Shown here: in pieces, positions 1-64,000 of the stretch
Position numbering within the stretch: position 1 is the stretch's first letter
Layout of the letters: every line of letters starts with the position of its first letter
Source of the DNA: Candidatus Binatia bacterium
Lineage (GTDB): Bacteria > Desulfobacterota > Binatia > HRBIN30
Direction: 5' to 3'
Assembly (NCBI GenBank): GCA_050015455.1
Contig: JBEKBJ010000003.1
Span: forward strand, 36,202-100,201
DNA length: 64,000 nucleotides
Made by a program: the position numbers and the translations under genes
The notes under the pieces: generated by a model
Told to the model about the DNA's origin: nothing
Seen by the model: only the letters and a program-made list of their open reading frames with translations
Database searches by the model: none

Positions 1-1356
1 GAGGACGCGGTGCGCAACGAGACGCATCCCGAGGCGCGGGTCGCGTGTATCGGGCCGGCCGGCGAGAATCGGGCGCGGGTCGCCTGTGTGATGAACGACA
101 AGGGGCGGGCCGCCGGCCGCTCCGGCGTGGGCGCGGTGATGGGCGCCAAGAACCTCAAGGCTGTGGCCGTGTACGGCAGCAAGGGGCTGCGCGTGTCGAA
201 CCCGCAGGAGTTCCTGCACATCGCCAGGATTGCGGTTGATGCGGTGACCAAGTCATCGGCCGAATCTAACCTGACGCTGCTCGGTACCGCCGCGACCGTC
301 GACGCGATGAACGAGATCGGCATGCTTCCGACCTACAACTTCCAGAAGGGGATCTTCGTGCACGCCGCCGCCGTCAATGGCGAGCGTGTGCGCAACGACT
401 TCATGACGCGCAACCGCGGCTGCCACAGCTGCACCATCGCCTGCGGGCGCGTCACCAAGATCACCGGCCACGGCCCGCTCGACGGCCACGGCGAAGGGCC
501 GGAGTATGAGACCATCTTCGGCTTGGGCAGCGACTGCGGCGTCGGAGATCTCGCCGCCATCATCAAGGCTAACTACCTGCGCAACGAGCTGGGGATGGAC
601 ACGATCGAGGCGGGCGCCACCATCGCTACCGCCATGGAACTGGCGCAGCGAGGGTATCTCCCCGAGGCCGACATCGGCTTCCCCTTGAAGTTCGGCGACG
701 CCGAAGCGCTGCTCGCATTGACCGAGGCCATGGCCTGCCGCAAAGGCTTCGGCGACGCGTTGGCGGAAGGCGGCTACCGGGTGGCCGCGAAGTATGGGCA
801 CCCCGACTTGTTCATGGGCTCGAAGAAGCAGGCGTTTGCAGCGTACGATCCGCGCGGCTCGGTGGGCATGGGGCTCGGCTACGCCACCTCGAATCGGGGC
901 GCCTGCCATCTGCGCGGCTACATGGTGTCGCTGGAGCGCTCCGGGGATCCGGTGAAACTCGATCCGTTTACGCCCAAGGAGAAGGGTATGCATCTGTCCA
1001 TCCTCCAGAACTCCACCGCCTTCGCCGATGCCAGCGGCCTGTGCTTGTTCTCCACGACGATGATGGGCGACCAGATGGTTGCCGATTTGGTCGGCCACGC
1101 GCTCGACATGAAAATCGACGAACGTGACGTGCAGCGTATTGGCGAGCGCATTTGGAATATCGAGCGGCTGTACAACAACCGGGCGGGCTTCACCCGCAAG
1201 GATGACAGCCTCCCGCCGCGCATGCTCGAAGAGCCGCTCAGCGAAGGGGCGGCAGGCGGCCATGTCGTCCTGCTCGAAGACTACTACCAGTACCGCGGCT
1301 GGGACCACGAGGGGCGGCCGACGCCGCAGAAGCTGGCGGAGCTGGGGCTGGCGTAA
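1..1356 (+). CDS. Aldehyde:ferredoxin oxidoreductase (tungsten-type AOR family), 5'-truncated by window edge
   Basis: The ORF runs to the window start. The GAKNLKAVAV motif, the Cys-containing RGCHSCTIACGR segment and the overall AOR domain 2/3 pattern are present. Confidence 0.8.
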   Translation, partial: EDAVRNETHPEARVACIGPAGENRARVACVMNDKGRAAGRSGVGAVMGAKNLKAVAVYGSKGLRVSNPQEFLHIARIAVDAVTKSSAESNLTLLGTAATVDAMNEIGMLPTYNFQKGIFVHAAAVNGERVRNDFMTRNRGCHSCTIACGRVTKITGHGPLDGHGEGPEYETIFGLGSDCGVGDLAAIIKANYLRNELGMDTIEAGATIATAMELAQRGYLPEADIGFPLKFGDAEALLALTEAMACRKGFGDALAEGGYRVAAKYGHPDLFMGSKKQAFAAYDPRGSVGMGLGYATSNRGACHLRGYMVSLERSGDPVKLDPFTPKEKGMHLSILQNSTAFADASGLCLFSTTMMGDQMVADLVGHALDMKIDERDVQRIGERIWNIERLYNNRAGFTRKDDSLPPRMLEEPLSEGAAGGHVVLLEDYYQYRGWDHEGRPTPQKLAELGLA

Positions 1357-1366
1357 GCAGTACAGG

Positions 1367-2455
1367 TTACCGGGCCAGCAGGCGGGAGGGGTTGTCGACG
1401 GTCAGCCGTTGGATGTCTTCGCGCGCGATGCCGACCCGCTCCAGCGTCGGCACCACAAAGCTGCACAGGCGGCCGTAGCCCTCTCCGCCGTAGCGGCGCA
1501 GCAGAAGCTTCATGAAGGTGTCGGTGCCGAGCACGAGCTGCGCCGCGTAACCCGCCCGCAACAGCGCTACGAGCCCGGCCAGACGTTCCCAGTCTGCCAT
1601 CGCCGCGATCCCCATAGGCTCCGCGTCCCAGTAGTGTCCAAAGGTGTCGATCGACAAATTCAGACCACGCTCGAGCAACCGCATGGCTGTATCGACGTTG
1701 ATACGCGCGGCGTCCGGTTCAAGGATCAACCGCGTCAGGTCGCGGGTGACGAACTTCATGTCGTTGTGGGCAATGACCGTCCGGTCGAACGGCATGCCCT
1801 CGCTCTCCAGGATATCGGCGATCTTCGCTCCCGCCTCCGGTCCCAGCAGTATTCCCTGGTGCACCGTGAGTGAAAGGCCGGTCTCGTGGGCAACCCGAGC
1901 CGCGGCTCGCAGAGCATTCACCTCCGGCTCGCAGAAATCCTCCTCGATCGCCACCTTGACGTGGCCAGGCAAGACGCCGGTTCCGTCGAGCCCGTCGCGG
2001 ATCTCTTGGCGCATGTACGCGACCATGTCGTCGATGCGCATGCCAAGGAACCGCTCAGGCCAGGAGTCGCGCGAGTACAAACCCGTCGTGGCAATGATGT
2101 GCACCCCGCTGGCTTGCGACACGCGGCGCAACGCCAGCGGATCGAGCCGCAGTCCAGGCGTGCTCATGTCGACCACGGCGCTCCCGCCCACTGCTTTGAA
2201 GTCGGCCAGCTCCGCCGCCATGAGCGCCTCGTCGCGCATGACGAAGGCATCTCGGCTCATGATGAAGCCGTGTTTGAGTATGCCGAGGTTGTCTAGCCGG
2301 ATCGGTTCATCCAGCTGCACCGGCGGGTTGCTCGGGACAAAAGCCTCGAAGCGCCGGCGGAAGCAGCTGCCGTCATACAGGGTGTGCTCGTGCATCGAGG
2401 TGAAGCCGAGTTGCTCCGGGGTGATCGGTCCGCGGACGGTCATGATTTCAGCCAT
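1367..2455 (-). CDS. Phosphotriesterase-family metal-dependent hydrolase (PTE/Php-like)
   Basis: SMHEHT metal-binding motif near the N-terminus and a TIM-barrel amidohydrolase-like pattern. The start is set at MAEIM, which is preceded by GAGGAG; the longer ORF upstream is Arg-rich and lacks an RBS. Confidence 0.7.
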   Translation of the reverse strand: MAEIMTVRGPITPEQLGFTSMHEHTLYDGSCFRRRFEAFVPSNPPVQLDEPIRLDNLGILKHGFIMSRDAFVMRDEALMAAELADFKAVGGSAVVDMSTPGLRLDPLALRRVSQASGVHIIATTGLYSRDSWPERFLGMRIDDMVAYMRQEIRDGLDGTGVLPGHVKVAIEEDFCEPEVNALRAAARVAHETGLSLTVHQGILLGPEAGAKIADILESEGMPFDRTVIAHNDMKFVTRDLTRLILEPDAARINVDTAMRLLERGLNLSIDTFGHYWDAEPMGIAAMADWERLAGLVALLRAGYAAQLVLGTDTFMKLLLRRYGGEGYGRLCSFVVPTLERVGIAREDIQRLTVDNPSRLLAR

Positions 2456-2643
2456 CGTGCTTGCTCCTCTTCGCTCTGCGCGGCATTGCCTCTTCGGTTC
2501 GCGCGAGATCGCATACAAGAGGAGCGGTGTTCTCGTCAAAACGAACGCGGTCCCTTGGTTTCAGCGCCGCCTGTGTAAGTCAGGGACGCCGCTTCCCGCC
2601 TTGAGTCGGCACACCTCATTCGCTGGCTTCAACTGATCACACA

Positions 2644-3203
2644 ATGGAAACTCCGAAGCGCCAGCCGACACGTGCCGTGCGGGTGGGGCAAGTACAGATC
2701 GGTGCCGGCGCGCTGGTCGCGGTGCAGAGTATGTGCACCACCAAGACACGCGACTTCTGCCCCGCCTGCGCCTGGAGTTGGACCGCCTCATCGCCGGCCG
2801 CTGCGTAGGTGCAAGCGAACAGGCGACTTGACGGACGGCCAGCTATTGCGGCATGACCTTTGACGCCATGGCTTTCGCATCCAGAGCGTTTCCCAAGATG
2901 ATGCTCGGATTCGTCGTGCGCCGGTGCACCGTCGACATGGGCCATCAACCTTCGCCCGAAGAGTTTGCGGTGTGGGCCAACGACTACAAGCATGGCACCG
3001 GGATCTATCGCCTGTTCGGCCGCCCGATAACGGTGGACGAAGCGCGCCTGATCCTGCGGCACAGGTCGCGGATCGTGACCGCCCGCAGTGCCGCCCCGCA
3101 CGAACGTATACTCCCCGAGGTGGGCGTCGCGAGCGGCAACGGAACCGCCGTCGTGGTCTCGTTCTCCGAGGCCATGGCGCGCTTGAAAGCGCGGGCTAAG
3201 TGA
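2644..3203 (+). pseudogene. ispG: Decayed ispG (HMBPP synthase) remnant: recognisable N-terminus, internal loss/frameshift, degenerate C-terminus
   Basis: METPKRQPTRAVRVGQVQIGAGALVAVQSMCTTKTRD matches the canonical IspG N-terminus ([28 protein letters not shown]). Translation stops after about 54 aa. The downstream 116-aa ORF (2853-3203) aligns weakly to the IspG C-terminus (VGVASGNG vs GVTGGN; EAMARLKARA vs QLEARIRAKA). The three [4Fe-4S] Cys ligands are absent and the locus spans 560 bp where about 1.1 kb is expected. Confidence 0.5.
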
Positions 3204-3289
3204 AGCTGTCAGGATTCAGCAATCAGCCTGTGACGGCGTGGTTGACGTTCTCGCTTGCCGGCTGATGGCCGCGCGCTGATCGCTCTGTC

Positions 3290-5614
3290 ATGCGTCCCCG
3301 CGACCTTGCCGCATTAGAATTCGATCGCGTTCGCAACCGGCTGGCGGACTTCGCCTGCTCGTCGGCGGGGAAGGAAGCGTGTTGCGCCCTGGCACCGAAG
3401 AGTGAACGGAGCGCGGCCGAAAACGCGCTCGAGGCCGTCTGGCAGTGCTTCCGCTTGCTCGAGGAGCAGGGAACCATCCCGTTGTCGGAGTTCCCCGACA
3501 TCCGCTTCTCCTTGCGCACGGCGGCACGCGAAAGCTCTGTCCTCGATGGCAAGTCGCTGGTCGAAGTCCGGACGGTGCTCGCGGCAGTTGAGGAAATGCG
3601 GGCATTTTTGAGGAAGCAGGCAAAATCGTTTCCCGCGCTGGCGGAGCTGCCGGACCAGCTCGTGCCGTTGCCCGAACTGCACCACACGCTGACGCTTGCC
3701 CTCGACGAGAACGGCGTTGTGAGCGACGACGCCAGCGATGAGCTGGCGGAGGTGCGGCGCACGATTCGCCAACTGCGGGCGAAGCTCACGCGCCGGCTGG
3801 AAGATCTGCTGACGCAGCCGACGATGGCCGAGATGCTCGGTGATCGCTTCGTGACCCTGCGCAACAACCGCTTCGTGCTCCCGATTAAGACCGCCATGGC
3901 CAGGCAGTTTGATGGCGTGGTGCAGGACCGCTCGGCTTCCGGCGAGACCACGTTCATCGAGCCGTTGTTCGCGGTCGAGCTGAATAACCACCTGCTTATG
4001 GCCAGCAAGGAAGAGGAATGGCTGGTGCGGCGGATCCTCGGCGACCTCACGGCGCTGGTGCGCGCCGACCACGAGACCATTCTCGCCAGCTTCGGCGCCC
4101 TCGTCGAGATTGATGCGTTGGCGGCGCGGGCAAAGTTCGCGCAGCGCTACCGGTGCACGCAGCCGCACTTCGATGGGGAATTGGTGCTCGAACAGGCGCG
4201 CCACCCGCTGCTGCTGTTCGGCGACCGCGAGGTCACGCCCATCAACCTGCGCATCCCGAACGGCAAGCAAGTGCTGGTGATCACCGGCCCGAACACCGGG
4301 GGCAAGACCGTCGCGCTGAAGACGTTGGGGCTCATGGCGCTCATGGCACAGAGCGGCATGCTGATCCCTGCCGCCGAGGGCGCCCGCCTACCGTGCTTCC
4401 GGGCGATCTATGCTGACATCGGCGACGAGCAGAACCTCGAGCGCAGCCTCTCGACGTTCTCGGCGCACGTGGCGAATCTGACCGAGATCATCGAAGCGTG
4501 CGAGGCCCCGGCGCTGGTGCTGCTCGATGAGCCCGGGGTGGGCACGGATCCGGAGGACGGCGCGGCGCTCGGCATCGGCATGATCCAGATCCTCGAGGAC
4601 ACTGGAGCTCATGTCGCTCTCAGCACCCATTACGCGCCGCTGAAGCTGTTCGCGCTCAGCCATGACGCCTGCATCACGGCGGCGGTCGATTTCGATGTCG
4701 AAGCCATGCTGCCACGCTATCGGCTACGCTATCACTCGATCGGGGAAAGCTTGGCGCTGCCGATTGCGCGCCGGCTCGGCATGCCCGCCGCCGTTCTCGA
4801 CGCCGCCGGCGCCGCACGCACCGAGCAGGCGAAGGCGCTGGCCGCCGCCGTGGCCGCGCTCGAAGCCAACCGCCGCCGCTACGAAGAACGCCTCAGCGAA
4901 GTCGAGGAACGAGCCCGGAGCGCGGCAGGGGCACAAGAGGAAGTCAAGCATTTGTTGGAGGAGCTACGCGAAAAACGCCGCCGCCGTTGGGCGGACGAAC
5001 TGCACGCCGCCCGCGACTTCGTACGCACGCTGCGTGAGCAAGGCCGCGAACTGCTTGCCGCTGTGGAGCGCGGCGTCGCTGATCGGCAAGCATTCAATCG
5101 ATGGCTCCGGCAGCAAGAAGCGGAAATCGGCGCGCGTGAGGCGGAGTTTGCCGCCCAGTTACTCCCAATGTCCGCGCCGCCGCGAATCGGCGATCAGGTT
5201 CAGGTCGGCGACACCGGCATCCGTGGCCAGCTGCTGTCGGTGGACGGGGAGCGTGCCCGCATCCAGCGTGGCAACCTGCGCTTCGAAGTGCCGGCGGCGC
5301 AGCTGCACCGCATCGGCGAGACGGCACCAGCGGCAACGGAAGTGCACGTTGCCGCCGCACCGGAGGACACGCCGCAAGAGATCACGTTGTTGGGGCTACG
5401 GGCCAAAGAGGCCGTCGCTGAACTCGAACAATTCCTGGACCGAGCGGCACAGGCGCGTCACCCGTCGGTGCGCATCATCCACGGCGTCGGCAGTGGTGCA
5501 CTGAAGCGCGCCGTGCAGGACTACCTGTCAACGTCGCCGTACTGCACAGCTTTTCGCGCCGGCGAGCCGCGCGAAGGTGGCGCCGGAGTCACGGTCGCCG
5601 AGATTGCGTGCTGA
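3290..5614 (+). CDS. mutS2: Endonuclease MutS2 (MutS ATPase domain plus C-terminal Smr domain)
   Basis: Walker A TGPNTGGKT, the MutS domain V pattern and a C-terminal Smr domain (RIIHGVGSGALKRAVQDYL). Confidence 0.9.
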   Translation: MRPRDLAALEFDRVRNRLADFACSSAGKEACCALAPKSERSAAENALEAVWQCFRLLEEQGTIPLSEFPDIRFSLRTAARESSVLDGKSLVEVRTVLAAVEEMRAFLRKQAKSFPALAELPDQLVPLPELHHTLTLALDENGVVSDDASDELAEVRRTIRQLRAKLTRRLEDLLTQPTMAEMLGDRFVTLRNNRFVLPIKTAMARQFDGVVQDRSASGETTFIEPLFAVELNNHLLMASKEEEWLVRRILGDLTALVRADHETILASFGALVEIDALAARAKFAQRYRCTQPHFDGELVLEQARHPLLLFGDREVTPINLRIPNGKQVLVITGPNTGGKTVALKTLGLMALMAQSGMLIPAAEGARLPCFRAIYADIGDEQNLERSLSTFSAHVANLTEIIEACEAPALVLLDEPGVGTDPEDGAALGIGMIQILEDTGAHVALSTHYAPLKLFALSHDACITAAVDFDVEAMLPRYRLRYHSIGESLALPIARRLGMPAAVLDAAGAARTEQAKALAAAVAALEANRRRYEERLSEVEERARSAAGAQEEVKHLLEELREKRRRRWADELHAARDFVRTLREQGRELLAAVERGVADRQAFNRWLRQQEAEIGAREAEFAAQLLPMSAPPRIGDQVQVGDTGIRGQLLSVDGERARIQRGNLRFEVPAAQLHRIGETAPAATEVHVAAAPEDTPQEITLLGLRAKEAVAELEQFLDRAAQARHPSVRIIHGVGSGALKRAVQDYLSTSPYCTAFRAGEPREGGAGVTVAEIAC

Positions 5615-5623
5615 CGCAGGGAC

Positions 5624-6808
5624 TCAGCTCCCGCGCGGCAGCCCCAGCACTTGCATGGCGATGATCCCGCGCATGATCTCCGAGGTCCCGGAGGCGATGC
5701 TGGCCGCGGGCGCCTGCAAGAACGTGCGCTGCAGCCACTGCTCCGGATTGAAGTGCTCGCTGCCGGGATCGGGGGTGTCGTAGAGCAGGCCCGATGGTCC
5801 CAGGATCGACATGCCGATACGCGGCATCGCCTGGGTGAGCTCGGTCCAGTGCAGTTTAATGATCGAGGCCTCCGGGCCGGGCATACCCCAGCGCAGCAAC
5901 TTGTCGAGCGTACGCTGGCAGGTGTGCCGAAAGGTTTCGACACCCAGGTAGATGTCAGCCAGCGCCTGGCGCATCAGGGGGTCGCGGCTCGCGCCGCGCT
6001 CGCGCGCCAGCCGGAGGAGCTGATCGCGTCCGCGGGCCAAGAGGATCTGCATCTCGACCACGTACAGGATGCCGCGCTCGTTCTGCAATGCGGCGGTGGC
6101 AATCTGCCAACCGTTGTGCAGCTCGCCTAGGAGGTTTTCACGCGGCACCCGGACATCCTCGAAAAAGACCTCGCTGAATTCCGCCTGGCCGCCGATCTGC
6201 CGTAGCGGTCTGACCGTGATTCCCGGGCTCTTCATATCGACGAGCAGGCAGGAGATACCATTGCGCCGTTTCGACTCGGGGTCGGTACGGCACAGGACCA
6301 TGCACCAGTTGGCGTGCTGCGCCAGGGTGGTCCAAACCTTTTGGCCATCCATGACGAAGGAGTCGCCCTCCAGAATCGCCTTGGTGCGCAGGGACGCCAG
6401 ATCCGACCCGGCGCTGGGCTCGGAAAAGCCGAAGCACCAGAGATCTTCCGCCGTCAGGATGCGGCGCAAGAAGCGTTGCTTTTGCGCCTCGGTACCGTAA
6501 GCAATCAGGGACGGGCCCGCGATCCCGATCCCGAGGCTGCCAGCGACCTCGGGCGCCTGGGCGTGCGCCATCTCCTCCGTGTACGCGATCTGCTCCGGAA
6601 TCGAAGCTTCCCGTCCGCCGTATTCCACCGGCCAGGTGATTCCCACCCAGCGTGCCTCGGCGAGCTTCGCCTGCCAGGCACGCAGGCGCGGAATACGTTC
6701 CGCTTCGGGCAGCTTGGCGGCGTGTTCGGCCTGCAGCTCACCCGGAAGATTGGCCGCCAGCCAGCTGCGCAACTCCTTACGGAATACCTCGAGATCTTGT
6801 GTCCCCAT
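5624..6808 (-). CDS. Acyl-CoA dehydrogenase family protein
   Basis: ACAD N/M/C domain pattern over about 394 aa; convergent with mutS2. Confidence 0.75.
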   Translation of the reverse strand: MGTQDLEVFRKELRSWLAANLPGELQAEHAAKLPEAERIPRLRAWQAKLAEARWVGITWPVEYGGREASIPEQIAYTEEMAHAQAPEVAGSLGIGIAGPSLIAYGTEAQKQRFLRRILTAEDLWCFGFSEPSAGSDLASLRTKAILEGDSFVMDGQKVWTTLAQHANWCMVLCRTDPESKRRNGISCLLVDMKSPGITVRPLRQIGGQAEFSEVFFEDVRVPRENLLGELHNGWQIATAALQNERGILYVVEMQILLARGRDQLLRLARERGASRDPLMRQALADIYLGVETFRHTCQRTLDKLLRWGMPGPEASIIKLHWTELTQAMPRIGMSILGPSGLLYDTPDPGSEHFNPEQWLQRTFLQAPAASIASGTSEIMRGIIAMQVLGLPRGS

Positions 6809-6900
6809 GGCGGAGTTTTGTAAACGTCTGCTGCCCCGACGTCAATGTGCTGGCGTCACGGCGCAATTCGGTGTAATGAACCTCACCGCTGAGGTGTGAT

Positions 6901-8886
6901 GTGTCGAGCAAGCGAAGTTGGGGTTGGATCTGCGCCGTCATAGCACTGCTCGCACTCGGTCGGACAGCAACGCTGGCGCAAGTGGTTCCGATCCGCGGTG
7001 ATGCCAATTGTGACGGGCGGGTCGATGCAAGCGACATCGACGCCGTCATCGCGCTCCTGTTCGGTGAGGCCGGCGCCTGCCCGAGCGCAGAGGCCAACGC
7101 GGACGCCAACCAGGACGGTAGCGTGACTGCGGCGGACATCACCGCGGTGGAGCTGCTCCTACCGCTGGCGGGGCCGACGGGTACCCCGAGCGTAACCCCG
7201 ACGCCCTCAGAAACCCCGACCATCACGCCGAGCCCGCTGCCGAGCGTAACGCCGACCATCACACGCACCCCCGTTCCAAGCCTGACCCCAACGATCACGC
7301 GCACTCCGACTCGGACCGTGACGCCGAGCGTCACACTCACCCCGACACGCAGCTTCACTCCAACTGCGACCGCAGTCGCGACGGGTACCCCTACCGCGAC
7401 CAAGACTGCCACGTCCACCGCAACCCCGAGTAAAACCCGCACCTTCACACCGACTCGAACCTCAACTGCAACCCCCACCGCCACGTGGTCGCCTACCTTG
7501 ACGCGAACGCCAACGGTCACGCGCACACCCACGTCAACCTCCACTGTAACGCCCACTCCAACCCCATCGGCTACGCGACCGCCGACGAGCACGCCGACCC
7601 CGACCCCATCGCCAACCGTGACTCGGACCCCGTCTTCCACAGCGACGCCGTCGCCCACGCGCACCCCGTCACCGACGCCGACACCGTCGCAGACCGCGAC
7701 GGCGACCCGGACGCCTTCGAACACATCAACGCCAACGCCCACACGCACTCCGTCACTGACGCCGACACCGTCGCAGACTGCGACAGTGACTCGGACGCCT
7801 TCGAACACGTCAACGCCAACGCCCACACCCTCACCGACGAACACTTCGACGCAGACGCCGACGCACCCACCGTCAAAGGGGCCGATAGTAAACTACTTCG
7901 GCCTGACGACGGGGGATAACTCGGTGCTGACGCCGGATGACACGGACGCGGAAGGCAACCCAGTCTACACGCGTCCGATCGGCTTCGGCTTCTTCATCGT
8001 CATCGAAGCGAGGCCGGGCACGAGCGGGCTTCTGCCGCAGCCTATGTTCGAAAACAGCAATCCCTCCCAGCTGCCCGACGTCCAGATCGAAGCGAATCAG
8101 TCATTGGGAACGGGGGCGGGCCGCGGTAGCTTGGCGGTTTGCGACAACGGGCCGCCGCCGACGCCGCTCGGCGGTGTACCGGGGATCAACCCGCCAAGCT
8201 TTGACCCGACATCGCAGTTCATCGCCAATGCGCTGAACGACTTTGGCTGCCGGTTTGCCGACAACACCTCGGCCCCGTGTACAAAAGTCGACGACAGCGG
8301 GATCAACAAATACGTGATGGCGAACTCCAAAGCGCAGTATTGCACGAACACGGTCCTCGGTGCCGAGTTGGCATTCCCGCCCGGAGACACCCTGCTCACC
8401 GTCGAACTGCGCGACTACAACGCCGCAACTCAGACCCACGTCAACACCGGGTATCCTGTGAGTCTAGTGGTCCGCGTGCCGACCCCGGCACCAACCGGCA
8501 CCCCAACCGAGACCTTCCCTCCGACGCTGACGCCGACCATCACACTTACCAGAACACCCAGTACAACGCGGACCGTTACCGCCACGCCGACGATCACGTC
8601 GACCCCGCTCCCCAGTTCGACGTGGACGAATACGCCGCTACCGACGGTCACCGCGACGTTTACGCCGACGCTTGTTCCAACTGCCACTGGAACGCTCACC
8701 CCGAGTGCGACGGCGACGGCGACACCGACAGCAAGCCCGACGTCAAGCCCCAGCCCAACCCCGACACCGAGCGCAACCACGGCGCCCAGCGGGACGCCGA
8801 CAGCCACTTCGATGCCGAGCACGACCGAGACGGAAACCCCGGCAGTAGCCGATACCGCGACTGCAACTGAGACACCCGGGATCTGA
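6901..8886 (+). CDS. Secreted modular protein: signal peptide, N-terminal dockerin-like double repeat, long Thr/Pro-rich linker, central globular domain of unknown function, C-terminal TP-rich tail
   Basis: GTG start at 6901 with GAGG 5 nt upstream, followed by a hydrophobic signal peptide. GDANCDGRVDASDIDAVIALL and NADANQDGSVTAADITAVELLL fit the dockerin repeat consensus. About 260 aa of TPT/TPS low-complexity sequence follows. The central ~240 aa domain is Cys-containing with no motif I recognise. Confidence 0.7.
   Translation: MSSKRSWGWICAVIALLALGRTATLAQVVPIRGDANCDGRVDASDIDAVIALLFGEAGACPSAEANADANQDGSVTAADITAVELLLPLAGPTGTPSVTPTPSETPTITPSPLPSVTPTITRTPVPSLTPTITRTPTRTVTPSVTLTPTRSFTPTATAVATGTPTATKTATSTATPSKTRTFTPTRTSTATPTATWSPTLTRTPTVTRTPTSTSTVTPTPTPSATRPPTSTPTPTPSPTVTRTPSSTATPSPTRTPSPTPTPSQTATATRTPSNTSTPTPTRTPSLTPTPSQTATVTRTPSNTSTPTPTPSPTNTSTQTPTHPPSKGPIVNYFGLTTGDNSVLTPDDTDAEGNPVYTRPIGFGFFIVIEARPGTSGLLPQPMFENSNPSQLPDVQIEANQSLGTGAGRGSLAVCDNGPPPTPLGGVPGINPPSFDPTSQFIANALNDFGCRFADNTSAPCTKVDDSGINKYVMANSKAQYCTNTVLGAELAFPPGDTLLTVELRDYNAATQTHVNTGYPVSLVVRVPTPAPTGTPTETFPPTLTPTITLTRTPSTTRTVTATPTITSTPLPSSTWTNTPLPTVTATFTPTLVPTATGTLTPSATATATPTASPTSSPSPTPTPSATTAPSGTPTATSMPSTTETETPAVADTATATETPGI
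7666..7833 (+). repeat. Tandem direct duplication of an 84-bp unit (x2, near-identical) inside the TP-linker coding region
   Basis: ccgtcaccgacgccgacaccgtcgcagaccgcgac...cgcact is followed immediately by ccgtcactgacgccgacaccgtcgcagactgcgac...ccctc. Each unit encodes a ~28-aa [13 protein letters not shown][AV]TRTPSNTSTPTPT[RP] module. Confidence 0.8.
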
Positions 8887-8990
8887 GATCGCGGCCCCGG
8901 CGTTGGGCTACGCTCTGCATCGAAGGGGCGGGAGCAGGACTTGACCCGAACGCTCGCAACGTGCACGAGCAGGAGTAGAGGAGAACTACG

Positions 8991-9410
8991 ATGCAGTGGA
9001 CCAGCTGGATTGGTCTAGCACTTGGCGTGGTGATGGTCAGCGCCCCTAAGCTTGGGCCGCCACCTGTCATGCTCGACCTCGGCCCTGTCGTCCCGACCCC
9101 GGTACCATCGCCCAAATCGGCCGAGAAGAAGCGGCTGATCACGACGATTACCGTGCAGAATTCACCTGAGGGCGAAAGCATTGTTTCGTTCGAAGCCACC
9201 GATGTCGCCGATGAAGGCAAGGACAAGTTCCGCACCCTGGCTTCGAAGAACTACTCGCTGGCGGAGGAGAAACCCGAACTGAAGCATCTGCGTGAGCGGA
9301 TCCTTCAGGACCTGCGCGGCATAGAGCGGGAGATGCTCGATTTCGCCGAGCTTGCTGGCCCGCCCAAAGAGCGCGCGCCATTACAACCGGGCGACGCACG
9401 ACCGCATTGA
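8991..9410 (+). CDS. Hypothetical small protein with an N-terminal hydrophobic segment (possible signal/TM) and a charged C-terminal half
   Basis: GAGGAG RBS before the ATG and a 139-aa ORF lying between two convergent dockerin-protein genes. No recognisable motif. Confidence 0.45.
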   Translation: MQWTSWIGLALGVVMVSAPKLGPPPVMLDLGPVVPTPVPSPKSAEKKRLITTITVQNSPEGESIVSFEATDVADEGKDKFRTLASKNYSLAEEKPELKHLRERILQDLRGIEREMLDFAELAGPPKERAPLQPGDARPH

Positions 9411-9470
9411 TCCGGCGGAGAGCAGCAGCCGGACGTTGGGCTCGATCGTCTGTCCGGAATTGAATTGAGC

Positions 9471-12400
9471 CTACTGTAGCAACTCGATCAGCGCCGTGAC
9501 GTCGGCAGCGGTGACATCGCCGTCGCTGTTGAGGTCGGCATCGCTCGAATCGATCTCCTGAAAGATCGCCCCGATGACATCGACCAGCGCCGGCGGTGGC
9601 GTCGGGGTCACGGTGGGGGTGGCGGTCAGCGTCGGAGTGCCGGGGATGGGAGTCAGCGTCGGCGTCGCTGTGTTGGTCGGCCGCCGGCTGCGCGTGGGAG
9701 TTGGTGAGCCCGTTGCCGTGACCGTAGGCGCCGGCGTCGTAGCAAAGCCGGAGTAGAAGCGGCTATACAGCAGCAGATTGCTCGCGGCTGCCATCTGCGA
9801 ATTCGGTTCCGTGTCCCAACAGTACGTCAACGTGGTCACGATCACGCGGCCGGCCCCGTACTGGTACTCCGCCCAGCTCGGGCCGTCGCTGTTGTTGAGC
9901 ACAATGGTCGCATCGTCCGGCAGGTTCGTGAGCACGCCTAGGTCCGTTGGTCCCCAGCTGCTGAAGTCCTTCGGTCCTAGTACGTTGCCACCGAACGGAA
10001 TCCCGGCAAGGTACAAGTGATCAGGGGCGCTGATGTCCTCGTAGTCGTGTTGAGCCACGGCGGAGAACCCAACACCCCCCGGAGCTATGTTCAGCTGATC
10101 GCCGACCAATCCGCCGGCGTTGATCACGGCCACACCGCCGAGCGAGACGAATTGTTCAATGAAGCGGCCTGGCAATACCAGCTGCTGCAGCCAGGCATAA
10201 TTGGTGGCGCCCAATCCCGGCGGGATGTAAACCACCTGATACTGATTGCGGAGTTCGACCGGATCGCTGCTGGCAAGGGTTTGGAATGGTTTGCTTCCGT
10301 TACTTAAGCCCAGAGTCTGCGAGAGGTTGAACACGCAGGCCGCCTGCTCCGCGTCCTGTGGGAACAGGAAGGGAACGCCAGGGGACGGCGGTGTCACCGG
10401 AACGCTGGTGAAGGTCGGCGAAATCGTTGGCGTATCCGACGGCGTCGGCGTGGCAGTATCCTCTGGCACCGGCGTTTCCGAAGGGGTCGGCGTAACCGCC
10501 GGGGTCGGCGTGTCCGTGGCAGTGGGTGAACTCGTTGGCGTGAATGTCGGTGTCGCGGTCGGAGTGAGCGACGCTGTTGCGGTTGCTGTTCCCGTCGGGG
10601 CCGGCGACGGAAATGGGCTTGCGGTCGCACTCGGCGAAGGCGTTGCCGTGGCGGTCGGTGAGGGCGTCGCGGTGGCAGTAGGTGAGGGCGAGGAGGTAGC
10701 GGTCGCTGTAGGCGAAGCCGTCGCGGTCAAGGTCGGTGTCAGAGAGGGCAGCGGCGTCGGAGTCGGGGAGCTGGTCGTTGTCGCCGTCGGCGTGGGCGTT
10801 GGTGTCGGCGAGGGCGTGAGCGTTGGTGTCAGCGAGGGCGTGTACGTCGGTGTCCCCGTGGGGGTGGCGGTGATGGTGGGGGTGTTGGTGAATGTTGGGG
10901 TGTTGGTGGATGTTGGGGTGGCGGTTAACGTCGGGGTGTTGGTGAACGTTGGGGTGCTGGTGAACGTTGGGGTGCTGGTGAACGTTGGGGTGCTGGTGAA
11001 CGTCGGCGTCGGTGGGGTCCAGCAGACTTGGACGAAGACCGTCGTCGTCCGCACCTCATCACCAAGTCCAGAGAGGTGTTGCACGCCAGCCTGCAACGCG
11101 CTTAATTGTTGCCATGCCCACGCCATTCCCGTGCTCGGATTGGTCTTGTAGAGTGTGTTGATATCGGTGTAGGTGGTGGTCGTCGGCGCCGCCGAACCAA
11201 TAAATACCGACCCGCTGAGGTTGATCTGTGGGCTCGCGGAACTTCCGCTTATGCCTCCAACCGAGCGGCTGACCACGTGGACGGTCACCGATGAGATCGG
11301 ATCGGACCGTGGTGTCGGAGCCGTCAGGGCGTAGATGTCGGAACGCGCAATGCCACGGCAGTCCTGACCGCAAAAGACATAGGAGGCGTCGCCATCGTCC
11401 GGCGGCACTTCGCATTGCCAGTTCTGGCTGCACCCGGAGGCCTGGTTCCCGTTTGGAGACTGGCCGGAGCCCGCTGGCACCATCAGCAGGCAGTTTGCAG
11501 GCGAGGTGGGCGTGGGTCCCGGCGTGTCCGTCCACGTCGCCGTCGCGGTTGGGGTTGAGGTGCTCGTTGCGGTCGCCGAGGCCGACGGCGTGGAGGTTGA
11601 GGTCGAAGTGATGGTCGCGGTCGGAGTAAAGGTGGCGCAGTAGCCCGACCCTTGGCACACTGCACCGAAAACCGGGCTGCAGTTGGGCGGACACTGCCCG
11701 CCGCTTGGCGGTCCACATGCGGGATACGGGCACTGGCAACAATCATTCGAGCCCGGAGTGTTAGTCGCCGTAGGCGTATTCGTCGGCGTCGGTGTCTCAG
11801 TCGGCGTGGGCGTATTCGTTGGTGTCGGCGTTTCAGTGGGTGTGTTCGTCGAGGTCGGCGATGCCGTCGGCGTGTTCGTAGGGGTCGGTGTAATCGTCGC
11901 GGTCGGCGTCCAGGTCGCGGTGGACGTGGCGGTACTCGTAGGCGTCGCCGTCGGGCTAAATGTATAGGTTGGTGTCTCTGTGGGTGTGTTTGTTGGCGTC
12001 ACCGTAGGCGAGCTCGTCGGCGTGTCGGTCGGCGTTGCCGTGACCGTTGGCGTCGCGGTGGCCGTGGAGGTTGCAGTGTTTGTGGGTGTCGGCGTCGGGC
12101 TCGGCGTGTAGGTCGGCGTGTCGGTCGACGTGTTTGTCGGCATGACCGTCGGCGTGACCGTCGGCGAGTTCGTCGGCGTGTCGGTCGGCGTGTCAGTCGG
12201 GGTCGGCGTGTTCGTTGCCGTGTCAGTCGGGTTGGGTGTTTCGGTCGGCGTGTCAGTCGGGGTCGGCGTGAACGTCACGCAAGTCCCGCTTGGCCCGTCG
12301 CACCCGGCGTTTGGCACCAGGGTACCAGGGGCGCAGCTGCCGCCCTGGTCAATGTTTGCGCAGGCGCCCACGTACTGACAGCAGTCGGCGTGCACCTGGC

Positions 12401-12545
12401 GTGCAGCGATTTGAACCGCTAATAAAATGGTCAGTGCCGCGATCACGTGGCGCCGCGCGCGACTCTTCACGGCAAGCGTTCGATCGCTGTCCGGGCTGCG
12501 GTGCGATCGTGGCTGCGTGTATTCCACGTGCGTGGACCTGTTCAT
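9471..12545 (-). CDS. Large secreted modular protein: signal peptide, two Cys-rich modules, TP-rich linkers, two globular domains of unknown function, C-terminal dockerin-like repeat
   Basis: The signal-like segment is [27 protein letters not shown]. Two Cys-rich modules are present ([20 protein letters not shown]...; [21 protein letters not shown]...). The C-terminus [21 protein letters not shown] is a dockerin-type repeat. The start is uncertain: ATG at 12545 or GTG at 12470. The longer ORF would run into the hisS start. Confidence 0.65.
10877..11010 (-). repeat. About seven tandem copies of an 18-bp unit (ggggtgytggtgaaygtt on the + strand) encoding PTFTST repeats
   Basis: Direct reading shows consecutive 18-mers differing at one or two positions. 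They translate on the - strand as [19 protein letters not shown]. Confidence 0.8.
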
Positions 12546-12604
12546 TGACTTGAAGTACACCCTCTGATACCTAACTCGCCACCCACAGCGCAAGCGCTCC
12601 CACA

Positions 12605-13906
12605 ATGAGAATCGCGTCCGTCAAAGGATTTCACGACATCCTGCCCGACGAGAGCGTCCGTTGGCAATGGATCGAGCAGCAGGCAAGAGAGCTGTTCGCG
12701 CGCTACGCTTTCGCCGAGATCTGCATTCCGATTGTCGAGCGCACCGAGCTGTTCAGCCGCTCGATCGGCGAAACCACGGACATTGTCGAGAAGGAGATGT
12801 ACACCTTCACCGACCGCGACGGTTCCTCGCTGACCTTGCGTCCCGAAGGGACCGCCTCGATCGTGCGCGCCTACGTCGAGCATGCGCTGCACCAGCGCGA
12901 GGCGGTCTCGAAACTCTTCTACTTCGGGCCGATGTTCCGCCGCGAACGGCCACAGAAAGGGCGTCTGCGCCAGTTTTCTCAGGTCGGCGTGGAGGTGATC
13001 GGCCGCGATGATGCCGCCATCGACGCGGAGGTGTTGCTCCTGCTGCACGATCTGCTCGCTGGTGTGCAAGTCCGTGGAGCGCAGATCGAGCTGAACTCGC
13101 TCGGCTGCGGCGCCTGCCGCCCCGGATATCGCGCTGCGCTATTGGCCTATGGTGAAGCGCACCGCGACGTGCTGTGCGAGAACTGCAGCCGGCGTCTCGA
13201 GCGCAACCCGCTGCGGTTGTTGGACTGCAAGGACCCGGCGTGTCGAGAATCGACGGCCGACGCCCCGATGATGATGGATTATCTGTGTGAGGCGTGCCGC
13301 ACGCATTTCGACGCCGTCCGCGCGATGCTGGCGCGTGAGAGCGTGGAACCGCGGCTCAATCCACGCATGGTGCGCGGCCTCGATTATTACTGTCGCACCG
13401 CCTTTGAAGTAGTGGCCGAGGGCTTGGGCGCGCAAAACGCCGTCGGTGGTGGCGGCCGCTACGATGGCTTGGTGAAGGCTCTCGGTGGTCCGGACGCGGC
13501 CGGAATCGGCTTCGCGCTCGGAATCGAGCGGCTGGTGCTGGCGCTCGCCGAGCACGAGCGGATCCGTCCTCAGGTCCCTGAGGTCTTCGTCGCGCCGATC
13601 GGCTCCGTGGCCGAAATGGAAGCCATGCACCTGGCCCACCGCTGGCGTCGCGACGCGATGCGTGTTGAAATGGCCAGTGGGGGCAGGAGTTTGAAGAGTC
13701 AGATGCGCTTGGCTGATAGAGTTGGGAGCCCTTACGTACTGATCCTCGGTGAGGAAGAGTTGGCGGCGCGGTCGTTGACGGTGCGCGACATGGTGGCCAA
13801 GCGCGACTTCCCGAGAGCGATCGAAATGTCTTCGTCTGCGAACGCATTGCGGCAAGCGCTGCTGCAATGCGCGCAGCCGGTAGGGAGCAACGCACGTGAA
13901 CGCTGA
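12605..13906 (+). CDS. hisS: Histidine--tRNA ligase
   Basis: The N-terminus [10 protein letters not shown]...IVEKEMYTF aligns with HisRS motif 1 and the HisA region, and the class II core pattern is present. Confidence 0.92.
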
Positions 13907-15674
13907 AGGTTTAGGTAACTGGAAACGCAGCTTGTACTGCGGCGACCTGCGGCTCGCCGATGAAGGTCGAGAGGTGACCGTGATGGGTTGGGTGCACACC
14001 CGGCGCGACCACGGTGGCCTCATTTTCATCGACCTGCGCGACCGTGCTGGGGTCGTGCAAATCGTCTTCAATCCCGAGCGCAGCCAGGTCGCGTTCGAGT
14101 TAGCGCGGGACCTGCGTAACGAATCCGTACTGGCCGTGCGCGGCCGCGTCGGGCGCCGGCCGGCCGAAACGCAGAATCCGAACTTGGCCACCGGCGAGAT
14201 CGAAGTCATGGCCAGTGAGGCCAAACTGCTCAGCCGCGCGCGCAGCACGCCGTTTCCGATCGATGGCGGCGCGGCCATCACCGAAAGCATGCGGTTGAAG
14301 TACCGCTACCTCGACCTGCGCCGACCGGAAATGCAGGAACGGCTCATCTTCCGTCACCGCCTGGTGAAAGCGGTGCGCGACTACTTCGATAGCCAGGGTT
14401 TCGTTGAGATCGAAACACCGATGCTCACGAAGAGCACGCCCGAAGGGGCGCGCGACTACTTGGTGCCGAGCCGCGTCAACCCCGGCTGCTTCTACGCCCT
14501 GCCGCAGTCGCCACAGCTGTTCAAGCAGCTGTTCATGATCGCCGGGCTGGACCGTTATTTCCAGATTGCGCGCTGCTTCCGTGACGAGGACCTGCGTGCC
14601 GACCGGCAACCGGAGTTCACACAGATCGACCTCGAGATGTCCTTCGTCCAGCCGGACGACATCATCACGGTGACCAGCGGCATGCTGGCCGCGGCCTGCG
14701 CCTTGCGGGGCATCGAGGTGCCGCAGCCGATCCTGCGGCTGAGCTACGACGAGGTGATGCGCCGTTTCGGCATCGATAAGCCCGACATGCGCTTCGGGCT
14801 GGAGCTGTCAGATGTGACCGAGATCGCGCGCCGGGTCGAGTTCAAGGTGTTCCGCGAGACGGTAGAAGGCGGCGGCATCGTCAAGGTGCTCTGTGTACCC
14901 GAGGGCGACCGCTTGTCACGCAAGGATCTCGACGGGCTTCCCGATCTCGTTATGCCCTACGGAGCCAAGGGTGTTGCCTGGGTGCGTCTGACCGAATCCG
15001 GCTGGCAGTCCCCGATTGCCAAGTTCATCGCGCCGGCGGACCAGGCTGCGATCGAGCAGGCTTGCGGCGGCCACACCGGGGACTTGCTCATATTCGTCGC
15101 CGACACAGCGAAGGTGGTCAACGACTCGTTGGCCAACTTGCGGCTCAAGCTGGGCGATCAGCTCGGGATGATTCCGAGCGACCGCTACGCCTTCGTATGG
15201 GTGACGGATTTCCCGCTGGTCGAATACTCGGAGGAAGAGAAGCGGTTCGTGTCGGTCAATCACCCGTTCACCGCCGCGCACGAAGAGGACTGGGACCGGT
15301 TGGAGTCGGATCCATTGAGCGTGCAGGCCTTGGCGTACGATGTCGTCCTCAACGGTACCGAACTGGGTGGCGGCAGCATTCGTATCCACCGACCGGATCT
15401 GCAGTCACGTGTGTTCGCCTTGCTCGGCCTGAGCGAAACCGAGGCGCGTGCGAAGTTCGGATTCTTGCTCGATGCGTTGTCGTTCGGCGCGCCGCCGCAC
15501 GGCGGTCTCGCCTTCGGGCTCGACCGGCTCGCCATGCTGCTGTGCGGCGCCACTTCGATCCGCGATGTCATTGCCTTTCCGAAGACCCAGCGTGCCGTGT
15601 GCCTTATGACCGAGGCGCCAAGTCCGGTCGATGCGCGCCAGCTGCGCGAACTGGGATTGAAGTTGAATGAGTAA
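13896..15674 (+). CDS. aspS: Aspartate--tRNA ligase
   Basis: GTG start with AGGGAG RBS, overlapping the hisS stop. N-terminal OB-fold ([21 protein letters not shown]), the class II motifs and a GAD insertion are present. Confidence 0.92.
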
Positions 15675-15700
15675 TTGATTGGTTTGCCAGCGCTGGACTC

Positions 15701-16339
15701 ATGAGCCGCCCGCCGCTGCCTCTGCTTTCTCGCTTCTTGATTGCCTGGGTCCTGCTAGCAGTCGCCGGGTGCAATCCGTTTCACCACCCGCCGAAGCTTC
15801 CCGAGCGTGTTGATCTCATTGCCGTGATGCCGATCGAGGCGGCCGAGCATACTGGCGCGACGCCGGCCGAGCACGTAGAAACCTTGCCGCCCGGCGCGCC
15901 GCGCCAGGTGACCGCAGCGGTATATGGCGCTCTCACCAGCTCTTCCGAATGGCGTGTGGTGCCGGACTTGACGGTCGCGCAGGTGCTCACGCACGTGAAT
16001 CGCGAGGGAGATCTGCGTTCGCGGGCCCGTGCGCTCGGCAAAGAGGTCGGCGCCGACGCCGTCGTCTATGGCACGGTGTCGCGCTACGTCGAGCGGGTCG
16101 GAGCGGAGTACGCGGCGCGCGCGCCGGCCGCGGTCGCCTTAACGTTGTATCTGATCTCCGTACGGTCGGGCGAGATTCTGTGGAGCGGCTCGTTCGATCA
16201 AACGCAGCGGCCGCTCACGTCAAACCTCTTCAACTGGTGGCAATTCTGGCGCGGCGGACCGCGCTGGTTCACAGCGCAAGAGTTCACCCGCCTCGGGGTC
16301 GAGCACCTGCTCAAGGATCTCGCGAGCCGGGCGGGGTGA
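15701..16339 (+). CDS. Lipoprotein of unknown function
   Basis: Lipobox LLAVAGC followed by an alpha/beta-looking domain (LIAVMPIE...GADAVVYGTVSRY). Confidence 0.6.
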   Translation: MSRPPLPLLSRFLIAWVLLAVAGCNPFHHPPKLPERVDLIAVMPIEAAEHTGATPAEHVETLPPGAPRQVTAAVYGALTSSSEWRVVPDLTVAQVLTHVNREGDLRSRARALGKEVGADAVVYGTVSRYVERVGAEYAARAPAAVALTLYLISVRSGEILWSGSFDQTQRPLTSNLFNWWQFWRGGPRWFTAQEFTRLGVEHLLKDLASRAG

Positions 16340-16416
16340 GCTGGCCGGTTGTCAGTTGACCCGCCCGAGCGCCGCCGTTAGTTAGATATAGACTGTCGTT
16401 CATGCTGGGGTAGCCG

Positions 16417-17115
16417 GTGGAGTGGCTCGTCGTAACGCTGCACATTTATCGCAAGGTCTTTAGCCGGGCGGCGGTGTTGGCTGTGAAGAACTGGCCTGTA
16501 CTGGGCAGCGTTTTCGTGTACGGCGCCATCTGCATGGTGGCGGCAACATTGTGTTTGCCCCTGGGGATCGCAGGCGGCTTCCTGCTGACGCTGATCAAAG
16601 CCGCGTGTCTTGGTTCGCTCCTGTATCTGGTCGAAATGATCATCCGCACATCGAAGGTCACTTTGGACGACTTCCGCCGCAGCTTTGGCCCCTATCTGTG
16701 GGACGTGGTGGGAATCATGTTCCTGTTCTGGATTGTAACGCTGCTCCGCCCCGCGTTCCTGCAGCTTCCGCAAGGTGAGGTCATCCTGCTCTTCGTCTAT
16801 CTCGCGATCTTCGTGCTGTTCAACGCCGTGCCGGAATTGATCTACATGGGTCATTGCTCCGCGGCTGGGTTGCTTTCGGAGAGTTACGAGTTCATTGCCG
16901 AGAATTGGATCGAGTGGTTTCCGGCCACGCTGCTAGCAGTGGCCGTGATGGCTTTCGTTCGTTCGCTGCCGGTCAGCGGGGCGGGTTTCTACGCGCAAGA
17001 GGCGGTGCTGGCGCTCCTGCTCTACCTCACCATGGTCATGCGTGGCTTGCTTTTCATCGAGCTGCACGGCTCGACGCACCGCGGCCGGGCATTCAAGTAC
17101 CGCATGAACGGCTGA
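16417..17115 (+). CDS. Integral membrane protein of unknown function (multiple TM helices)
   Basis: Several 20-residue hydrophobic stretches. A GC-rich hairpin (gggggagggcccggccgccctccccc) lies just downstream. Confidence 0.55.
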   Translation: MEWLVVTLHIYRKVFSRAAVLAVKNWPVLGSVFVYGAICMVAATLCLPLGIAGGFLLTLIKAACLGSLLYLVEMIIRTSKVTLDDFRRSFGPYLWDVVGIMFLFWIVTLLRPAFLQLPQGEVILLFVYLAIFVLFNAVPELIYMGHCSAAGLLSESYEFIAENWIEWFPATLLAVAVMAFVRSLPVSGAGFYAQEAVLALLLYLTMVMRGLLFIELHGSTHRGRAFKYRMNG

Positions 17116-17309
17116 GCCGAACCTGCTGCTTAGCCTCCTCGGGGGAGGGCCCGGCCGCCCTCCCCCTTCTCGTAGTACGCTGCAGGCGGCTACGCCGCCC
17201 GCTGCCGGAGTCCCTTTCCACCTTCGAGCACGTGCGGGCGCGGCGTTTCGGTCGCCTGGCTCCACGATTTGAATGTTTGCCGCGCTACCAACAGCACCGG
17301 CTCGAGCGA

Positions 17310-17588
17310 TCAGTGGGTCACCACAACGCCGGCGCCGTTGTCCGTGCAACCCAAGCCGACCATCAGATCCACACTGCCGACATCGCCGTCGTTGGCGAGA
17401 AACCATTCCATCGGCCTGCCGGTGTAGCGGGCGATGCGGAACAGCACCTCGGTCGAGGGAATGCGGCCGTTGAGGCAGTTATAGAGCGCCGACAGGCTCA
17501 CGCCGATGTCGTAGGCGAAAGCCTTGGGCTCGTCCGCTACGACCTCTCTCAGCCGCTGCGCCACCAATTGTGCATCTATCCGACCCAT
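17310..17588 (-). CDS. XRE-family helix-turn-helix transcriptional regulator
   Basis: DIGVSLSALYNCLNGRIPSTEVLFRIARYTGRPMEWF is a typical HTH_XRE. Start set at MGRID. Confidence 0.6.
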   Translation of the reverse strand: MGRIDAQLVAQRLREVVADEPKAFAYDIGVSLSALYNCLNGRIPSTEVLFRIARYTGRPMEWFLANDGDVGSVDLMVGLGCTDNGAGVVVTH

Positions 17589-17680
17589 TGTCGTCTTCCT
17601 CCTCTCCGGATCGTCTCTCGGCCCCGGGCCCATCCCGGTCCGCTCGCCCCCGCCCGCTGCGGAGACCCCATCTTTCGGCC

Positions 17681-17714
17681 AAAAAAAAGGCCATCGAACC
17701 TTCGTCCGGTGGCC
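17681..17714 (-). terminator. Rho-independent terminator-like hairpin followed by T8 (read on - strand)
   Basis: The - strand reads ggccaccggacgaaggttcgatggcc followed by tttttttt. It sits inside the 490-bp regulator-ddl intergenic region with no annotated gene immediately upstream. Confidence 0.45.
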
Positions 17715-18077
17715 TTCTCATCCTCAAGGGTTGTGTCGCTTTTCTACGGATTCCCCTCCTTCGGAAGGCCACCAGACACCCAATGCGGCTTAATCTTAGC
17801 GGTGAAGAGCGTCGCCAGCATGGTCGTACCGACCACGCGCGATGCGGCCACATAGGCGTCGCCGCCGCGCACCCGCGCGTCGCATCGCGACTGCTCTTTA
17901 TCTGTGTGATTTGGCGTCTTCATCTGGGAACCCGTTGTCCTCAGTGAGGCGCATTTATCCATAGTCGGGCCCGAGATGCAAGTGGGGCGTTTTTACGCTC
18001 GTTGAACGCGAGTATGCCGAGTCCGAACGTGAGCGCAGCGGAAAACTGTGGTACGTTTCGCTCAAGGAGGTGCGGCG

Positions 18078-19217
18078 GTGACGAGGTCGAAGAACAAGAT
18101 TCATGTGGGTGTGATCTGTGGCGGACGTTCCGGCGAGCACGAGATTTCACTGCGCTCGGCGCGATCTATCGTCGATGCGATCGACCGTGACAGGTACCGC
18201 GTCAGCTTGATCGGAATTGACCACAGCGGGCGCTGGCACCTCCTGGACCAGCCCGCGTTCCGGCGCCTCACCGATGCTGCGCTCCCGGCGCTGAACGGCA
18301 CCGGCAGCGAGGTCATGCTGCTACCGACACCCACGATGGGCACACTGCTCGAGCGCGAGAAACCGGGGACTCCGCTCGGCAAACTCGATGTCATCTTTCC
18401 GGTGTTGCACGGGCCGTACGGCGAAGATGGGACGGTTCAGGGTCTGCTCGAGTTGGCGGACATCCCTTACGTCGGCGCCGGCGTGTTGGGTTCCGCCGTG
18501 GGTATGGACAAGGATGTGCAGAAGCGGTTGCTGCGTGGCGCCGGGGTTCCAGTGGTGCCGTTTGTCGTGACGACACGCGCACGCTGGAGCGCCGATGCCG
18601 TCACGGTGAGCGCGCAGGCATGTGGGCTCGGCCTGCCGCTGTTCGTGAAGCCTGCCAACCTCGGCTCATCGGTCGGGATCACCAAGGTGAAAGCCGTCGA
18701 TGACTTGGCGGCCGCGGTCGCGAACGCGTTGGACTATGACAACAAAGTGCTCATCGAAAAGGGCATCGACGCGCGCGAGATCGAATGCGCCGTGTTGGGC
18801 AACGAAGATGCGCAGGCGTCAGTTCCCGGCGAGATCTGTCCGAAGGCGGAGTTCTACTCGTATGAGGCCAAGTACGTTGACGAGAACGGCGCCACACTGC
18901 TGATTCCAGCGCCGCTCACCGAAGCCGAAGCCACGACGGTGCGAAAGCTCGCGGTGCAGGTTTTCCAGCTGCTCGATTGCGCCGGCATGGCGCGCGTCGA
19001 CTTCTTTCTGGAGCGCGGCACGGGGCAGTGGTACGTGAACGAGCTCAACAGCATTCCCGGGTTCACCACCATCAGTATGTACCCGAAACTGTGGGAGGCG
19101 TCCGGGTTGCCCTACCGAGAGCTGATCGGTCGGCTCATCGATCTGGCGCTCGAACGCCACGCGCAGCGCCGGGGGCTGAAGAAATCGTACACCCCGATCG
19201 CGGCGAAAGTGGAGTAA
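18078..19217 (+). CDS. ddl: D-alanine--D-alanine ligase
   Basis: AAGGAGG RBS 7 nt before GTG. N-domain IHVGVICGGRSGEHEISLRSA and the ATP-grasp core are present. Confidence 0.9.
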   Translation: MTRSKNKIHVGVICGGRSGEHEISLRSARSIVDAIDRDRYRVSLIGIDHSGRWHLLDQPAFRRLTDAALPALNGTGSEVMLLPTPTMGTLLEREKPGTPLGKLDVIFPVLHGPYGEDGTVQGLLELADIPYVGAGVLGSAVGMDKDVQKRLLRGAGVPVVPFVVTTRARWSADAVTVSAQACGLGLPLFVKPANLGSSVGITKVKAVDDLAAAVANALDYDNKVLIEKGIDAREIECAVLGNEDAQASVPGEICPKAEFYSYEAKYVDENGATLLIPAPLTEAEATTVRKLAVQVFQLLDCAGMARVDFFLERGTGQWYVNELNSIPGFTTISMYPKLWEASGLPYRELIGRLIDLALERHAQRRGLKKSYTPIAAKVE

Positions 19218-19243
19218 GCCCGCGCCGACCGAGGTGGGTGCCG

Positions 19244-19726
19244 CTATTTGCGAGCCAACAAGGCCGCCGCCGCCCGCAGGCCCAGGAGATAGCTCTCCGC
19301 ACCAAAGCCGACGATCTGCCCAACGGCAATGTCGGCGATCAGTGAGCGGTGGCGGAAGGCCTCACGTTTGTAGGTGTTCGACAGATGCACCTCGATGACC
19401 GGCAACTCCGTGGCCAGCAGGGCGTCACGGATGGCCACGCTGGTATGCGTGTAAGCTCCAGCGTTGATGACAATGGCGTCTGCCAACTCACGCGCCGCTT
19501 GTATGCGGTCCACCAACTTGCCTTCGCTGTTCGATTGAAAGGTCTCCAGCGCGACACCTAACTCGCTGGCCAACTCACGCAGGTGGCGCTCGATGTCGGC
19601 GAGTGTTTCGCGACCGTAGATACCCGGCTCGCGGGTTCCAACCAGATTCAGATTCGGCCCGTGTAAGATCAGTACACGAAATGCAAGCTGACTCTTCCGG
19701 CTCCGGAGGTTCGTCTTGACGGCCAT
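19244..19726 (-). CDS. aroQ: 3-dehydroquinate dehydratase, type II
   Basis: [19 protein letters not shown]...HLSN motifs; an N-terminal extension of about 15 aa may reflect a later true start. Confidence 0.88.
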
Positions 19727-19772
19727 GGCGGTGCCTTAGCAGAGTCCAAGGGGTTAGGGCCAGCCCAGCCCG

Positions 19773-19800
19773 TGGGGGCTCGGGTGTTCGAGCCCCCACG
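19773..19800. terminator. Perfect 11-bp GC-rich stem-loop (gtgggggctcg-ggtgtt-cgagcccccac) between aroQ and the giant lipoprotein gene
   Basis: The palindrome is seen directly. No U-tract follows, which is common in GC-rich genomes. Likely a factor-independent or bidirectional terminator. Confidence 0.4.
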
Positions 19801-19812
19801 GACTGCAGCAGT

Positions 19813-22800
19813 TCACGGCCCCAGCTCACCGCTCGTCAACAACGAGGTAACGTTTCCGTTTGGCGAGGTGATTGTCACCGAAATGACCGCCGGCTCGTCA
19901 CTGGTCAGTCCGGTAGGAGCCGTGAGCACAAAGGTGAATTGCGTCAGGCCGCCCACCAACTGGTTGAATGACTCACCGTCCGGCACGGTGATGCCGCCGC
20001 CCGTCACGGTGCCATTGGACGCGCTGATGGCGATTGTCGATCCGCCGACCAGGGGGTTGACCAGATCGTCATGCACATTGATCGTAAATGACATTGATGC
20101 CCCGGTCGAGAGGTAGAACGAGTAACACGATCCTGGCGACCCTGGCAACGAGCACCCTTCCAGTACCGGCGCTTGCGTGGGGCCGGAGAAGGTCACGGGG
20201 ATGGCGCGCCACACCAGGATGTTGTTATCCCAGTACCCATGCGTGCCTTGCCCGATTCCAGTCGTGCCGACGCTGTCCCAGACCCCGTTCCCATTGGTGT
20301 CGACGAACAGTTCGAAGTCGTCCGTGACGTTGAACTGGTTGTCGCAAAGGGAGCTTGGCGGTGAGATCGGGCAGGTGGAGTCAGCTGGCGGGTAGGGCCG
20401 GAAGTCGATGAAGGGCTCGGGTATATCGTCCGTCAGGATGACGTCAGCTTGCGGGCCGGGTGCGGGCGGACACGGCGGAGCGTTGAAGCCGGGAGCGCAG
20501 TCGAAAATGCCATCGCCGTTGTTGTCCTTGAACGACTCTTCGCCATGAGTGAAGGCCATGACCGTCACGATGCCGGTCGGTGGGACGACTCCCTCGGTCA
20601 CCAACGTCGCGGTCGCGACGCCGGAGGCATCCGTGGTAGTTGGGCTGACCACGCTGGCGGCGTTGGTGACGAAGGACACTGCCGTTCCCGGCGGGACAGC
20701 GTTGCCGAACCGGTCGTTGACGTACGCCGAGATTTGATCCGACAGGCCGAACGTCACGCGGCCCTGAATGTTCAGCTGCTTCGCCGCGATACTGAAGTGA
20801 TTGTATGCTGGCGGCGCACCGAGGATGCTGACCGCCGTTGATTGCGCCGAAACTCCCGGGTTCGTCACCACGGTAGCGACTACCCGCACGGTCGTAGCCT
20901 GGATGCCACTGGTCACCGTGGTGCTGACCAGCCCGTTCTGATCACTCACCGCCGACAGCGGATTGAGGCTTTCCGATCCGCTGCCGGACAGCGTGAATTG
21001 GACAGCGACGCCAGACATGGGGTTGTTTGTGGTGCTGTTTACCTTGAAGACCAGCGTCGACTGTTCCGGCAGCCCGGAGCCACGCACACCAATGGACGGA
21101 GGCGTGGCGCCCAGGAATTGGATCGAGCCGGCCGGGGGTGTTGGGCTCAGCGTTGGAGTGCTCGGGGGCGTAAAGGTGGCCACGCCTGAGGGCCAAGGAC
21201 TCGGCGTCGCCGTGATGGTGGGCGTATTCGTTGGCGGTGGCGTCGCTGTCATTGTTGGCGTCGCCGTCGGCCGGGTGTCAGGCAACGTGATCGTCTTCTC
21301 CGCCTCGATCACCGCCCCCGTCGCGGTCGTGACGCGAGCACGGATAGTGATCGTGGTTCCCTGCATATCGTACACGTACTTGATGCACGCCAGAGCATCG
21401 CCCGGCTGTGGTGTGACGCTGAAGCTGATGGTGCAAGGCTGCGCCTCATTGGTGAATCCGGGGCTGGTGATCGACACACCCGAGACCGGATTCACCAGGC
21501 TGAACTCCACCGGCACGCCATCGGCGATGGTTGCACCGTTGGCGTCGGTCACCAGCGCGCTCACCACGCTGGAGAACGTCCCGTCACCATTATCGACGCG
21601 CTGGTTCTCGGCCAGATCCACATCGATGAAGGCCGCAGGCGGTCCCTGCTGCGTGACTCCAGCCGTCGCGATGCGGCCGAGCGCATCCGTAGCGGTGATC
21701 AAGAACGTCCCGACTTCGTTGCCGGCAGTGAAGGTGAACGAACCACCGGACGCCGGCACCACGGTCGTATTCAGACACCCGACTCCGCTGGCGGAGATCG
21801 TGAACGGCGCCGCCCCGCCGCTCACCACGAACGTTTGCGGGATGCCGTTACAATTGGGCGGTGGTTCAACTCCGGCCCACAGCGTCGCGCCGCTCGGTGC
21901 GATACTGGGAGGCTGTACGGTCGGTGTCGCAGTAGGCAGAACCGTGGGCGTCGACGTGATCGTCGGCGTGGCGGTGGGACGTGTATCGATGAGAATAATC
22001 TGCCGTTCGTCCGAAACGAAGCCGCCGGTCGCGGTTTGCACGGTTGCCTGCACGGTCACGGTCGTGCCCTGCAGTGCTGCAACATACTTAAGGCACGACA
22101 GCGCGTCACCGGGCTGCAGCACGATGCTGAAGTCGATCGTACATGGCTGCGCCTGGCCGGTGTATCCTGGGCTGGTCAGTGACACCCCAGAGACCGGATC
22201 GACCAAGGTGAATGTGACCGGCACTCCATCTCCAACGACGACGCCGGAGACATCGGTCACCAGGGCGCTCACGATCGTCGTGAAGGTCCCGTCCTGGTTG
22301 TTGGTCACGTGACTGAGGATCTGATCCAAGCGCACGTAAGCAGCGCCGGGGGTTGGCGGCACGGTCGCCGTCGCCGGCACGGTCGCCGATGCCGGCGGTG
22401 TGTTCGTAGGCAGCGGTGTGAGCGTGAACGTCGGGGTCGGAGGCCCTTGGACCGTGACCCCGGCCGATGCGGTCTTCCCTGCAGCGTCGGTCACGGTGAT
22501 GGTGAAGTTACCGAGCACGTTGCCCGCCGTGAAGATGAACGAGCCACCCGAAGCGGGAACGCTGCTGACGCTGACACAGCCGCCACCAGCAAACACGCTG
22601 AATGGTGGACTGCCGCCCGTAACCACGAAGGTCTGGGTTGCACCGTTGCAGCCGTTCGGCGGTGCGCCGTCGCCTGCAGCCAGGGTCGATTGGGTTGGCG
22701 CGATCATCGGTGGCTGCGGCGTCGGTGTGGGCGACGGAGCCAGTGTCGGAGTCGCCGTGGGAGTGAAAGTGGCGGTGATCGTCGGCGTCGGCGTCGGCAT

Positions 22801-25800
22801 CGCGAGGAAGGTGATGACATCGGATACCGTGACCGAGCCGTTGCCGCCGCCCGGCAGCGAATCCAAATCTGACGTGACCTTGATCGTGACGACGTCGACC
22901 TCGGACGTCGTGGACTGCGGCGCATTGTCGAGCACAGTGAAGTGGAACCGATTGATCCCGTCGATCAGCTGATCGAAGGTTATGGCGTCCGGTAAGGTGA
23001 AGTTGCTCAGGCCGATGACGCGGGCGCGACTGCCATCAACGGAGATGGCCACCGTCGACCCGCCGACGATCGGGTTTCCCACTCCCGTATTGACCAGCGG
23101 ATCGGGATTGTCGCTGACGATCAACGTGTAGTTGAGGGATCCGCCGGCCTCTATGGGACCAGTACTGCCCGGAATCAGCCAGACGCTGGTCGGTCCGGAG
23201 AAGGTAGTGCAAACGTTGTTGAACACCACCACCTGGTCGCCGCACGCCGGTGTTCCCGAGCCTTGATCGCTGTCCCACTTACCGTTGCCGTTGAGGTCGA
23301 TGAAGTCCTCACCGGGGTCGTAGGTGCCGTTGCAGTTGGCATCGTAGAACGGTTCCGGTATCGCCAGCAGCTGATCGCCGCTGTCGCACACGCCGTTACC
23401 GTTCACGTCGATAAAGGGCCGTTCTCCGCTACTGGTCGCCAGCGTGACGACGATCCCGTTGGCCGGGACGGGGGCTTGCGTCACGAGCGTTGCCGTCGCC
23501 TGGCCGAGATCGCTGGTGGTGGTGGGGTTGCCGATCGCGCCACCCTTGGTCGTGAAGTCGACGGTTGTCCCCGGCGGCACCGGATTTCCAAAGCGGTCGG
23601 CGACAAACGCGGTGATCGTATCGGCAATCCCATAGTAGACGCCGCCCGAAACGTTGGCTAACTTATGCACCACGCTGAAGTTCGGCTGCGACGGTGGCCC
23701 GCCGAGAATACTGACGGCCGCCGAGCGCACGATGAGCGGCGGCGACACGCTGTCGACTTCCGCTGTGACCTGGACGCTCATCGCCCGCTCACCGCTGGTC
23801 AACGTCACTTGCACATTGCCAGCACTGTCCGTCACCGCCTGCAGCGGCGAGATCTGCTCGTCTGCAATCCGCGCGATGGAAAAATTCACCGTGACTGCCG
23901 AGAGGGGAGCGCCCACGGCGTCCGTGACCTGGAAGGTGAGCACCGATTGCTCCGGCAAACCCGAACCGCGCACGCCGATGGTGGCAGGCTGCGCGCCGAG
24001 AAATTGCATCGCTCCAGGCTGAGCCACCGGCGTCGGTGTACCCGGTGTCGGTGTGGTGGTGGCTGTGACGTTGACGATGGGGACGGTAACGTCGGTGATC
24101 GGCAGGCCACCACCCCCCACCTGTACGGTCGCCGTGCCAGACTCCGTCCCGGCTGGAATAACCAAAGTGGCGCTCGCCTGGCCGTTACTGTCGGTCAGGG
24201 CCGACTGATCGATGGTGCCGACGGACGTAGTGAAGTGGATGCGCACGTTCTCAACCGGATCCAAGTTGGCATCGAACACCGAGACGCGGACGAGGGCAGG
24301 GGCGTCATCGGTGTTGTTGACGAGAACCGTGGCGGGTACCACCTTCACTTCCAAATCGCTGACCGCACCTGGCAGCGTGACTGCCTGGCCGCCTTGGTTA
24401 TCGACGCTGCCCACGGTGGCGTGTACCTGTATTTCCGTCGCCTGCAGCGCGATCGGGTATTTCACGCAGGTGATGGCATCGCCGAGCTCGAGTGAGATCG
24501 GCAGGCCGGTTTGGGTAACGTACTGACTGGTGTCACACGGCGGCTCCGCGTCGGTCACCGCACTGCCTGACAGGACCACGTTCTGCGCCGGATCGTCGGA
24601 GCCGTTTGTCAGCATGGCGAAGAACACGCCGGTCCCGTCTTCAACCGGATTACCCTGTGCGTCCGTGACGCTTGCGGTCAGCACAGTCAGCAGCGTGCCG
24701 TCATTGTTGTTGCTGAATTTCTGACTGATGCTGATCCCGATGTGGCTGGCTGGCCCCGAGGAGACGGTCACCACCGTCTGCTGCTCGCTGAGCGGTGCAG
24801 GCACACCGTATACTGTGGTATCCGCGCAAGCTGCAATCGTTATCGGGCCGGGTTGCGGGCCGGCGTGCACCTGGATGACGGCAACTCCTGCAACGTCGGA
24901 AACCGAGACCGGGTCGTCCGCTGCGCACAGCGTCGTAGGGATAGGCGTCGGCGAGCTGGTCGGCACTGGTGTCGTCACAGGCAGAATGGCAGCGCCGGCA
25001 GCACTCGCTGCGGCGACAACGTGGTAGTGGACGTTGACGCCACTCAGCGGATTGCCGTTGTTGTCGAATACGCGGCCGATGACGGTGGCCAGCTCCGTCC
25101 CGCCCGTACCCGCCACTTGGATATGGGTCGGGCTCGCACCAAGCGTGATAGCAGCCGGTTCCCCTGGTGGCACGCCAGGATTGACCGTACCCGAGCCGGC
25201 CACGACCGTGATCGTCGCCGAACCGGATACACTTCCGGCTACCGCGCTGACGGTGAAGGGTCCTTCCGGCATACCGACGGGCACCTGCAACACCGAGGTC
25301 GCAACGCCGCTCTGCGTCTGGTCCGTCAGCGGATTCACGTAGCCTGCCGGCGTAACGAACAACACGTCGATACCGTTGATTGGAGCGTTGTCGGCGTCGA
25401 GCACCGCCGCGGTGAGATTAATCGCGCCGCCCGAGAGATTGCCTACCGTGGATGGGTCGGCTTGCAAGACCACGGTCGCGACCGGTTTCGTACTGACACC
25501 GGCGACCACGTTGACCGAAACGTTGCCGGTCTTGCCGCACGCCTGAGCTGAGACGGCCAGGGAACCGACGCTCGAGTTCACCGGAATGTTCAGCGTGGTC
25601 ATCGCCGTGCCGTTGTTGTCGGTCGTCTGCACCAATTGGCTGAACGACGCCGCGTTTCCCGGTTGCACCTCGAAAAGGATGGCGACTCCCGCCACTCGGA
25701 TGTTGTTCGAATCGAAGGCGATCGCAGTAATCTTAGCGCTGCCACCCGTCTGGCTGCTCACGTTCGGCGTGTCGGTCTGGACAATGATCGTCTGCACGAC

Positions 25801-26490
25801 TGCACACGGCTCGGGGGTCGGTGTCACCGTTGGGGTCCAAGTCGGCGTCGGGGTCGGGGTCGGCGTTGGCGTCGGGGTCGGGGTTGGTATCGGGGTCCAA
25901 GTCGGCGTCGGCGTCAGGCTCGGGGTTGGTGTCGGCGTCAGGGTCGGGGTTAGCGTCGGCGTCACTGAGGGCGTCGGTGTCACTGAGGGCGTCGGCGTCG
26001 GCGTGCTCGTCGCGGTTGGTGCGGGGCCCACAGAGACCCTCAGCGTCACTGACAGCCCATTGAGCGGTGACGTCGGGTCTATAACGCCGACTGTCAAGGG
26101 GTAAAGTCCGGCCGCTGGGGCCAGAGCGGAGCCGCTAAATGAGCCGTCACCACCGGTAATACCGACGCTGCCAGGAGACAACACGGTCAAGTTTGTTGTG
26201 ATCGCCACCTCTTGACCGGCAACGGGATGACCCTGGGAGTCTTTCAGGAACACGCTGAATGCAGTGGTGTCACCCGCCGCGAGTTCGACGTTCTGAATGC
26301 ATAACGTTATCGCCCCGGCATTAGAGCTCTCGGTCCATTGATTGGGACACACTGGCAGGGGGGTCGGCGTCAATTGCCCGGTCTGCGAGGAGCTGGTGCT
26401 GCTGCCGCCGCCACCACCCCCGCAGCTACTCACCAGCAGCACCAGGCCCGCTGCCAGACCCAATCTAGCCATCCCCATCCGGCGTCCCAT
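19813..26490 (-). CDS. Giant (2225 aa) surface lipoprotein built from repeated bacterial Ig-like (Big/invasin-like) modules and TP-rich linkers
   Basis: Lipobox LLVSSC followed by a Gly/Ser linker. Modules of the type [18 protein letters not shown] / [15 protein letters not shown] resemble Big_1 (invasin/intimin Ig-like) domains. Large internal duplications are present (e.g. [29 protein letters not shown]... and [29 protein letters not shown]...). Confidence 0.75.
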
Positions 26491-26531
26491 CGTTCGCCTC
26501 CTCGCGTTGCGTCAATTAAAGTGGCAGCGCC

Positions 26532-27167
26532 TCATCCACTAGTGCAGTTGTCATAGTCGGCAAAGGTCACCGTGTAACCGGCGCTGGTCTGGAATGTGTG
26601 GACCGCGTCGAACGCGGAGAAGGTGATGGTTACGTTGTAGGTACCCTGCCGGTTAAGGAAGAATCCCTTATCGCTGAAATCGAAAAGGAGGATGCCGTTG
26701 ATGGTTGTCTCGGTATGCACACAGCTCCCGGCGGTCGTACTCGAGGCGCTGATGCAATCGGCATCAGCTGAGCACTGCTGGTCGATATTGCTGCAGCGCC
26801 CGCCGGGGAGAACGCCGCCCAGCTGGTGTGTGATCGTTGCGACGCTGCCCGCCGGCCCGACGGCAATGACCACTTGCTGCAGATGCAGGTCGGCCGCTTC
26901 GTTGTTGCGGAACGTGGCGTTGATGATCGTCTGGGTAAAAGACTCGTAATCAGAGCAGCTGCCATCTTCCGCTTCCACACAGCAGTCCTGCAAGACATCT
27001 ACGTCCGCGCTGGTTGCCCTCACCGAGTCAGCTTGGGTAATCCCGTTACTGTCGAAGCCCACGAACTGGAAGACCAGCGCATCGTCGTTCCCACTCGTTG
27101 AGCCGCACCCCGTCACCACCGCCGCCACCAACGCGACACCCATCATTCGCCCGCACAGCCACCGCAT
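26532..27167 (-). CDS. Cys-rich lipoprotein of unknown function
   Basis: Lipobox VVTGC and 13 Cys over about 190 mature residues. It sits 41 nt upstream of, and co-directional with, the giant lipoprotein gene. Confidence 0.55.
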   Translation of the reverse strand: MRWLCGRMMGVALVAAVVTGCGSTSGNDDALVFQFVGFDSNGITQADSVRATSADVDVLQDCCVEAEDGSCSDYESFTQTIINATFRNNEAADLHLQQVVIAVGPAGSVATITHQLGGVLPGGRCSNIDQQCSADADCISASSTTAGSCVHTETTINGILLFDFSDKGFFLNRQGTYNVTITFSAFDAVHTFQTSAGYTVTFADYDNCTSG

Positions 27168-27194
27168 GAGTTCCTCCCTGTTGTGCGCGCCGGC

Positions 27195-28286
27195 TCAGGC
27201 CACCGCCAGCGCTGCCACCTCCGACGCGGCCAAACGTTCGAAGCGCGCGTGCCCCACGTTCTCAACGCAGACGAACTTGACCTTGCCACTTGTCACTTTC
27301 TTGTCGCCTTCAATTACCTGGGCCAGCTGCGGCGCAGAAAATTCTGGCGGCACTTCCAGCGGAAGGCCGGCCCGTTTCAGCAGCTGCCCTATTCGCTGCA
27401 CGGTTTCTTCGCTGCAGTAGCCGCGCACGAAGGAGAGCTTGGCAGCAAAGGCCATGCCGATTGCCACAGCTTCCCCGTGCAGGTAGCGCTGATAACGAGT
27501 GAGCGCTTCAAGGGCGTGAGCAAGCGTGTGCCCGAAGTTCAGAATCGAACGGTAGTCCGCCTCGCGCTCGTCGCGATGCACCACCACGGCTTTCAGGGCG
27601 CAACAGCGCCGCACTACGGAGCCCAACAAGTCCTCATCCACGGACAAGATGCGATCGAGTTGGGTTTCGATAACTGCAAACAGCTCCGCGTCCAGGATCA
27701 CCCCGTACTTGATGACTTCCGCCAAGCCCGCGAGCAACTCCCGACGCGGCAAGGTCTTCAGTGTGCTGATATCGATGAGGACGAGGCGTGGTTGATAGAA
27801 GGCCCCGATCAGGTTTTTCCCAACCGGATGATTGATCCCCGTTTTGCCGCCGACGCTCGCATCCACTTGCGCCAGCAGTGTGGTCGGGAGTTGGATGAAT
27901 GGTACGCCGCGTAAGAGTGTGGCGGCCGCAAGACCCGCGAGGTCGCCAATGACACCGCCACCCAGCGCAAGGATGGGAGAGGCGCGCTCGAGGAGCCCTC
28001 CGAGGAGGCGATCATAGATCAACGCCAGCGACGCCAAGTTCTTGTACTCCTCACCGTCTGGGATTTCGACGACAGTGACGCGATAGCCTGCATGGCGCAG
28101 CGAGGTCTCAACCGTTTCCAGATAGAGCTTGCCGACGGTTGGATTGGTGATGATGGCAGCGGCACCGGTGCCGAGCGTTGCCGTCAGCTGCGCACCGGTC
28201 TCCTTGAGCAAGCCACTGCCGATGATGATCGGGTATGAGCGGTCGCCGAGCTCTACCGTTACCGTGTCAGTAGGAGGACCGGACAC
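27195..28286 (-). CDS. aroB: 3-dehydroquinate synthase
   Basis: NAD/metal-binding pattern (GGGVIGDLAGLAAATLLRGVPFIQLPTTLLAQVDASVGGKTG). Confidence 0.9.
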   Translation of the reverse strand: MSGPPTDTVTVELGDRSYPIIIGSGLLKETGAQLTATLGTGAAAIITNPTVGKLYLETVETSLRHAGYRVTVVEIPDGEEYKNLASLALIYDRLLGGLLERASPILALGGGVIGDLAGLAAATLLRGVPFIQLPTTLLAQVDASVGGKTGINHPVGKNLIGAFYQPRLVLIDISTLKTLPRRELLAGLAEVIKYGVILDAELFAVIETQLDRILSVDEDLLGSVVRRCCALKAVVVHRDEREADYRSILNFGHTLAHALEALTRYQRYLHGEAVAIGMAFAAKLSFVRGYCSEETVQRIGQLLKRAGLPLEVPPEFSAPQLAQVIEGDKKVTSGKVKFVCVENVGHARFERLAASEVAALAVA

Positions 28287-28310
28287 CTGGTGCTCCGGAG
28301 CGTGGCGGCT

Positions 28311-30449
28311 CTACTCGCGGTGCGTCCATAACTCTGCAGCCGAGGGCAGACCCGGATGCGAACTGCCCATCACGCGGGGCGTTAAGAATACGAGTAGGTC
28401 TTCACGAGCGTCGGTCTTGTTGTGATCCTGGAACAGCCAACCAAGCCCCGGGATATCCTTGAAGAACGGCAGTCCTGTGCGGGTATCAGAGAAGTTGTCG
28501 CGGTAGATGCCGCCCAACACGACCGTTTGGCCATCCTTGATCAGAATGTGCGAGTTGGCCTCGCGGCTGATCTCAGTCGGAATGTTGTCGACCTCGCGGG
28601 TGAAATCCGCCTGGCTCGATTTGGCGTATATGTCGAGGAGCACGTAACCGTCGGAGGACACCTGCGGCGTCACAGTCAAGATAATTCCCGTCTCGATCTT
28701 TTCCGTTGCCGTCGAGGAGGCGCTAGCAGCGCCCCCGGCCCCGGTATTGATGATTGTGCCGGTCCCTGGCAACATCACGCGCAGGATCGTTAGACTCTTT
28801 ATGTTAGCAGCGACGTTGTTCAGGGTCACGACGCGCGGACGCGAGATTATCTTCGCTTTTCCCTGTGACTCGAGCGCCGAGATCCGTAGGTCCAGCGCCT
28901 GACTGTTATCGATCGAACCGAGCGCCAAATCGAGTGCACCGCCGGACCCGGGTGTTACGGCGGCAGGGAAGTCGACCATGAACGGCACACCGTTCGCCCC
29001 GGTGTTGAGACCCGAGCCGCCGAGCCCGATCGTGCCGGGGAAATTGACCCCGGTGGGGTTCCCCGTCTGCGGACCGGCCGAGTTCCGGTAGCCCCACTGG
29101 ACGCCAAGGTCCTGGGCAAAGTTCGTCGTCGCTTCGACGATATTGGATTCGATCAGCACCTGCGGCGTTTGCACGTCGAGCCGGCGCACCAGCTCGCGGG
29201 CATTGTCGATACCGCGCTCGATATCCCGCACCACCAGAGTGTTGGAGAACTCATCCACGAAGACGCTGCCGCGGCTGCTTAGGAGGCCCATTTCCGTCTG
29301 TGTTGTGCTGCCCGACGGACGGGTGGCACCCGTAAGGCCAGTGGCGCGGCCGCTGATGATCTCGGCAAGCTTGGTCGCCTTGGCGTAGTTGACGCGAATG
29401 TATTCCACCCGCAGCGGCTCCACCGCCTTCGCCGCCTCCTGCGCCTTCTGCAGCTCCTCGCGCTCCTCCCGCAAACGCTTCACCGTCGAAATGCGGATGA
29501 GGTTGCCTTCCTGCTCGCTTTCGAGATTCAGCACTTGGAGGACGATATCGAGCGCCTGATCCCAGGGCACATCGAAAAGGCGCAGCGTGACCTTGCCCCG
29601 CACTTCGTCGGTGGCCACGATGTTGAGTTTGCTGACCTCAGCGAGCAAGCGCAGCACGTTATGGACATCGGCGTCTTTGAAGTCGAGGGAGACGTGCTGC
29701 CCATGGTAAGCCTGATGCGGGACAACCTGCTCCAGTTTTGGGTTCGGCTCCCCGGTTGGCGCTCCCGCCGGGGCTTCTCGCGTGATGCCAGGCGTTGGCC
29801 GTGCGAGAGACGGCAACGGCCGCGTTTCGGGTGGTGGACCGAGCTGTGCGGCGGGTTCATTCCGTACGGTCTCGACCGCTCGGCGGGTAAAGACCACTTG
29901 CTCGCGCACCGGCTGCGTCCCTCCGGTCGGCTCGCCGAGAAAAGCGATGACCGTATCGTTTAAGTTATCAACCGTATAGGTCGGTACCGTTGTGCCGTGC
30001 AGTTCGAGTGTGAGCCGAATCTTGCCCTCATGTCGGGCGACGCGGACACCGGCGATCACGGCATCGTTCACCGTATACTTCTCTGCGGTGGTCTCACCGT
30101 CGCCTTCTGCTCCGGCAACATCGATGACCAGACGGGTGGGCTGCGTCAAGGCGTAATGCGTCACCCCGGCCGGCGAGCGGTTCAACTTGACGAACAAACC
30201 GTGCTGGCCGTTGTCTTCGATGAGTTTGATTTCACGAACGTCGAGTGTCTCCGCGACCGGCGCAGCCCCGGGCTGGGGCAGCGCGGTCTCGGTGAGTTCG
30301 CCCTGCCCCGCAGCTTGCACGGGGGAGCTTGCGGACACCACCGGTTGGTCTTGCGATACGATGACACGCGGCGCGCAACCCGCGAACGCGACGACGCTGA
30401 ACACGGCGAGACCCCACTGAACCACACCCAACCCGCTCCATCGCATCAT
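28311..30449 (-). CDS. pilQ: Type IV pilus secretin PilQ (AMIN domains, N-domains, secretin core)
   Basis: N-terminal AMIN-like repeats and a C-terminal secretin motif (VVLGGIYRD...GLPFFKDIPGLGWLF). Confidence 0.9.
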   Translation of the reverse strand: MMRWSGLGVVQWGLAVFSVVAFAGCAPRVIVSQDQPVVSASSPVQAAGQGELTETALPQPGAAPVAETLDVREIKLIEDNGQHGLFVKLNRSPAGVTHYALTQPTRLVIDVAGAEGDGETTAEKYTVNDAVIAGVRVARHEGKIRLTLELHGTTVPTYTVDNLNDTVIAFLGEPTGGTQPVREQVVFTRRAVETVRNEPAAQLGPPPETRPLPSLARPTPGITREAPAGAPTGEPNPKLEQVVPHQAYHGQHVSLDFKDADVHNVLRLLAEVSKLNIVATDEVRGKVTLRLFDVPWDQALDIVLQVLNLESEQEGNLIRISTVKRLREEREELQKAQEAAKAVEPLRVEYIRVNYAKATKLAEIISGRATGLTGATRPSGSTTQTEMGLLSSRGSVFVDEFSNTLVVRDIERGIDNARELVRRLDVQTPQVLIESNIVEATTNFAQDLGVQWGYRNSAGPQTGNPTGVNFPGTIGLGGSGLNTGANGVPFMVDFPAAVTPGSGGALDLALGSIDNSQALDLRISALESQGKAKIISRPRVVTLNNVAANIKSLTILRVMLPGTGTIINTGAGGAASASSTATEKIETGIILTVTPQVSSDGYVLLDIYAKSSQADFTREVDNIPTEISREANSHILIKDGQTVVLGGIYRDNFSDTRTGLPFFKDIPGLGWLFQDHNKTDAREDLLVFLTPRVMGSSHPGLPSAAELWTHRE

Positions 30450-30919
30450 TTCCGCTCCTGTCCTGGTTGACTGGGACCCTCCTCCTTAGGTGTTTCCATC
30501 ACGATCCGATTGATCTGTTCGCGACCGTAGAAGTCGAGGACGCGCTCCTCCACCAGAACGCGTTGCAGCTCGATAGCCGTCACAACTCCGCCGTTGTGCC
30601 CGATCGGGGTCCCCAGGGTGATGATGTACCCCATGCCGAAGCTGTCCTCCACCATGGCGCGCGGGGGGCTGGCGTCCCACACCGTAGCCACCACAGTGAG
30701 CTGACCGAGTTCGTAGCGTTGTAGTGGGGTTACCGGGCTGTGGGTTTCCGGGCGCACATCTAGCGCGAACGGGCGGAAGGGGTCGCGCAGCGGTTGCGCC
30801 GGTGCAACGTCGGCTTGGCCGGAGCTGCTGCCAGCAGCCGGTGAGGCCCCTTCCGCGCCATATACCGGTCCACTCAAGAGGAGCACAAGCAGCGCCAGCA
30901 TCGGCCACAACACGGTCAC
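30446..30919 (-). CDS. pilP: Type IV pilus assembly protein PilP
   Basis: Position in the pilMNOPQ array and a signal peptide followed by a beta-rich C-domain. Confidence 0.75.
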   Translation of the reverse strand: MTVLWPMLALLVLLLSGPVYGAEGASPAAGSSSGQADVAPAQPLRDPFRPFALDVRPETHSPVTPLQRYELGQLTVVATVWDASPPRAMVEDSFGMGYIITLGTPIGHNGGVVTAIELQRVLVEERVLDFYGREQINRIVMETPKEEGPSQPGQERK

Positions 30920-31536
30920 GGCTTGCCCCCTTTCTCCTTTTGTTTAGCGATGCGCTCACGTTCGGCCTCGTCCAGAAAACGAAAGGTCACAGCCGCACAC
31001 GACGTGTCTAGGATCAGGCCCTCGTTTTGCGCTTGGGCTATGTTCTTGATCGCGACGTTGGTAACGTTCACGATCCTGGCCATGTGTGACACCTTGTCGA
31101 AGAAAGTTGTCACCTGGTTGTACGTGCCGCGGACCGAAATATCGACGGGCACCGCAGCGTAGAAATCTTCGAACTGCTCCGGCCCCTGCTTGAACTGGAT
31201 GATATCGAGTCCCGACTCGCGTCCGAGCGAGGAAATATTGCTCAGGAGATCCGGGATTTCTTTCGTGTCGGGAAGTTGCGCGATGGCGGAACGTAAGTCC
31301 CCGTTCAGCTTAGCCACTTCAGCGCGAGCATGGTCGAGATTTGCCACCAACCCTGCTTTGCGATCGCGTTCCTGACGGAGCGCATCTCGTTTTTGCTCTT
31401 TCTCCGCGATCGCGGCGCTCCCCGGCCAGTAAATGAAGTACACAAATGCGAGGAAAAGAGCCGCCAGGCCGCCGACCAACAGCAACACGCGCTGGCGTGG
31501 CGGCAGTTCGAAGATTCGTTCGAGCAGCTCGTTCAT
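30916..31536 (-). CDS. pilO: Type IV pilus assembly protein PilO
   Basis: Single TM, coiled-coil, and a PilO C-domain (ISVRGTYNQVTTFFDKVSHMARIVNV). Confidence 0.8.
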   Translation of the reverse strand: MNELLERIFELPPRQRVLLLVGGLAALFLAFVYFIYWPGSAAIAEKEQKRDALRQERDRKAGLVANLDHARAEVAKLNGDLRSAIAQLPDTKEIPDLLSNISSLGRESGLDIIQFKQGPEQFEDFYAAVPVDISVRGTYNQVTTFFDKVSHMARIVNVTNVAIKNIAQAQNEGLILDTSCAAVTFRFLDEAERERIAKQKEKGGKP

Positions 31537-31544
31537 AGGCGGTA

Positions 31545-32177
31545 CTACGTTCCGGTCTTGCCCGCAGCCGGTGGCGTCCCGCTCGGCGGCGCTTCCGCCT
31601 TTCCGCCCGCACCGAGGTAGTCGAGGTGTGCCTTGATGATGAACCTCTTGAAGCCGCTCACAGCGGTGTTGTTGGCCACGCCCCGCACCGCCTCGCTCTG
31701 CGATGTTTCAACCAAATCGACTTCGAAGAAATACTTGGAGGCTTGCAACTGCCGCATGAACACGGCGATCGTTTGGTTATCGAGCGCGATGCCGGTGATG
31801 GTCGCCTGCGCCTTGACCTCAGTGAAGTCGACCAGCCACAGCTTCTCCGGGGCGGCGCTGCTCAGGTCCTCGAGGACGCGCACCGGGCCGACACGCTTCT
31901 GATTGAGATCGTCTATCACCTTCAACTTGGCTTCGAGCTCTTTGCGCTTTCTGTCGAGATCACGGACCTCCTGTGTTTGCGCGTCGAACTTCGTGATTTG
32001 GGCACGCAGCTGCTCAATATCCGCGTCCAGGCGTCGCGACGTGCGTCCCTGCAGCATGTACGGAATGATCATCACCAGCAGTGTCAGGAAGAAGCCGAGC
32101 AACGCAACGGAGAGCTGTTGGCGCAGGGCGATCGCCCGCTGCACATCTTTGACCGGCAAGAGGTTTATCCTGATCAT
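31545..32177 (-). CDS. pilN: Type IV pilus assembly protein PilN
   Basis: MIRINLLP N-terminus typical of PilN and a single TM. Confidence 0.8.
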   Translation of the reverse strand: MIRINLLPVKDVQRAIALRQQLSVALLGFFLTLLVMIIPYMLQGRTSRRLDADIEQLRAQITKFDAQTQEVRDLDRKRKELEAKLKVIDDLNQKRVGPVRVLEDLSSAAPEKLWLVDFTEVKAQATITGIALDNQTIAVFMRQLQASKYFFEVDLVETSQSEAVRGVANNTAVSGFKRFIIKAHLDYLGAGGKAEAPPSGTPPAAGKTGT

Positions 32178-33292
32178 TTGTCGTTCGGCCTTCTCGTGGC
32201 CAAGCCGATCGCCACGGCGAACTCGGCCGCATGCTCACGCACGTCCGGGGTATCGACACTAGGATCGAGAGCGACGTGCGCGAACGGATTGGCGATCTCG
32301 ACCGGCGCCCCTACCCGCTCGCTGAGTTGCTGGGGTAGCCCGGGCATGCGGGCCACTCCTCCGCTCAGGTAAACCGCATCGATGGTCTCATCGGTGGCCG
32401 CGGTCCAGAAGAAACTCAGGGCGTGGTGGATTTCCTCTATCAAGGCCGATGTTGCTGATGCCGTGACCGCGCTCGCTTGCTCGGCATCGACTTTGCCGTC
32501 CGGCCGTCCGGCCTTTGCCGCCTCCGCATCTTCTACACTCAAGTTCAGATCGCGTATCAAGGCCTCGGTGATGTCGCGACCGCCGACGGGCACGTCGCCG
32601 GTGAACGTCGAACGGCCTCCTTTGAGAATGTTGATGGATGAGTAGCGAGCACCGATGTTAACGAGCGCGATAGCTCGATCCGGAACAGGCTCGTAATTGA
32701 CCTCAAACATGTTTTCGAGCGCGAAGTAGTCGACATCGACCACCGCGGGGGTGAGCCCGGCGGAGCGAATGGCCTCGCTGTAGCTGGCGACGATCTCCTT
32801 CTTGGCGGCTGCCAGCAGCACTTCCATGCGCTTGCCGTCATCAAGGTAATCGGTGATCTGGTAATCGAGGTTCACGTTCTCGAGATCTTCCGGAATGAAG
32901 TTGCCCGCCTCGAAGAGAATCGTGTTCTCGAGCTCTCGGGCACTTTGGGTCGGCAAAGTAACGCGTTTTATAATCACTGCCGGTCCGGGAACCGCCGTGA
33001 TGACTTTGCGCGCACGCATCCCACGGCTCTCGCGCGCCGCCCGCATCGCGTCGGCAACGGCGGTCGTCTCATACACCATGTTGTTCTGGATCGCTGATGC
33101 CGGCGTGGGCAGCACCGCTGCCTTGAGCAGCCGTAAACGCCCCACGCGGCCGCCAACTTCGATGATTTTGATGTTGTTGGAACCGATGTCGACGCTCAGG
33201 TATGGCTCGTCACGTCGGATCGGGTTGAGGTCGGAGAGCGAACCGGTCAGGATACGCCCGAGACGTTGGGCCCATTCGCTACCTGTGGCCAT
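32174..33292 (-). CDS. pilM: Type IV pilus assembly ATPase-fold protein PilM
   Basis: Actin-like fold motifs (SVDIGSNNIKIIEV...). Start chosen at MATGSEW, which is preceded by a GGTGGGGG purine run. Confidence 0.85.
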   Translation of the reverse strand: MATGSEWAQRLGRILTGSLSDLNPIRRDEPYLSVDIGSNNIKIIEVGGRVGRLRLLKAAVLPTPASAIQNNMVYETTAVADAMRAARESRGMRARKVITAVPGPAVIIKRVTLPTQSARELENTILFEAGNFIPEDLENVNLDYQITDYLDDGKRMEVLLAAAKKEIVASYSEAIRSAGLTPAVVDVDYFALENMFEVNYEPVPDRAIALVNIGARYSSINILKGGRSTFTGDVPVGGRDITEALIRDLNLSVEDAEAAKAGRPDGKVDAEQASAVTASATSALIEEIHHALSFFWTAATDETIDAVYLSGGVARMPGLPQQLSERVGAPVEIANPFAHVALDPSVDTPDVREHAAEFAVAIGLATRRPNDK

Positions 33293-33619
33293 GTAAGATG
33301 CCCCCACCACAATCCCCTCAACCTCCGCAGACCCGCGCTGCACGACAACAGGGTTCTATTACCCGTTGCGTGAGTATGGCCTGCGGAACGAAAGATGTCA
33401 AACGAATCAACTGCATCCTCTGATCTGACCGGTGAACCCCGAAGAGCGAATTCCGAGCCAACCCGAATTACACCAGCGGCGAAATATTCACGGCTCAATC
33501 GTTCGAAATCGCGGTGACAAAGTTGTGCCGTGCAACGATTTTGACCACAGCGTAGGAAGCCGACACCGCGGACCACTTTTCCACTCAGGACCGTAGCGGT
33601 AGACAGGCCTGTCTCTGGG

Positions 33620-34234
33620 CTACCGCGCTGGGGGTCCACCACCACGCAGAAAGCTTACAGCAATGGCGTAGATTTCCGCTGACCCTTTGCGTGTCGCCTT
33701 GGGCCGTGTGGTACGTACGTTGGCAAACCGCGCTCGCAGCTCGCGCAGCAACTGCGTCGCTGCGTCACCCGTGAACAGCTTCATCACCAATTTGCCGCCA
33801 GGCGTGAGTACTTGATCAGCCAGCGTCAGGGCTACGTGCGCCAGCACTTCGGCCTGCGCCTCGTCGCGCGCCCGCACGCCGCTGAGCTTAGGCGCGAGGT
33901 CGGACAACAGGACGTCCACTCGCCCTTCGCACGCCTCCAGCATTTGCTGTTGCGCTAACCGATCAGCGACGTCACCAACCACGGTAATCACGTGCTTCTG
34001 CGGCAACGGCTCGATGGGCTGAAGGTCGATTCCAATGACCTTCCCGCCAGGGCCGACGAGGTCTGCGGCGACCTGCAACCATCCTCCCGGCCACGCCCCG
34101 AGATCCAGTACACGATCGCCGCGCTGGATTAGCCGCCCACGTTGTACAAATTGAAGCAGCTTGAAGGCGGCACGCGATCGGTACCCCGCGGCCTTGGCGC
34201 GGGTGTAGAAAGCGTCTTTTCGTCGATATACCAA
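33620..34234 (-). CDS. rlmE: 23S rRNA (uridine2552-2'-O)-methyltransferase RlmE/FtsJ
   Basis: RSRAAFKL...VLDLGAWPGGW SAM motif. Confidence 0.88.
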   Translation of the reverse strand: MVYRRKDAFYTRAKAAGYRSRAAFKLLQFVQRGRLIQRGDRVLDLGAWPGGWLQVAADLVGPGGKVIGIDLQPIEPLPQKHVITVVGDVADRLAQQQMLEACEGRVDVLLSDLAPKLSGVRARDEAQAEVLAHVALTLADQVLTPGGKLVMKLFTGDAATQLLRELRARFANVRTTRPKATRKGSAEIYAIAVSFLRGGGPPAR

Positions 34235-34277
34235 GAGGCGCTAACTTCCTATCCGCTGAGCGGCGTAGCGCTCACGG

Positions 34278-35072
34278 TCAGCGCAGCTTGAGCACATCGC
34301 TCATCGCGTAGCGGCCGAGCGGCTGCTGCACGAGCCAGAGGGCGGCGCGAATGGCACCACGAGCCAGGCACTCGCGGCTCTGCGCCCGGTGCGTCAGCTC
34401 GAGGCGTTCGCCGAGCCCTGCGAACACCACCGTATGATCGCCGACAACGTCGCCACCGCGCAAGGCCATGATGCCGATCTCCTGCTGCCGGCGTTGACCG
34501 ACCATGCCTTGGCGACCGTACACGGCATCGGCGGAGAAGTTGCGGCCGGTGGCCTCTGCTAACGCTCGGCCCAAGGCGAGCGCGGTGCCGCTGGGTGCGT
34601 CCACTTTCAAGCGGTGATGCAGCTCGACGATCTCGGGGTCGAAGTCGGCACCGAGGGCGGTGGCCGCCTCGCGCACTAGGCGCTGGAGCACAGTTATGCC
34701 GACGCTCATGTTCGGCGCGATGACGCACCGGGTCTGCGGCGCCAAGCGGTCGATCTCGGCTTGTTGCTGGTCGTTGAATCCCGTGGCCCCAATGACAATC
34801 GCGTTGCACCGCTCGACGGCAGTGCGCAAGTGCTCCAGCGCTGCAGCCGCATTGGTGAAATCCAGAGCCACCGCGCCGGGCAACAGGGCTGCGGCGAAAT
34901 CCTCGGAAATCGGGACGCCGAGATGGCCGACGCCGGCGACGTCACCCGCATCTTTGCCGAGCGCGGCGTGGCCGGCCGCTTCGAGCGCCCCGGCCAGTGT
35001 CGCTGCCTCGCTCTGCGCGATCAGGCTGATGAGCGTACGGCCCATACGGCCGGCTGCGCCACATACGATCAT
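34278..35072 (-). CDS. dapB: 4-hydroxy-tetrahydrodipicolinate reductase
   Basis: Rossmann GAAGRMG, the DFT...A pattern and ELHHRLKVDAPSGTA. Confidence 0.9.
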   Translation of the reverse strand: MIVCGAAGRMGRTLISLIAQSEAATLAGALEAAGHAALGKDAGDVAGVGHLGVPISEDFAAALLPGAVALDFTNAAAALEHLRTAVERCNAIVIGATGFNDQQQAEIDRLAPQTRCVIAPNMSVGITVLQRLVREAATALGADFDPEIVELHHRLKVDAPSGTALALGRALAEATGRNFSADAVYGRQGMVGQRRQQEIGIMALRGGDVVGDHTVVFAGLGERLELTHRAQSRECLARGAIRAALWLVQQPLGRYAMSDVLKLR

Positions 35073-35174
35073 TGCTGTGGTCGTTGTTTTTCTCGATCCA
35101 GGCGTCATTGCATCCCCGCGCCCTGATTCTCTCCCGGAGGGAGAGGCGCCCCGCAGTTGTTATTCACTCAGGAC

Positions 35175-36053
35175 TCAGCCCTTCAACAAGCCGACTTGCT
35201 CCATCACAGCCCTGAGCTTGGCGCGCGCAGCATCGCTCATGGGCAGCAGCGGCAGCCGCAGTGCGTCCTGGCAGTAGCCCATCATTGCGACCGCGGCCTT
35301 CACCGGGATTGGATTGGTTTCGAGAAACAGCGCACGGATGAGTGGCAGCAACTGATAGTGCAGCCTTCGCGCAGTGTCCCAGTCGCCACGGCGACAGGCA
35401 GCGACCATCTGCGCCGATTCCTTCGGCACGACGTTGGCCACCACCGAGATCACGCCGACCCCGCCGACCGCCAGGATCGGCAGAGTGAGCGAATCGTCGC
35501 CCGAGTACACCTCGATCTTGTCGCCACACAGACGAATCGCTTCTTGCGTCTCGTCGAGCGACCCCGTTGCGTCTTTCAGTCCGACGATCTCCTTCAGCTC
35601 CGCCAGGCGCGCGATGGTTGTCGCCTCGATCTTCGAAGCGGTGCGCCCGGGGATATTGTAGACGATCAGCGGAAACCGCGTGGCTTCGGCGACGCTCTTG
35701 TAGTGCTGATAAATGCCTTCCTGAGTCGGCTTGTTGTAATAGGGCGAGATGAGCAGCGCCGCCGCTGCGCCAGCCTCCTGGGCGGCACGAGTGAGGGCGA
35801 TAGCTTCACTGGTGCTGTTGGAGCCCGTTCCGGCGATCACCGGTATCCGGCCGCGCACGATCTTCACTACCAGGCGCACCACTTCGGCGTGCTCGGCGTG
35901 CGAGAGCGTGGACGATTCGCCGGTGCTCCCGCAGGGCACGATCGCCGAGGTGCCGTTCTGGACCTGAAACTCAACCAAACGCTCGAGCGCCTCCCCGTCG
36001 ACCCGGCCATCCCGGAACGGTGTGATGATTGCCGTCATTGAGCCGCTAAACAT
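35175..36053 (-). CDS. dapA: 4-hydroxy-tetrahydrodipicolinate synthase
   Basis: MFSGSMTAIITPF start and the aldolase class I pattern. Confidence 0.9.
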   Translation of the reverse strand: MFSGSMTAIITPFRDGRVDGEALERLVEFQVQNGTSAIVPCGSTGESSTLSHAEHAEVVRLVVKIVRGRIPVIAGTGSNSTSEAIALTRAAQEAGAAAALLISPYYNKPTQEGIYQHYKSVAEATRFPLIVYNIPGRTASKIEATTIARLAELKEIVGLKDATGSLDETQEAIRLCGDKIEVYSGDDSLTLPILAVGGVGVISVVANVVPKESAQMVAACRRGDWDTARRLHYQLLPLIRALFLETNPIPVKAAVAMMGYCQDALRLPLLPMSDAARAKLRAVMEQVGLLKG

Positions 36054-36063
36054 GCTTGTCTCC

Positions 36064-36900
36064 TTAGAGCGCGATCTCCCCACTGAACACCTCCTCCGCC
36101 GCCCCCGTCATCAGGACGTGATTGTCGGCGGCATTCCATTCGATGTCGAGGTCGCCGCCGTTGAGTCGCACCACGGCCCGCCGCTCGGTCTTTTCGTTCA
36201 GCACGGCCGCAACCGCTGCGGCGCAGGCACCGGTGCCGCAAGCTGCTGTTTCGCCCGAGCCGCGCTCCCACACTCGCATACGCAACTCGGTGCGGCTGAG
36301 CACCTTGGTGAATTCGGTGTTCACTCGCCGCGGGAAGAAGGGATGGTGCTCGAATTGCGGTCCCAGTTCTGCCAACGGTAGATCGTCGACGTCGGGCAGA
36401 AAGACGACGCAGTGTGGGTTGCCCATGGACACACAGGTGATGCGGTACGCCCGTCCGGCCACTGGCAGCGGCGCATTCACGATCCGTCCCTCGGCGGCAA
36501 CCGGAATTCGCGGCCCTTCGAGAATCGGCTCGCCCATGTCCACGGTCACGCTCGTGACGCTGCCGTCGTTGGTGTGCAGCTGGAGCAGCTTGATGCCGGC
36601 GTCGGTCTCAACGCGCAGCGAAGCGCGCCGCGCGAGGTTGTGCTCATATAAATACTTACCCACGCAGCGGACGGCGTTACCGCACATCTCCCCGCGGCTG
36701 CCGTCGGCGTTGTACATCTCCATTCGGCAGTCGGCGACCGACGAGGGACAGAGGAGCACCAGACCATCGGAACCGATGGCGGTCCGCCGCGGGCTGACCC
36801 GGCGCGCCAGCGCAGCTGGATTGGCAATGCTCTGCGCGAAGCAATCGACATAGATGTAGTCGTTGCCGATCCCGTGCATTTTGGTGAACCGAATGCCCAT
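36064..36900 (-). CDS. dapF: Diaminopimelate epimerase
   Basis: MHGIGNDYIYVD...GEMCGNAVRC and SMGNPHCV, the two catalytic Cys motifs. Confidence 0.9.
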   Translation of the reverse strand: MGIRFTKMHGIGNDYIYVDCFAQSIANPAALARRVSPRRTAIGSDGLVLLCPSSVADCRMEMYNADGSRGEMCGNAVRCVGKYLYEHNLARRASLRVETDAGIKLLQLHTNDGSVTSVTVDMGEPILEGPRIPVAAEGRIVNAPLPVAGRAYRITCVSMGNPHCVVFLPDVDDLPLAELGPQFEHHPFFPRRVNTEFTKVLSRTELRMRVWERGSGETAACGTGACAAAVAAVLNEKTERRAVVRLNGGDLDIEWNAADNHVLMTGAAEEVFSGEIAL

Positions 36901-36989
36901 TGTTCTGTTGCGACAATCCGTAATCTACACGCCAGCAAACCGACATGCCCCGCTTGACATTCCCGGTTTGACATCTTCCATTGCTTCCC

Positions 36990-38246
36990 TCACCGCAGCA
37001 TCATGGGAATGTGCTCGCCGCGCACCAGGTCTTCAAGCGTCTCACGCGCGCGCACGATGTGCAACTGCTCTCCGTCGACCAATACCTCCGGTGGTCGTGG
37101 CCGGGTGTTATAGTTCGAAGCCATGACGAAGCCGTAAGCGCCGGCGCTCATGACCGCCAACAAGTCGCCCGGCTCAATCGCTGGCAAGTCGCGATCCTTG
37201 GCGAAGAAATCGCCGCTTTCGCACACCGGCCCGACGACATCAGCGGTGAACCGCGTCCCGTTGCGCGGGCGCACCGGCTGGACGGCTTGATACGATCCAT
37301 ACAACGCCGGGCGGATCAGGTCGTTCATCCCGCCGTCGACCACGACGAAATTCTTCTCATTCGTGCTCTTCAGGTACAGCACCCTGGTGAGCAGGATGCC
37401 GGCGTTGCCGACGATCACGCGGCCGGGCTCGAGCAGGAGCGTGACGTCGAGATCACGCAGGCCCTCGGTCAACGCGCCGCCATAGTGGTGCGGCTCGGGC
37501 GGCTTCTCGTCATTGTAGGTGATGCCGAGGCCGCCGCCCATGTCCAAGTACCGGATCTGGAAGTTCTCCGCCTGCAAGCGGCCGACAAGGTCGTGGATGC
37601 GCTCCAGCGCATCGACGAACGGCGGCACGGTGGTGAGCTGGGAGCCGATGTGACAGTCCACACCTACGACCTCGATGTGCGGCAAACTGCGCGCGCGACG
37701 GTAGTCTTCCAGCGACCGTTGGATATCGATGCCGAACTTGCTCTTCTTCAATCCGGTCGAGATGTAGGGGTGGGTTTTCGGATCCACGTCAGGGTTCACC
37801 CGCAGGGCTACTCGCGCCTTCGCCCCCAGCTGACCGGCGACGGAGTTGATGGCGTCCAACTCGCCGGGCGATTCGACGTTGAGCATGAGAATGCCGGCGG
37901 CGAGGGCGCAACGGATCTCGCCCGCGGTCTTGCCGACTCCCGAGAAGACGATCTTGCCGGGATCGGCGCCCGCCTTAAGCGCGCGAAACAACTCGCCCCC
38001 CGAAACAATGTCGAAGCCGCTGCCCTCACGCGCAAAGGTGCGCAGGACGGCGAGGTTCGAATTCGCCTTTACCGAGAAGCACACGAGGTGCGGAATGCTC
38101 TCGAAGGCTTCATCGAAGACGCGGAAATGGCGGCGCAGGGTGGCCAGGCTGTAGACGTAACAGGGCGTGCCGGCGCGCTCCGCGACGGCGCTGAGCGGCA
38201 CCCCTTCGGCGTACAGCTCACCGTTGCGTTCCTGAAAGTGGTGCAT
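36990..38246 (-). CDS. lysA: Diaminopimelate decarboxylase
   Basis: PLP-binding FSVKAN, GGGLGI and the fold-III decarboxylase pattern. Confidence 0.9.
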   Translation of the reverse strand: MHHFQERNGELYAEGVPLSAVAERAGTPCYVYSLATLRRHFRVFDEAFESIPHLVCFSVKANSNLAVLRTFAREGSGFDIVSGGELFRALKAGADPGKIVFSGVGKTAGEIRCALAAGILMLNVESPGELDAINSVAGQLGAKARVALRVNPDVDPKTHPYISTGLKKSKFGIDIQRSLEDYRRARSLPHIEVVGVDCHIGSQLTTVPPFVDALERIHDLVGRLQAENFQIRYLDMGGGLGITYNDEKPPEPHHYGGALTEGLRDLDVTLLLEPGRVIVGNAGILLTRVLYLKSTNEKNFVVVDGGMNDLIRPALYGSYQAVQPVRPRNGTRFTADVVGPVCESGDFFAKDRDLPAIEPGDLLAVMSAGAYGFVMASNYNTRPRPPEVLVDGEQLHIVRARETLEDLVRGEHIPMMLR

Positions 38247-38706
38247 GCTTCTCCTCGCCCGAAACCGTGCGCGTGATGGTCACCACAGCGGATGGCGCAC
38301 TAAAGTACCGATCGAGCGTGAAAGATACAACCCGATATTGATACGTCGTTTCTGCGTTCGTGTCACGGTCCACGTACTGGAATTGCTTCACTTGCCGGAA
38401 GCGATCGCGGTCGCTTACTTCGAGGACCGCCAGGCGGCCGAACGGCACGCGCGGCTGGGTTCCCACCGCCCGCTCGACGACGAAACCGGCGAGGTCCGTC
38501 AAGCGCGTGCCGTCGGCGCAGGTGAGTGGGCGGCCCCACGAGAGTTGGATTCCTTCCGCGACGTTGGCCGCAGTCAGATCCGAAATCGTTTGCGGCACCA
38601 CATCTTCGGGTGGCCGCAGCGGCGCCTCGCGCCCGCAAGCGAGGAGCGAGGCGGCGAGAAGGAGGGGGAGCGGGAGAAAAACGCAGGACACGATCCGCGA
38701 AGTCAC
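38218..38706 (-). CDS. Small lipoprotein of unknown function, translationally coupled to argH
   Basis: Its GTG start overlaps the argH TGA stop (GTGA). Lipobox LLACG. It overlaps the lysA start by 29 nt and sits inside a co-directional operon. Confidence 0.55.
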   Translation of the reverse strand: MTSRIVSCVFLPLPLLLAASLLACGREAPLRPPEDVVPQTISDLTAANVAEGIQLSWGRPLTCADGTRLTDLAGFVVERAVGTQPRVPFGRLAVLEVSDRDRFRQVKQFQYVDRDTNAETTYQYRVVSFTLDRYFSAPSAVVTITRTVSGEEKHAPLSGTQR

Positions 38707-40079
38707 AGTCCCAGCTTTCTGAGTTGTCGCCGGATGTTCTCGGGCGCGGTGCCGCCGACAGCGCGCCGGCGCCGCACTGCAGCGGCTGCGCTGAGCCACT
38801 TCTTCACGTCAGCCGTGAACAGCTGCGAGAAACGTCGCAACTGCTCGAGCGTGAGCTGCTCGAGAGGGAGCTTCTCGTTCGAGCAGAAGCGCACTACCTC
38901 ACCGACGACCCGGTGTGCCTCGCGAAACGGCACACCCTTCCGAGCTAGATAATCGGCAAGCTCGGTCGCCAACGTGTAACCCGCTGTGGCTGCCGACAGC
39001 ATGCGTGAGCGGTTCACCCGGAGCTGTGGGATGAGCGCCATGAACAGCGTCAGGCTGCCGGTGAGCGTGTCGAGGCTGTCGAACACCGGTTCCTTATCCT
39101 CCTGCAAATCGCGGTTGTACGTCAGCGGCAGTCCTTTGAGCGTGGTCAGCAACGCCAGCAGGTTGCCGTACAGACGGCCGGTCTTGCCGCGGACCAGCTC
39201 TGCGACATCGGGGTTCTTCTTTTGCGGCATCATCGAGCTGCCGGTGGCGAAGGAATCAGGCAACTCGATGAAACCGAATTCCTGCGACGACCAGAGCACC
39301 AGGTCTTCCGCCAGCCGGCTCAGGTGCATCCCGGTGATGGCGGCAGCGGCGAGAAACTCGGCGGCGAAATCGCGGTCGCTCACCGCGTCCATGCTGTTGG
39401 TGCTGATGTCGCGAAATCCCAGGCGCCGAGCCACATACCCGCGATCGATCGGGAAGGTCGTGCCGGCAAGCGCGCCGGAGCCGAGCGGCAGCACATCGAC
39501 GCGGGCCGAGCAATCGGCGAAGCGCGCGGCGTCCCGCTCCAACATGGCCGCATACGCGAGCCAGTGGTGCGCCAACAGCACCGGTTGCGCTGGCTGCAGG
39601 TGTGTGTAGCCGGGCAGGATGACGTCCCGATCACGCTTGGCCACCGCGCCGAGGACCCGCCTTAGCCCGAATGTTAGCTCGATCAGCTTCTTGATCTCGG
39701 CTTTGAGAAACAGGCGGAGATCGAGTGCCACCTGGTCGTTACGGCTGCGCGCGGTGTGCAGCTTGCCACCGGTGGCACCGATCTTCTCGATCAAGCGCCG
39801 CTCCACCGCCATGTGAATATCTTCGTCGCTGGGTAGCGCGCGGAACTTGCCGCTGTCGAACTCGGCGCGGATCTCCCGCAACGCCTTGACGATCCGCCGG
39901 GCTTCGGCTTTGCCGATGATGCGTTGCTTCGCCAGCATCTCGCAATGGGCGACGCTACCCTCGATGTCGTGCGGGTAGAGACGGCGATCGAACGGGAACG
40001 AAGTAGTGAACGACTCGACAAGTCGGTCCGTGGGCGCGCTGAGGCGGCCGGCCCAAGCTTTCTGATAGGCCCGCGGCAT
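38703..40079 (-). CDS. argH: Argininosuccinate lyase
   Basis: Fumarate-lyase signature (GSSMMPQKKNPD). Confidence 0.92.
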   Translation of the reverse strand: MPRAYQKAWAGRLSAPTDRLVESFTTSFPFDRRLYPHDIEGSVAHCEMLAKQRIIGKAEARRIVKALREIRAEFDSGKFRALPSDEDIHMAVERRLIEKIGATGGKLHTARSRNDQVALDLRLFLKAEIKKLIELTFGLRRVLGAVAKRDRDVILPGYTHLQPAQPVLLAHHWLAYAAMLERDAARFADCSARVDVLPLGSGALAGTTFPIDRGYVARRLGFRDISTNSMDAVSDRDFAAEFLAAAAITGMHLSRLAEDLVLWSSQEFGFIELPDSFATGSSMMPQKKNPDVAELVRGKTGRLYGNLLALLTTLKGLPLTYNRDLQEDKEPVFDSLDTLTGSLTLFMALIPQLRVNRSRMLSAATAGYTLATELADYLARKGVPFREAHRVVGEVVRFCSNEKLPLEQLTLEQLRRFSQLFTADVKKWLSAAAAVRRRRAVGGTAPENIRRQLRKLGL

Positions 40080-40237
40080 GGGGTGTACCTTAACCGAAAA
40101 GGATTCTCGCGTCCAAGCGCTCGGCCGCCTCGCCTTTTACCCGAGCGTGGAATGCCCGGCCAGCCGCTGATTACGCCTGGCCGGTGGCCCCTCAGCTCGC
40201 CGGGGCCACCGGCAATACGCCATGAGCCATCGGACTC

Positions 40238-40693
40238 TCAGTAGATCCACTTGCCGTTTTCGTAGCGAAAGATCTCGGTGACCGCAGTGACCTCCAGCGG
40301 GCGGGGCGGGTTGTCTCCGGCTTCCGCGATGGTGGCGCCGCGCCTCTCGTAGCGAACCTCCTGGTAAATGATTTCGCCTACCGGCTGTTGGTACTCATCC
40401 TTGACAATACAGGAATGTTCCTTGGTGTACCCGACATACTCGCCCTGGACGCCTTCGGAAGTGGTGTTCCACTTGATGTTGCTGATGTTGTCGCGCTCGC
40501 GGGCCTCCAACTTCTGCATCCATTCTTGACAGAATGTCTGGAAAGCCTGGGCGACCTCTTCAGGTGCCGGCTTCTTCGAGGCGTGCGGCTTTGCTGACGC
40601 CGCTTTGCGAGTCTGGGTTTCTTGTGCCTGCACCGATCCCGAAGGCGCGAGAAGGGCTAAAGCAAGCAGCGTCACCATGGTTGAGAACCGCAT
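40238..40693 (-). CDS. Secreted hypothetical protein
   Basis: Signal peptide (LLALALLAPSGSVQA). A 12-bp GC hairpin lies just downstream. Confidence 0.5.
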   Translation of the reverse strand: MRFSTMVTLLALALLAPSGSVQAQETQTRKAASAKPHASKKPAPEEVAQAFQTFCQEWMQKLEARERDNISNIKWNTTSEGVQGEYVGYTKEHSCIVKDEYQQPVGEIIYQEVRYERRGATIAEAGDNPPRPLEVTAVTEIFRYENGKWIY

Positions 40694-40791
40694 TCACCAC
40701 CTCCGTTCCGAACGCGCGCAAAAATCAGCTGTACCACGAGATCTTCGCCCTGCTGGCACCTTAGGGCACCTTCGTGCAGATCGATACCGGC

Positions 40792-42063
40792 TCACTTCTG
40801 CGAATCGTAGACTCGCCACATGTCGTCGTCGTCGAAGATCTTCTCGGATTCGTCAACGTGCATGGCGTCTTTTTCAAAGTCGCGGTAGCGGCCGCGCCGG
40901 GCGCGGAACTCCTGGTAGAGGTCGTGCTGGATCATGGCGCTCATGACCTCGTTCGTGCCTGTCCAGATCTGCGCCAGGCGGGTGTCGCGCACGGCGCGCT
41001 CGATCGGATACACGTCGGTGTAACCGATCCCGCCGGTGATCTGCATGGCAAGATTGGCCACGTCCCATGCCGATTCGGTGACGAACTTCTTGGTCTCCGA
41101 GACGATGCGGCGCACGTTGTCAGCCTGAGCGTCGGCGGCCCGCGCCGCTTGATACACCATGGCGCGGCTGACATCGAGTAGCGTCTGTGCCTTGGCGATC
41201 ATGAAGCTGACCGCCTGGAATTTTCTGATCGGCTGCCCGAAGGCCTTGCGGCGATCGGCGTAGTTCATAGCCACATCGAGGCACGCCTGCATGCCGCCGG
41301 TGCAGGGTGCAGCGCTGCACAGGCGCTCCGGAATCATCATGGTATTGAAAACGAGCGCGCCGCCGTGCAGCGGTCCGATGAGGTTGGCCTTCGGTACCTT
41401 GACGTCGCGGAACACCACGCGTCCGGTCCCGCCGCCGCGCGTGCCCATGAGCCCGTAGAGATACTTCACCTCGACGCCCGGGCTGCGGTCGATGATCATC
41501 GCGCTGATACGCATTTGCGCCGGCGCATCGTCCGCCAGGTTGGTTTTGACGTAGGCGAGAAAGAAATCCGCCCCTTCCGCGCCGACGATGAAGCGCTTCA
41601 TGCCCCGCACGATAAAATATTCGCCGTGGTCTTCAGCACGGCTACTGGCTCCGAAAAAGTCCGAGCCGCCGCGCGGCTCCGTTAACGCCTCGGCCGACAC
41701 CAGCCTCCCTTCCAGCATGGGCTTGAGGTACTTCTCCTTCTGTTCTTCGGTGCCGAACGTGTTCAGCGCCTCGCCGACGATCGAGGGCATGACGTAGGAA
41801 CAGCCGGCCGCCATGCCGAGGGCGCCGATCTCGCCCATGGCGGCGCATTCGGCCACCCAGTTGAGGTCCTGGCCGCCGTACTTCTTCGGAAAGCGCAAGC
41901 CGAGCAACCGGTGCCTGGCGTACGACTCGTACAGCTCTCGCGGGTAACGGATCTCGTCGCGGTCCATGCGCCGCAGGTACTCCGGGTCGATCTCGTTCTT
42001 GACAAACTCCCGCACCTTGTCCTGCATCTGCAGTGCGTGTTCGTCCAACATGAACTCGTTCAT
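40792..42063 (-). CDS. Acyl-CoA dehydrogenase family protein
   Basis: ACAD pattern. Start set at MNEFML. Confidence 0.75.
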   Translation of the reverse strand: MNEFMLDEHALQMQDKVREFVKNEIDPEYLRRMDRDEIRYPRELYESYARHRLLGLRFPKKYGGQDLNWVAECAAMGEIGALGMAAGCSYVMPSIVGEALNTFGTEEQKEKYLKPMLEGRLVSAEALTEPRGGSDFFGASSRAEDHGEYFIVRGMKRFIVGAEGADFFLAYVKTNLADDAPAQMRISAMIIDRSPGVEVKYLYGLMGTRGGGTGRVVFRDVKVPKANLIGPLHGGALVFNTMMIPERLCSAAPCTGGMQACLDVAMNYADRRKAFGQPIRKFQAVSFMIAKAQTLLDVSRAMVYQAARAADAQADNVRRIVSETKKFVTESAWDVANLAMQITGGIGYTDVYPIERAVRDTRLAQIWTGTNEVMSAMIQHDLYQEFRARRGRYRDFEKDAMHVDESEKIFDDDDMWRVYDSQK

Positions 42064-42422
42064 GGGCCCTCCTTGCGTCGCATGGCCACTTAACGACTTT
42101 CCTGGGGGACATGCAACCGGGTGGCACACACGCGATCCCAAGGAGGTCAGCCGATGCCCTTCGGCTCGATTGCCCGGTGGTGCTGCGAAGCTGCCCTGCG
42201 TTTGTTTCGGCTGCGGTGATGGGTCGGGCCTGCCGCGCCAAGCAGTGTATGAATGGACCCCTTCGCCCTCGAACGTCGAAACATCCTCCGCGAACTCGGT
42301 TCAACAGAGGCTGCCTTTGCCCAAGACACGCACAAAAACCGCTTGCAATCGTTCCCTGAGTCGAGATAGGATTGGCTCTCTGGTCTACAAGGTCAGGTTG
42401 ACAACAAAGGAGGGTCGAGCCG

Positions 42423-44297
42423 ATGAGAACGGGGGCAATGGGCGTGAAGGCGATCGCTTGCGTGATTACCATCGTGGCAATCGTGTCGGCGCAGCAGGCG
42501 AGGGCGGGGGTTTATCCCACCAATACGTGTGTGGGCGCCAAGATGACCGCCGCCGCTGCATACTGCCAGAGTACTCTCAAGGCCTGGAGTACTTGGGAGA
42601 AGAAACAGGACGACGCCAAACGTGTCGCAGCTGTGGGCAAAGCTGCGACGAAGTTGGGCGAGAGTTGGACAAAGGCTGAAGAGAACGCCACAAAGAAAAG
42701 CGTCGACTGCGCCCAAACGACGCTTTCCTCGACGGATTTGCAGTCCCTGGTGGACGCCACGGTGGCGGGTATCGCGGGTATCAAAGATGAAATCAACGGC
42801 GGCCTTGACCTCGGCAACAAGGACAACGCCAAGTGCGGTTCGAAGCTGCTCAGCGCTGCGGCCAAGAAGTGCGCCGCCATGCTCAAAGCAGAGAGCAAGT
42901 ACATAAAAGCGCTGGCCAAGGATCCGACCGGCACGGCCCGTGATGCGGCAACAACGGCGGCCACCCAAGCGTTCTCCGACGCGTGGAACAAGGCTACGGC
43001 AGGCACCTGCCCCACGACCGCGACCAAGGATGGCATCGAGGACGAAATTGACGACCTCAACGACGAGGTGGTGACGGATACAACGGTGTCGCCGAACGTG
43101 GACGATACACAGTTCACGACGATTACGCCGACAAATCCCACTCAGTACCTCGGCACGTCGCTGCAACCGGTCTGCAAGGATGGCTCGTCGCCGTATGCGT
43201 TCTTCGTGAAGCGCGGGTCGGTGAACAAGCTGCTGATGTACTACCAGGGCGGCGGCGCCTGCTGGGACGAGGTCACGTGTGGTGGTACTTCTTTGACTGG
43301 ATATCAGGCCCTGTGCGATACGACTGTGGATCCGAGCGGCAGCGACAATCCCAACGATGCCGTCAATCACTACGGCTTCGGTGACTTGTCCAACTCCTCG
43401 AACCCGTTCAAGGACTGGAACATCGTGTTCGTGTCGTACTGCAGCTGCGATATTCACTACGGCGATGCGGAGCAAGACTATGACAACTACGACGGCACGC
43501 CGATTCACGTTGTGCACCATGGCTTCCACAACGCCAAGGTGGCGGAGAAATGGGCGCGCGAGCACTTCGTCAACCCGGAGATGGTTTTCGTGACCGGCTC
43601 CAGCGCGGGCTCGTACGGCGCACTCTTCAACGCGCCGTTGCTCGAGAAAGTGTGGCCCGCTTCCCAGTTCCGCGTCCTCGGAGATGCAGGAAACGGGGTG
43701 ATTACTCAAGATTTCCTGTTGAACGAATTCCCCAACTGGAACTTCAGTGCGAACCTGCCCAAGTACATTCCCGGGGTAATCGGGTCGTTCTCGGGTGATA
43801 ATCCTACCGGCATGGTGGGGTACATTGAGGCCGTCGCCGCGTACTTTCCCAACACGAACTGGGCACACTACGCCACGGCGTTCGACGGAGGCATGGGGGG
43901 CCAGACCGGCTTCTATCACGTGATGGTCAATCAGTCGAGGATCTTCGATTGGCCGAACTGGTGGGAGTCGAGCTGCGACTGGAACCAACTCATGGTTCAG
44001 CAAGCCAACGACACTTATGGAGCGGTTGCGGCCGGAACCAAGAACTACCACTACTACATCGGCACCGGCTCGCGGCACACGATGTGGGGAAGCAACAAAG
44101 TTTACACCGACACCACGGGTGGCGTTCAGCTCATCGTTGATTGGATCAATGACATGCTGACAGGTGGGCCGGGTTGGGGGAACGTCCAGGCCAGTCCCTT
44201 CAACCTCCTGCTGTCGGGCGACCCGCAGCCTAGTCCGCTGGTGGAACCCTTCGAATCGTCCGATGGCGGTGTCACTGTCACAGTGAACTGCCCGTAG
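42423..44297 (+). CDS. Secreted serine hydrolase of the pectin-acetylesterase/Notum-like family, with an N-terminal Lys/Ala-rich helical region
   Basis: AAGGAGGG RBS and a signal peptide. [28 protein letters not shown] and [13 protein letters not shown] (GxSxG) resemble the PAE-family oxyanion and nucleophile regions. Confidence 0.5.
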
Positions 44298-44526
44298 CGA
44301 ACTTCGGTCGCCGCGGTACCGCGACGAAATTGCCCCGGGCCGCGACTATTGGGGGGGAGCACCGTTCCCCCCCAAGAAAACCAGGCGAAACGCCGAGCGT
44401 TCCCTTGAGGGCGGGAGCAGTGCTCTCGCCCTCAACGCAAGCGCCCGCTGGTACGACAGCCCCCCCCTAGCTACTAGCTATCCGGCTGGTTGTGACAGGC
44501 GCCACATTACAGCTACAGTGGGGCAC

Positions 44527-46398
44527 ATGAACCCATATCGTAGCCGTATCACCACCCAGGGCCGCACCATGGCCGGGGCACGAGCCTTGTGGCGCGCCAC
44601 CGGCATGAAGGATGCCGATTTCAACAAGCCCATCATCGCCATCGCCAACAGCTTCACCCAGTTCGTTCCCGGACACGTGCACCTGCACGACGTCGGCCAA
44701 CGCGTGAAGCAGGTGATAGATGCTGCCGGCGGTTACGGCGCCGAGTTCAACACCATCGCCATCGACGACGGCATCGCCATGGGACACGGCGGCATGCTCT
44801 ACTCGCTGCCCAGCCGCGATTTGATCGCCGACAGCGTCGAGTACATGGCCGAGGCCCACGTCGCCGACGCGCTCCTGTGCATCTCGAACTGCGACAAGAT
44901 AACACCGGGCATGCTCATGGCCGCCATGCGGCTCAACATCCCGACGATCTTCGTCTCCGGCGGGCCGATGGAAGCGGGCACCTCGGTTGGAACGCACGAC
45001 GCGCAGGGGCAACCGCTGAAGATCGATCTGATCGATGCCATGGTTGCCGCCGGTGACAGCGCTGTCGCCGACGAACGGCTGCTCGAGATGGAGCGCTCTG
45101 CCTGTCCCACTTGCGGCTCGTGTTCCGGTCTCTTCACCGCCAACAGCATGAATTGCCTCAACGAAGCGCTGGGCTTGGCCTTGCCCGGTAACGGCACACT
45201 GCTGGCGACACACAAGATGCGCTGGTCGCTGTTCGAGGAGGCCGCGCGCCAGATCGTGGCGCTGGCTCGCCGCTACTACGTCGATGGCGACAGCAGCGTC
45301 CTGCCCCGCAGCATCGCCACTTCCGAAGCCTTCGAGAACGCGATGACGCTGGACATCGCCATGGGGGGCTCGACCAATACCGTTTTGCACCTGCTCGCCA
45401 TCGCCCACGAGGCCGGCGTGCCTTTCACGATGCAGGACATCGATCGGCTGTCACGGCGCGTCCCCAACATTTGCAAGGTGGCGCCGTCTTCGAGCTACCA
45501 CGTCGAGGACGTGAGCCACGCTGGCGGCATCTTCACCATTCTCGGCGCGCTCGACCGCGCCGGACTCGTGCATCGCGAGGTGCGCACCGTGCACGCGGCC
45601 ACGCTCGGCGAGGGCATCGACGCCAACGACATTCGCCGATCTACCGCCACCAAAGCGGCGCAGCAGCGGGCGCTGGCGGCGCCGGGCGGGGTGCGTACGA
45701 CCGAGGCGTTCTCGCAGGACAAGTACTACGCCGCGGCCGACGCCGATACGGTCAACGGCTGCATCCGTGAGGTCGAGCATGCGTACAGCGCCGACGGCGG
45801 CCTTGCCGTGCTCTACGGCAACCTGGCCGAGGACGGCTGCATCGTGAAGACGGCCGGCGTTGATGAATCGATCTGGCACTTCGAGGGTCCGGCACGCATC
45901 TTCCACTCGCAGGAGGCGGCGTGCGAGGCGATCCTCAAGGACCGCATCAAGCCTGGCGACGTCGTCGTGATCCGCTACGAGGGGCCGAAGGGCGGACCAG
46001 GCATGCAGGAGATGCTGTACCCGACCTCGTACATCAAAGCGAAGAACCTCGGGAAGGTGTGCGCTCTGATCACTGACGGTCGCTTCAGCGGCGGCACCTC
46101 GGGGCTCAGCCTCGGTCACGTCTCGCCCGAAGCGGCTGAAGGCGGCACCATCGGCCTGGTCGAGGAAGGTGATCGCATTCGCATCGACATCCCCAACCGG
46201 CGCGTCGACGTGCTCATTGACGCGCCGATGCTCAAGGCGCGCCGCCTGGAGATGCTGGCGCGCGGCGCCAACGCCTGGAAGCCAGTCGGCCGCCACCGCG
46301 AGATTTCACGCGCGCTGCAGGCGTACGCGCTCCTGACCACCAGCGCCGCGCGCGGCGCCGTGCGTGACGTCGAACAGGTGAGCGGCGCTCGCAGGTGA
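44527..46398 (+). CDS. ilvD: Dihydroxy-acid dehydratase
   Basis: [12 protein letters not shown] and SGGPMEAG motifs, and the IlvD/EDD family C-terminus. Confidence 0.92.
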
Positions 46399-46471
46399 CG
46401 CGTTGCGTGCGCGTCCCATCGTGAGAGAATAATCCGAGTCGAGGATGATACGAACGTGTTCGATCGGTGTG

Positions 46472-47272
46472 TCAAGGCTGCTGTAGACGCGCAGCCAAGG
46501 TGTCGGCCATCAGCCGGTGCAGCCGCCCGTTAGACGCAAGGGTTTGCTGTCCGAAAAGATCGAAGGGCCCGCCCCGAAAATCGCTGATGCTGCCGCCCGC
46601 CTCCTCGACGAGCAGCGCACCTGCCGCCGTGTCCCATGGCTTGAGTTTCCATTCCCAAAACCCGTCGAGACGGCCGCACGCGACGTACGACAGATCGAGC
46701 GCCGCCGAGCCACTGCGGCGCACGCCCTGCGCGCGAACCATGAAGTCGGTGAGGAAGCGGAGATAAAAGTCGAGGTGCTCGCGACGGTCGTACGGAAAGC
46801 CGGTGCCGATGAGCGCTTGCTCGATGTCGTCGGTCGCCGAGACCCGAATGGGCGCGTCGTTCAGCGTCGCGCCGAGGCCGCGGCGGGCACAGAAGGTCTC
46901 TCTGCGCACCGGATCGTGCACGATCCCTAGCAACAGCTCGCGGCCACGCGCCAGCGCCAGCGAGACGGCAAACTGCGGATACCCGTGCGCGAAGTTGATG
47001 GTGCCGTCTAGTGGATCGAGGTACCAAACGTAGCGCTCGTCCGGCGGACGCTGAAGCGCGCAGCCGGCCGAGGCCTCCTCGGCCACGATGAGATGATCCG
47101 GAAAGGCGCGTCGCAGTTCCGCTGTCAGCAGCGCCTCGATCTCACGATCGGTCTCGGTGACGATGTCGACAACACCCTTATGCTCGACGATCTTCGCCTC
47201 ACCCCATGCCGCCCGCAGGCGCTCGCCGGCTTCGGCCACCAAAGTGCGCGCAAGATGCTCGAACCCGTCCAT
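46472..47272 (-). CDS. Inositol monophosphatase family protein (SuhB-like)
   Basis: WYLDPLDGTINFAHGYP and the WDTAAG motifs. Confidence 0.85.
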   Translation of the reverse strand: MDGFEHLARTLVAEAGERLRAAWGEAKIVEHKGVVDIVTETDREIEALLTAELRRAFPDHLIVAEEASAGCALQRPPDERYVWYLDPLDGTINFAHGYPQFAVSLALARGRELLLGIVHDPVRRETFCARRGLGATLNDAPIRVSATDDIEQALIGTGFPYDRREHLDFYLRFLTDFMVRAQGVRRSGSAALDLSYVACGRLDGFWEWKLKPWDTAAGALLVEEAGGSISDFRGGPFDLFGQQTLASNGRLHRLMADTLAARLQQP

Positions 47273-47422
47273 ATCATTGACCGTCCCACATCGGATCGAG
47301 CCGGGCAAGCCGCGGCCGACTGGCCTCGTTGCGCCTGATGCAGTTGTTTTGTTGCGTAACTCCGGTTACAAGAAACCGTCCGAATCACCCCCTACCTTGA
47401 ACGAGATAGCAGGAGCACGAAG

Positions 47423-49978
47423 ATGATCGAGAAATACCAGAAGCACGTAGCCGAGCGGGCCGCGCAGGGCATTCCGCCGCTTCCCCTCAATCCAGAGCAG
47501 ACCGAGCAACTGTGCGGGTTGCTCACATCACCCCCGGCGGGGCAGGAGAAGCTGCTGTTGGATCTGTTCGAGAACCGTGTGCCGCCGGGAGTTGATCCGG
47601 CCGCCAAAGTCAAAGCCGCCTTCCTCGGGCAGGTCCTGAAAGGGACGGCTCGGAGCCCTCTGGTTTCCAAGGCCCGTGCCGTCGAGATCCTCGGCACCAT
47701 GCTCGGTGGTTACAACGTCGAGCATCTGATCGCGGCCTTGCAGGACGCCGAGGTCGCAGATGCTGCCGTCAAGGCGCTCTCCCGCACCACCCTGGTCTAC
47801 GACGCGTTCAACCAGGTCGAGAAGCTTGCCAAGGCCAACGGGGCGGCAAAGAAGGTTCTCGAATCATGGGCAGCGGCCGAGTGGTTCACCTCGCGGCCCG
47901 AGCTGCCCGTCGAAATCAAGGTGAAGGTTTTCAGGGTGGACGGCGAGACCAACACCGACGATTTCTCGCCCGCCAGTGACGCGTCGACCCGTCCCGACAT
48001 TCCGCTGCACGCGCTGGCGATGGGCAAGACGCGCTTTCCCGGCGGCATCGACACCATGGCCGAGTGGCGTAAGGCCGGCGCTCGCGTGGCCTTCCTCGGC
48101 GACGTGGTCGGCACCGGCTCGTCGCGCAAATCAGCCTGCAACAGCGTCCTCTGGCACATCGGCGAAGACATCCCGGCGGTGCCCAACAAGCGCCGCGGCG
48201 GCGTGATCATCGGCGGCGCCATCGCCCCCATCTTCTTCAACACCGCTGAGGACTCCGGCGGTCTTCCCCTCGTCGCCGACGTGACCGGCATCGGCTCGGG
48301 TGACGAGGTCACGATCGACACGCGAGAGGGCACGATCACCTCGGGGTCAGGCCAAGTCGTTTCGCGATTCAAGATCAGCCCGAACACGCTGCCCGACGAG
48401 TTCCGCGCCGGCGGCCGCATCCCGCTGATTATCGGCCGCGCGCTCACCGCCAGAGCGCGCGCGGCGCTCGGGATGGGCGAGACCGACGTCTTCCGCAAGA
48501 CCGAGAACCCCAAACCCAAGCCTGGCCAGGGTTACACGCAGGCGCAGAAGATCGTGGGCAAGGCAGCCGGTCTGCCGGGCGTGCTGCCGGGCAGCGCGTG
48601 CGAGCCCAAGATGACCACGGTGCTATCGCAGGACACGACGGGGCCGATGACGGCCGACGAGCTTAAGGAACTCGCCTGCCTCAGGTTCCAGAGCCCGCTC
48701 TTCTTGCAGTCGTTCTGCCACACCGCCGCCTACCCCAAACCGGCAGACGTGAAGATGCACCAGACGTTGCCGCCCTTCATCGCCGAGCGCAAAGGCGTCG
48801 CGCTACGGCCGGGCGATGGCGTCTGCCACAGTTGGATCAACCGGCTGCTGGTGCCCGATACCGTAGGCACCGGTGGCGACTCGCACACCCGCTTCCCGAC
48901 CGGCATCTCGTTCCCGGCGGGCTCCGGGCTGGTCGCCTTTGCCGGCGCGCTCGGCTTCATGCCGCTCGACATGCCCGAGTCGGTTCTGGTGCGCTTCTCG
49001 GGCGAGTTTCGCTCCGGCATTACCTTGCGCGACGCGGTGAACGCCATCCCGCTGTGGGCGATAAAAAAGGGCTTATTGACGGTACCCAAGAAGAACAAAA
49101 AGAATATCTTCAACGGTCGCATCCTCGAGATCGAGGGCCTGCCGAACCTCACGGTGGAGCAGGGCTTCGAGCTCACCGATGCGGCCGCCGAGCGCTCGGC
49201 GGCTGCCGGCTGCATCCAACTCTCCGAGGAATCGGTCAAGACCTTCCTGCGTTCCAGCGTCGCCCTCATCCGGCGCATGATCGAGGACGGCTATCAGGAC
49301 GCCGAGACGCTGGAGAAGCGCGCCAAAGCCATCGAGGCATGGCTGGCGAATCCGCAGCTGCTCAAGGCGGATGCTAACGCGGAGTACGCCGCGGTGATCG
49401 ACATCGATCTCAGCGAGATCACCGAGCCGATCGTCGCCTGCCCCAACGATCCCGACGATGTCAAGGTACTATCCGAGGTGGCCGGGACGCCGATCCAAGA
49501 CGTCTTCCTTGGTTCGTGCATGACCAACATCGGTCACTTCCGCGCCGCAGCGAAGATCTGGGAGGGCCACAAGCACAACCCGGCAACACGAACATATATT
49601 TGCCCGCCGACGCGGATGGACCAGGCCAAGCTCAAGAGCGAGGCCTACTTTGCACTGTTCAACGCGATCGGGGCACGCATCGAGACGCCCGGGTGCTCCC
49701 TCTGCATGGGCAACCAGCTGCGCGTTCCGGCCGGGGTGACCGTATTCTCCACCTCGACGCGCAACTTCGACAACCGCATGGGTGACGGCGCGAAGGTTTT
49801 CCTCGGCTCTGCCGAGCTGGGCGCGGTCACAGCGATACTGGGCAAGCTCCCGACGCCGGCGCAGTACCTCGCCGAGTTTGAGAGCCGTGTCGCCCCGCAC
49901 CGGGACGAGGTTTACAAGTACCTGCAGTTCGACGAACTCGGTCGCTTCGACGCCATCTACAACCGGCGCGATCTGTAA
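47423..49978 (+). CDS. acnB: Aconitate hydratase B (bifunctional aconitase 2 / 2-methylisocitrate dehydratase)
   Basis: The AcnB-specific N-terminal HEAT-like domain followed by a swivel domain and the aconitase catalytic domains, about 851 aa in total. Confidence 0.9.
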   Translation: MIEKYQKHVAERAAQGIPPLPLNPEQTEQLCGLLTSPPAGQEKLLLDLFENRVPPGVDPAAKVKAAFLGQVLKGTARSPLVSKARAVEILGTMLGGYNVEHLIAALQDAEVADAAVKALSRTTLVYDAFNQVEKLAKANGAAKKVLESWAAAEWFTSRPELPVEIKVKVFRVDGETNTDDFSPASDASTRPDIPLHALAMGKTRFPGGIDTMAEWRKAGARVAFLGDVVGTGSSRKSACNSVLWHIGEDIPAVPNKRRGGVIIGGAIAPIFFNTAEDSGGLPLVADVTGIGSGDEVTIDTREGTITSGSGQVVSRFKISPNTLPDEFRAGGRIPLIIGRALTARARAALGMGETDVFRKTENPKPKPGQGYTQAQKIVGKAAGLPGVLPGSACEPKMTTVLSQDTTGPMTADELKELACLRFQSPLFLQSFCHTAAYPKPADVKMHQTLPPFIAERKGVALRPGDGVCHSWINRLLVPDTVGTGGDSHTRFPTGISFPAGSGLVAFAGALGFMPLDMPESVLVRFSGEFRSGITLRDAVNAIPLWAIKKGLLTVPKKNKKNIFNGRILEIEGLPNLTVEQGFELTDAAAERSAAAGCIQLSEESVKTFLRSSVALIRRMIEDGYQDAETLEKRAKAIEAWLANPQLLKADANAEYAAVIDIDLSEITEPIVACPNDPDDVKVLSEVAGTPIQDVFLGSCMTNIGHFRAAAKIWEGHKHNPATRTYICPPTRMDQAKLKSEAYFALFNAIGARIETPGCSLCMGNQLRVPAGVTVFSTSTRNFDNRMGDGAKVFLGSAELGAVTAILGKLPTPAQYLAEFESRVAPHRDEVYKYLQFDELGRFDAIYNRRDL

Positions 49979-50026
49979 CCTGACAGTCGGGAGTGAGCAA
50001 CCGTCGGGCGGCCGGGAACTGAGCGT

Positions 50027-50125
50027 TCACCCCCCCACGGGTCTTGCGCGCATCCATATCAGCGCGTTGTTCACGGCCGTGAGGATCTCGTCGACGGTGA
50101 CATGGCCGTCGTGGCTCCAGTACCT
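50027..50125 (-). pseudogene. Short remnant of a paralogous dockerin-repeat C-terminus (...HDGHVTVDEILTAVNNAL...)
   Basis: The DNA is about 80% identical to 50760-50830 over 65-70 bp. Its - strand translation matches a dockerin second repeat, but no upstream ORF exists. Confidence 0.35.
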
Positions 50126-50177
50126 GGGCCATGCCGCTGCGTGGCTCCGATCGGAGGGTGAGCGTGGCAAGTTCCAC

Positions 50178-50411
50178 TTACACCGTGTCGAGGACGCGGT
50201 GGTATTCGTCGGGAGTCACGCCGATTTCTCGTAGGATTTCGCGAATCAGCGGCCGAGCCAACTCCCGGCCCGGATGATGCGGGATGGAGGTGCCGCGCCC
50301 GTCCGGGTGGCGATAAAAGGCGTGGCTTCCCTTCTGACGACTCTTCTGAAACCCAAGCGCGAACAGCACGCGCTCCAATGTGGCCGCATCAACAATGCGC
50401 AGGCGGCTCAT
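50178..50411 (-). CDS. hicA: HicA-family mRNA interferase toxin
   Basis: GSHAFYRHPDGRGTSIPHHPGRELARPLIREILREIG resembles the HicA/YcfA fold. The gene overlaps the hicB stop by 4 nt (ATGA). Confidence 0.75.
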   Translation of the reverse strand: MSRLRIVDAATLERVLFALGFQKSRQKGSHAFYRHPDGRGTSIPHHPGRELARPLIREILREIGVTPDEYHRVLDTV

Positions 50412-50638
50412 CGCTCCAGTTCAAGCTCGTGGACGCCATAAAAGCTGGGGAACTCGGTGAGGCCACGGCTCTCGGCCTCTTCGAGGCACAGTTCGACCAC
50501 CTCGCGAACGTTCCGCTCAAGTTCGTCAAGCGTTGCCGCCTGCGTGTGGGCTCCGGGAAGTGTCGGGACGGTGGCGACGAACATGCCGCTCTCGTCATCA
50601 CGTTCAATGATGACGGGGAACCGATACCGTTTGGCCAT
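50408..50638 (-). CDS. hicB: HicB-family antitoxin (N-terminal RNase H-like fold only, no obvious DNA-binding domain)
   Basis: FPVIIERDDESGMFVATVPTLPGAHTQAATLDELERNVREVVELCLE is a UPF0150/HicB N-domain pattern. Start set at MAKRYRF. Confidence 0.7.
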   Translation of the reverse strand: MAKRYRFPVIIERDDESGMFVATVPTLPGAHTQAATLDELERNVREVVELCLEEAESRGLTEFPSFYGVHELELER

Positions 50639-50752
50639 GCGCACCTCCGACTCGCCACCTATAGCACATCCGATCGCACGTTGCGCTCTGCGTGCCTGAT
50701 AAGCATTTAGCCGAACCGCGCGTCCCTGACACCCGGCACCTGACACCGCGTG

Positions 50753-51371
50753 CTACCCGCATCCCTCCAGCGCGTGGTTCACGGCGGTGTGGATCTCATC
50801 CACGGTGATCTGGCCGTCGTGGTTTGCGTCCCCTGCGAAGCAGCCATCGATATTCGCGTTCCCCAGGGCAACATCCACCATTGTCAGCAGCTCGCTTACG
50901 GTTACAGTCCCATCCCCGTTACAGTCGCCCGCGCATGGGGCTACTGGCAGGTCCAACGCAAAGGTTGCCTCGTTGTTGCTACGATCAACGTCCGCCACGA
51001 CGCCCGCGTCATCTGCCGTCACTGTAATATAGTTGCTCCGGGCTCGTCAGCGTTCCGGGCGCGAGGCTGAGCGCAAGTTGCGCCAGAGCGCCGGCATCGA
51101 GGGCGGGGACGATCGTCGTCGTGATCGGTGAACCGGATGTGCCGGCGTAGCGAATGGCCAGCGTGGACGAGGGCGCTGCCGGCGCGCAGTTGTTGACGAC
51201 CTGCACGATCACACTTGCCGACCCGTCCGCTTGCACGGAGCGCGTGAGAATGGTCACCGCGAGGTCGGTCCCGCCGACGTTCACGGACAAGCGGTTGTTG
51301 GCCGGATTGAAGTCGCTGATCGTACCGTCCGGATCGATGACCGCAAAGAGCGTGTTGGGTGCCGGCACCAC
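50753..51371 (-). pseudogene. 5'-truncated, frameshifted gene fragment: beta-rich domain followed by a complete dockerin-like double repeat
   Basis: Two overlapping frames are present. 51371-51009 encodes ...VIDPDGTISDFNPANNRLSVNVGG... 51022-50753 encodes GDCNGDGTVTVSELLTMVDVAL...GDANHDGQITVDEIHTAVNHAL. Only about 40 nt separate it from the upstream gene's stop. Confidence 0.55.
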
Positions 51372-51413
51372 CCAGGCCGCCGGAGAGCTTCCACGCGGCG
51401 CGGTCCTCTGCGG

Positions 51414-51914
51414 TCAGCGTTTCTTCCGCTGGTTGACGAGACGCGCCAGGAAGGCACGGTCGAGCTTGTCCTTGTCGCGGTACGTGTCCTTCATCCGCAG
51501 GAGCAGCTCGGGGTTGGCGAACGGGATGGGGACGCCGTCGACCTCGACGAGGTCTACGTGCCGGCTGGCCTCTTCGTAAGCGATTCCGCACGCCGCCTTC
51601 ATGAGGTCGACAACGATCTCATCGGCCACGCGCACCACGGCGTAGCGGCCAAGATCGTCGGGCGCCACGTCACGGACGGCCTGATCCTGGAGCTTCAGCA
51701 GTGCCCGCCGCACCCGCTCTTGATTCGCCGGGGAGATGTCGATCAGCAGGTCGATGTCGCCCGTGGCCCGCGGGAAGCCGGCCTGAATGACGGCCATCCC
51801 GCCAATGACCACGTAGGCTGCACCCGCCGCGTTCAGGTCTCGGCAGAGAGCCACAAGGTCCTCTAGGAGCGGGGGGCGTGCTTCCGGGGCCTCGTCAGCA
51901 TCGTCAGGGACCAT
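51414..51914 (-). CDS. Small nucleotidyltransferase-fold protein (Lnu/ANT(2'')-like minimal NTase)
   Basis: AYVVIGGMAVIQAGFPRATGDIDLLID resembles the hG[GS]...D.D NTase motif of lincosamide/aminoglycoside nucleotidyltransferases. The Arg-rich N-terminal extension of the longer ORF is discounted. Confidence 0.5.
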   Translation of the reverse strand: MVPDDADEAPEARPPLLEDLVALCRDLNAAGAAYVVIGGMAVIQAGFPRATGDIDLLIDISPANQERVRRALLKLQDQAVRDVAPDDLGRYAVVRVADEIVVDLMKAACGIAYEEASRHVDLVEVDGVPIPFANPELLLRMKDTYRDKDKLDRAFLARLVNQRKKR

Positions 51915-52105
51915 GCGTCGCTCTCTTCGAAACTCGCGAAGCGATACACTCCCTTGGGGATGAACGGCTTGTCGCCGCGGAGCCGCAAAGCGATCTCCAG
52001 CAGACCCGCGGCGGCGGCGAGCCCGCCTCGCCACCTTCGCCGTCCGACAACCTTCATGGGCAGCTCGTCGCTTGGAAGCGCGGTTCGTCGCCAGTCGACC
52101 ATCAT
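51863..52105 (-). CDS. Hypothetical small protein upstream of and overlapping the NTase gene; possible cognate partner
   Basis: 80-aa ORF ending ...FIPKGVYRFASFEESDAWSL.... It overlaps the NTase start by about 50 nt in another frame. Confidence 0.3.
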   Translation of the reverse strand: MMVDWRRTALPSDELPMKVVGRRRWRGGLAAAAGLLEIALRLRGDKPFIPKGVYRFASFEESDAWSLTMLTRPRKHAPRS

Positions 52106-52600
52106 GTCGAATGCATAGTATCACACGCCCGCCAAGTCGAGCTAGAAGCCCGGATCATTCATGCATCGATCGACTGCGAGCGCGAAATGGACGGCCGGGC
52201 GGCCGAGGCGGAACGTGAGGAGCATCTCCGCTGTCCACCGGCCGATGCCGATGTGGTCGAGGATGAGTTCGATGGGCCGTCAGGCCGCGACTCGGCGCGC
52301 GCGCAGCTCGGCCACCAGTTCCAAGTCGGGTGCCGTCGCGGTCGCCTCACTTCTCCAGATCAACCGGTCTTGCTGAGTTTGACGCTCTTCTCTGCGATGC
52401 CGGCGAGCGCCGACTGGCAGAGGAGCTTGCCAACAAGAAGAGACAGGGAGACTCCGGCAAGAGATTCGGGCTCTGGATGCACGTCCCGGTGTCGTCTTCC
52501 CCACTTTGCAAGAGAGATGATGAAACGAGCGCGCCGGCAGGATCATCAGCCCGTGCCCGGATCTTGCTTGGAAGCCTGTTGCTTGCTGTCCGCGACGCTG

Positions 52601-52981
52601 CTAGTCGTCGGCGCCTGGGGCTTGGATCAGATCGGAACGTTTACCTTTGCGCGGGCGCTCGGGTGCGAGTCTCCGTTCGTCGAGCATGTGGCGGACAGCG
52701 AGGATGGGGTGGTGCCGGAGCATACGCGGGCCGGCGTAACGCATCACCGTCTGCACCTGCTGGCGCAGCGACGGCTTGTAGCAGTGGATGGGGCAGTTGG
52801 CGCAGGTGGGCTTGTCATCACCGTAGGGACATTTCTCCAGCCGCTGCCGCGCGTAGGCCTGAAGCTCAGCACATTGCACACACAAGCTGCGCTTCATGCC
52901 GTGCTGGTCGCGGCAGAACAGCCGGATCATCGCCTCGATGGTCCGGCGCTCTCGGTTGGTTCTCGTCGCCGCGGCGTTCAT
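52601..52981 (-). CDS. YgbA-like 'nitrous oxide-stimulated promoter' family protein
   Basis: MIRLFCRDQHG...LCVQCAELQAYARQRLEKCPYGDDKPTCANCPIHCYKPSLRQQVQTVMRYAGPRML matches the conserved Cys/His pattern of YgbA-family proteins. Confidence 0.65.
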   Translation of the reverse strand: MNAAATRTNRERRTIEAMIRLFCRDQHGMKRSLCVQCAELQAYARQRLEKCPYGDDKPTCANCPIHCYKPSLRQQVQTVMRYAGPRMLRHHPILAVRHMLDERRLAPERPRKGKRSDLIQAPGADD

Positions 52982-53304
52982 GAATAGATGATCGACCGCC
53001 CCCACCCTACCCGGGCGGTTGAAACCGCGGCCACAAACTGCGCCAAGCCCGCCGGAGCTTGTCTTGAGCCCCGTCGAAGGGCGGGCTCCCCACCCAACAT
53101 CAGCCCAGTCGGCGCAGGCCGACTTCGTGCTTTTCGTAGGCGCGAATTCATTCGCCGGCCGGCGAAACGTTTATCCACACTCTCTTAAGCCGGCTTGCTC
53201 TTATCACGCCCAGACATTGATCCGCGGGCGGCGCCGCCCTCACGCACAGACTTCTGTGTCCAGCACCCGAGAGCTTGGGACTTCTCAGCCGGAGGGCGAG
53301 GAAC

Positions 53305-54741
53305 CTACTGTGGTTGCGCGCTACCAGCGGGTGGCGCTTCACCTTTCAGATATGCGTCGATGCTGTTCGCGGCGATGCGGCCCTGGCCCATGGCCAGAAT
53401 CACCGTGGCGGCGCCGGAGACGATGTCGCCACCAGCGTAGACGCCCGGGATCGAGGTCGCCATGGTCTTCTCATCCGCGACTACCGTGCCCCACTTGGTT
53501 ACCTTCAGCTCGGGCGTCGCGCGCGGCACCAGCGGGTTGGGCTTGTTGCCAATGGCAACGACCACGGTGTCGAGCTCCATGATGAACTCGGAGCCCTTTA
53601 TCGGCACGGGGCGCCGCCGGCCCGAGGAGTCGGGTTCGCCGAGCTCCATCTGGATGCATTCCATCCCGACCACGCGACGGCGCTGGTCTCCCAGGACGCG
53701 CGTTGGGGCGGTGAGCAACTTGAACTCTATCCCTTCCTCTTCCGCATGGTGCACTTCTTCTATCCGGGCCGGCATCTGCTCGCGTGCCCGACGGTAGGCG
53801 ATGGTCACATCAGCGCCCTGGCGCAACGCCGTGCGCGCGCAGTCCATGGCCACATTGCCGCCGCCTATGACGGCCACGCGTTCGCGGTTGATCGGCGGCG
53901 TATCGTACTCGGGGAACAGATACGACTTCATCAGGTTGGAGCGTGTCAGATACTCATTGGCGGAATAGACGCCGATGAGGTTCTCCCCGGGAACCTCCAT
54001 GAACGAGGGCAGCCCGGCGCCCGTGCCGATGAACACGGCGTGATAGCCCTCTTCATCGAACAGCTCGCGGATGGTGGCGTTGCGGCCGACCACGTAGTCA
54101 AAAACGAATTCGACGCCGAGCTTCTTCAAGTAATCTACCTCGGCGTGCACGATCACCTTCGGCAGGCGGAACTCGGGGATGCCGTATATCAACACGCCAC
54201 CCGGATCTTGCAGCGCCTCGAACACCGTGACCTCGTGTCCCTTGAGGATGAGATCGCCGGCGACCGTCAGCCCCGCGGGCCCGGCGCCGATGACGGCGAC
54301 CCGCTTGCCCGTTTTGGGCGCCACCGGTGGGATGAGGACCTGACCCGTGCTGCGCTCGTAGTCGGCCACGAAACGCTCCAGCCGTCCGATGGCGACCGGC
54401 TTCTGCTTGATGCCGATGACGCAGACGCCTTCACACTGATCTTCCTGCGGGCAGACGCGGCCACAGACTGCCGGCAGAGAATTTGTCTCCTTGATCTTGC
54501 GCGCCGCCTCGACGAACTTGCCTTCCTGAATCAGCTTGATGAAACCGGGAATATCGATGTTGACCGGGCAGGCGGGGACGCATTTCGCGTTTTTGCACAG
54601 GATGCACCGCTGCGCCTCCAGCATGGCGAGATCGTCGGTGAAGCCGTACGGGACCTCGTTGTAGTTGTTGATCCGGTCCTCCGGCGCCTGCTCCGGCATC
54701 GGCTGGCGGGGAATGTCTTTCTTCTTCACTGGCTGTGCCAT
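53305..54741 (-). CDS. nfnB: NfnB / glutamate-synthase small-subunit-like NADPH:ferredoxin oxidoreductase subunit (FAD, NADPH, 2x[4Fe-4S])
   Basis: N-terminal Cys clusters (CILCKNAKCVPACP; CGRVCPQEDQCEGVC), FAD site VAVIGAGPAGL and NADPH site VAVIGGGNVAMD. Confidence 0.8.
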   Translation of the reverse strand: MAQPVKKKDIPRQPMPEQAPEDRINNYNEVPYGFTDDLAMLEAQRCILCKNAKCVPACPVNIDIPGFIKLIQEGKFVEAARKIKETNSLPAVCGRVCPQEDQCEGVCVIGIKQKPVAIGRLERFVADYERSTGQVLIPPVAPKTGKRVAVIGAGPAGLTVAGDLILKGHEVTVFEALQDPGGVLIYGIPEFRLPKVIVHAEVDYLKKLGVEFVFDYVVGRNATIRELFDEEGYHAVFIGTGAGLPSFMEVPGENLIGVYSANEYLTRSNLMKSYLFPEYDTPPINRERVAVIGGGNVAMDCARTALRQGADVTIAYRRAREQMPARIEEVHHAEEEGIEFKLLTAPTRVLGDQRRRVVGMECIQMELGEPDSSGRRRPVPIKGSEFIMELDTVVVAIGNKPNPLVPRATPELKVTKWGTVVADEKTMATSIPGVYAGGDIVSGAATVILAMGQGRIAANSIDAYLKGEAPPAGSAQPQ

Positions 54742-54750
54742 GGCTGCTAC

Positions 54751-55602
54751 TCAGATGGCGTGGCCGTGCGGCCGCGGGGCCGCCGGCGCGGTGCGCGCTA
54801 CCGAGCGGATCTCCTCTTCGCTGTAGGCGGCGCGGCGGTCAAACAGCTCTTCCCAATCGACCTGGTGGGCATCGAAGAACGGGCCATCGACGCAAGCGAA
54901 CTTCATCTCGTTGGCGACGGTCACCCGACACGCGCCACACATGCCGGTGCCGTCGAGCATGATCGGATTCAACGCCACCAGCGTCTTCACCCCGAACGGT
55001 TTGGTGGTGTTGGCGGCGAGCATCATCATGAACACGCAACCTATGGCGATCACCCGGTCCAGCGGCTCCCCGTTTTCGAGCTTCCGCTTGATGATGTCCA
55101 CCGAATGGCCCTTGGTTCCGTTGGAGCCATCGGTGGTGGTTTGAATCATCTCGTCCGAGGTCGCCAGCAACTCGTCGCGGTAGTAGTGGAGGTACTGGCT
55201 GTTGGCCTCGATGACGGTGATCACGCGGTTGCCGGCCTGCTTCAAAGCGCGGGCGAGGCTGAGTATCGCGCCGATGCCGTAGCAGCCGGCCGCCAGGGCT
55301 ACGGTGCCGTACTTCTCGATTTCCAACGGGACGCCGAGCGGGCCGACGAGGTGCGCGATCTGATCGCCGGCCTTGAGCAGGACGAACTTGCGGCTCGATT
55401 GTCCGACTTCCTGCACGACCAAGGTGATCGTACCGGCCTGCCGGTCCCAGTCGCACAACGTAAACGGCACGCGCTCCGAGTGTTCATCGACCATCACGAT
55501 GACGAACTGGCCGGGCCGCGCCTTCTTGGCGATGGCCGGCGCGTAGATCACCGCCTGGTGCGCGTTCGGCGCGATTTCACGTTTCTGCAGGATCTCGAAC
55601 AC
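54751..55602 (-). CDS. nfnA: NfnA / PyrK-like ferredoxin-NADP reductase subunit (FAD, [2Fe-2S])
   Basis: PyrK/SudB-like fold with C-terminal CGACRV [2Fe-2S] ligands. The gene sits immediately upstream of nfnB, the canonical nfnAB order. Confidence 0.75.
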   Translation of the reverse strand: MFEILQKREIAPNAHQAVIYAPAIAKKARPGQFVIVMVDEHSERVPFTLCDWDRQAGTITLVVQEVGQSSRKFVLLKAGDQIAHLVGPLGVPLEIEKYGTVALAAGCYGIGAILSLARALKQAGNRVITVIEANSQYLHYYRDELLATSDEMIQTTTDGSNGTKGHSVDIIKRKLENGEPLDRVIAIGCVFMMMLAANTTKPFGVKTLVALNPIMLDGTGMCGACRVTVANEMKFACVDGPFFDAHQVDWEELFDRRAAYSEEEIRSVARTAPAAPRPHGHAI

Positions 55603-55605
55603 GGC

Positions 55606-57228
55606 TCAACCTCCAACCGCGGCGGCGGCCGCTTCCGCCGGCGGCAGCTCGCTCAAGCCGCGGACCTTCTCCTCCAGGTTGTGGCCGCGGAAATGGGTCC
55701 GCCGGTAACGAGGGTCGCCGGCGGCGGGCGCCTTCTGCAACTGCCGGATGCGCAGGCCGGCCTTGCCGGCCCCGATCTCTGCCTTGATGGCGGCCGCCGA
55801 TTCGTACTCGAAGCCTTCGGCACCCATCGCCCGCGCCAGCTCGGTGATGATTTGCCAATCGGGCTTGGCCTCGCCGGGTGGGTCGCAGGCCTTACGCAAC
55901 GGCCGCATCAGCCCCTGGCCGTCGACCCAGGTGCCCGCCACCTCGGCCAGCACCGCGGCAGGCAGCGAGACATGCGCTCGTTCGGCAAGGGCCGTGGGAT
56001 AGCAGTCCTGCGTGATCAGCACTTCGAGCTGGGCGAGCCCGGCCGCATCGACGAAATCACCGGTGAGCAACGCCGCGCGCACGCCGCTCGGCAGCGCGCC
56101 GCGCGACGCGCCATCTCCATTCGGCCGGATCTCTACGTAATGCGGCGACCGCATCACTGCACTGGTGAACTTCTGAAACACATAGCGGTCTTCGAGGGTG
56201 CTGCTGGTGTCGCACACCAAGGCGAAGCCGTCGCCGACGAACGGCTGCAGCCGCTCGACGGTATGCGCCAGCGCCTGCTCCCAGGATAACGCGCGCAGCA
56301 CTTTTCCGATCCGCACCTGCGGCTTCTTCAGACGGGTGACGCCGTTGAGGAACTCTGGAATGGCGAAGCGGCCGAGGACGCAGATGGGCACGCGCGTGTT
56401 GATGCCACGCGCCATCACCGCCCGCTTCAGCGGCGACGCCTGCACGGTGATCGCACAAGCGGCCTCGCACAAGGTGCAGGTCGTGGCGGTGAAGCGCGCC
56501 GGAGCGCCGAACCATTTGGCGTAACGGTCGGAGAGACTCCCGGTCGGGCAGACGTCGATGCACGAGCCGCAGAAACGGCAGCCCGCGTCAGAAAGCGAAC
56601 GGCCGAAGGCCTCACCGATGTGCGTCTGGCTACCGCGGCCGACGAACTCGATCGTGCTCTGCCCGTGATGTTCTTTACAGATGCGCACGCAGCGGCCGCA
56701 CAGGATACACAGGTTCAGGTCACGGTCGAGGAACGGATCGGAGCGCTCGATCGGGAGGTGACGGTAGAAGGGCACGTAGGGAAGAGAGCAGAGGCCGATG
56801 CTCTCTGACAGATCGCGGATCCCGCAGACTTGCTTGTTGTTGCACGTGTGGCAGCCGGTGGTGCAGCCCGCCTTTTCAGACCTCGGGCGGTATTGCTCGC
56901 AGAGATCCCGCTTATCGCAGACCAGGCAGGCTGAAGGATGCTCGGCGAGGATCAACTCCAGCACGGAACGCCTCAGGTTCTGGAGGGTCGGAGTGTCGGT
57001 CTTTACGACCATGCCCTCCGTCGCCAGTGTCGAGCAGGAAGCGGGGTAGCCCCGCACCCCGTCGATCTCGACGATGCACATCCGGCAGGCGCCGAAGGCC
57101 GGCAAGCTCGGGTGTGTACAGAGGTGAGGTATGGAGATGCCGTGGCGCAGAGCTGTTTGCAACACGGTCTCGCCGGCGTTGGCCGCGACCTGGCGGCCGT
57201 CAATAGTCAGGGTAGCGGCTGTTTCCAT
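55606..57228 (-). CDS. NuoG/HndD-like multi-FeS subunit ([2Fe-2S] ferredoxin domain, several [4Fe-4S], truncated molybdopterin-oxidoreductase-like domain; no hydrogenase H-cluster motifs)
   Basis: The N-terminus has a plant-type ferredoxin pattern (CRMCIVEIDG). Multiple CxxCxxCxxxCP motifs are present, and the C-terminal domain resembles the NuoG C-terminus. None of the [FeFe]-hydrogenase L1/L2/L3 motifs are seen. Confidence 0.65.
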   Translation of the reverse strand: METAATLTIDGRQVAANAGETVLQTALRHGISIPHLCTHPSLPAFGACRMCIVEIDGVRGYPASCSTLATEGMVVKTDTPTLQNLRRSVLELILAEHPSACLVCDKRDLCEQYRPRSEKAGCTTGCHTCNNKQVCGIRDLSESIGLCSLPYVPFYRHLPIERSDPFLDRDLNLCILCGRCVRICKEHHGQSTIEFVGRGSQTHIGEAFGRSLSDAGCRFCGSCIDVCPTGSLSDRYAKWFGAPARFTATTCTLCEAACAITVQASPLKRAVMARGINTRVPICVLGRFAIPEFLNGVTRLKKPQVRIGKVLRALSWEQALAHTVERLQPFVGDGFALVCDTSSTLEDRYVFQKFTSAVMRSPHYVEIRPNGDGASRGALPSGVRAALLTGDFVDAAGLAQLEVLITQDCYPTALAERAHVSLPAAVLAEVAGTWVDGQGLMRPLRKACDPPGEAKPDWQIITELARAMGAEGFEYESAAAIKAEIGAGKAGLRIRQLQKAPAAGDPRYRRTHFRGHNLEEKVRGLSELPPAEAAAAAVGG

Positions 57229-57233
57229 GGGCG

Positions 57234-60200
57234 CTACTCCGCAAAACGATAGTCGCAGCGCAGGCAGCGCGCGCATTCCATGCGTGCCTGGTCACGATCC
57301 ACGGGTTGCTCCACTTCGTCGAGGTTCATTCGGGCTGACAGCTGCAGAGATCGCTGTTTCATCCGCGCGGCCGTCACGGGTTCGGCCTCGGGGTCGAAGG
57401 AGGCCGGGTTGTTCATGGCGTCCCGCCAGAAGGCAACCGAGCGCTCGGCCGGCGCGACGTCCTTGGACAACTCTTCGTTGATGGCGCAGGCCGCCCGTTC
57501 GCCGGCGGCGATGGCCGCAAGCGCGATGCTGGGGCCCGTGACCACGTCGCCGCCTGCATAGATGACCGCGGTGCTGGTGGCGTTAGAGAACGGGTCGACC
57601 TGGATCCTTCCTGCGCGGGTGATGGTGATACGCGTCTGTTTCCCGATGTCACCCAGCACCGGCCTCTGGCCGATGGCGGCGATGATGCTGTCCGCTTCGA
57701 AGGACATCTCCTCTCCAGTGGGCTCGGGCCGGCGGCGCCCGTCGAGCTCGAACCCCGAGAGCTTCATGCGCTGGCAGACGAGGCGGCTCGCCGCCCCGTT
57801 GCCTTCGATGCGCTCCGGTGCGGCGAGGAAGACCAGCTTCACGCCTTCCGCCTCGGCCTCTTCGATCTCGGTCTTGATGGCCGGCATCTCCTCACGCGTG
57901 CGGCGATATACGAGAGTGACGTCAGCGCCCATGCGGAAAGCCATGCGGCAGGAGTCGATAGCCACGTCGCCGCCGCCGATCACGACGACCTTCTTGCCGA
58001 GAGGGAAGTCCTGGCCACGGTTGCGCGCCAGAAGGAAGTCGAGCCCCTGCGTCACGCCTTTGAGGTCCTCTCCGGGGATGCCGAGCCGGATACCCTCCCA
58101 GCAGCCCAGGCCGAGGAAGAAGGCGCGATAGCCTTCCTGCACGAGAGCTTCGTAGGTGAGATCCTTGCCGAACTCCGTGCCGAGCTTGAGATCGATGCCG
58201 AAGCCTAGGATCCAGTCGATCTCCTCCTTCAGGATGTCGCGGGGCAGCCGGTACTCGGGGATGGCGTACGCCAGCATGCCGCCGGGGCGCTCTTCCCGTT
58301 CGAAGATGGTCACCGGGTAACCGAGCCGTCGCAGATAGTAGGCGCAGGAGAGGCCGGCCGGCCCGGAGCCGATGACCGCGATCTTCTTGCCGTGGTTGTG
58401 CGGGTTGTCGCGCACCATCTGCTGCGGCTCGGGCCTGCGCGCCGTGTCCACCATGTGACGCTTGATGGCGCGGATGGCGACCGGAGAATCGATCTGCTGC
58501 CGGCGGCACTTGTCCTCACACGGGTGCGGGCACACCCGCGCGCAGATGGAGGGCAAGGGGTTCCGCTCCAGGTGGGAGGCCAACGCCTCCTCGTAGCGGC
58601 CCTCGCCGACCAGCGAGATGTACAGCGGCACGTCCACTCCGGCCGGGCACCCGTTCTCGCAAGGCGCGTGGACGATATCCGGGCAGACCCCGGCCGGACA
58701 GTACTTCTCGCGGATGTGAGCTTCGTATTCCTGCCGGAAATAGCGCAGGGTGGTCAAAACGGGATTGGGGGCCGTCTGACCAAGGCCGCACAGCGATGCC
58801 TTCTGCACCGTCTCGGCGAGGCTCTCCAGCCGCTCCAGGTCTTCTTCCTGTCCCTTCCCGGCACAGATGCGCTCGAGGATGTCCAGCATGATGCGGGAGC
58901 CGACGCGGCAGGGGGGGCACTTGCCGCAGGACTCCTCCCGCGTGAAACTCAGGAAGTAGCGGGCGATGTCCACCATGCAGCTATCTTCATCCAGCACTAT
59001 CATCCCGCCCGACCCCATGATCGAGCCAGCCTCGGCGAGGGTCTTGTAGTCCACCGGTAGGTTGAGAAGTTCTCTCGGGATGCAGCCGCCGGAGGGCCCG
59101 CCCGTCTGCACGCCCTTGAGTTGCCGCCCGCCCGGCACGCCGCCGCCGATCTCGTAGACGATCTCTTTGAGTGTCGTCCCGAGCGGCACCTCGATGAGCC
59201 CTGTGCGCTGGATCTTACCCGCCAGCGCGAAGGTCTTGGTGCCCCGGCTCGTCTCGGTACCGAAGCCCGCAAACCAGGCCGCTCCGTTGCGCATGATGGA
59301 GGCGAGGCTGCCCAAGGTTTCGACGTTTTGGATCACGGTGGGCTTGCCCCAGAGGCCGCTTGTTGCCGGGAAAGGCGGACGCGGTCGCGGCATGCCACGC
59401 CGGCCTTCGATCGAGGCGATCAGCGCGGTCTCCTCACCGCAGACGAAGGCGCCCGCACCCTTCTTGATCTTGACGTCGAACGAGAAGCCGGAGCCTTGAA
59501 TGTCGGCGCCCAACAAGCCGAGGTCTCGCATCTGGCTGATGGCGAGCTGCAGACGCTTGATGGCAAGCGGATACTCGGCGCGGCAGTAAATGTACCCCTG
59601 GGATGCGCTGATGGCGAAGGCCGCGATCAACATGCCTTCGAGCACCGCGTGCGGGTCACTCTCCAAGAGCGAGCGGTTCATGAAGGCGCCCGGGTCGCCC
59701 TCGTCGGCGTTGCAAATCAGGTAGCGCGGCAGCACACCCGTGCTCCGGCAGAACTCCCACTTCTGCCCGGTGGGGAAGCCGGCGCCACCGCGCCCGCGGA
59801 TCCCCGCCGCCTTGACCTCGGCCACGACCGCCTCGGGTCCCAGTTCGAGTGCGCGCAGGAACCCCCGGTAGCCATCGCGCGCCAGATAATGGTGGACGTT
59901 CTCCGGATCGATTAGGCCGCAGTTGCGCAGGACGTTGCGCACTTGGCCCCGCAGCGCCGGGTGCTCCTCGATTGGACCGATACCGTCGACACTCCCGGGT
60001 CCCGTTCTGCCCAATGCCCATTCCGCGCACGGATCGTTGCCCAGCACGAAGCGGCGCACTAGAGATGACATCTCGTCGGGACCGACGTTGGCGTAGCAAA
60101 CGCCGGGGAGTCCCGGCTTCTCTATGACGACGAGCGGCTCCAGAAAGCACGGGCCCATGCAGCCCACTTCGATGATGCGGGCGCCGAGACCTCGATCCCG

Positions 60201-60353
60201 GACTTCGGTGTGGAGGCGCTCGATCACCCGCTCGGCGCCCGCGGCCCGGCCGCAAGTGGCGGCGCCTACGCGGAAGACGGGCACGCTGGCCCGCTCGAGT
60301 TCCTGCCATTTCGCCTGAGCTTCAGCGTACTCTTGTTGAAGGGTAGTCGTCAT
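57234..60353 (-). CDS. Fusion protein: NuoE-like thioredoxin-fold [2Fe-2S] domain + NuoF-like FMN/NADH-binding domain + 2x[4Fe-4S] ferredoxin + GltD-like FAD/NADPH oxidoreductase domain
   Basis: GIRGRGGAGFPTGQKWEF (the NuoF FMN site), ESCGKCPPCRVG, CPAGVCPDIVHAPCENGCPAGV, then KKIAVIGSGPAGLSCA and VVVIGGGDVAIDSC (GltD-like). 1039 aa in total. Confidence 0.75.
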   Translation of the reverse strand: MTTTLQQEYAEAQAKWQELERASVPVFRVGAATCGRAAGAERVIERLHTEVRDRGLGARIIEVGCMGPCFLEPLVVIEKPGLPGVCYANVGPDEMSSLVRRFVLGNDPCAEWALGRTGPGSVDGIGPIEEHPALRGQVRNVLRNCGLIDPENVHHYLARDGYRGFLRALELGPEAVVAEVKAAGIRGRGGAGFPTGQKWEFCRSTGVLPRYLICNADEGDPGAFMNRSLLESDPHAVLEGMLIAAFAISASQGYIYCRAEYPLAIKRLQLAISQMRDLGLLGADIQGSGFSFDVKIKKGAGAFVCGEETALIASIEGRRGMPRPRPPFPATSGLWGKPTVIQNVETLGSLASIMRNGAAWFAGFGTETSRGTKTFALAGKIQRTGLIEVPLGTTLKEIVYEIGGGVPGGRQLKGVQTGGPSGGCIPRELLNLPVDYKTLAEAGSIMGSGGMIVLDEDSCMVDIARYFLSFTREESCGKCPPCRVGSRIMLDILERICAGKGQEEDLERLESLAETVQKASLCGLGQTAPNPVLTTLRYFRQEYEAHIREKYCPAGVCPDIVHAPCENGCPAGVDVPLYISLVGEGRYEEALASHLERNPLPSICARVCPHPCEDKCRRQQIDSPVAIRAIKRHMVDTARRPEPQQMVRDNPHNHGKKIAVIGSGPAGLSCAYYLRRLGYPVTIFEREERPGGMLAYAIPEYRLPRDILKEEIDWILGFGIDLKLGTEFGKDLTYEALVQEGYRAFFLGLGCWEGIRLGIPGEDLKGVTQGLDFLLARNRGQDFPLGKKVVVIGGGDVAIDSCRMAFRMGADVTLVYRRTREEMPAIKTEIEEAEAEGVKLVFLAAPERIEGNGAASRLVCQRMKLSGFELDGRRRPEPTGEEMSFEADSIIAAIGQRPVLGDIGKQTRITITRAGRIQVDPFSNATSTAVIYAGGDVVTGPSIALAAIAAGERAACAINEELSKDVAPAERSVAFWRDAMNNPASFDPEAEPVTAARMKQRSLQLSARMNLDEVEQPVDRDQARMECARCLRCDYRFAE

Positions 60354-60396
60354 GGCTCTTTGGTCCGCGAATCCTGGATGGATGTTCTTCTGCTTC

Positions 60397-60885
60397 CTAG
60401 CGTCCGACGATCGATCGCACCTTGCGTGGTGTCACGCGGGCATGCACCTCGCCGTCCACAGTGACGGTCGGAGCGAGCGCGCAGCAACCGATGCAGGCGA
60501 TGCGCTGAAGTTCATATTCGCCGTCGTCGGTAATTTCGCCCGTGCGGACGCCCAGACGGTGGTGGAACTCTTCCATGACCTGGCGCCCGCCGCGTACGTG
60601 GCAAGCTGTGCCCTGGCACACCCGGATGGTGTGTTTGGCCGGCGGCTTGAAGCGAAACTGGGCATAGAAGGTGGCGATCCCGTAGATTTCGTTGTCCGAG
60701 ATGTTGCTCGCCTGCGCCAGCTCTCGTAGCGTCTCTTCCGTCAGGTAGCCGTCGCGGTCCTGGATATCCTGAAGGATCGGAATCAGATGCTGGGTGCTAA
60801 TGCCGTTGCTACCCTCTCCGGCGAGTGCGGATGAGTAGTGGGCAAGGATTTCCCCCAGGGTGGATGCCGATGCGGTCGCGCTCAT
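60397..60885 (-). CDS. NuoE/HoxE-like thioredoxin-fold [2Fe-2S] subunit
   Basis: The CQGTACHVRG...CIGCCALAP Cys pattern of the 24-kDa subunit family. Confidence 0.8.
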   Translation of the reverse strand: MSATASASTLGEILAHYSSALAGEGSNGISTQHLIPILQDIQDRDGYLTEETLRELAQASNISDNEIYGIATFYAQFRFKPPAKHTIRVCQGTACHVRGGRQVMEEFHHRLGVRTGEITDDGEYELQRIACIGCCALAPTVTVDGEVHARVTPRKVRSIVGR

Positions 60886-60930
60886 AAAGTGGTTCCTGTT
60901 AAAGTAACTTTTTTATCCTGTAAGGGATTT

Positions 60931-60946
60931 TGCAAATTCTAAGCCA
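60931..60946 (-). promoter_or_regulatory. Sigma-54 (-24/-12) promoter-like element upstream of the nuoE-like operon
   Basis: The - strand reads TGGCTTAGAATTTGCA, matching TGGCAC-N5-TTGCW in both conserved dinucleotides and spacing. It lies about 45 nt before the start codon, inside a conspicuously AT-rich 160-bp intergenic region. Confidence 0.5.
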
Positions 60947-61047
60947 CTTCCAGATTCTTGCCCAGCCGGGGTGGCGGGCTTTGGTCTTCCTACTGGTGGG
61001 AACTACTGCTGGATTTTGTCAGCTATCATAGAGAACGCACAGGGAAT

Positions 61048-61986
61048 TCACAACAGGAAACGTGTCCCCACACTATTCTGAATGAAGGCATCGGGGAACT
61101 CTCGCGCGATGCGGTGAGTCGCCTTCCAGCCGGTGCAGTGAGCTGGGACAATCAAACCAGGATCGATTTGTTTGAGCGCAGCAACGGTGGGCTCGATGGC
61201 CTGCTCAAAAAACAAGCCGGACAGATGAAATCCGCCCATCACGGCGGCGGTTTTCTCGATTCCGGTGAGTTGCCGCGCGTGCTGGACGGTATTGATGACA
61301 CCGGCGTGCCCGCACCCGGTGAGCACCACCAAACCCTTGTCTCTGACGTGCACGACAATCGCTTGATCATCATAGAGGTACGGGTCCGGCCGGTAGCTGC
61401 CGTCGATGAAAGCATGGTGGAGCGGAAGGCCGACTTCAAACGAGGTCGCCCGGGACACCTGTCCAGTGACTAGCACAAGATCGTCCAGCAGAAGCGAGGG
61501 ACCGCGCTCTTCGGCGAATTCGACGCCGTTTTGCGACAAGCTCTGGCGATCCGGGGGCGGCAGGTTCACCTCGAGACCGTCCGGGAGAACGAGTTTGCGT
61601 TGCAGGAAGGCGTCGGGGTGCAGCACCAGCGGCATCCTACGCTTGCCGAGGCGATCGACGAGTCTTGGTAGCCCTTGCGTGTGATCGGCGTGGCCGTGAC
61701 TGAGGACGATCGCTTGCAGATCGCCTGCCTTCAGCCCGAGCACGTCCATGTTGTGTACCAGACCGGTCTTGCTCAGGCCGGTGTCGAAGAGCAGGGAGGC
61801 GGAAGTGTTACCCTTATGCACGGTGACCAGCGCCGCGAAGCCGTGCTCCGCTATGGGATTCTCCCGCGTCAGCACGTCGGGCGAGAACGGCAGGCGCTGG
61901 ACGTTCTGGGCGCCGGGAAGCAGCAGATCGATGCTGTTATCGAGGATCGTGAGGATCTCGACCCGATCGACCTCTTTCAGCGGCAT
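61048..61986 (-). CDS. MBL-fold metallo-hydrolase
   Basis: HxHxDH motif (LSHGHADHTQG) plus downstream His/Asp ligands. Confidence 0.8.
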   Translation of the reverse strand: MPLKEVDRVEILTILDNSIDLLLPGAQNVQRLPFSPDVLTRENPIAEHGFAALVTVHKGNTSASLLFDTGLSKTGLVHNMDVLGLKAGDLQAIVLSHGHADHTQGLPRLVDRLGKRRMPLVLHPDAFLQRKLVLPDGLEVNLPPPDRQSLSQNGVEFAEERGPSLLLDDLVLVTGQVSRATSFEVGLPLHHAFIDGSYRPDPYLYDDQAIVVHVRDKGLVVLTGCGHAGVINTVQHARQLTGIEKTAAVMGGFHLSGLFFEQAIEPTVAALKQIDPGLIVPAHCTGWKATHRIAREFPDAFIQNSVGTRFLL

Positions 61987-61991
61987 CGCGG

Positions 61992-62132
61992 TCAGTTCAC
62001 GCCTCCATTAGGGCGGCAGTATCTACACTGGTCGCACGCCTGGATCAAGCCGTAAGCGTCTCCGTAAGCGTCTCCACATTTGTGGCAGGGACGGCTAGGG
62101 CTTCTACCCGATGGGATCCGGCCCCATGACAA
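61992..62132 (-). CDS. Possible 46-aa zinc-ribbon mini-protein (TTG start), 5 nt upstream of the MBL gene
   Basis: MSWGRIPSGRSPSRPCHKCGDAYGDAYGLIQACDQCRYCRPNGGVN has a CxxC...CxxCxxC pattern. The ORF is shorter than the ORF-track cutoff and its TTG start is unverified. Confidence 0.25.
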   Translation of the reverse strand: MSWGRIPSGRSPSRPCHKCGDAYGDAYGLIQACDQCRYCRPNGGVN

Positions 62133-62198
62133 CCACTACTCACTCTGGCCGCGACCTGTCATTGCATGGTAGTGAACATCTGAAGGACGGATGCAAGG

Positions 62199-62450
62199 AT
62201 GGCCGAAGGTAATCCGATGAGAATCGAAGAGGCGGTGCTTACAAGGCTGCGGACACTTGGGGACAGCGAGCGCGAACGCCTGCTCCGGCAGATAGACGAA
62301 TGGATTGCCCAAAACGCTGCCGCGCAGTCTGCCGACGTGAACGGGGCGATGGCGGCGGTAAGGACGACGTGGGCGAGCGTAGCGCTGGACCGAGCGACGC
62401 TCCGCTGGATCGCTGAGGACACAGAGCTGGAGTATGAACACGGTGGCTGA
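62199..62450 (+). CDS. Putative antitoxin (DUF2281-like small protein) paired with the PIN toxin
   Basis: An 83-aa ORF overlapping the downstream PIN gene by 17 nt. The helical MRIEEAVLTRLRTLGDSERERLLRQIDEW N-terminus resembles PIN-associated antitoxins. Confidence 0.5.
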   Translation: MAEGNPMRIEEAVLTRLRTLGDSERERLLRQIDEWIAQNAAAQSADVNGAMAAVRTTWASVALDRATLRWIAEDTELEYEHGG

Positions 62451-62934
62451 TGTGCAGAGTGGCAGCAGCGTGTTCATCGATGCCAATATTTTCATCTACC
62501 ACTTCGGCGGAGAGTCCACTGATTGCAGGATCTTGCTGGAACGGTGCGCGCGCCGTGAGTTGCAGGGCTACAGCTCGACCTCTGTCCTTGCAGAGGTGCT
62601 GCATCGTCTGATGGTGGCCGAGGCCATCCAAAAGGAGCTGGTCACCGCAAAAACCGCTGTCAGGCGGCTGAAATCCAAGCCGGAGGTCGTCAGACAGCTT
62701 ACGAAGTACAACGAAGATGTGGGCAAGATCCGACAGATGAATCTCACCATTCTGCCGCTCACTCTCGATGTCCTTACCAAGAGCGAAGCGGTCAGGAGGG
62801 AAGAGGGATTGCTGACCAACGACTCTCTTGTGGTTGCCTTCATGCGGGACAGTGGGCTCTCGAAGCTGGCGACCACGGATGGCGACTTCGGAGGAATTGA
62901 CGGCCTCGATGTGTACCGGCCGGCCGACGTTTGA
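62434..62934 (+). CDS. vapC: PIN-domain ribonuclease (VapC-like toxin)
   Basis: Acidic PIN residues in VFIDANIFIY, LTNDSLVVA and TTDGDF. Confidence 0.75.
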   Translation: MNTVADVQSGSSVFIDANIFIYHFGGESTDCRILLERCARRELQGYSSTSVLAEVLHRLMVAEAIQKELVTAKTAVRRLKSKPEVVRQLTKYNEDVGKIRQMNLTILPLTLDVLTKSEAVRREEGLLTNDSLVVAFMRDSGLSKLATTDGDFGGIDGLDVYRPADV

Positions 62935-63155
62935 GGGGACGAACGTCGGGTCTCCACCTCTGAGGTCTGCGCCAGTGTCGAGCTTGCCCCGCAGGACGTC
63001 GCTTCTCGTGCCACCCAAAGGATGCACAACGATCACATCCGCAACAGGTGCAGGCGGAGTGAAGGTCCGATCGTAGACGGGCACGAGTTAGCCCTGATGT
63101 GACAATAGATGAGTCTGTTTCCGTGCTGCGGCAGGCGAACCTGTCATTCCCGCGC

Positions 63156-63175
63156 ACGCGGGAATCCAGGCGGGG
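63156..63175. repeat. Perfect inverted repeat ATTCCC-N8-GGGAAT (attcccgcgcacgcgggaat)
   Basis: The palindrome is seen directly. It sits at the transition from the vapBC pair to a lower-GC region of fragmentary ORFs. Confidence 0.5.
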
Positions 63176-64000
63176 AGAGGCGGACGGGTGCACAGCCATG
63201 GATGCCCGCTTTCGAGTCGCTTTCCAAAGGGTGACGAGCCAGTGGTGCTCGCCTTCGTTGTCTTCTCGTGAGGAGCAGAAACTGTATGCGAAACACTCAT
63301 AGATCGCGGCGGCCGCTGGCCGCGGAATCGGTTGCCCGCATGGCGGACAAGGGCGAGGATGTATCGCGCTTCTTCACCAACGAGGGAAGGATGGTGCGCC
63401 CTGCGCAAGGTAGTCGTCGTACGTCGACTTGAAGTGGTAGTCGATAAGCTCCCAAGTCGCACGCGGAAATGACCCCACAAGGTCGAAGAGCGACGCGTTC
63501 GGCTTTCCGAGATCATCTGTCGCCATATTGCTCACCCGGTGATCACGCACCTCACCTATCAGATTAGCCGCACCGCCCCAGGCAAATGGGGAGGCGAACG
63601 GTCAAGCCGATTCAGGAACTCGGCATAGGCTTTGGGACTTAGCCATAGCGTACTGAAGCCAACAACGGGTTCCGCAGCGACGCCGTTGAACTCATAGGTC
63701 AACCTCGCAGCTGCCATATCTCTTTTGCCCTTGGCAACGCAATGGTCACCGCGCAAGTGCTACGCTTCGATCCAAAACTGCCACATGGCTGAAGTGTCAA
63801 GGCGTCAGCGATGCTGTTGCGGCCTGTCATCAGCATCGGGGGCGTATGAAAGTTCCTAGCAAGGGAAAAGTGAGCGAAAGATCCGAGCCAACCATCATGG
63901 CTTACCCAGCGAAAGCTGAAAGGCGAAAGTGAAAAGCTTTGCCTGTCCCCTCTTGCCGGTGAACGAGCACGCGGCCTACTCACCGCGCCGCGTTGCGTGT

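Follow-up and report, generated by a model that had tools for sequence, protein, structure and literature searches.

The question raised by this locus is how much is left, in the 64,000-nt stretch of DNA analysed here (the window), of the gene ispG, which encodes the HMBPP synthase IspG/GcpE. The stretch comes from an uncultured soil or peat bacterium of the class Binatia, and IspG is normally indispensable in bacteria that use the MEP pathway. An earlier note had read positions 2644 to 3203 as a single decayed ispG with a clear N-terminus, a missing middle and, in the form of a downstream 116-codon ORF, a degenerate C-terminus lacking the cluster-binding cysteines. We find that the segment 2644-2831 is a dead deletion relic of ispG and that the downstream ORF (hereafter ORF116) does not belong to it. 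The whole account, namely an inherited dead relic, a separate ORF116 and an IspG copy presumed to lie elsewhere in the genome, has in our estimate a probability of about 0.9.

The 5' remnant of ispG (2644..2757, forward strand) comprises the ATG and codons 1 to 37, the last of which (D37) lies at 2752-2754. These residues, METPKRQPTRAVRVGQVQIGAGALVAVQSMCTTKTRD, are the first 37 of a 54-codon ORF (2644..2808, forward strand) and match the N-terminus of IspG/GcpE. In a tblastn search of the window with the intact 388-aa IspG of locus L006, 33 of the 37 positions (89%) were identical (E = 3.5e-14). The stub was also recognized by the NCBIfam models NF001540 (E = 7.7e-9) and TIGR00612 (E = 1.7e-6), and it covered model positions 1-30 of 343 of Pfam PF04551 (GcpE) with an E-value of 2.1e-6 and 27.4 bits, below the gathering threshold of 32. 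Against the TIGR00612 cut-off of 280, the window relic scored 27.5 and the intact IspG of a relative (P0121) 304. The earlier attribution of the first 35 or so codons to IspG is thus borne out, over 37 codons. The window stub carries two substitutions, P24L and A32T, at positions that are invariant or nearly so in IspG (alignment A3), and its codon 38 reads TTC vs GTC in intact ispG genes. Translation then stops, as had been noted, the ORF running through a frame-shifted tail, FCPACAWSWTASSPAAA, to a TAG at 2806-2808. This tail differs by lineage, the short ORF being 45 aa long in locus L023 and in protein P0343, 52 aa in the L123 lineage, and shortened in L004; the 54-codon ORF is probably a meaningless by-product of the deletion described below. 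The "CPAC" that it contains was considered as the IspG CPxC motif and rejected, being a wrong-frame reading of codons 362-365 (LPRL).

The surroundings of the relic are well conserved. On its upstream side lies an intact gene of the phosphotriesterase family (PTE; 1367..2455, reverse strand; Pfam PF02126, E = 1.3e-36), whose product is 362 aa long in the identical contig L001, followed by a divergent PTE-ispG intergenic region (2456..2643) that is collinear with those of L006, L023 and L026. On the downstream side, beyond ORF116 (2853..3203, forward strand), mutS2 (3290..5614, forward strand), identified by its MutS_V and Smr domains in Pfam and by synteny, closes the ispG-ORF116-mutS2 row. 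We surveyed the gene order on contigs encoding several ORF116 homologues, some of which end before one side of the row. The common order in relatives is a PTE or a DAO-type oxidoreductase gene, an ispG of 377-390 aa with both GcpE domains, an ORF116 homologue and mutS2; it was found with an intact ispG in L006-L008, L014, L015-L022, L024/L116/L117, L030, L031, L035, L115, L118 and L122. The window and L006 have the same neighbours at this locus, namely PTE, ORF116, mutS2 and an acyl-CoA dehydrogenase gene. The closest loci with an intact ispG are L006 and L024, the PTE of the window being 94% and 93% identical in amino acid sequence to theirs, respectively, its MutS2 90% identical to that of L006 and its ORF116 85% identical to that of L024.

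Comparison with L006 defines what has been lost. The window and L006 align as two blocks: window 2440-2757 corresponds to L006 1923-2238 at 84% identity (start of PTE, intergenic region and ispG codons 1-38), and window 2757-2796 corresponds to L006 3208-3247 at 88% (ispG from codon 362). It follows that about 970 bp of ispG, codons ~39-361 (~323 codons), are gone; the missing middle reported in the earlier note is therefore real, and its pseudogene call was right, 83% of the gene having been physically removed. This part includes the whole TIM barrel and the Fe-S ligands. Of the N-terminal TIM-barrel substrate-binding domain, codons 1-37 alone survive, and C285, C288, C322 and E329 (L006 numbering), which are invariant in the 25-sequence IspG alignment A3, all fall within the deleted span, so that the [4Fe-4S] ligand pattern of the clade (CPSC...MGC...GPGE) is not retained. 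As every catalytic element is absent, the relic is unable to act as an IspG enzyme. Its descent from ispG is established by DNA collinearity with the intact gene and its flanks in relatives.

What remains of the true C-terminus is a 3' remnant of about 74 nt (2757..2831, forward strand), which runs from codon 362 to the ancestral stop TGA at 2829-2831 (24 codons and the stop). In the frame of position 2733 it reads LLPRLRLELDRLIAGRCVGASEQAT up to the stop, its intact counterpart being VLPRLRAELDRLIAER..., and in frame 2 it translates as LLPRLRLELDRLIAGR...T followed by the stop; the old stop region, ACTTGA, is homologous to the ispG stop of L014. In five intact orthologues the triplet GTC is present at both break points (...CGCGAC-GTC-GAT... 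and ...GAG-GTC-CTGCCC...), where it forms codons 38 and 361 of ispG. A clean GTC-mediated deletion would take 969 bp and stay in frame. The junction in the window reads GAC-TTC-TGCCCC, one base fewer and one substitution relative to such a clean deletion, and the 3' stub is for that reason out of frame with the ATG at 2644, shifted by one base, and hence not translated as IspG.

The 116-codon ORF downstream had been taken for a faint IspG C-terminus, or alternatively for a repurposed remnant, and neither reading holds. Database searches returned 209 homologues at E ≤ 0.01, to which the window protein is 54-98% identical; among the matches listed, these are unnamed proteins of 96-134 aa, and the few taxon labels read Binatia or "Deltaproteobacteria". 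Homology extends over the full length, with ten invariant residues (M17, F20, R23, R24, C25, G30, H31, W41, H70 and E84) and the core motif LPKMMLGFVVRRC...GH.PS.EEF..WAN...LFGR.I...EA..ILRH, which places the window protein within the family. This family amounts to 88 representative clusters in a set of 1.84 billion proteins, mostly of proteins under 170 aa. The dN/dS ratio of ORF116 is about 0.2-0.37 in six within-genus comparisons (0.21 for the window vs L023), and its GC3 of 0.80 is typical of window genes. ORF116 is therefore an independent gene under purifying selection, coding for a conserved small protein restricted to Binatia.

Searches of ORF116 against Pfam (E ≤ 1) and NCBIfam gave no match, a PDB sequence search found no relative, and a fold search returned weak matches only, a helix-turn-helix or winged-helix being considered as a possible fold. 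No similarity to the IspG C-terminal domain (PF26540) was detected at the sequence or profile level: BLASTP against intact IspG gave E = 3.7, and hhalign between 40-member ORF116 and 25-member IspG alignments gave a probability of 0.14% (E = 0.42; 7 aligned columns). The location of ORF116 downstream of, and on the same strand as, an IspG N-terminal stub would suit a degenerate or repurposed IspG C-terminal domain, as would the existence of an in-frame IspG-ORF116 fusion. Nevertheless, relatives have this gene downstream of an entire ispG, and it shows no profile similarity to IspG, so that ORF116 is ruled out as a decayed piece of ispG and we give this reading practically no credit. The "degenerate C-terminus lacking Cys" was thus a separate conserved gene, the genuine C-terminal relic being the segment 2757-2831.

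The fusion itself is a metagenomic protein of 486 aa (P0247), in which IspG, up to ...LPRLRAELDRL, continues in frame into an ORF116 homologue; it has unfused twins in P0246 and in P0248, the latter on a 34-kb contig. It may hint, in the Rosetta-stone manner, at a joint role of ORF116 and IspG, or represent no more than a further deletion at the ispG 3' end. An ORF116-like gene also follows ispG in three GTDB Binatia (L046:5170-5520, L047:5187-5393 and L081:5167-5367), with no mutS2 after it in the flanks covered (~4 kb in L046 and ~2 kb in L047, L081 ending inside the gene), which indicates that the linkage of ORF116-type genes with ispG is more widespread than that with mutS2.

The deletion recurs across assemblies and lineages. 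Fourteen contigs, drawn from ENA, JGI and Logan assemblies, encode the MutS2 protein of the window. Five of these were compared over positions 2400-3300; four are 100% identical to the window, and the fifth, from a sister strain (L004), differs only by a 32-bp deletion within the 3' stub (2760..2791, forward strand), a sign of continuing decay. Upstream of locus position 2456, L004 shows a compensating length difference of +32 bp, gene ends being shifted from 2424 to 2456. The junction of the window, termed type 1 (GACTTCTGCCCCGCC), is identical in L023, whose ORF116 is 89% identical to that of the window at the amino acid level (dS 0.24), and in L123 (ORF116 79%; MutS2 97% over 302 aa), and is also present in the 45-aa protein P0343. 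The deletion thus predates the split of these lineages. Alignment with the syntenic region of relatives, the means by which the earlier note had hoped to date the decay, accordingly recovered intact ispG genes and placed the loss before the separation from L023 (dS ~0.24). The L123 relic has lost 11 further bases, and across lineages the relic peptides carry P24L, A32T, Q28H, S29G and T9P at invariant or near-invariant IspG positions. The relic is therefore inherited, being held by lineages at dS ~0.24, and still decaying.

These data also settle whether a full-length ispG is really present here and its interruption an error of sequencing or assembly. The source is metagenomic, and a number of Logan contigs from relatives end 79 bp beyond ispG, so the neighbourhood is hard to assemble. 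Against this, the defect consists of ~970 absent bp and not of one base; ENA MEGAHIT, JGI and Logan assemblies of separate samples all gave the identical junction; and it recurs in L023 and L123, whose ORF116 proteins are 11-21% divergent from that of the window. The sequencing error or frameshift that the earlier note had kept in view is excluded as the cause, the junction being the same in at least four independent assemblies as well as in L023 and L123, and an artefact of any kind is barely conceivable. As to the contig ends themselves, L118-L121 are four independent Logan contigs with the same IspG, all of which end exactly 79 bp past the ispG stop, pointing to a repeat or to heterogeneity between strains at this position.

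A database search with the 54-aa ORF further retrieved four proteins of 52-60 aa (P0344-P0347) with a different, in-frame junction, termed type 2, in which codons 1-41 are joined to the last 11 codons (...TKTRD(V/I)(D/G)AT joined to ERAPAGDLTDG and the stop). Type 2 has codons 38-41, which are absent from type 1, and lacks codons 362-374, which type 1 retains; since each keeps codons that the other has lost, neither can be derived from the other. One of these proteins, P0345, and an ORF116 homologue 91% identical to that of the window (P0002) are both listed on a JGI contig of 1,152 bp, apparently the same one. In L026 (PTE 93% identical) the deletion is complete, the intergenic region being fused straight to the start of ORF116 with no relic of ispG, and L009 (MutS2 94% identical) has other genes upstream and no ispG. 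In the distant L011-13/L028-29 clade, the order is DAO-ORF113-mutS2, with 77 bp at the place where its relatives L014 and L015 hold ispG. Taken together, ispG has been lost from this conserved locus at least three independent times within one uncultured genus.

The alleles at this locus appear to have been reshuffled. All intact-ispG loci of the genus carry an insertion of 132-318 bp between ispG and ORF116 (L006:3292-3423, L024:3652-3792, L124:635-775, L115:3221-3538 and L122:1552-1833); type-1 deletion alleles and outgroups are without it and have a spacer of 21-39 bp instead. An imperfect palindrome of 46 nt (CCCTTCGAGACG...CGTCTCGAAGGG) lies within the insertion in L115 and L122 and is suggestive of a REP-like or small mobile element. 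The intergenic region 2456-2643 occurs as two haplotypes, one common to the window and L026 and the other to L023 and L006, which follow neither the ispG deletion state nor ORF116 similarity, and a short neighbour-joining tree of ORF116 and the MutS2 N-terminus nests the intact L024 among deletion lineages. The insertion pattern, the mosaic haplotypes and this tree point to homologous recombination shuffling alleles.

On these grounds the ancestor had PTE on the reverse strand, followed by ispG, ORF116 and mutS2 on the forward strand; a single deletion of ~970 bp with its ends at two GTC triplets removed codons ~39-361, and the two stubs were joined one base out of frame; small deletions and substitutions have since eroded the stubs. 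We infer that the old ispG promoter would still drive ORF116 and mutS2, with the stubs carried along as a 5' leader. Such a role is suggested by the head-to-tail arrangement of the genes with short gaps, and by the retention of the intergenic region and the ORF116 start both in the internal deletions and in that of L026. Searches found no sigma-70 consensus in 2456-2643 and no terminator consensus, and an Rfam scan of the leader gave no match at E ≤ 1.

Could the relic have been kept for a purpose, its short ORF serving as a leader peptide or uORF that sets the expression of ORF116 and mutS2? Type 1 (window, L023, L123 and P0343) and type 2 (P0344-P0347) both keep the start, some 37-41 codons and the stop region, and the remnant ORFs of P0346 and P0347 continue into the start of ORF116. 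Moreover, in the comparison of the window with L023, divergence is 5% in the 5' stub and 25% in the intergenic DNA just upstream, and four of the six stub changes fall at third codon positions. This low divergence could hint at constraint; however, four third-position vs two first- or second-position changes are too few for significance, and recombination mosaicism, which by itself accounts for the uneven divergence, is the better explanation. In addition, the remnant peptides, 45-60 aa long, differ at many positions and end in unrelated tails, and L026 has ORF116 and mutS2 without any relic. We therefore hold a function of the short ORF to be quite improbable and retain the view that the stubs are dead.

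The earlier note had concluded that a second intact copy or another route should exist, which is still a reasonable expectation. A tblastn search of the 64-kb window with two intact IspG proteins found the stub only (best stray match, E = 0.21), and the 6.7 kb upstream, available in locus L001, held no second ispG and no mevalonate-pathway gene. In some other Binatia (L036 and L075) ispG adjoins dapB; at the dapB-linked position of the window there is no ispG, rlmE and pilM being found instead. The annotated genes of the window are ordinary housekeeping genes of a chromosome, such as hisS, aspS, ddl, aroQ, aroB, pilMNPQ, rlmE, dapBAF, lysA, argH, ilvD, acnB and a NADH-dehydrogenase-like cluster, and among the annotated genes of the 64 kb there is none of the MEP or mevalonate pathways. 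The window also encodes a 661-aa protein (6901-8886, forward strand) in which a dockerin-type domain at the N-terminus precedes very long low-complexity repeats rich in Pro, Thr and Ser, and which is overlapped by a long Gly/Val-rich shadow ORF (6777-7844, reverse strand), and, next to aroQ, a giant protein of 2,224 aa with repeated bacterial Ig-like (Big_1/invasin D3) domains (19813-26490, reverse strand). In the region 53305-60885 (reverse strand), genes for fused Fe-S flavoproteins that resemble NADH dehydrogenase and glutamate synthase are clustered; they encode a 1,039-aa Nuo51 + Fer4_20 + Pyr_redox_2 fusion, a NuoG-like protein, a DHODB Fe-S protein and a 2Fe-2S thioredoxin-like ferredoxin, which may form an electron-bifurcating or formate/NAD(P)H-linked complex.

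Beyond the window, IspG was used to scan GTDB, which was represented by one genome per species and none from the genus of the window; the closest match was 82% identical (L035, syntenic). Every genome, including five complete Binatia chromosomes, had a single ispG locus, which indicates that a duplicated ispG is no known habit of Binatia. Its position varies within the class (mutS2-linked, dapB-linked or in other contexts). The closest metagenomic IspGs (P0204, P0128, P0133, P0122 and P0130) included no non-syntenic copy, all lying beside ORF116/mutS2 or PTE. The Binatota genome paper (PMC8262859) makes no mention of MEP, mevalonate or ispG. Selection on the intact gene is of the usual strength, with a dN/dS of 0.126 between L006 and L024 and 0.116-0.134 across the family; relaxed selection in sister lineages, considered as a sign of redundancy, was not observed.

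One reading of these results is that the lineage is entirely devoid of IspG and obtains IPP and DMAPP through an acquired mevalonate pathway or a bypass. The independent losses within one genus (type 1, type 2 and complete deletion), the lack of ispG in L009 and the L011 clade as well, the failure to find a second copy in any of the sequence examined and the single-copy state of ispG in the scanned Binatia genomes would all fit. However, the ~70 kb searched are a small part of a multi-megabase genome, no mevalonate-pathway gene is present among the annotated window genes, sister lineages hold their ispG under purifying selection, and ispG does relocate between loci in Binatia. We therefore judge a lineage without IspG unlikely; the bolder form, in which a free-living genus of Binatia has come to do without HMBPP synthase, its ispG having been deleted at least three times, and would use an acquired or undescribed bypass route with no IspG, is a shade more doubtful still. 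Most probably, given this relocation and a search that covered ~70 kb, IspG activity comes from a copy elsewhere in the genome.

Compared with IspG/GcpE proper (PF04551 and PF26540; TIGR00612), the first 37 and last 24 codons in the window are orthologous by DNA and synteny, whereas the TIM barrel and all four cluster ligands (three cysteines and one glutamate) are missing and the stubs are out of frame. As in ordinary bacterial deletion pseudogenes, one large deletion flanked by short repeats (GTC...GTC) was followed by smaller ones (32 bp in L004 and 11 bp in L123) and point changes, and in itself the window relic is an ordinary, routine deletion pseudogene of ispG. It departs from that class in that the lost gene is one normally essential in MEP bacteria, and that a single genus has lost it on at least three separate occasions. 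Listeria innocua has lost gcpE and lytB and relies on the mevalonate pathway. The two cases are alike as lineage-specific losses of a late-MEP gene that close relatives keep; they differ in that a complete mevalonate pathway is documented in L. innocua, and neither an alternative pathway nor a second copy was seen here in the ~70 kb examined.

Two consequences concern the reading of other genomes. JGI pipelines label the relic ORFs P0343, P0345 and P0346 (45-59 aa) as "IspG/GcpE synthase", so that automated pathway reconstructions would wrongly credit such genomes with this ispG; the 45-60-aa stubs named "IspG/GcpE" by several metagenome pipelines are here corrected to relics. ORF116 now defines a Binatia-restricted family of small proteins, tightly linked to ispG and once fused to IspG. 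What alone is unusual about the case is that ispG, a normally essential gene, has been lost recurrently and independently within one uncultured genus; from this pattern one would expect either that ispG lies elsewhere or in a second copy, or that IPP is made by a different route.

Follow-up and report, generated by a model that had tools for sequence, protein, structure and literature searches.

Dockerin-type modules on long Thr/Pro linkers in a conserved locus of Candidatus Binatia

The locus analyzed here raises the question of whether two adjacent genes, whose products combine dockerin-like repeats with very long Thr/Pro linkers, belong to a cellulosome-like assembly or to a different kind of dockerin system. 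Both genes lie in a window of 64,000 nucleotides (the whole stretch of DNA that was analyzed), and its organism assignment was based on matches named Candidatus Binatia. Gene A (positions 6901-8886, + strand) codes for 661 aa, and gene B (9471-12470, - strand) for 999 aa if translation begins at the proposed GTG, in a frame that is open up to 12605. A preliminary description of this DNA had presented them as a convergent pair; both genes were borne out, while a third gene between them and a synteny extending across the lineage had been overlooked.

The long ORFs could in principle be spurious readings through ACC/CCG repeat DNA, or products of mis-assembly, as public gene calls on these contigs shred both A and B and place opposite-strand ORFs in the linkers, which themselves contain degenerate tandem repeats. 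Yet both frames were open over their full length, their in-frame GC3 (0.6-0.86) was gene-like when compared with neighboring housekeeping genes (0.77-0.83), and three JGI contigs were 100% identical to the window over positions 5001-14000. Moreover, the globular modules are conserved as protein in many species, within equally long ORFs, which refutes an artefactual origin and leaves it with next to no likelihood.

Dockerin identity was evaluated with loop patterns and profile searches. The six-frame translation contained three matches to a strict dockerin Ca-loop pattern, where residue shuffles predict 0.04; two of them lie in A, one in B and none elsewhere. Against Pfam Dockerin_1 (PF00404; gathering threshold of 22.9 bits), A scored 37.7 bits as a whole protein and 42.4 bits with its N-terminal 87 aa, while EF-hand models reached 15.6 bits or less on the A module, Dockerin_1 being the only match above threshold. 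For B, the full-length protein gave 16.1 bits and the isolated module 21.9 bits, the latter just below the threshold, with profile positions 29-56 covered; in this genome it holds the second dockerin repeat only, so that two loops were found in A and a single one in B. At the family level, 52 of 62 B-family members matched Dockerin_1 at E values up to 0.1 (best 1.4e-10), and a profile of B-family C-termini matched solved cellulosomal dockerins at E values from 6e-5 (2ccl_B) to 2e-3, compared with about 0.1 or weaker for calmodulins. By these HMM comparisons, which the preliminary description had proposed as a check, the modules are of dockerin type rather than generic EF-hands, and those of A and B constitute two distinct subtypes, each kept among orthologues. 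The claim that both proteins carry dockerin repeats therefore stood for A, with two loops and a score above threshold, and only in reduced form for B, a one-loop remnant below it; their placement, N-terminal in A and C-terminal in B, was as had been described.

Gene A, supported by its ORF, its GC3 and orthologues at 13 loci, begins with a signal peptide (aa 1-27, MSSKRSWGWICAVIALLALGRTATLAQ; 6901-6981, + strand), read from the sequence and similar to orthologue N-termini. The dockerin module (aa 33-83; 6997-7149, +) contains two 12-residue Ca loops (D34-D45 and D68-D79), whose starts are 34 residues apart, and the conserved residues Cys37 and Cys60. A Thr/Pro/Ser linker of 234 aa (7162-7863, +), composed in part of degenerate codon-level tandem repeats, leads to domA (7864-8490, +), a new family with four invariant Cys, and the protein ends in a Thr/Pro tail of 131 aa (8491-8883, +) without a terminal domain, found only in close relatives of the window. 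domA is an Ig-like, disulfide-braced beta-sandwich; tested as a cohesin, it showed neither the cohesin jelly-roll fold nor a match to PF00963. Among 20 domA-family proteins selected by a signal-peptide heuristic, an N-terminal dockerin-type loop was present in 11, and a lipobox with a Pro/Thr linker took its place in seven (a further lipobox member, P0096, lies outside this set); in one family member a C-terminal half-dockerin was found. Dockerin and lipoprotein anchor are thus interchanged naturally within one domain family, and because the anchor can replace the dockerin, these sequences suggest that the dockerin acts as a tether.

The start of gene B had previously been placed at ATG 12545, which lies inside the conserved non-coding hisS promoter region and is ACG in orthologues. 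The likely start is GTG 12470, immediately ahead of a canonical signal peptide (12387-12470, -; read from the sequence and from orthologue N-termini) that is followed by DCCQ. A Tat signal (RARRH) was dropped in favor of this predicted ordinary Sec signal peptide, and a long N-terminal extension of B ("MNRSTHV...") was rejected, as that stretch is conserved as DNA regardless of frame and is better read as the promoter of hisS. The non-coding element between hisS and B (12523-12594, outside the B CDS), obtained from an alignment of 13 loci, contains on the hisS strand TTGACT-N17-TACCTA plus a CACGTG-centred palindrome; an Rfam scan of the whole window returned zero matches.

Following the signal peptide, B comprises, all on the - strand, a CCQ module with six Cys (12270-12386), a Thr/Pro linker of 174 aa (11748-12269), a second CCQ module with eight Cys (11628-11747; identity of 92-93% to its counterpart in syntenic contig L004), domain B1 (11001-11510), a Thr/Pro linker of 199 aa (10404-11000), domain B2 (9720-10403) and a degenerate dockerin (9474-9590) in which repeat 1 retains its helix without Ca loop 1 and repeat 2 is intact. 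The remaining Thr/Pro/Ser linkers measure about 39 and 43 aa. Both the long linkers in A and B and the CCQ modules in the larger protein, two in number, were as reported before. An optional Cys pair of the CCQ modules was present as a whole in 12 cases and absent as a whole in 10, and a single member of the pair was found in none; this pattern, like the four invariant Cys of domA, favors an extracellular setting.

The globular domains had been called unrecognised, and no Pfam family was found for any of them. Across all modules of A and B plus the intervening gene product, orf139, Pfam and NCBIfam returned Dockerin_1 alone, with no GH or CBM family in either protein, and searches of domA, B1, B2 and orf139 against the PDB, using single sequences and profiles, matched dockerin parts only. 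None of the tests run here identified a payload of A or B as a carbohydrate-active enzyme, nor did any payload yield an assignable binding or catalytic activity. B1 is a beta-rich domain from an extracellular and phage-associated family that is widespread (1217 cluster representatives) and occurs in arrays within surface proteins and at the C-termini of phage proteins; together with stand-alone relatives it matched the C-terminal ~130 residues of PHROG 6368 and 2448 (E values from 2e-6 to 1e-11), although here, unlike in these phage proteins, it lies in the interior of a protein secreted by a bacterium. Profile-profile comparison showed B1 and domA to be unrelated. In GTDB genomes, a single-sequence pattern scan for B1, which reaches close relatives only, gave no match, whereas the scan with the B2 alignment succeeded. 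B2 has the flavodoxin-like alpha/beta fold of class-I glutamine amidotransferases (ThuA / STM3548 / IFT52-N-like), and no Cys is evident on the strand where the nucleophile elbow of a catalytic Cys-His-Glu triad would be expected. Its best fold matches were non-catalytic ThuA/STM3548-type proteins, and identity with this branch (ThuA-like 1t0b, STM3548 2gk3, 3rht, IFT52 5fms and OST48 6s7o_G) was 11-16%; B2 differs from it in a presumably extracellular location, a conserved Cys pair and the lack of a Pfam match. B2 itself had no Pfam or NCBIfam match at E values up to 1, and its family members, scanned at E values up to 0.1, matched no GATase-type family (GATase, ThuA, DUF4159, GldG and similar).

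Between A and B, orf139 (8991-9410, +; 139 aa) was found at 16 loci with 42-91% identity. The N-terminus of its product is hydrophobic, and the protein combines a PTPxPTP stretch and the motif GPPKERAPL with a small alpha/beta domain; no relative was found in Pfam or PDB. The gene order hisS, B, orf139, A and acyl-CoA dehydrogenase recurs in Candidatus Binatia genomes; all modules of A and B are kept in related genomes, and every one of them is present in contig L004. Using tblastn, domA was located downstream of B2 at 13 loci, inside hisS/aspS and acyl-CoA dehydrogenase/mutS2 synteny. Of the 16 loci whose downstream sequence was long enough to judge, 13 contained A; there B, orf139 and A are adjacent, and domA identity ranges from 36 to 80%. 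Since A is absent at the other three (L006, L014 and L020), the link between A and B is not obligatory as far as gene content indicates. None of domA, the CCQ module, orf139, B1 and B2 has a family model in Pfam; because standard gene callers break up Thr/Pro-linker genes, proteins of the A/B type and domA, the CCQ module and orf139 hardly appear in protein databases. A search for literature on Binatia or Binatota with dockerin found none.

Proteins of similar design were found beyond the locus. Among its close relatives, B1 is joined to a GH27 alpha-galactosidase, a zincin peptidase, a lysyl oxidase or a PQQ glucose/sorbosone dehydrogenase, and the peptidase and lysyl oxidase fusions come from a MAG named Binatia. 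The dehydrogenase-B1 protein matched Dockerin_1, the peptidase-B1 protein reached 22.8 bits, just under the threshold of 22.9, and the GH27-B1 protein (P0167) has, by inspection, a Cys-subtype dockerin-like module at its end, with no Dockerin_1 match. More dockerin-like ORFs were present in the fetched loci, and proteins that combine a dockerin tag with Thr/Pro linkers seem to recur in the Binatia lineage. The multi-copy dockerin family suggested earlier was in this way upheld as an apparent theme of the lineage by the B1 relatives and the fetched loci; the module near 50 kb is EF-hand-like.

As had been stated before, no cohesin was found in the window: PF00963 was absent both from precomputed Pfam annotation of the genes called at ~1-60 kb and from Pfam scans of the large window ORFs. 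A crude search of low sensitivity over ~489 kb (window plus fetched loci) found no cohesin-like ORF, and the C-terminus of protein P0176, cohesin-like by eye, was supported by neither PDB nor Pfam. The cellulosome-like architecture proposed earlier thus held with regard to dockerins and linkers, but not with regard to a cohesin scaffold. Neither A nor B fuses its dockerin to a glycoside hydrolase and no cohesin partner was found in the ~489 kb; the A/B system is therefore classed as a non-cellulosomal dockerin system.

As far as is known, the function of cohesin-dockerin assembly has been worked out almost exclusively in cellulolytic Firmicutes, and non-cellulosomal dockerins are common in databases without known partners or roles; such dockerin-like modules were reportedly treated by Peer and colleagues. 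Likeness to the type-I dockerins of cellulosomes (PF00404; Acetivibrio thermocellus Xyn10B and CelS) lies in the two 12-residue loops of A, each followed by a helix and at the canonical spacing of 34 residues, in the above-threshold score of A, the B-family profile matches and the flexible linker to a payload. Differences lie in the N-terminal position and conserved Cys pair of the A dockerin, the single loop of B, payloads that are not CAZymes and a Gram-negative, uncultured host. The layout of A and B is shared with actinobacterial glycanases such as CenA and Cex of Cellulomonas fimi, secreted proteins in which a Pro/Thr-box linker joins a small binding module to a larger domain, yet the linkers of A and B are up to ~10 times longer and no known CBM or GH is attached.

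Dockerins had been described before outside cellulolytic Firmicutes (Peer et al. 2009, cited in PMC10066038), which makes their occurrence in a Gram-negative less unusual than the preliminary description held. Non-cellulosomal Dockerin_1 modules, for example in giant ORFs of Omnitrophota, have been proposed to serve as adhesins or tethers. The A/B system resembles these modules in having Dockerin_1 without a recognised cellulosome or identified partner, and differs from them in its syntenic, lineage-conserved locus, its very long Thr/Pro linkers and four module families without a Pfam model. As for the single Ca-coordinating loop of B, it is also a feature of the group-2 truncated dockerins of Ruminococcus flavefaciens, which remain functional, and a dockerin with one loop is still able to bind cohesin (PMC12270676); the putative remnant in B differs from them in keeping its first helix.

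The results above establish how the domains are arranged and folded, the identity of the dockerins, and the synteny of the locus and its distribution in the lineage. On this basis we consider it fairly probable that A and B are Sec-exported, disulfide-stabilised, dockerin-tethered beads-on-a-string proteins acting together at the envelope. We infer export, tethering, a binding role and a functional link between A and B as follows. Both proteins would be exported by Sec, with outer-membrane passage assumed, and disulfides would stabilise them outside the cell. The dockerin most likely serves as a Ca-dependent tether, which may anchor to the cell surface or to an extracellular scaffold, like the lipid anchor in some domA relatives, with the payload held at the far end of a long flexible linker. 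The payloads (domA, CCQ, B1 and B2) look like binding or accessory modules, not cellulases, and because the locus is conserved, A, B and orf139 probably act together in adhesion or substrate capture at the envelope. A and B would then form part of a wider Binatia repertoire in which payloads are carried on long Thr/Pro linkers with a terminal dockerin-type Ca-binding module. Weighing against this reading are the absence of a cohesin or other receptor from the ~489 kb in a crude search, the lost Ca loop and below-threshold score of the B dockerin, and the lack of A at three of the 16 loci. The conserved locus, the apparent dockerin-tagged enzyme set and the exchange of dockerin for lipid anchor make the tether hypothesis concrete and testable on defined proteins. 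As a tentative extension, to which we give a modest chance, dockerins in Binatia may be a general tether that replaces lipid anchors across a diverse extracellular proteome (enzymes, adhesin-like domains, A and B), received by a divergent cohesin or another fold, possibly an unmodelled domain or orf139; if true, this would mean cellulosome-like surface display, unrelated to cellulose degradation, in an uncultured Gram-negative lineage.

Other explanations were weighed against tethering at the envelope. Cohesin scaffoldins encoded elsewhere in the genome could assemble A, B and other dockerin-tagged enzymes into a true cellulosome-like system. Cellulosomal enzymes carry a dockerin joined through linkers, and here Dockerin_1 scores above threshold in A and most B orthologues, B1 relatives link GH27, zincin peptidase and PQQ dehydrogenase via Thr/Pro linkers to dockerin-type modules, and in other organisms B1 arrays share a protein with Pfam Cohesin and Dockerin (P0172). 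The absence of a cohesin in the ~489 kb and of glycoside hydrolases among the A/B payloads nevertheless makes such a system unlikely, and across 305,693 surveyed genomes the capacity for cellulosomes was confined to 33 species, chiefly of Acetivibrio, Ruminococcus, Ruminiclostridium and Clostridium (PMC11557425). Direct A-B contact independent of cohesin, through docking of either protein's dockerin onto domA, B1 or B2 of its partner and with orf139 as a possible membrane-bound third partner, would agree with the adjacency of B, orf139 and A at 13 of 16 evaluable loci despite the divergence of domA, and with the two conserved dockerin subtypes; we hold it to be improbable. A slightly smaller chance still is given to the dockerins being mere Ca-binding, stabilising EF-hand pairs in free secreted or periplasmic proteins, with no docking. 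The single loop left in B, the lack of a known partner and the Cys-bridged modules of loci L008, L012 and the window at 50.8-51.0 kb, all scoring as EF-hand rather than dockerin, speak for it; the wide gap between Dockerin_1 and EF-hand scores in A, the better fit of the B-family profile to solved dockerins than to calmodulins, and the position of the lipid anchor taken by the dockerin in homologues speak against it.

Two further ORFs of the window were discarded as candidates: the pectin-acetylesterase-family protein at 42.4-44.3 kb is without a dockerin, and a 1004-aa ORF (53275-56289, +), with no Pfam match, overlaps minus-strand oxidoreductase genes and was regarded as an antisense artefact. 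In the case of the dockerin fragments reported at 50.0-51.4 kb, a single Cys-bridged two-loop module was found instead (50753-51022, -), scoring 31.9 bits with EF-hand_5 and 20.4 bits, below the cut-off, with Dockerin_1. It closes a frame-broken gene with a CARDB domain (50753-51371, -), whose theme, judged by its modules, is shared with A and B while the module subtype is different.

The preliminary description had recognized two secreted modular proteins, A and B, as a convergent pair with long Thr/Pro linkers, and both features were confirmed. Gene A (6901-8886, +; 661 aa) and gene B (9471-12605, -; open for 1044 codons) are long ORFs in which Thr, Pro and Ser account for about half of the residues, arranged as Thr/Pro/Ser linkers, two in A (234 and 131 aa) and four in B (about 174, 39, 199 and 43 aa). 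Parts of these linkers consist of degenerate tandem repeats with periods divisible by three. In-frame GC3 was 0.6-0.86 throughout A and B, and 0.77-0.83 in the flanking mutS2, acyl-CoA dehydrogenase, hisS and aspS genes. The start proposed for B, ATG 12545, did not stand, as it lies inside DNA conserved independently of reading frame among 13 loci and is ACG in the other loci; GTG 12470 (-) is likelier, yielding a 999-aa product with a canonical signal peptide (KSRARRH, a 15-residue stretch and RQVHA, with predicted cleavage before DCCQ). The conserved element (12523-12594), obtained from the alignment of the 13 loci, is located in the hisS-B intergenic region, overlaps ATG 12545 and consists, on the hisS strand, of TTGACT-N17-TACCTA with a palindrome of the GTCCCACGTGCGTGGAC type, centred on CACGTG, in front of it; judging from its sequence, it is likely the hisS promoter region with an operator. 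A third gene, orf139 (8991-9410, +; 139 aa), was detected in the interval separating the A and B stop codons. Its product has a hydrophobic N-terminus followed by a PTPxPTP stretch, a small domain of alpha/beta type and the motif GPPKERAPL. The gene had no relative in Pfam or PDB searches, showed 42-91% identity among 16 loci, and shared the strand of A in every locus but L013.

The lineage corresponded to Candidatus Binatia, based on named homologues and GTDB genome contigs; older records bear the label Deltaproteobacteria, and a single MAG that of Margulisiibacteriota. A scan with the alignment of B2, a globular domain of B (9720..10403, -), using one genome per species, retrieved 21 loci, 18 of them from the Binatia group by name or synteny, two from Anaerolineae and one from Ignavibacteria. 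Based on tblastn with the window modules, the gene order common to the loci was aspS-hisS, B, orf139, A (convergent on B), acyl-CoA dehydrogenase and mutS2. Of the 16 loci that extend far enough, 13 have A downstream of B and three (L006, L014 and L020) lack it. L012 corresponded to a B2 paralogue located in another part of the genome. In the B orthologues the reading frame is uninterrupted over about 700-1560 codons from stop to stop, and most encode a signal peptide, two or three Cys-rich CCQ modules, each with a Thr/Pro linker after it (missing in some), an optional second globular domain (B1; 11001..11510, -), B2 and then a dockerin. A closer syntenic contig (L004; ENA ERZ25039477 contig_54431) keeps every module despite many frameshifts, with identities of 76% for the A dockerin, 78-84% for domA (the globular domain of A; 7864..8490, +), 92% for CCQ2, 74-82% for B1 and 60% for B2 plus dockerin. 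Its hisS, aspS, acyl-CoA dehydrogenase and mutS2 genes are also split by frameshifts, which are typical of uncorrected long-read assembly and make this contig suitable for tblastn, not for ORF-level conclusions. Moreover, three JGI metagenome contigs carry 9 kb around A/B at 100% identity.

The possibility that the A and B ORFs are artefacts was refuted, since recurring synteny, uninterrupted orthologue ORFs and module conservation in L004 identify A, B and orf139 as genuine genes, conserved and lineage-specific, set among housekeeping genes. The locus first described is thus real but was incomplete: the third gene and the lineage-wide synteny are added here, together with four unmodelled module families and an interchange of dockerin and lipid anchor. 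Public gene calls on the three JGI contigs fragment A and B, the last 287 aa of B being the only correct call, and include opposite-strand Gly/Val-rich ORFs inside the linkers; long spurious antisense ORFs, Gly/Val- or Arg-rich, are created by the linkers at window positions 6777-7844 (-), 10246-11151 (+) and 11652-12422 (+), and pieces of this kind appear in the gene tables of L001-L003. As a result of this fragmentation most database homologues appear truncated, and domA, B1 and CCQ are under-represented in protein databases because antisense pieces are picked and the real genes shredded. A 1004-codon ORF at 53275-56289 (+) was likewise rejected as a gene: it has no Pfam match, overlaps minus-strand oxidoreductases with strong domain matches, and is an antisense artefact of high GC.

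When the 64-kb window was translated in six frames, a strict dockerin Ca-loop pattern had three matches (two in A, one in B), versus 0.04 on average in residue shuffles. In A, the module lies directly after the signal-peptide-like N-terminus, and residues 33-83 matched Pfam Dockerin_1 with 37.7 bits (threshold, 22.9 bits); the N-terminal 87 aa alone reached 42.4 bits, and all EF-hand models 15.6 bits or less. Its Ca loops start at D34 and D68, 34 residues apart, in agreement with the canonical dockerin spacing. B matched only the second half of the Dockerin_1 profile (positions 29-56), with 16.1 bits as a whole protein and 21.9 bits when isolated, the threshold being 22.9. Most B orthologues have a complete dockerin with both loops at the C-terminus (GDxNGDGxVDxxDLxxLIxALF...ADVNxDGxVTAAD), and their comparison indicated that the clade of the window (window, L005, L007 and L015) lost loop 1 and retained its helix. 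The C-terminal slot of the orthologues holds either a classical dockerin or a Cys-bridged EF-hand-like subtype. In the B2 family, 52 of 62 proteins matched Dockerin_1, and the family profile detected solved cellulosomal dockerins at E values of 6e-5 to 2e-3 and calmodulins only at ~0.1 or weaker. Given the scores of A and the dockerin matches of the B family, an assignment to generic EF-hands fails for both, and their initial designation as dockerin-type modules is upheld. The dockerin claimed at 50.0-51.4 kb was not retained: the module found there (50753-51022, -) has two loops and a Cys bridge and scores 31.9 bits with EF-hand_5 vs. only 20.4 bits with Dockerin_1. It terminates a CARDB gene whose parts (an upstream piece, the CARDB domain and the Cys-bridged EF-hand/dockerin-like pair) fall in three different frames. 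Within 50178-51600 (-), this gene adjoins a HicA/HicB toxin-antitoxin pair (50178-50746) and is possibly a pseudogene or a frameshifted assembly.

As reported initially, the globular domains belong to no recognized family and B contains Cys-rich CCQ modules; domA, B1, B2 and CCQ are four module families without a Pfam model. The 99 homologues of domA have Cys invariant at four positions and none of them carries a precomputed Pfam domain; a Pfam scan of domA members hit linked dockerin or EF-hand modules only, and the confident AlphaFold2 model (pLDDT 93.3) shows a beta-sandwich that bears a large elaboration. B2 (66 homologues; predicted model with pLDDT 90.3) matched no curated sequence family, and no Cys was evident at its presumed nucleophile position. 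A word-indexed search with B1 returned almost no matches, owing to mis-called genes, and an exhaustive HMMER search 1217 cluster representatives at E <= 1e-3, some stand-alone (170-200 aa) and others with as many as six copies in tandem. Searches of Pfam and PDB, even with a 29-sequence profile, gave no relative of B1, and B1 proved unrelated to domA. Many stand-alone B1-like proteins (P0202, P0216, P0229, P0315 and others) start with MA(T/V)ETLRPNG.G, with no signal peptide there, and some end in LLGVG. B1 matches the C-terminal portions of PHROG 6368 and 2448 (function uncharacterised), and so do these stand-alone relatives, which suggests a phage structural or receptor-binding domain. The CCQ modules (~38-45 aa) have six core Cys and the consensus NDCCQ[C]x4-9CxxPxxGxCxxx[C]xxV[FY]xAxCxGxxGxC[VA]TF; two further, optional Cys were both present in 12 of the 22 modules compared, both absent in 10 and never single, the pattern expected for a fourth disulfide.

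In a heuristic set of 20 domA members with a signal-peptide-like N-terminus, 11 had an N-terminal dockerin-type loop and seven had instead a lipobox followed by a Pro/Thr linker (e.g. LGLAAC, LTLTGC, FILAGC), indicating that the dockerin takes the structural position of a membrane anchor. P0096 is a further lipobox member outside this set, and in one member domA comes first, with a half-dockerin at the C-terminus. In the closest relatives of B1 (two from a MAG named Binatia), this domain is joined via Thr/Pro linkers to differing payloads: a zincin metallopeptidase (with Dockerin_1 at 22.8 bits, just under the 22.9 cut-off), a lysyl oxidase, a PQQ glucose/sorbosone dehydrogenase (with Dockerin_1) and a GH27 alpha-galactosidase (ending, by inspection, in a Cys-subtype dockerin-like module). 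Two more dockerin-like ORFs were present in the fetched loci. On the simplest reading of these sequences, the dockerin would be a portable tether on many secreted proteins of this lineage. It is fairly probable that A and B are extracellular, dockerin-tethered proteins, with payloads that serve at the cell surface for binding or for capturing substrate, and members of a wider dockerin-tagged Binatia secretome; the long Thr/Pro linkers would act as spacers and may be O-glycosylated. That the dockerins are mere calcium-binding stabilisers appears improbable, given their interchange with lipoboxes. A direct complex between A and B, possibly with orf139, the genes being neighbours in most loci, is likewise improbable.

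A true cohesin-based complex, with scaffoldins encoded elsewhere in the genome, was considered unlikely. One-loop dockerins of Ruminococcus flavefaciens still bind cohesin (PMC12270676), and B of the window, with one loop left, resembles them, the binding being documented for R. flavefaciens. The B1 family travels with cohesin-dockerin proteins in other organisms, as exemplified by the B1-array protein P0172 (Pfam Cohesin, 30.9 bits; Dockerin_1, 22.8 bits); tandem B1-like arrays with a shared cohesin-like region were observed outside Binatia in P0172, P0183, P0184, P0197, P0175, P0228, P0233 and P0275. In the window itself, as noted at the outset, no cohesin-like partner was found: there was none in precomputed Pfam matches of genes called over about 1-60 kb or in scans of its large ORFs, and nothing below E = 1 in a crude, weak phmmer search of six-frame ORFs from the window and 27 fetched loci (~489 kb, some loci duplicating window sequence), in which a CipA cohesin and two cohesin regions of B1-array proteins served as queries. 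A full-text literature search found no paper pairing dockerin with Binatia or Binatota. Genomic capacity for cellulosomes is reported for only 33 species among 305,693 genomes, mainly from four clostridial genera (PMC11557425), and dockerin-bearing giant ORFs of Omnitrophota are presented as putative adhesins in a passage citing Peer et al. 2009 (PMC10066038). Non-cellulosomal dockerins are an established phenomenon, of which the A/B system is a variant, with the roles given here being putative.

Elsewhere in the window, a secreted 624-aa protein (42423-44297, +) has a pectin-acetylesterase-family (PAE) domain and no dockerin; the ~230 N-terminal residues ahead of this domain are rich in Ala and Lys and include Cys. 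The gene at 19813-26490 (-), which adjoins aroB, aroQ and a type IV pilus cluster (pilMNOPQ; 26.5-33.3 kb), encodes a 2225-aa protein in which seven or more Ig repeats of the Big_1/invasin type and weak matches to macroglobulin MG2/MG4 were recorded.

Follow-up and report, generated by a model that had tools for sequence, protein, structure and literature searches.

The hicBA toxin-antitoxin (TA) locus of a Candidatus Binatia bacterium appears to be a slot for exchangeable cassettes and not a single chance event of gene decay. The locus lies within a 64,000 nt stretch of DNA (the window), where the gene pair is flanked on both sides by sequence from the 3′ part of a dockerin-like module, termed D. 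We consider it probable (roughly 0.6) that TA cassettes come and go, replace one another and change order through homologous recombination between such dockerin-coding repeats. This reading is built on the anatomy of the locus, on an orthologous slot that carries a different cassette, on a mosaic left-hand repeat, on shuffled arrays in relatives and on purifying selection acting on hicBA. The comparison base consists of metagenome contigs, mostly short, and recombination is read from sequence comparison.

An intact hicBA pair with a short antitoxin

The hicA toxin gene (positions 50178–50411, minus strand) encodes a 77 aa protein that matches the Pfam family HicA_toxin (PF07927) at 64.8 bits (cut-off 27, E = 7.7e-18) and the structure PDB 1whz at E = 9e-11, where the KG(S/G)H histidine is in register. 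The G-x-H motif of HicA (KGSHAFYRHPDG, opposite KGGHRLYTHPDG of 1whz) carries the candidate catalytic histidine at the sequence level. More than 1300 relatives of this 77 aa HicA are spread over many phyla. The hicB antitoxin gene (50408–50638, minus strand) encodes a short form of 76 aa that covers only positions 1–51 of the 123-position profile PF15919 (HicB_lk_antitox/UPF0150; 34.1 bits, cut-off 27, E = 3.5e-8). Its nearest solved structure is 2yzt (TTHA1756, 67 aa; E = 1e-8), and it also matches the HicB structure 6g1c (E = 2e-5). The HMM searches thus bear out the hicBA assignment made in an earlier note on this DNA, and PADLOC matched neither HicA nor HicB.

The C-terminal RHH/HTH DNA-binding domain that is typical of HicB, if not universal, is absent from the 76 aa protein by Pfam, which makes autoregulation by HicB alone doubtful. 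This HicB had been described as minimal, and it is indeed short and without the domain, but it is no peculiarity, as TTHA1756/TTHA1013-like proteins of this size are an ordinary and common form. HicB without a DNA-binding domain is said to have been given as a known variant by Makarova and colleagues in 2006.

The two genes are adjacent and co-oriented in one operon, the hicB stop codon overlapping the hicA start codon in an ATGA (50408–50411). This arrangement of two small, overlapping, co-transcribed genes is that of HicAB systems in general. The closest likeness is to the short-HicB subclass, as in Thermus thermophilus (TTHA1756/TTHA1013, with the HicA homologue 1WHZ), which shares with the window the HicA_toxin family with its KGxH histidine and the N-terminal HicB_lk/UPF0150 domain of HicB. 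The window pair differs from E. coli hicAB in that the antitoxin gene comes first. As suggested by the sequences, HicA would act as an RNase that HicB neutralizes.

We compared the cassette with its relatives at two metagenome loci, L099 and L100. The distribution of substitutions relative to L099 indicates that the intact hicBA pair is under purifying selection: 14 of 18 in hicA and nine of 11 in hicB, together 23 of 29, fall at codon position 3. The region 5′ of the genes (50639–50722, minus strand), a leader or promoter with a GGAGG 7 nt ahead of the ATG, is 95.2% identical to L099 and thus level with the genes, and a sigma-70 consensus scan of the minus strand returned no hicBA promoter. 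Downstream of hicA lies a conserved non-coding flank (50119–50177, minus strand) that holds the palindrome CTCCGATCGGAG. Measured over 50117–50177, this flank is identical to L099 at 60 of 61 nt, and likewise to L100, compared with 91–92% identity to both loci for the hicA coding sequence.

The right-hand repeat and a dead CARDB-dockerin gene

Upstream of hicBA, positions 50946–51364 (minus strand) are occupied by an internal fragment of a gene for a CARDB-domain protein of about 1250 aa. These 419 nt derive from inside a gene of about 3.8 kb and contain neither a start codon nor a signal peptide. The intact relative, recovered by a full HMMER scan, is a 1255 aa protein (P0136, locus L137). 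Window positions 51364 to 50946 are 91.6% identical in DNA to L137 6059–6476 and 86% identical in protein to P0136 residues 991–1111, and homology ends on either side. When the repaired pseudogene was used as the query, a word-indexed search for homologues recovered nothing beyond the dockerin module, which it met on unrelated proteins. Two open reading frames (ORFs) in different frames overlap here (51009–51371, CARDB, E = 1.9e-5; 50753–51022, EF-hand/dockerin), and, compared with L137, the window DNA is longer by exactly one base at about 51026–51029, a +1 frameshift situated about 270 nt upstream of the stop codon of the dead gene (50753–50755). Positions 49901–52200 are 100% identical in all assemblies recovered, and the frameshift site is spanned in those of eight different samples (JGI, ENA, Logan), so it is not an assembly error. 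The proposal of a 5′-truncated, frameshifted dockerin gene is therefore upheld, and the CARDB-dockerin gene is a dead relic with its first 3 kb or so gone.

Joined in frame to the CARDB fragment is the right-hand D (50756–50935, minus strand), a complete two-repeat module (CAGDCNGDG..NHALEGCG) that aligns by tblastn with positions 1–59 of the module consensus (76% identity, E = 4e-29). It contains two matches to the Ca-binding loop-helix motif D.N.DG..[IV]..E[IL], at 50926–50876 and 50830–50780. EF-hand_5 (31.9 bits, cut-off 25.9) and EF-hand_1 both score above their cut-offs, and Pfam Dockerin_1, with a cut-off of 22.9 bits, scores 20.4 (E = 6e-4); the module is more safely called ‘dockerin-like’. 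A G-rich tail (GGTGTCAGGTGCCGGGTGTCAGGGAC) together with the stop codon completes the repeat (50723–50755, minus strand). Identity to L099 drops from 95% on the cassette side to 75% in the tail (measured over 50723–50758), which places the cassette boundary at 50723–50755.

Beyond the far side of the dead gene lie a nucleotidyltransferase-like gene (51414–51914) and an overlapping 80 aa ORF (51863–52105), both on the minus strand (51414–52105), with weak Pfam matches to DUF2204, DUF6036 and AbiEii. PADLOC likewise gives the nucleotidyltransferase neighbour a weak AbiEii match (E = 7e-4). CARDB homology begins 45 nt from the nucleotidyltransferase stop at 51414, and it is this pair that bounds the truncation. 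Given that position and the single-base nature of the frameshift, neither the truncation nor the frameshift is the work of hicBA; the earlier note had seen TA-associated gene decay here.

A mosaic left-hand repeat next to acnB

A similarity of about 70 bp had been claimed between the two sides of hicBA, and it holds when aligned: blastn within the window pairs 50049–50114 with 50758–50822 (66 nt, 84.8% identity, one gap, E = 1.9e-13), the left 66 nt deriving from the 3′ end of a dockerin module. No other blastn hit in the window is better than E = 0.09.

Between the acnB stop codon (49976–49978) and the left-hand D is a spacer (49979–50030, minus strand) that ends in CTGTCAGG directly against that stop. 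The spacer is collinear with three loci of a sister population (L130, L119 and L134) and falls within a 3.7 kb alignment to them at 93.6% identity (window 50113 to 46441). The left-hand D itself (50031–50077, minus strand) is the resident terminal repeat, an orthologue of the D that lies nearest to acnB in L130. It comprises the last part of module repeat 2 (..AVNNAL) and a decayed ..NGCVQNP-stop tail, in which a 1 nt insertion (GAATGG to GATATGG) has occurred and the stop codon TGA now reads TGG. Adjoining it is the beginning of a dockerin module that is borne by the cassette (..WS-HDGHVTVDEILT; 50078–50118, minus strand).

Across 50118–50078, the window agrees with the hicBA-linked module of L100 at 39 of 41 nt, versus 32 of 41 for the resident D of L130. 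Across the next 19 nt (50077–50059) the affinity is reversed, with 19 of 19 identical to L130 and 11 of 19 to L100. The aligned sequences show the left-hand D as a mosaic whose switch lies at about 50077/50078. Both L099 and L100 retain a full two-repeat module at this place, about 96 nt longer, and 96 nt is the offset between repeat 1 and repeat 2. In these alignments an apparent unequal repeat-1 × repeat-2 crossover links the cassette-borne module start to the resident repeat.

A different cassette in the acnB slot of a sister population

The three sister loci are 93–94% identical to window positions 44481–50113, through ilvD, an inositol phosphatase gene, acnB and the left-hand D. They depart from the window inside D, and beyond this point carry DUF5615 and DUF433 genes followed by another D. 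Comparison with relatives lacking hicBA, the check suggested for the earlier claims, thus gives an answer that the sequences make clear: the acnB slot holds hicBA in this population and a DUF433/DUF5615 pair in its sister. It is the only slot seen with two alternative cargoes.

Identity between the window and L099 follows the limits of the cassette. It stands at 95.2% in the 5′ region, 95.2% in hicB, 92.3% in hicA and 98.4% in the 3′ flank, and at 67% in the right-hand D, 75% in its tail and 77% in the left-hand D. The closest GTDB genome (L019, AcnB 91% identical in amino acids) was rejected as a representative of the ancestral state, its DNA downstream of acnB being unrelated, and its CARDB-dockerin gene 4 kb away was rejected as an orthologue of the dead gene, since the module alone matches.

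TA arrays separated by D in relatives

The nearest relatives of hicBA reside in arrays of TA pairs in which a 5′-truncated dockerin module with a G-rich tail lies between neighbouring pairs. In L099 and L127, the order is MazE-PIN, D, HicBA, D, BrnTA, D, then AF2212-like, PemK and DUF433/DUF5615 genes, and a final D. Copies of D are co-oriented, the segments between them mostly span 640–1030 nt, and their cargo is almost entirely TA pairs. ORFs between D copies match MazE, PIN (four times), UPF0175, DUF3368, ParD, ParE, DUF433, DUF5615, Uma2, PIN_3, MqsA-like, RHH, BrnT, DUF5678 and AF2212-like families. Among 34 metagenome loci found with a 22-mer from the D end, 15 hold two to four D copies, mostly truncated orphans, a share biased upward because the search pattern was drawn from array copies. 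Motifs of the G-rich tail are present in 28 of 33 non-redundant orphan D copies versus four of 13 gene-attached copies. Viral contigs gave no match to the D end.

The arrays are also rearranged among relatives. L133 is without the HicBA and BrnTA cassettes of L099, and the D at the resulting junction is a hybrid, like the second D of L099 in its 5′ part and the fourth in its 3′ part. L121 and L126 carry the same cassettes in another order. Four further loci (L127, L121, L107 and L103) are independent recoveries of the L099 array at 98–99.9% identity. Arrays adjoin the stop codons of the housekeeping genes acnB and leuS, and in L117 three dockerin-ended genes stand in a row. The more distant HicA relatives L101 and L102 (74–78% identity) have no dockerin flanks. 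A literature search combining dockerin with toxin-antitoxin returned nothing relevant and no description of such arrays.

Proposed cassette exchange within D

In the mechanism that we propose, hicBA would be a selfish type II TA cassette, spanning at least window positions 50078–50722, in a slot flanked by two D copies on the same strand, each made up of the 3′ part of the dockerin-like module and a G-rich tail. Incoming DNA would already bear a piece of D, and the dead upstream CARDB-dockerin gene supplies the right-hand copy. Exchange would take place by recombination inside D, most likely of the RecA type and including unequal crossovers between repeat 1 and repeat 2 of the module. Crossover points vary in position within the shared flanking homology, as seen in the left-hand mosaic and in the junction D of L133, and we infer that recombination is homologous rather than site specific. 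Addiction to the TA pair would be the reason that only such pairs persist between recombining repeats.

The G-rich tail, which most gene-attached D copies lack, and the sharp fall in identity at the cassette edges are just as compatible with a dedicated site-specific system. In such a system, which we regard as unlikely, the 3′ end of D with its tail (core near GGTGYCAGGGA) would be the site at which a putative recombinase excises and inserts TA cassettes. Co-oriented repeats every 0.65–1.0 kb with TA cargo recall sedentary chromosomal integrons; the tail is enriched in orphan copies, as counted above; identity steps from 95% to 75% and 67% at the cassette edges; the start of the MazE-PIN cassette, ..CAGG|GGCCAGGGACCGGAG, is unchanged although the tails that precede it are of two types; and the arrays sit against the acnB and leuS stop codons. 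However, mapped crossovers fall at differing places in the coding part of D, with no single fixed core, and the 5′ truncation point of D varies by cassette. Gene tables covering 10 kb on either side of the window locus list no tyrosine or serine recombinase family and no Pfam integrase (Phage_integrase), although a putative recombinase could sit more than 10 kb away. The ORFs flanking the arrays of L126 and L133, read by eye, appear to be housekeeping genes with no recombinase evident. Hairpin potential and R′/R″ core sites are likewise missing from D: folded as DNA on both strands, four D-plus-tail copies (eight strands) gave z-scores of −1.04 to +1.47 for an attC-like fold, none being more stable than its shuffles, reading through the D sequences revealed no GTTRRRY/RYYYAAC pair, and a permissive Rfam scan of 49800–52700 returned nothing.

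Readings of the locus as an integron or as a diversity-generating retroelement were rejected on the same gene tables, in which neither an integrase nor a reverse transcriptase family occurs within 10 kb on either side. The retroelement had come into question through the repeat pair at a 3′ end; the two repeats of such an element would differ at adenines, and the mismatches between the two dockerin copies of the window, as read from the alignment, involve several different base pairs. There is a small chance that D and its tail form the site of an unrecognized integron-like capture system, driven by a putative recombinase or by G-rich/G4-stimulated recombination, which in this uncultured deltaproteobacterial lineage would stockpile TA and defence-type cassettes downstream of secreted-protein and housekeeping genes.

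A purely local history, as put forward in the earlier note, now seems slightly less probable still. It holds that hicBA inserted or recombined once between two tandem paralogous dockerin-protein genes and that the flanks are their decaying remains. Tandem runs of true dockerin-ended genes do occur in relatives (the three of L117), the right-hand piece is truly attached to a dead gene, and the left-hand piece no longer has its frame or its stop codon. That account was correct in invoking recombination at dockerin repeats, but the left-hand piece is a resident repeat. About 93% orthologous to the acnB-proximal repeat of L130, L119 and L134, it is kept at the same site in the sister population beside a different TA pair, so that the idea of a local paralogue destroyed by hicBA is already largely refuted. 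Moreover, the first 41 nt of this piece arrived with the hicBA cassette. In addition, D with its G-rich tail separates many different TA pairs elsewhere. It brackets more than 10 other TA families and always retains the last 15–50 codons of the module, which argues against random decay, as this would leave random pieces.

Sequencing errors or assembly collapse at repeats, to be considered for short-read metagenome assemblies with repeats of 60–170 nt, are a most improbable source of the frameshift and the repeat-flanked structure, given the identity of 49901–52200 among all assemblies, the eight samples and three pipelines that span the frameshift, the independent recovery of the L099 array at four further loci and the 10–30% divergence between repeat copies, which is enough for assemblers to tell them apart.

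Relation to known cassette systems

The modules bounded by pdif sites on Acinetobacter plasmids are small, often contain TA pairs and occur in varying combinations between short conserved sites. These are 28 bp XerC/D sites in alternating orientation on plasmids, whereas the D arrays are chromosomal and without a dif-like sequence.

Sedentary chromosomal integrons, such as the Vibrio cholerae superintegron, accumulate TA cassettes, with homogeneous attC repeats between them (PMC11551772, PMC12614218). They resemble the D arrays in having short chromosomal cassettes, co-oriented and array-homogeneous repeats of about 60–170 nt, TA-rich cargo with its own expression signals and an order that is shuffled between relatives. 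In contrast, the window locus has no intI beside the array (gene tables, 10 kb on either side), and D, far from being an imperfect palindrome, consists of the 3′ end of a module that codes for protein and of a G-rich tail, has neither a hairpin nor a GTTRRRY core and shows crossovers that map to variable points within it.

In the minimal mobile elements of Neisseria, transformation and homologous recombination swap alternative cassettes that lie between conserved flanks (PMC3082526, PMC1797815). Here too, close relatives carry different cargo at one chromosomal site, exchange proceeds through flank homology and the elements have no mobility genes of their own. The difference lies in the flanks, which in our case are short, dispersed repeats from domain-coding sequence rather than unique housekeeping genes, and this would make tandem arrays and movement to many sites possible.

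Implications for TA mobility

That TA loci move is known, but recognizable mobile-element boundaries are usually missing from them, and their movement between chromosomal sites is poorly explained beyond integrons, plasmids and transposons. Cassettes bracketed by D offer a concrete and testable route for such movement. With a coding repeat that is conserved and multi-copy as the bracket, any gene that carries a dockerin-like module becomes a potential landing site, and cassettes can stack. We propose that the arrays hold almost only TA pairs because non-addictive DNA between recombining repeats is deleted. Should a dedicated recombinase exist, the arrays would amount to a cassette-capture system of a new class. 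Such mobility would also have its cost: as selfish cassettes spread, they would erode secreted-protein genes, as with the dead CARDB gene of the window and a beheaded dockerin gene in L100.

The hicBA locus beside acnB

All elements of interest lie on the minus strand, in a locus that is convergent with acnB (aconitase B; 47423-49978, plus strand) and begins just past the 3′ end of that gene. In minus-strand reading order, these are a nucleotidyltransferase-like ORF (51414-51914), a CARDB-domain ORF (51009-51371; Pfam CARDB, E = 1.9e-5), an ORF in another frame that overlaps it and ends in a two-repeat dockerin/EF-hand module (50753-51022), a 114 nt spacer, hicB (50408-50638; Pfam HicB_lk_antitox, E = 3.5e-8), hicA (50178-50411; Pfam HicA_toxin, E = 7.7e-18) and a 47-codon ORF (50027-50170) whose product includes HDGHVTVDEILTAVNNAL. 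EF-hand families exceed their cut-offs in the dockerin module, and Dockerin_1 falls slightly under (20.4 versus 22.9 bits, Pfam).

The 3′ part of this module (termed D) occurs on both sides of hicBA, as a right copy (50756-50935) and a left copy in the region 50031-50118. The similarity of about 70 bp noticed earlier between these flanks holds: when the left flank is searched against the entire window with blastn (and viewed with MAFFT), 50049-50114 aligns to 50758-50822 (66 nt, 84.8% identity, one gap, E = 1.9e-13), and the second-best match in the 64 kb has an E value of 0.09. It runs from ~17 codons before the module end to a few bases past the stop codon.

The hicBA genes appear to form an intact, routine toxin-antitoxin (TA) pair of the short-HicB kind. 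The hicB/hicA overlap is ATGA, and the 77 aa HicA, which has more than 1300 relatives across phyla, retains the KGSH histidine and aligns with the T. thermophilus homologue 1whz. HicB is indeed the minimal form that had been proposed, matching only profile positions 1-51 of 123 and having the 67 aa TTHA1756 as its best solved relative. Substitutions relative to the nearest non-identical copy, on contig L099, fall mostly at third codon positions (9 of 11 in hicB, 14 of 18 in hicA), which indicates purifying selection on hicBA. The 61 nt past the hicA stop codon (50117-50177; segment 50119-50177) are 98.4% conserved in three contexts, versus 91-95% for the coding sequence. This flank includes a perfect 12 nt palindrome, CTCCGATCGGAG; segment 50119-50177 has no T-run and no Rfam match.

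A decayed CARDB-dockerin gene and its intact relative

With the CARDB frame as query, a full HMMER search of 1.84 billion representatives identified a 1255 aa protein (P0136, encoded on contig L137), and its residues 991-1111 share 86% identity with the CARDB fragment of the window. The L137 DNA matches window 51364->50946 with 91.6% identity over 419 nt. Only one indel interrupts this alignment (window CAACTATATTACAG versus L137 CAACTCT-TTACAG), so a single extra base in the window at ~51026-51029 causes the frame switch. The homology stops abruptly at both ends. Upstream, it breaks off 45 nt past the stop codon of the nucleotidyltransferase ORF, and thus ~3 kb of the CARDB gene, with its start and any signal peptide, are missing. 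On the downstream side the limit is 50946, immediately before the dockerin-like module. The C-terminal module of P0136 (L137 3064-6831), which reads ..LDVDQDGTDDVATDVVYIARTLLGLP.. twice, differs from the window module at 50756-50945. Such differing C-terminal modules on genes otherwise 86-92% identical imply that modules were swapped between these genes.

Window 49901-52200 is 100% identical in all assemblies recovered, and those that cover the frameshift, from eight samples (JGI, ENA and Logan), agree on it, which excludes an assembly error. The earlier description of a truncated, frameshifted dockerin-domain gene is thereby borne out.

In 51414-52105 (minus strand), the nucleotidyltransferase-like ORF shows weak DUF2204, DUF6036 and AbiEii matches (PADLOC AbiEii, E = 7e-4) and is overlapped upstream by an 80 aa ORF with the C-terminal end ..KGVYRFASFEESDAW. 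The two look like another TA- or defence-type pair, and the 5′ truncation of the CARDB gene coincides with the insertion side of this pair.

Alternative cargo and cassette edges at acnB

The earlier note had hicBA inserted into, or recombined between, tandem paralogous dockerin-protein genes. Its observation is confirmed and its interpretation is partly right: the dockerin flanks are not private local remnants, since the same element also separates TA pairs on L099. This 5 kb contig holds the nearest hicBA relative (HicA 95% identical) within a series of TA pairs (MazE-PIN, HicBA, BrnTA, AF2212-like, PemK and DUF433/DUF5615), and between these pairs the dockerin 3′ element recurs at least five times, always on the same strand (blastn). 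Comparison of the window with L099 reveals an identity of 67% for the right D and 75% for its tail, 95.2% for both the 5′ leader and hicB, 92.3% for hicA, 98.4% for the 3′ flank and 77% for the left D.

A second relative (L100, 90%) carries the same 61 nt hicA 3′ flank as the window. Here hicBA is followed by a complete two-repeat module (315-593) that reads on through a Pro/Thr linker into further protein sequence, so that the cassette has taken the place of the 5′ end, start codon and signal peptide included, of a gene whose module is N-terminal. L100 is a second case of a dockerin gene killed by the hicBA cassette, and the D junction of the cassette itself may have arisen from such an arrangement.

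Three contigs from a sister population (L130, L119 and L134) are 93-94% identical to window 44481-50113, which comprises ilvD, an inositol phosphatase gene, acnB, the spacer and the left D. Identity stops within D, past which the sister population carries DUF5615 and DUF433, then an orphan D, then a sigma-54 activator gene that is absent in the window. Sharing of the left D at ~93-94% with a population carrying other cargo identifies the left piece as a resident orthologous repeat; acnB is the one slot seen with two different cargoes. The D tail of the sister reads ..NGCVQNP-stop, and that of the window has a 1 nt insertion and has lost the stop codon.

The left D is a mosaic. Positions 50118-50078 match the hicBA-linked module of L100 at 39 of 41 sites versus 32 of 41 for the resident D of L130, and the next 19 nt match L130 at 19 of 19. 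At the junction, the start of module repeat 1 is joined to the end of repeat 2, which makes the window copy ~96 nt shorter than those of L099 and L100. Such a join would be expected from an unequal homologous crossover in which an incoming D, borne by the cassette, recombined with the resident one.

TA cassette arrays between D repeats

We scanned JGI metagenomes for a 22-mer from the module end and recovered 34 loci, 15 of which have two to four D copies; the 22-mer was taken from array copies, so this frequency of arrays is an overestimate. Comparisons are based on metagenome contigs, many shorter than 5 kb. Orphan D copies truncated at the 5′ end occur in 14 of the 15 multi-D loci, with inter-repeat segments mostly of 640-1030 nt. 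The remaining locus, L117, has three intact dockerin-ended genes in tandem (845-7625; 763, 436 and >852 aa, each with D at its end), and genes arranged like this may be the raw material for arrays. ORFs between D copies belong to the families MazE_antitoxin, PIN (four kinds), PIN_3, UPF0175, DUF3368, ParD, ParE, DUF433, DUF5615, Uma2, MqsA-like, FitA-like RHH, RHH_1/BrnT, DUF5678 and AF2212-like; more PemK-like, PIN_3-like and AF2212-like ORFs were recognized by eye, from resemblance to previously annotated ORFs rather than by Pfam.

Arrays in L133 and L118 start at the 3′ end of an intact D-ended gene. By eye and not by Pfam, the array end of L106 (59-217 and 1686-3806) adjoins an ORF reading as leucyl-tRNA synthetase, and that of L126 (2209-2295 onward) adjoins ORFs reading as IMP dehydrogenase and DnaE. 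These by-eye identities suggest that array slots are 3′ ends of conserved genes, as at acnB.

Cassette order and content also vary. In L133, MazE-PIN is directly followed by the AF2212-like cassette, without the HicBA and BrnTA present in L099, and the junction D has a repeat 1 like that of the second D of L099 and a repeat 2 like that of the fourth. In L121 and L126 the order of the same cassettes differs, and L127 has a UPF0175/DUF3368 cassette before MazE-PIN, where L099 has a different repeat type.

Collectively, these comparisons of sequence indicate that the window locus is best described as a single-cassette case of a lineage-wide TA cassette array system bounded by dockerin repeats.

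Proposed cassette movement

In the best-supported reading, TA cassettes would move by recombination within D and its tail. TA cassettes would have gained a piece of D once, and each cassette type has its own fixed D junction; cassettes would then move, stack and be lost through recombination within D plus tail. Homologous recombination would be the route, to which the varied sites of the mapped crossovers in the coding part of D point. TA addiction may be the reason that little besides TA pairs persists between repeats that otherwise delete their cargo.

The main rival is an integron-like, site-specific cassette system, which the array architecture, the sharp cassette edges and an array-specific G-rich tail all favour. 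In nearly all orphan D copies, 15-50 codons remain from the module end, together with a short tail (..NGCG-stop or ..NGCVQxP-stop) and G-rich sequence with a GGTGYCAGG- or GTGAGG-type motif. This motif follows 28 of 33 non-redundant orphan D copies versus 4 of 13 gene-attached ones, of which two are array heads and one (L111 1102-1185) is a truncated copy misclassified by the length rule. However, no integrase family occurs within 10 kb on either side of the window locus, nor can one be recognized in the ORFs that border the L126 and L133 arrays, which read, by eye and not by Pfam, as housekeeping genes. Moreover, D plus tail lacks hairpin potential (z -1.0 to +1.5) and has no Rfam match, and the repeat is absent from viral contigs.

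G-rich tails extend 40-60 nt past orphan D stops, with GTGAGG or GGTGYCAGG repeats (L099 1097-1140, L133 2502-2560, L130 1182-1250 and others), and on the D strand the 60 nt past the stop have a base composition of G 0.44 and C 0.21. Their G runs could form G-quadruplexes; such structures stimulate recombination at Neisseria pilE. On L124, an ORF (3-605, minus strand) with a by-eye resemblance to IS110-family transposases lies ~1.6 kb away from a gene ending in D. IS110 relatives target repeats such as attC.

The known counterparts of this system are cassette arrays and hot spots. Full-text literature searches that combined dockerin with toxin-antitoxin gave no relevant result. The genomic arrangement has three close analogues, one being pdif modules. 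The others are the TA-rich cassette arrays of sedentary chromosomal integrons (PMC11551772, PMC12614218) and the minimal mobile elements of Neisseria (PMC3082526, PMC1797815). In contrast to all three, the repeat that brackets the cassettes here is the 3′ end of a sequence encoding a protein domain.

Two more large ORFs in the window (6901-8886, plus strand; 9471-12605, minus strand) have dockerin-like Ca-loop motifs that belong to another subtype, N-terminal in one (~6997-7149) and C-terminal in the other (9486-9536), and the genome thus holds several dockerin-like module types. The largest ORF of the window encodes 2225 aa (19813-26490, minus strand).

Follow-up and report, generated by a model that had tools for sequence, protein, structure and literature searches.

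Two overlapping genes on the minus strand of the window (the whole 64,000-nucleotide stretch of DNA that was analysed) form a real and widespread cassette that is unannotated, both genes being currently recorded as 'hypothetical protein' or without a name. With a probability of roughly 60%, the pair represents a toxin-antitoxin (TA) module of the MenAT/AbiE type, in which a nucleotidyltransferase (NTase) would be the toxin and the small basic protein encoded 5' of it would belong to a new antitoxin family. Most likely, the small protein keeps the NTase in check. The preliminary description of the locus, which proposed an uncharacterised two-gene module and candidate TA pair, was supported in this respect.

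Both ORFs were found as described there, with lengths of 80 aa and about 166 aa and an overlap of about 50 nt (52 nt by the present count), and the motifs quoted for them were present, namely VIGGMAVIQAGFPRATGDIDLLID in the NTase (G38 G39 ... D53 x D55) and KGVYRFASFEESDAW in the small protein. The hicBA genes and the decayed gene reported beside the pair could also be recognised, as a HicA gene, a HicB-like gene and the remains of a CARDB/dockerin-type gene (Table 1). On the 5' side lie what is left of an AlkA-like glycosylase gene, now decayed, and a YgbA_NO gene. The small ORF has an alternative start at Met17 (ATG 52057), which would result in a protein of 64 aa, and the NTase is read in the -1 frame with respect to the small ORF. 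No RNA element in Rfam was matched and nothing was found by a simple scan for promoters and terminators. Inverted and direct repeats at the locus were unremarkable.

Table 1. Coordinates of the gene pair, its sequence features and its 3' neighbours in the window.
Feature	Position	Strand	Remarks
HicA	50178-50411		3' side of the pair
HicB-like gene	50408-50746		3' side of the pair
Decayed CARDB/dockerin-type gene	50753-51371		Split over two frames; 3' side of the pair
Shared cassette	51387..52174	minus	About 790 bp; blastn of L001 and L042 against the window and three-way alignment
NTase gene	51414..51914	minus	166 aa; distant MenT1/AbiEii-superfamily relative; proposed toxin
C-terminal catalytic residues K142, D149, D152	51459..51491	minus	hhalign
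D152	51459-51461	minus	Equivalent to MenT1 D152
K142	51489-51491	minus	Equivalent to MenT1 K137
N-terminal catalytic motifs	51750..51803	minus	hGG and R49-x-T51-x-D53-x-D55
R49-x-T51-x-D53-x-D55	51750-51764	minus	T51/D53/D55 equivalent to MenT1 T39/D41/D43
hGG (G38 G39)	51798-51803	minus	Codon coordinates
Small partner gene	51863..52105	minus	80 aa from ATG 52105; proposed antitoxin
Overlap of small ORF and NTase gene	51863..51914	minus	52 nt, dual-coding
Shine-Dalgarno-like site GAAGAGAG	51921..51928	minus	Purine-rich; 6 nt 5' of the NTase ATG; read from the sequence
Extended -10-like element TGATACTAT	52115..52123	minus	9 nt 5' of the first ATG; read from the sequence

A homology search with the NTase returned 1366 proteins at E <= 1e-3. 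The best 120 of these 1366 are 70-98% identical and mostly 165-170 aa in length, a minority being shorter and called from an internal start. Pfam comparison of the NTase gave sub-threshold matches, to DUF2204 (18.6 bits, gathering threshold 20.3), DUF6036 (17.0 bits, threshold 23.6), AbiEii PF08843 (16.8 bits, E 0.0066, threshold 22.5) and MdcG (17.1 bits), while a MenT1 fragment scored 36.4 bits against PF08843 in the same search. Nothing was matched in NCBIfam. For three of the 120 best-listed homologues a precomputed PF09970 match exists, and the NTase family is therefore situated at the edge of DUF2204, which, like DUF6036, is essentially without literature. The curated cut-offs of the minimal NTases of DUF2204 and DUF6036, considered here together with TM1012 (PDB 2EWR), are thus not reached by the present NTase. 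We know of no function or partner described for these families, and they add no mechanism.

Among solved proteins, the NTase family profile matches only MenT1 (Rv0078A), a toxin of Mycobacterium tuberculosis (PDB 8AN4, E 7.3e-10, hmmsearch against the PDB). Alignment of 74 NTase members with 111 MenT1-family proteins by hhalign resulted in a probability of 97.7% (E 2.3e-12, 138 columns), with T51, D53, D55, K142 and D152 of the NTase mapping to T39, D41, D43, K137 and D152 of MenT1, respectively. Residues G38, G39, T51, D53, D55, K142 and D152 are kept in 72-74 of the 74 members; K142 and D152 are found in all 74, and D149 in 73. MenT1 depends on D41, K137 and D152 for its toxicity, and binding of MenA1 leads to auto-phosphorylation at T39 (PMC10435456, PMC11375011). 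The alignment stops at MenT1 residue 157 of 197, the NTase being without the last ~40 residues of MenT1. By sequence, the NTase belongs to the MenT1-like branch, just outside the Pfam boundary of AbiEii.

For the small ORF, 66 close homologues were found. An exhaustive search with a profile, run over 1.84 billion representatives, yielded 493 clusters at 50% identity, nearly all of them standalone proteins of 60-130 aa; the few longer relatives carry no informative domain. The conserved core begins at about residue 13 (ELPMKVVGRRRW), and the consensus reads KVVGRR...LRG.KPFIPKGVYRF.SFEE..W or, in another rendering, KvvGrr...l..LRg..pf.PkGVyRF.sfEEad.W. In the alignment of 32 homologues, G21, L42, P50, G52, V53, R55, F56, E61 and R72 are invariant, and S62 and T71 are nearly so. 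The protein is arginine-rich and strongly basic, with a pI of ~11.3. No family was matched in Pfam, NCBIfam, PADLOC or PHROG, and a Pfam search with 32 family members gave none at E <= 10. No sequence relatives were found in the PDB, the MenA1 chain of 8an5 included, and a Foldseek search of the PDB with the predicted structure gave no meaningful match. The AF2 models of both proteins are of moderate quality; that of the NTase reaches a pLDDT of 71, and that of the small protein is a modest one of two helices only (pLDDT 69). Judged from these comparisons, the small protein represents a family without earlier description.

The nucleotide diversity at codon positions 1/2/3, determined over 74-76 loci, was 0.35/0.26/0.64 for the NTase gene and 0.45/0.40/0.66 for the part of the small ORF outside the overlap. 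Because the diversity at third positions exceeds that at first and second positions, both ORFs are under protein-coding selection.

For comparison with the known antitoxin, MenA1 and three homologues were recovered from MenT1 loci, all of which belong to Pfam PF18993 (Rv0078B). Homology of the small protein to MenA1 was not supported, as hhalign against these four MenA1 sequences gave a probability of 0.05%, which a 141-sequence profile raised just to 2.8%, and a 'DAW..TRP' likeness seen by eye was not accompanied by a match to PF18993. The idea of a split enzyme, in which the small protein would correspond to the C-terminal helices of MenT1 as a separate piece, was likewise unsupported, since hhalign against full-length MenT1 and the NTase family returned nothing. 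A further likeness noted by eye, between 'ELITLRGF' and 'EIALRLRGD', is not backed by hhalign.

For the analysis of gene linkage, one genome per species was scanned, which gave 261 relatives, and 80 loci were kept. In 79 of 79 testable loci, the small ORF was found directly 5' of the NTase gene on the same strand by six-frame HMM search; the 80th locus is cut by a contig end and was excluded from this count. A small ORF that is unconserved or absent beside orthologous NTases, which the preliminary description would have counted against its proposal, was not what was observed. In TA systems, antitoxin followed by toxin is the standard gene order, and the arrangement of the pair fits it. No conserved third gene was seen, the commonest neighbour family being present in six of the 80 loci.

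The pair spans at least eight phyla, with 29 loci in Verrucomicrobiota, 18 in Acidobacteriota and 12 in Ignavibacteriota/Bacteroidota, and further ones in Myxococcota and 'delta' groups, Bdellovibrionota, Kiritimatiellia, Lentisphaerae and Binatia. The nearest neighbours of the NTases mostly track taxonomy, and phyla are mixed to some extent. Several lineages have the pair packed, almost without gaps, into a co-directional run of housekeeping genes. Its neighbours are atpA and atpG or atpG and ffh in Ignavibacteria/Bacteroidota and rho and glgA in Pyrinomonadaceae, and in Verrucomicrobiota it follows mutY. One match was obtained among 72,556 plasmids, on a conjugative IncP megaplasmid of Azospira. 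No relatives were present in 50,697 phage records or in IMG/VR contigs, and PHROGs gave nothing significant. With PADLOC returning a weak AbiEii match alone for the NTase, the label 'defence' given to the pair in the preliminary description found no backing.

At no fewer than nine loci (at least nine), a decayed NTase gene lies beside an intact small ORF. Six of these belong to the 79 NTase-anchored loci, and the defects include a frameshift (L042), an in-frame deletion of residues 74-112 (L078), a stop codon at G38 (L060), unrelated sequence after residue 98 (L059) and truncations (L044 and L051). An intact NTase without the small ORF was seen in none of the 79. This difference of six versus zero is not statistically decisive, with p ~0.12 given the gene-length ratio, and some of the NTase frameshifts may be errors in the assembly of the MAGs. 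A second set of five loci was reached via divergent homologues of the small ORF, and was therefore chosen through intact small ORFs. Here the NTase is gone save for a trace of residues 4-26 (L086) or is reduced to remnants (L087/L088) or a remnant (L090), the small ORF being intact in each case. At L089 the whole module is decaying, and at L091 the contig ends before the NTase region can be judged.

When the window was compared with L001 and L042, which are from two other Binatia-type MAGs, a nucleotide identity of 95-97% was found over the shared cassette only, and the flanks were unrelated; therefore the ~790 bp can be regarded as the unit that is moved, exchanged or retained. Near the pair, the Binatia loci carry other TA genes, i.e. 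HicAB in the window, PIN in L042, Unstab_antitox in L078 and XRE-HTH in L001. The asymmetric decay, the identity limited to the cassette and the nearby TA genes favour a TA module with the NTase as toxin.

In such a module, the NTase would, by homology with MenT1, extend tRNA acceptor stems with nucleotides at their 3' ends, and this extension would block aminoacylation and translation. The basic small protein would bind to the acidic NTase and neutralise it, the charges of the two being complementary (pI ~11 versus 4.9). Neutralisation could proceed by occlusion of the active site or, as for MenA1 and MenT1, by an auto-phosphorylation of T51 that is induced by the small protein. As the start of the NTase gene and its Shine-Dalgarno-like site are inside the small ORF, ribosomes translating the latter may limit initiation on the NTase, and this could keep the partner in excess.

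The closest characterised counterpart, MenA1-MenT1 (Rv0078B-Rv0078A; PDB 8AN4 and 8AN5), likewise pairs a small, non-DNA-binding partner with a compact NTase whose catalytic residues are the same. It differs in a number of points: MenT1 is ~30 aa longer than the NTase, the MenA1 and MenT1 genes overlap by 4 nt instead of ~50 nt, and the system is found in Actinobacteria, whereas the present pair is found in Verrucomicrobiota, Acidobacteriota, the FCB group, Myxococcota and Binatia. Both NTases are acidic (pI 5.15 for MenT1), but MenA1 is acidic as well, with a pI of 5.0. Since the small protein is basic where MenA1 is acidic, and no similarity between them is detectable, the mechanism of neutralisation by MenA1 is not simply transferable. 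The toxins of AbiEi-AbiEii and MenA3-MenT3 (DUF1814, PF08843) are ~290 aa in length with a large C-terminal domain that is absent from the NTase, and their antitoxins are winged-helix/COG5340 proteins of ~200 aa, to which nothing in the pair is alike. The pair falls outside PF08843, PF18993, MNT-HEPN and Lnu/ANT, and is not formally a member of DUF2204 or DUF6036.

To our knowledge, NTase toxins of the MenT/AbiEii type have been studied almost solely in Mycobacterium and Streptococcus. The cassette extends the MenT1-like branch to poorly studied soil and freshwater phyla, including Verrucomicrobiota, Acidobacteriota, Ignavibacteriota, Myxococcota and Binatia, and it adds an unannotated partner family of ~490 clusters with a very different, basic and arginine-rich chemistry. 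The antitoxins of MenT/AbiEii toxins are diverse, and just 21 genomes were found to carry MenA1 (PMC10435456). If the NTase is indeed neutralised by its partner, the pair would offer a third, independent test of antitoxin-induced auto-phosphorylation of an active-site Thr/Ser as a general means of control. Defining both families would improve the annotation of well over 1000 database proteins.

A tentative and rather unlikely alternative is that the two proteins make up an enzyme of two subunits or a domesticated regulator. The basic protein would then act as a specificity subunit that binds RNA, or as an activating one, and would bring the acidic NTase to its RNA substrate, and the pair would tune the 3' ends of tRNA or other RNA for housekeeping or under stress. 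The basic nature of the partner (family median pI 11.0), as opposed to the acidic inhibitor MenA1, would suit such a role, and so would the position of the pair within core genes on the same strand (atpA-pair-atpG, atpG-pair-ffh, rho-pair-glgA) and the high conservation of the NTase across phyla, with 50-70% identity. The NTase C-terminus being shorter than that of MenT1, a helper acting in trans is conceivable; however, hhalign of the small protein against the missing C-terminal region of MenT1 showed no similarity. The repeated loss of the NTase with the small ORF kept would be unexpected if the partner served the enzyme alone, and the nearly identical cassettes in unrelated contexts, together with the TA-rich surroundings in Binatia, have the look of a mobile module. 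Embedding in core operons and the tracking of taxonomy nevertheless fit a domesticated module, or one with a regulatory function, at least as readily as a selfish element. It is quite unlikely, but was also considered, that the pair is a domesticated two-component modifier of RNA 3' ends, in which the basic protein would bind RNA and serve a MenT-like NTase as adaptor or switch. Such a modifier would be retained vertically in core operons (e.g. atpA-atpG in Ignavibacteria) and would tune translation or tRNA pools, the overlap of ~50 nt setting the stoichiometry of the subunits.

Minimal NTases serve as antitoxins in the MntA-HepT systems (type VII), which likewise are two-gene operons of a minimal NTase and a small protein. 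A reversed polarity of this kind, in which the NTase would nucleotidylate and thereby neutralise a small basic protein that inhibits growth, e.g. via nucleic acids, is improbable for the present pair. The nearly invariant S62 and T71 of the small protein would be modifiable, and its basic character suits binding to nucleic acids. The NTase gene is, however, located downstream and not upstream as in MntA-HepT, and HepT is a HEPN protein with an Rx4-6H motif, neither of which was detected in the small ORF by Pfam or in the homologue alignment; nor was a HEPN partner found at the window locus. These results agree with the preliminary description, which had set the pair apart from MNT-HepT. In addition, the MntA NTase is placed on another branch of the superfamily, the sequence relatives of the present NTase are toxins, and small ORFs persist intact without NTase (L086, L090), a situation that would kill the cells were the small protein toxic.

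A role of the NTase in antibiotic modification, as a Lnu/ANT-type enzyme behind a regulatory leader, is very improbable. The preliminary description had called the protein 'Lnu/ANT-like' and its signature that of antibiotic-nucleotidylating or toxin-type NTases; 'toxin-type' is the better term, MenT1 being the nearest characterised protein by sequence. In the comparison with known NTases, the tabulated values were 9.7 for TM1012, 9.4 for MenT1, 7.9 for ANT(2''), 7.7 for LnuA, 6.5 for MenT3 and 5.9 for MenT4, and 'Lnu/ANT-like' is therefore true at the level of the fold alone. The identity to LnuA and ANT(2'') is 13-17%, without a match to a Lnu/ANT family in Pfam or NCBIfam, and these enzymes, unlike the NTase, have no obligate small partner gene. 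The 5' ORF, for its part, encodes a conserved protein of 64-80 aa that is under amino-acid selection across phyla, unlike short leader peptides, and it persists where the NTase is lost.

In most of the 79 loci, the two genes share an overlap of 28-82 nt (mode 52) and are offset in frame in the same way. Inside the overlap, all three codon positions are constrained, with a diversity of 0.34-0.47 (74-76 loci). One frame specifies the C-terminal tail of the small protein, WSLTMLTRPRKHAPRS, which is basic, and the other the acidic NTase N-terminus, MVPDDADEAPEARPPLL; both of these peptides are conserved (W.L.MLTRPRK in the small protein, M.P.DA...EARPPLL in the NTase). As ~50 nt constrained in two frames, the overlap represents an unusually clean natural case of dual coding linked to the coupling of expression. 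Nearly every locus offers an ATG, GTG or TTG at the conserved N-terminus of the NTase. The two genes are separated in L023, L044 and L067, overlap by 4 nt in L068, and overlap by 1 nt in the 42%-identical pair on pAZI09, the conjugative plasmid of Azospira sp. I09 (positions 15092-15834 of NZ_AP021845.1). In L064, the NTase frame has no start codon before the conserved domain, which may be due to an assembly error.

A single gene, expressed as a fusion protein by programmed -1 ribosomal frameshifting in the overlap, is hardly conceivable and was rejected: the -1 frame of the NTase at nearly all loci and the L064 sequence would fit, but an X_XXY_YYZ slippery heptamer occurs in none of 77 overlaps, the NTase has its own start codon almost throughout, the genes are separate or overlap by 1-4 nt at the loci listed above, and no fused homologue exists among the 493 small-protein clusters.

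Two putative expression signals could be read at the locus. The purine-rich GAAGAGAG, which sits within the FEES codons of the small ORF, is a putative internal ribosome-binding site for the NTase gene. No two-hexamer promoter was detected by a simple sigma-70 scan, and TGATACTAT falls in a block that is conserved with L001 and L042; its extended -10-like character suggests a putative promoter that would give a near-leaderless mRNA.

Upstream of the pair, which consists of the small-partner ORF (proposed antitoxin) and the overlapping MenT1-like nucleotidyltransferase (NTase) gene (proposed toxin), lies a remnant of an AlkA-like gene. Its top PDB match was 2yg8 (E 4.4e-4), and its final ~35 bp are also kept beside the cassette in L042, a Binatia-type MAG locus. 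The next gene, of the YgbA_NO family, has no bearing on the finding made for the pair. On the downstream side, the CARDB-domain and dockerin/EF-hand fragments look like a broken gene for a secreted protein, and the pair is therefore bordered by decayed genes on either side. The neighbouring hicA gene is apparently intact (77 aa; Pfam HicA_toxin, 64.8 bits), and the HicB-like antitoxin gene scored 32.8 bits.

Genes flanking the pair in the window
Feature	Position	Strand	Remarks
hicA and HicB-like antitoxin gene	50178-50746	-	4-nt overlap between them
Dockerin/EF-hand fragment	50753-51022	-	frame differs from that of CARDB fragment
CARDB-domain fragment	51009-51371	-	frame differs from that of dockerin/EF-hand fragment
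AlkA-like (DNA-3-methyladenine glycosylase II, HhH-GPD) remnant	52125-52560	-	in-frame stop and frame change; adjoins pair upstream
YgbA_NO (nitrous oxide-stimulated promoter family) gene	52601-53005	-	149 bits

In the Verrucomicrobiota loci, a gene for MutY, likewise an HhH-GPD enzyme, is situated upstream of the pair. The occurrence of enzymes of this type upstream in both settings may be a coincidence.

The pair is located within the ATP synthase operon in Ignavibacteria/Bacteroidota MAGs (L012, positions 2279-5377; L008, L014 and L024), in the order atpA-pair-atpG and with spacers of 0-25 nt. Loci L072 and L050 carry a variant in which it is found between atpG and ffh instead. For a toxin-antitoxin module, this is an unusual setting.

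The sole plasmid-borne relative (L085, positions 2762-3504) was found on pAZI09 (NZ_AP021845.1), a 397-kb conjugative IncP megaplasmid of the cultured strain Azospira sp. I09. Its NTase is 42% identical, its small partner carries IPKGLYRFKSFEEAN, and the surroundings are a run of small hypothetical genes. This copy would provide a practical entry point for experiments.

In the Opitutales locus L064 (positions 3807-4007), a stop codon interrupts the NTase frame immediately ahead of the conserved PPRQSDLVSLCRELN stretch, and the GGM motif is preceded by none of the start codons ATG, GTG and TTG. The gene may use a non-canonical start or be a pseudogene, or the assembly may contain an error.

In the Acidobacteriota locus L021 (positions 7342-7957, minus strand), another minimal NTase, distinct from that of the pair, is encoded ~3 kb away (151 aa, RATGDLDLWV), with a DUF6036 score of 22.3 bits, slightly under the cut-off. 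It is preceded, with an overlap of 47 nt, by an unrelated, acidic 68-aa ORF (..ADREFWQRLTPEERIEE..). Long overlaps with small partners may be a more general trait in this under-annotated zone of NTases.
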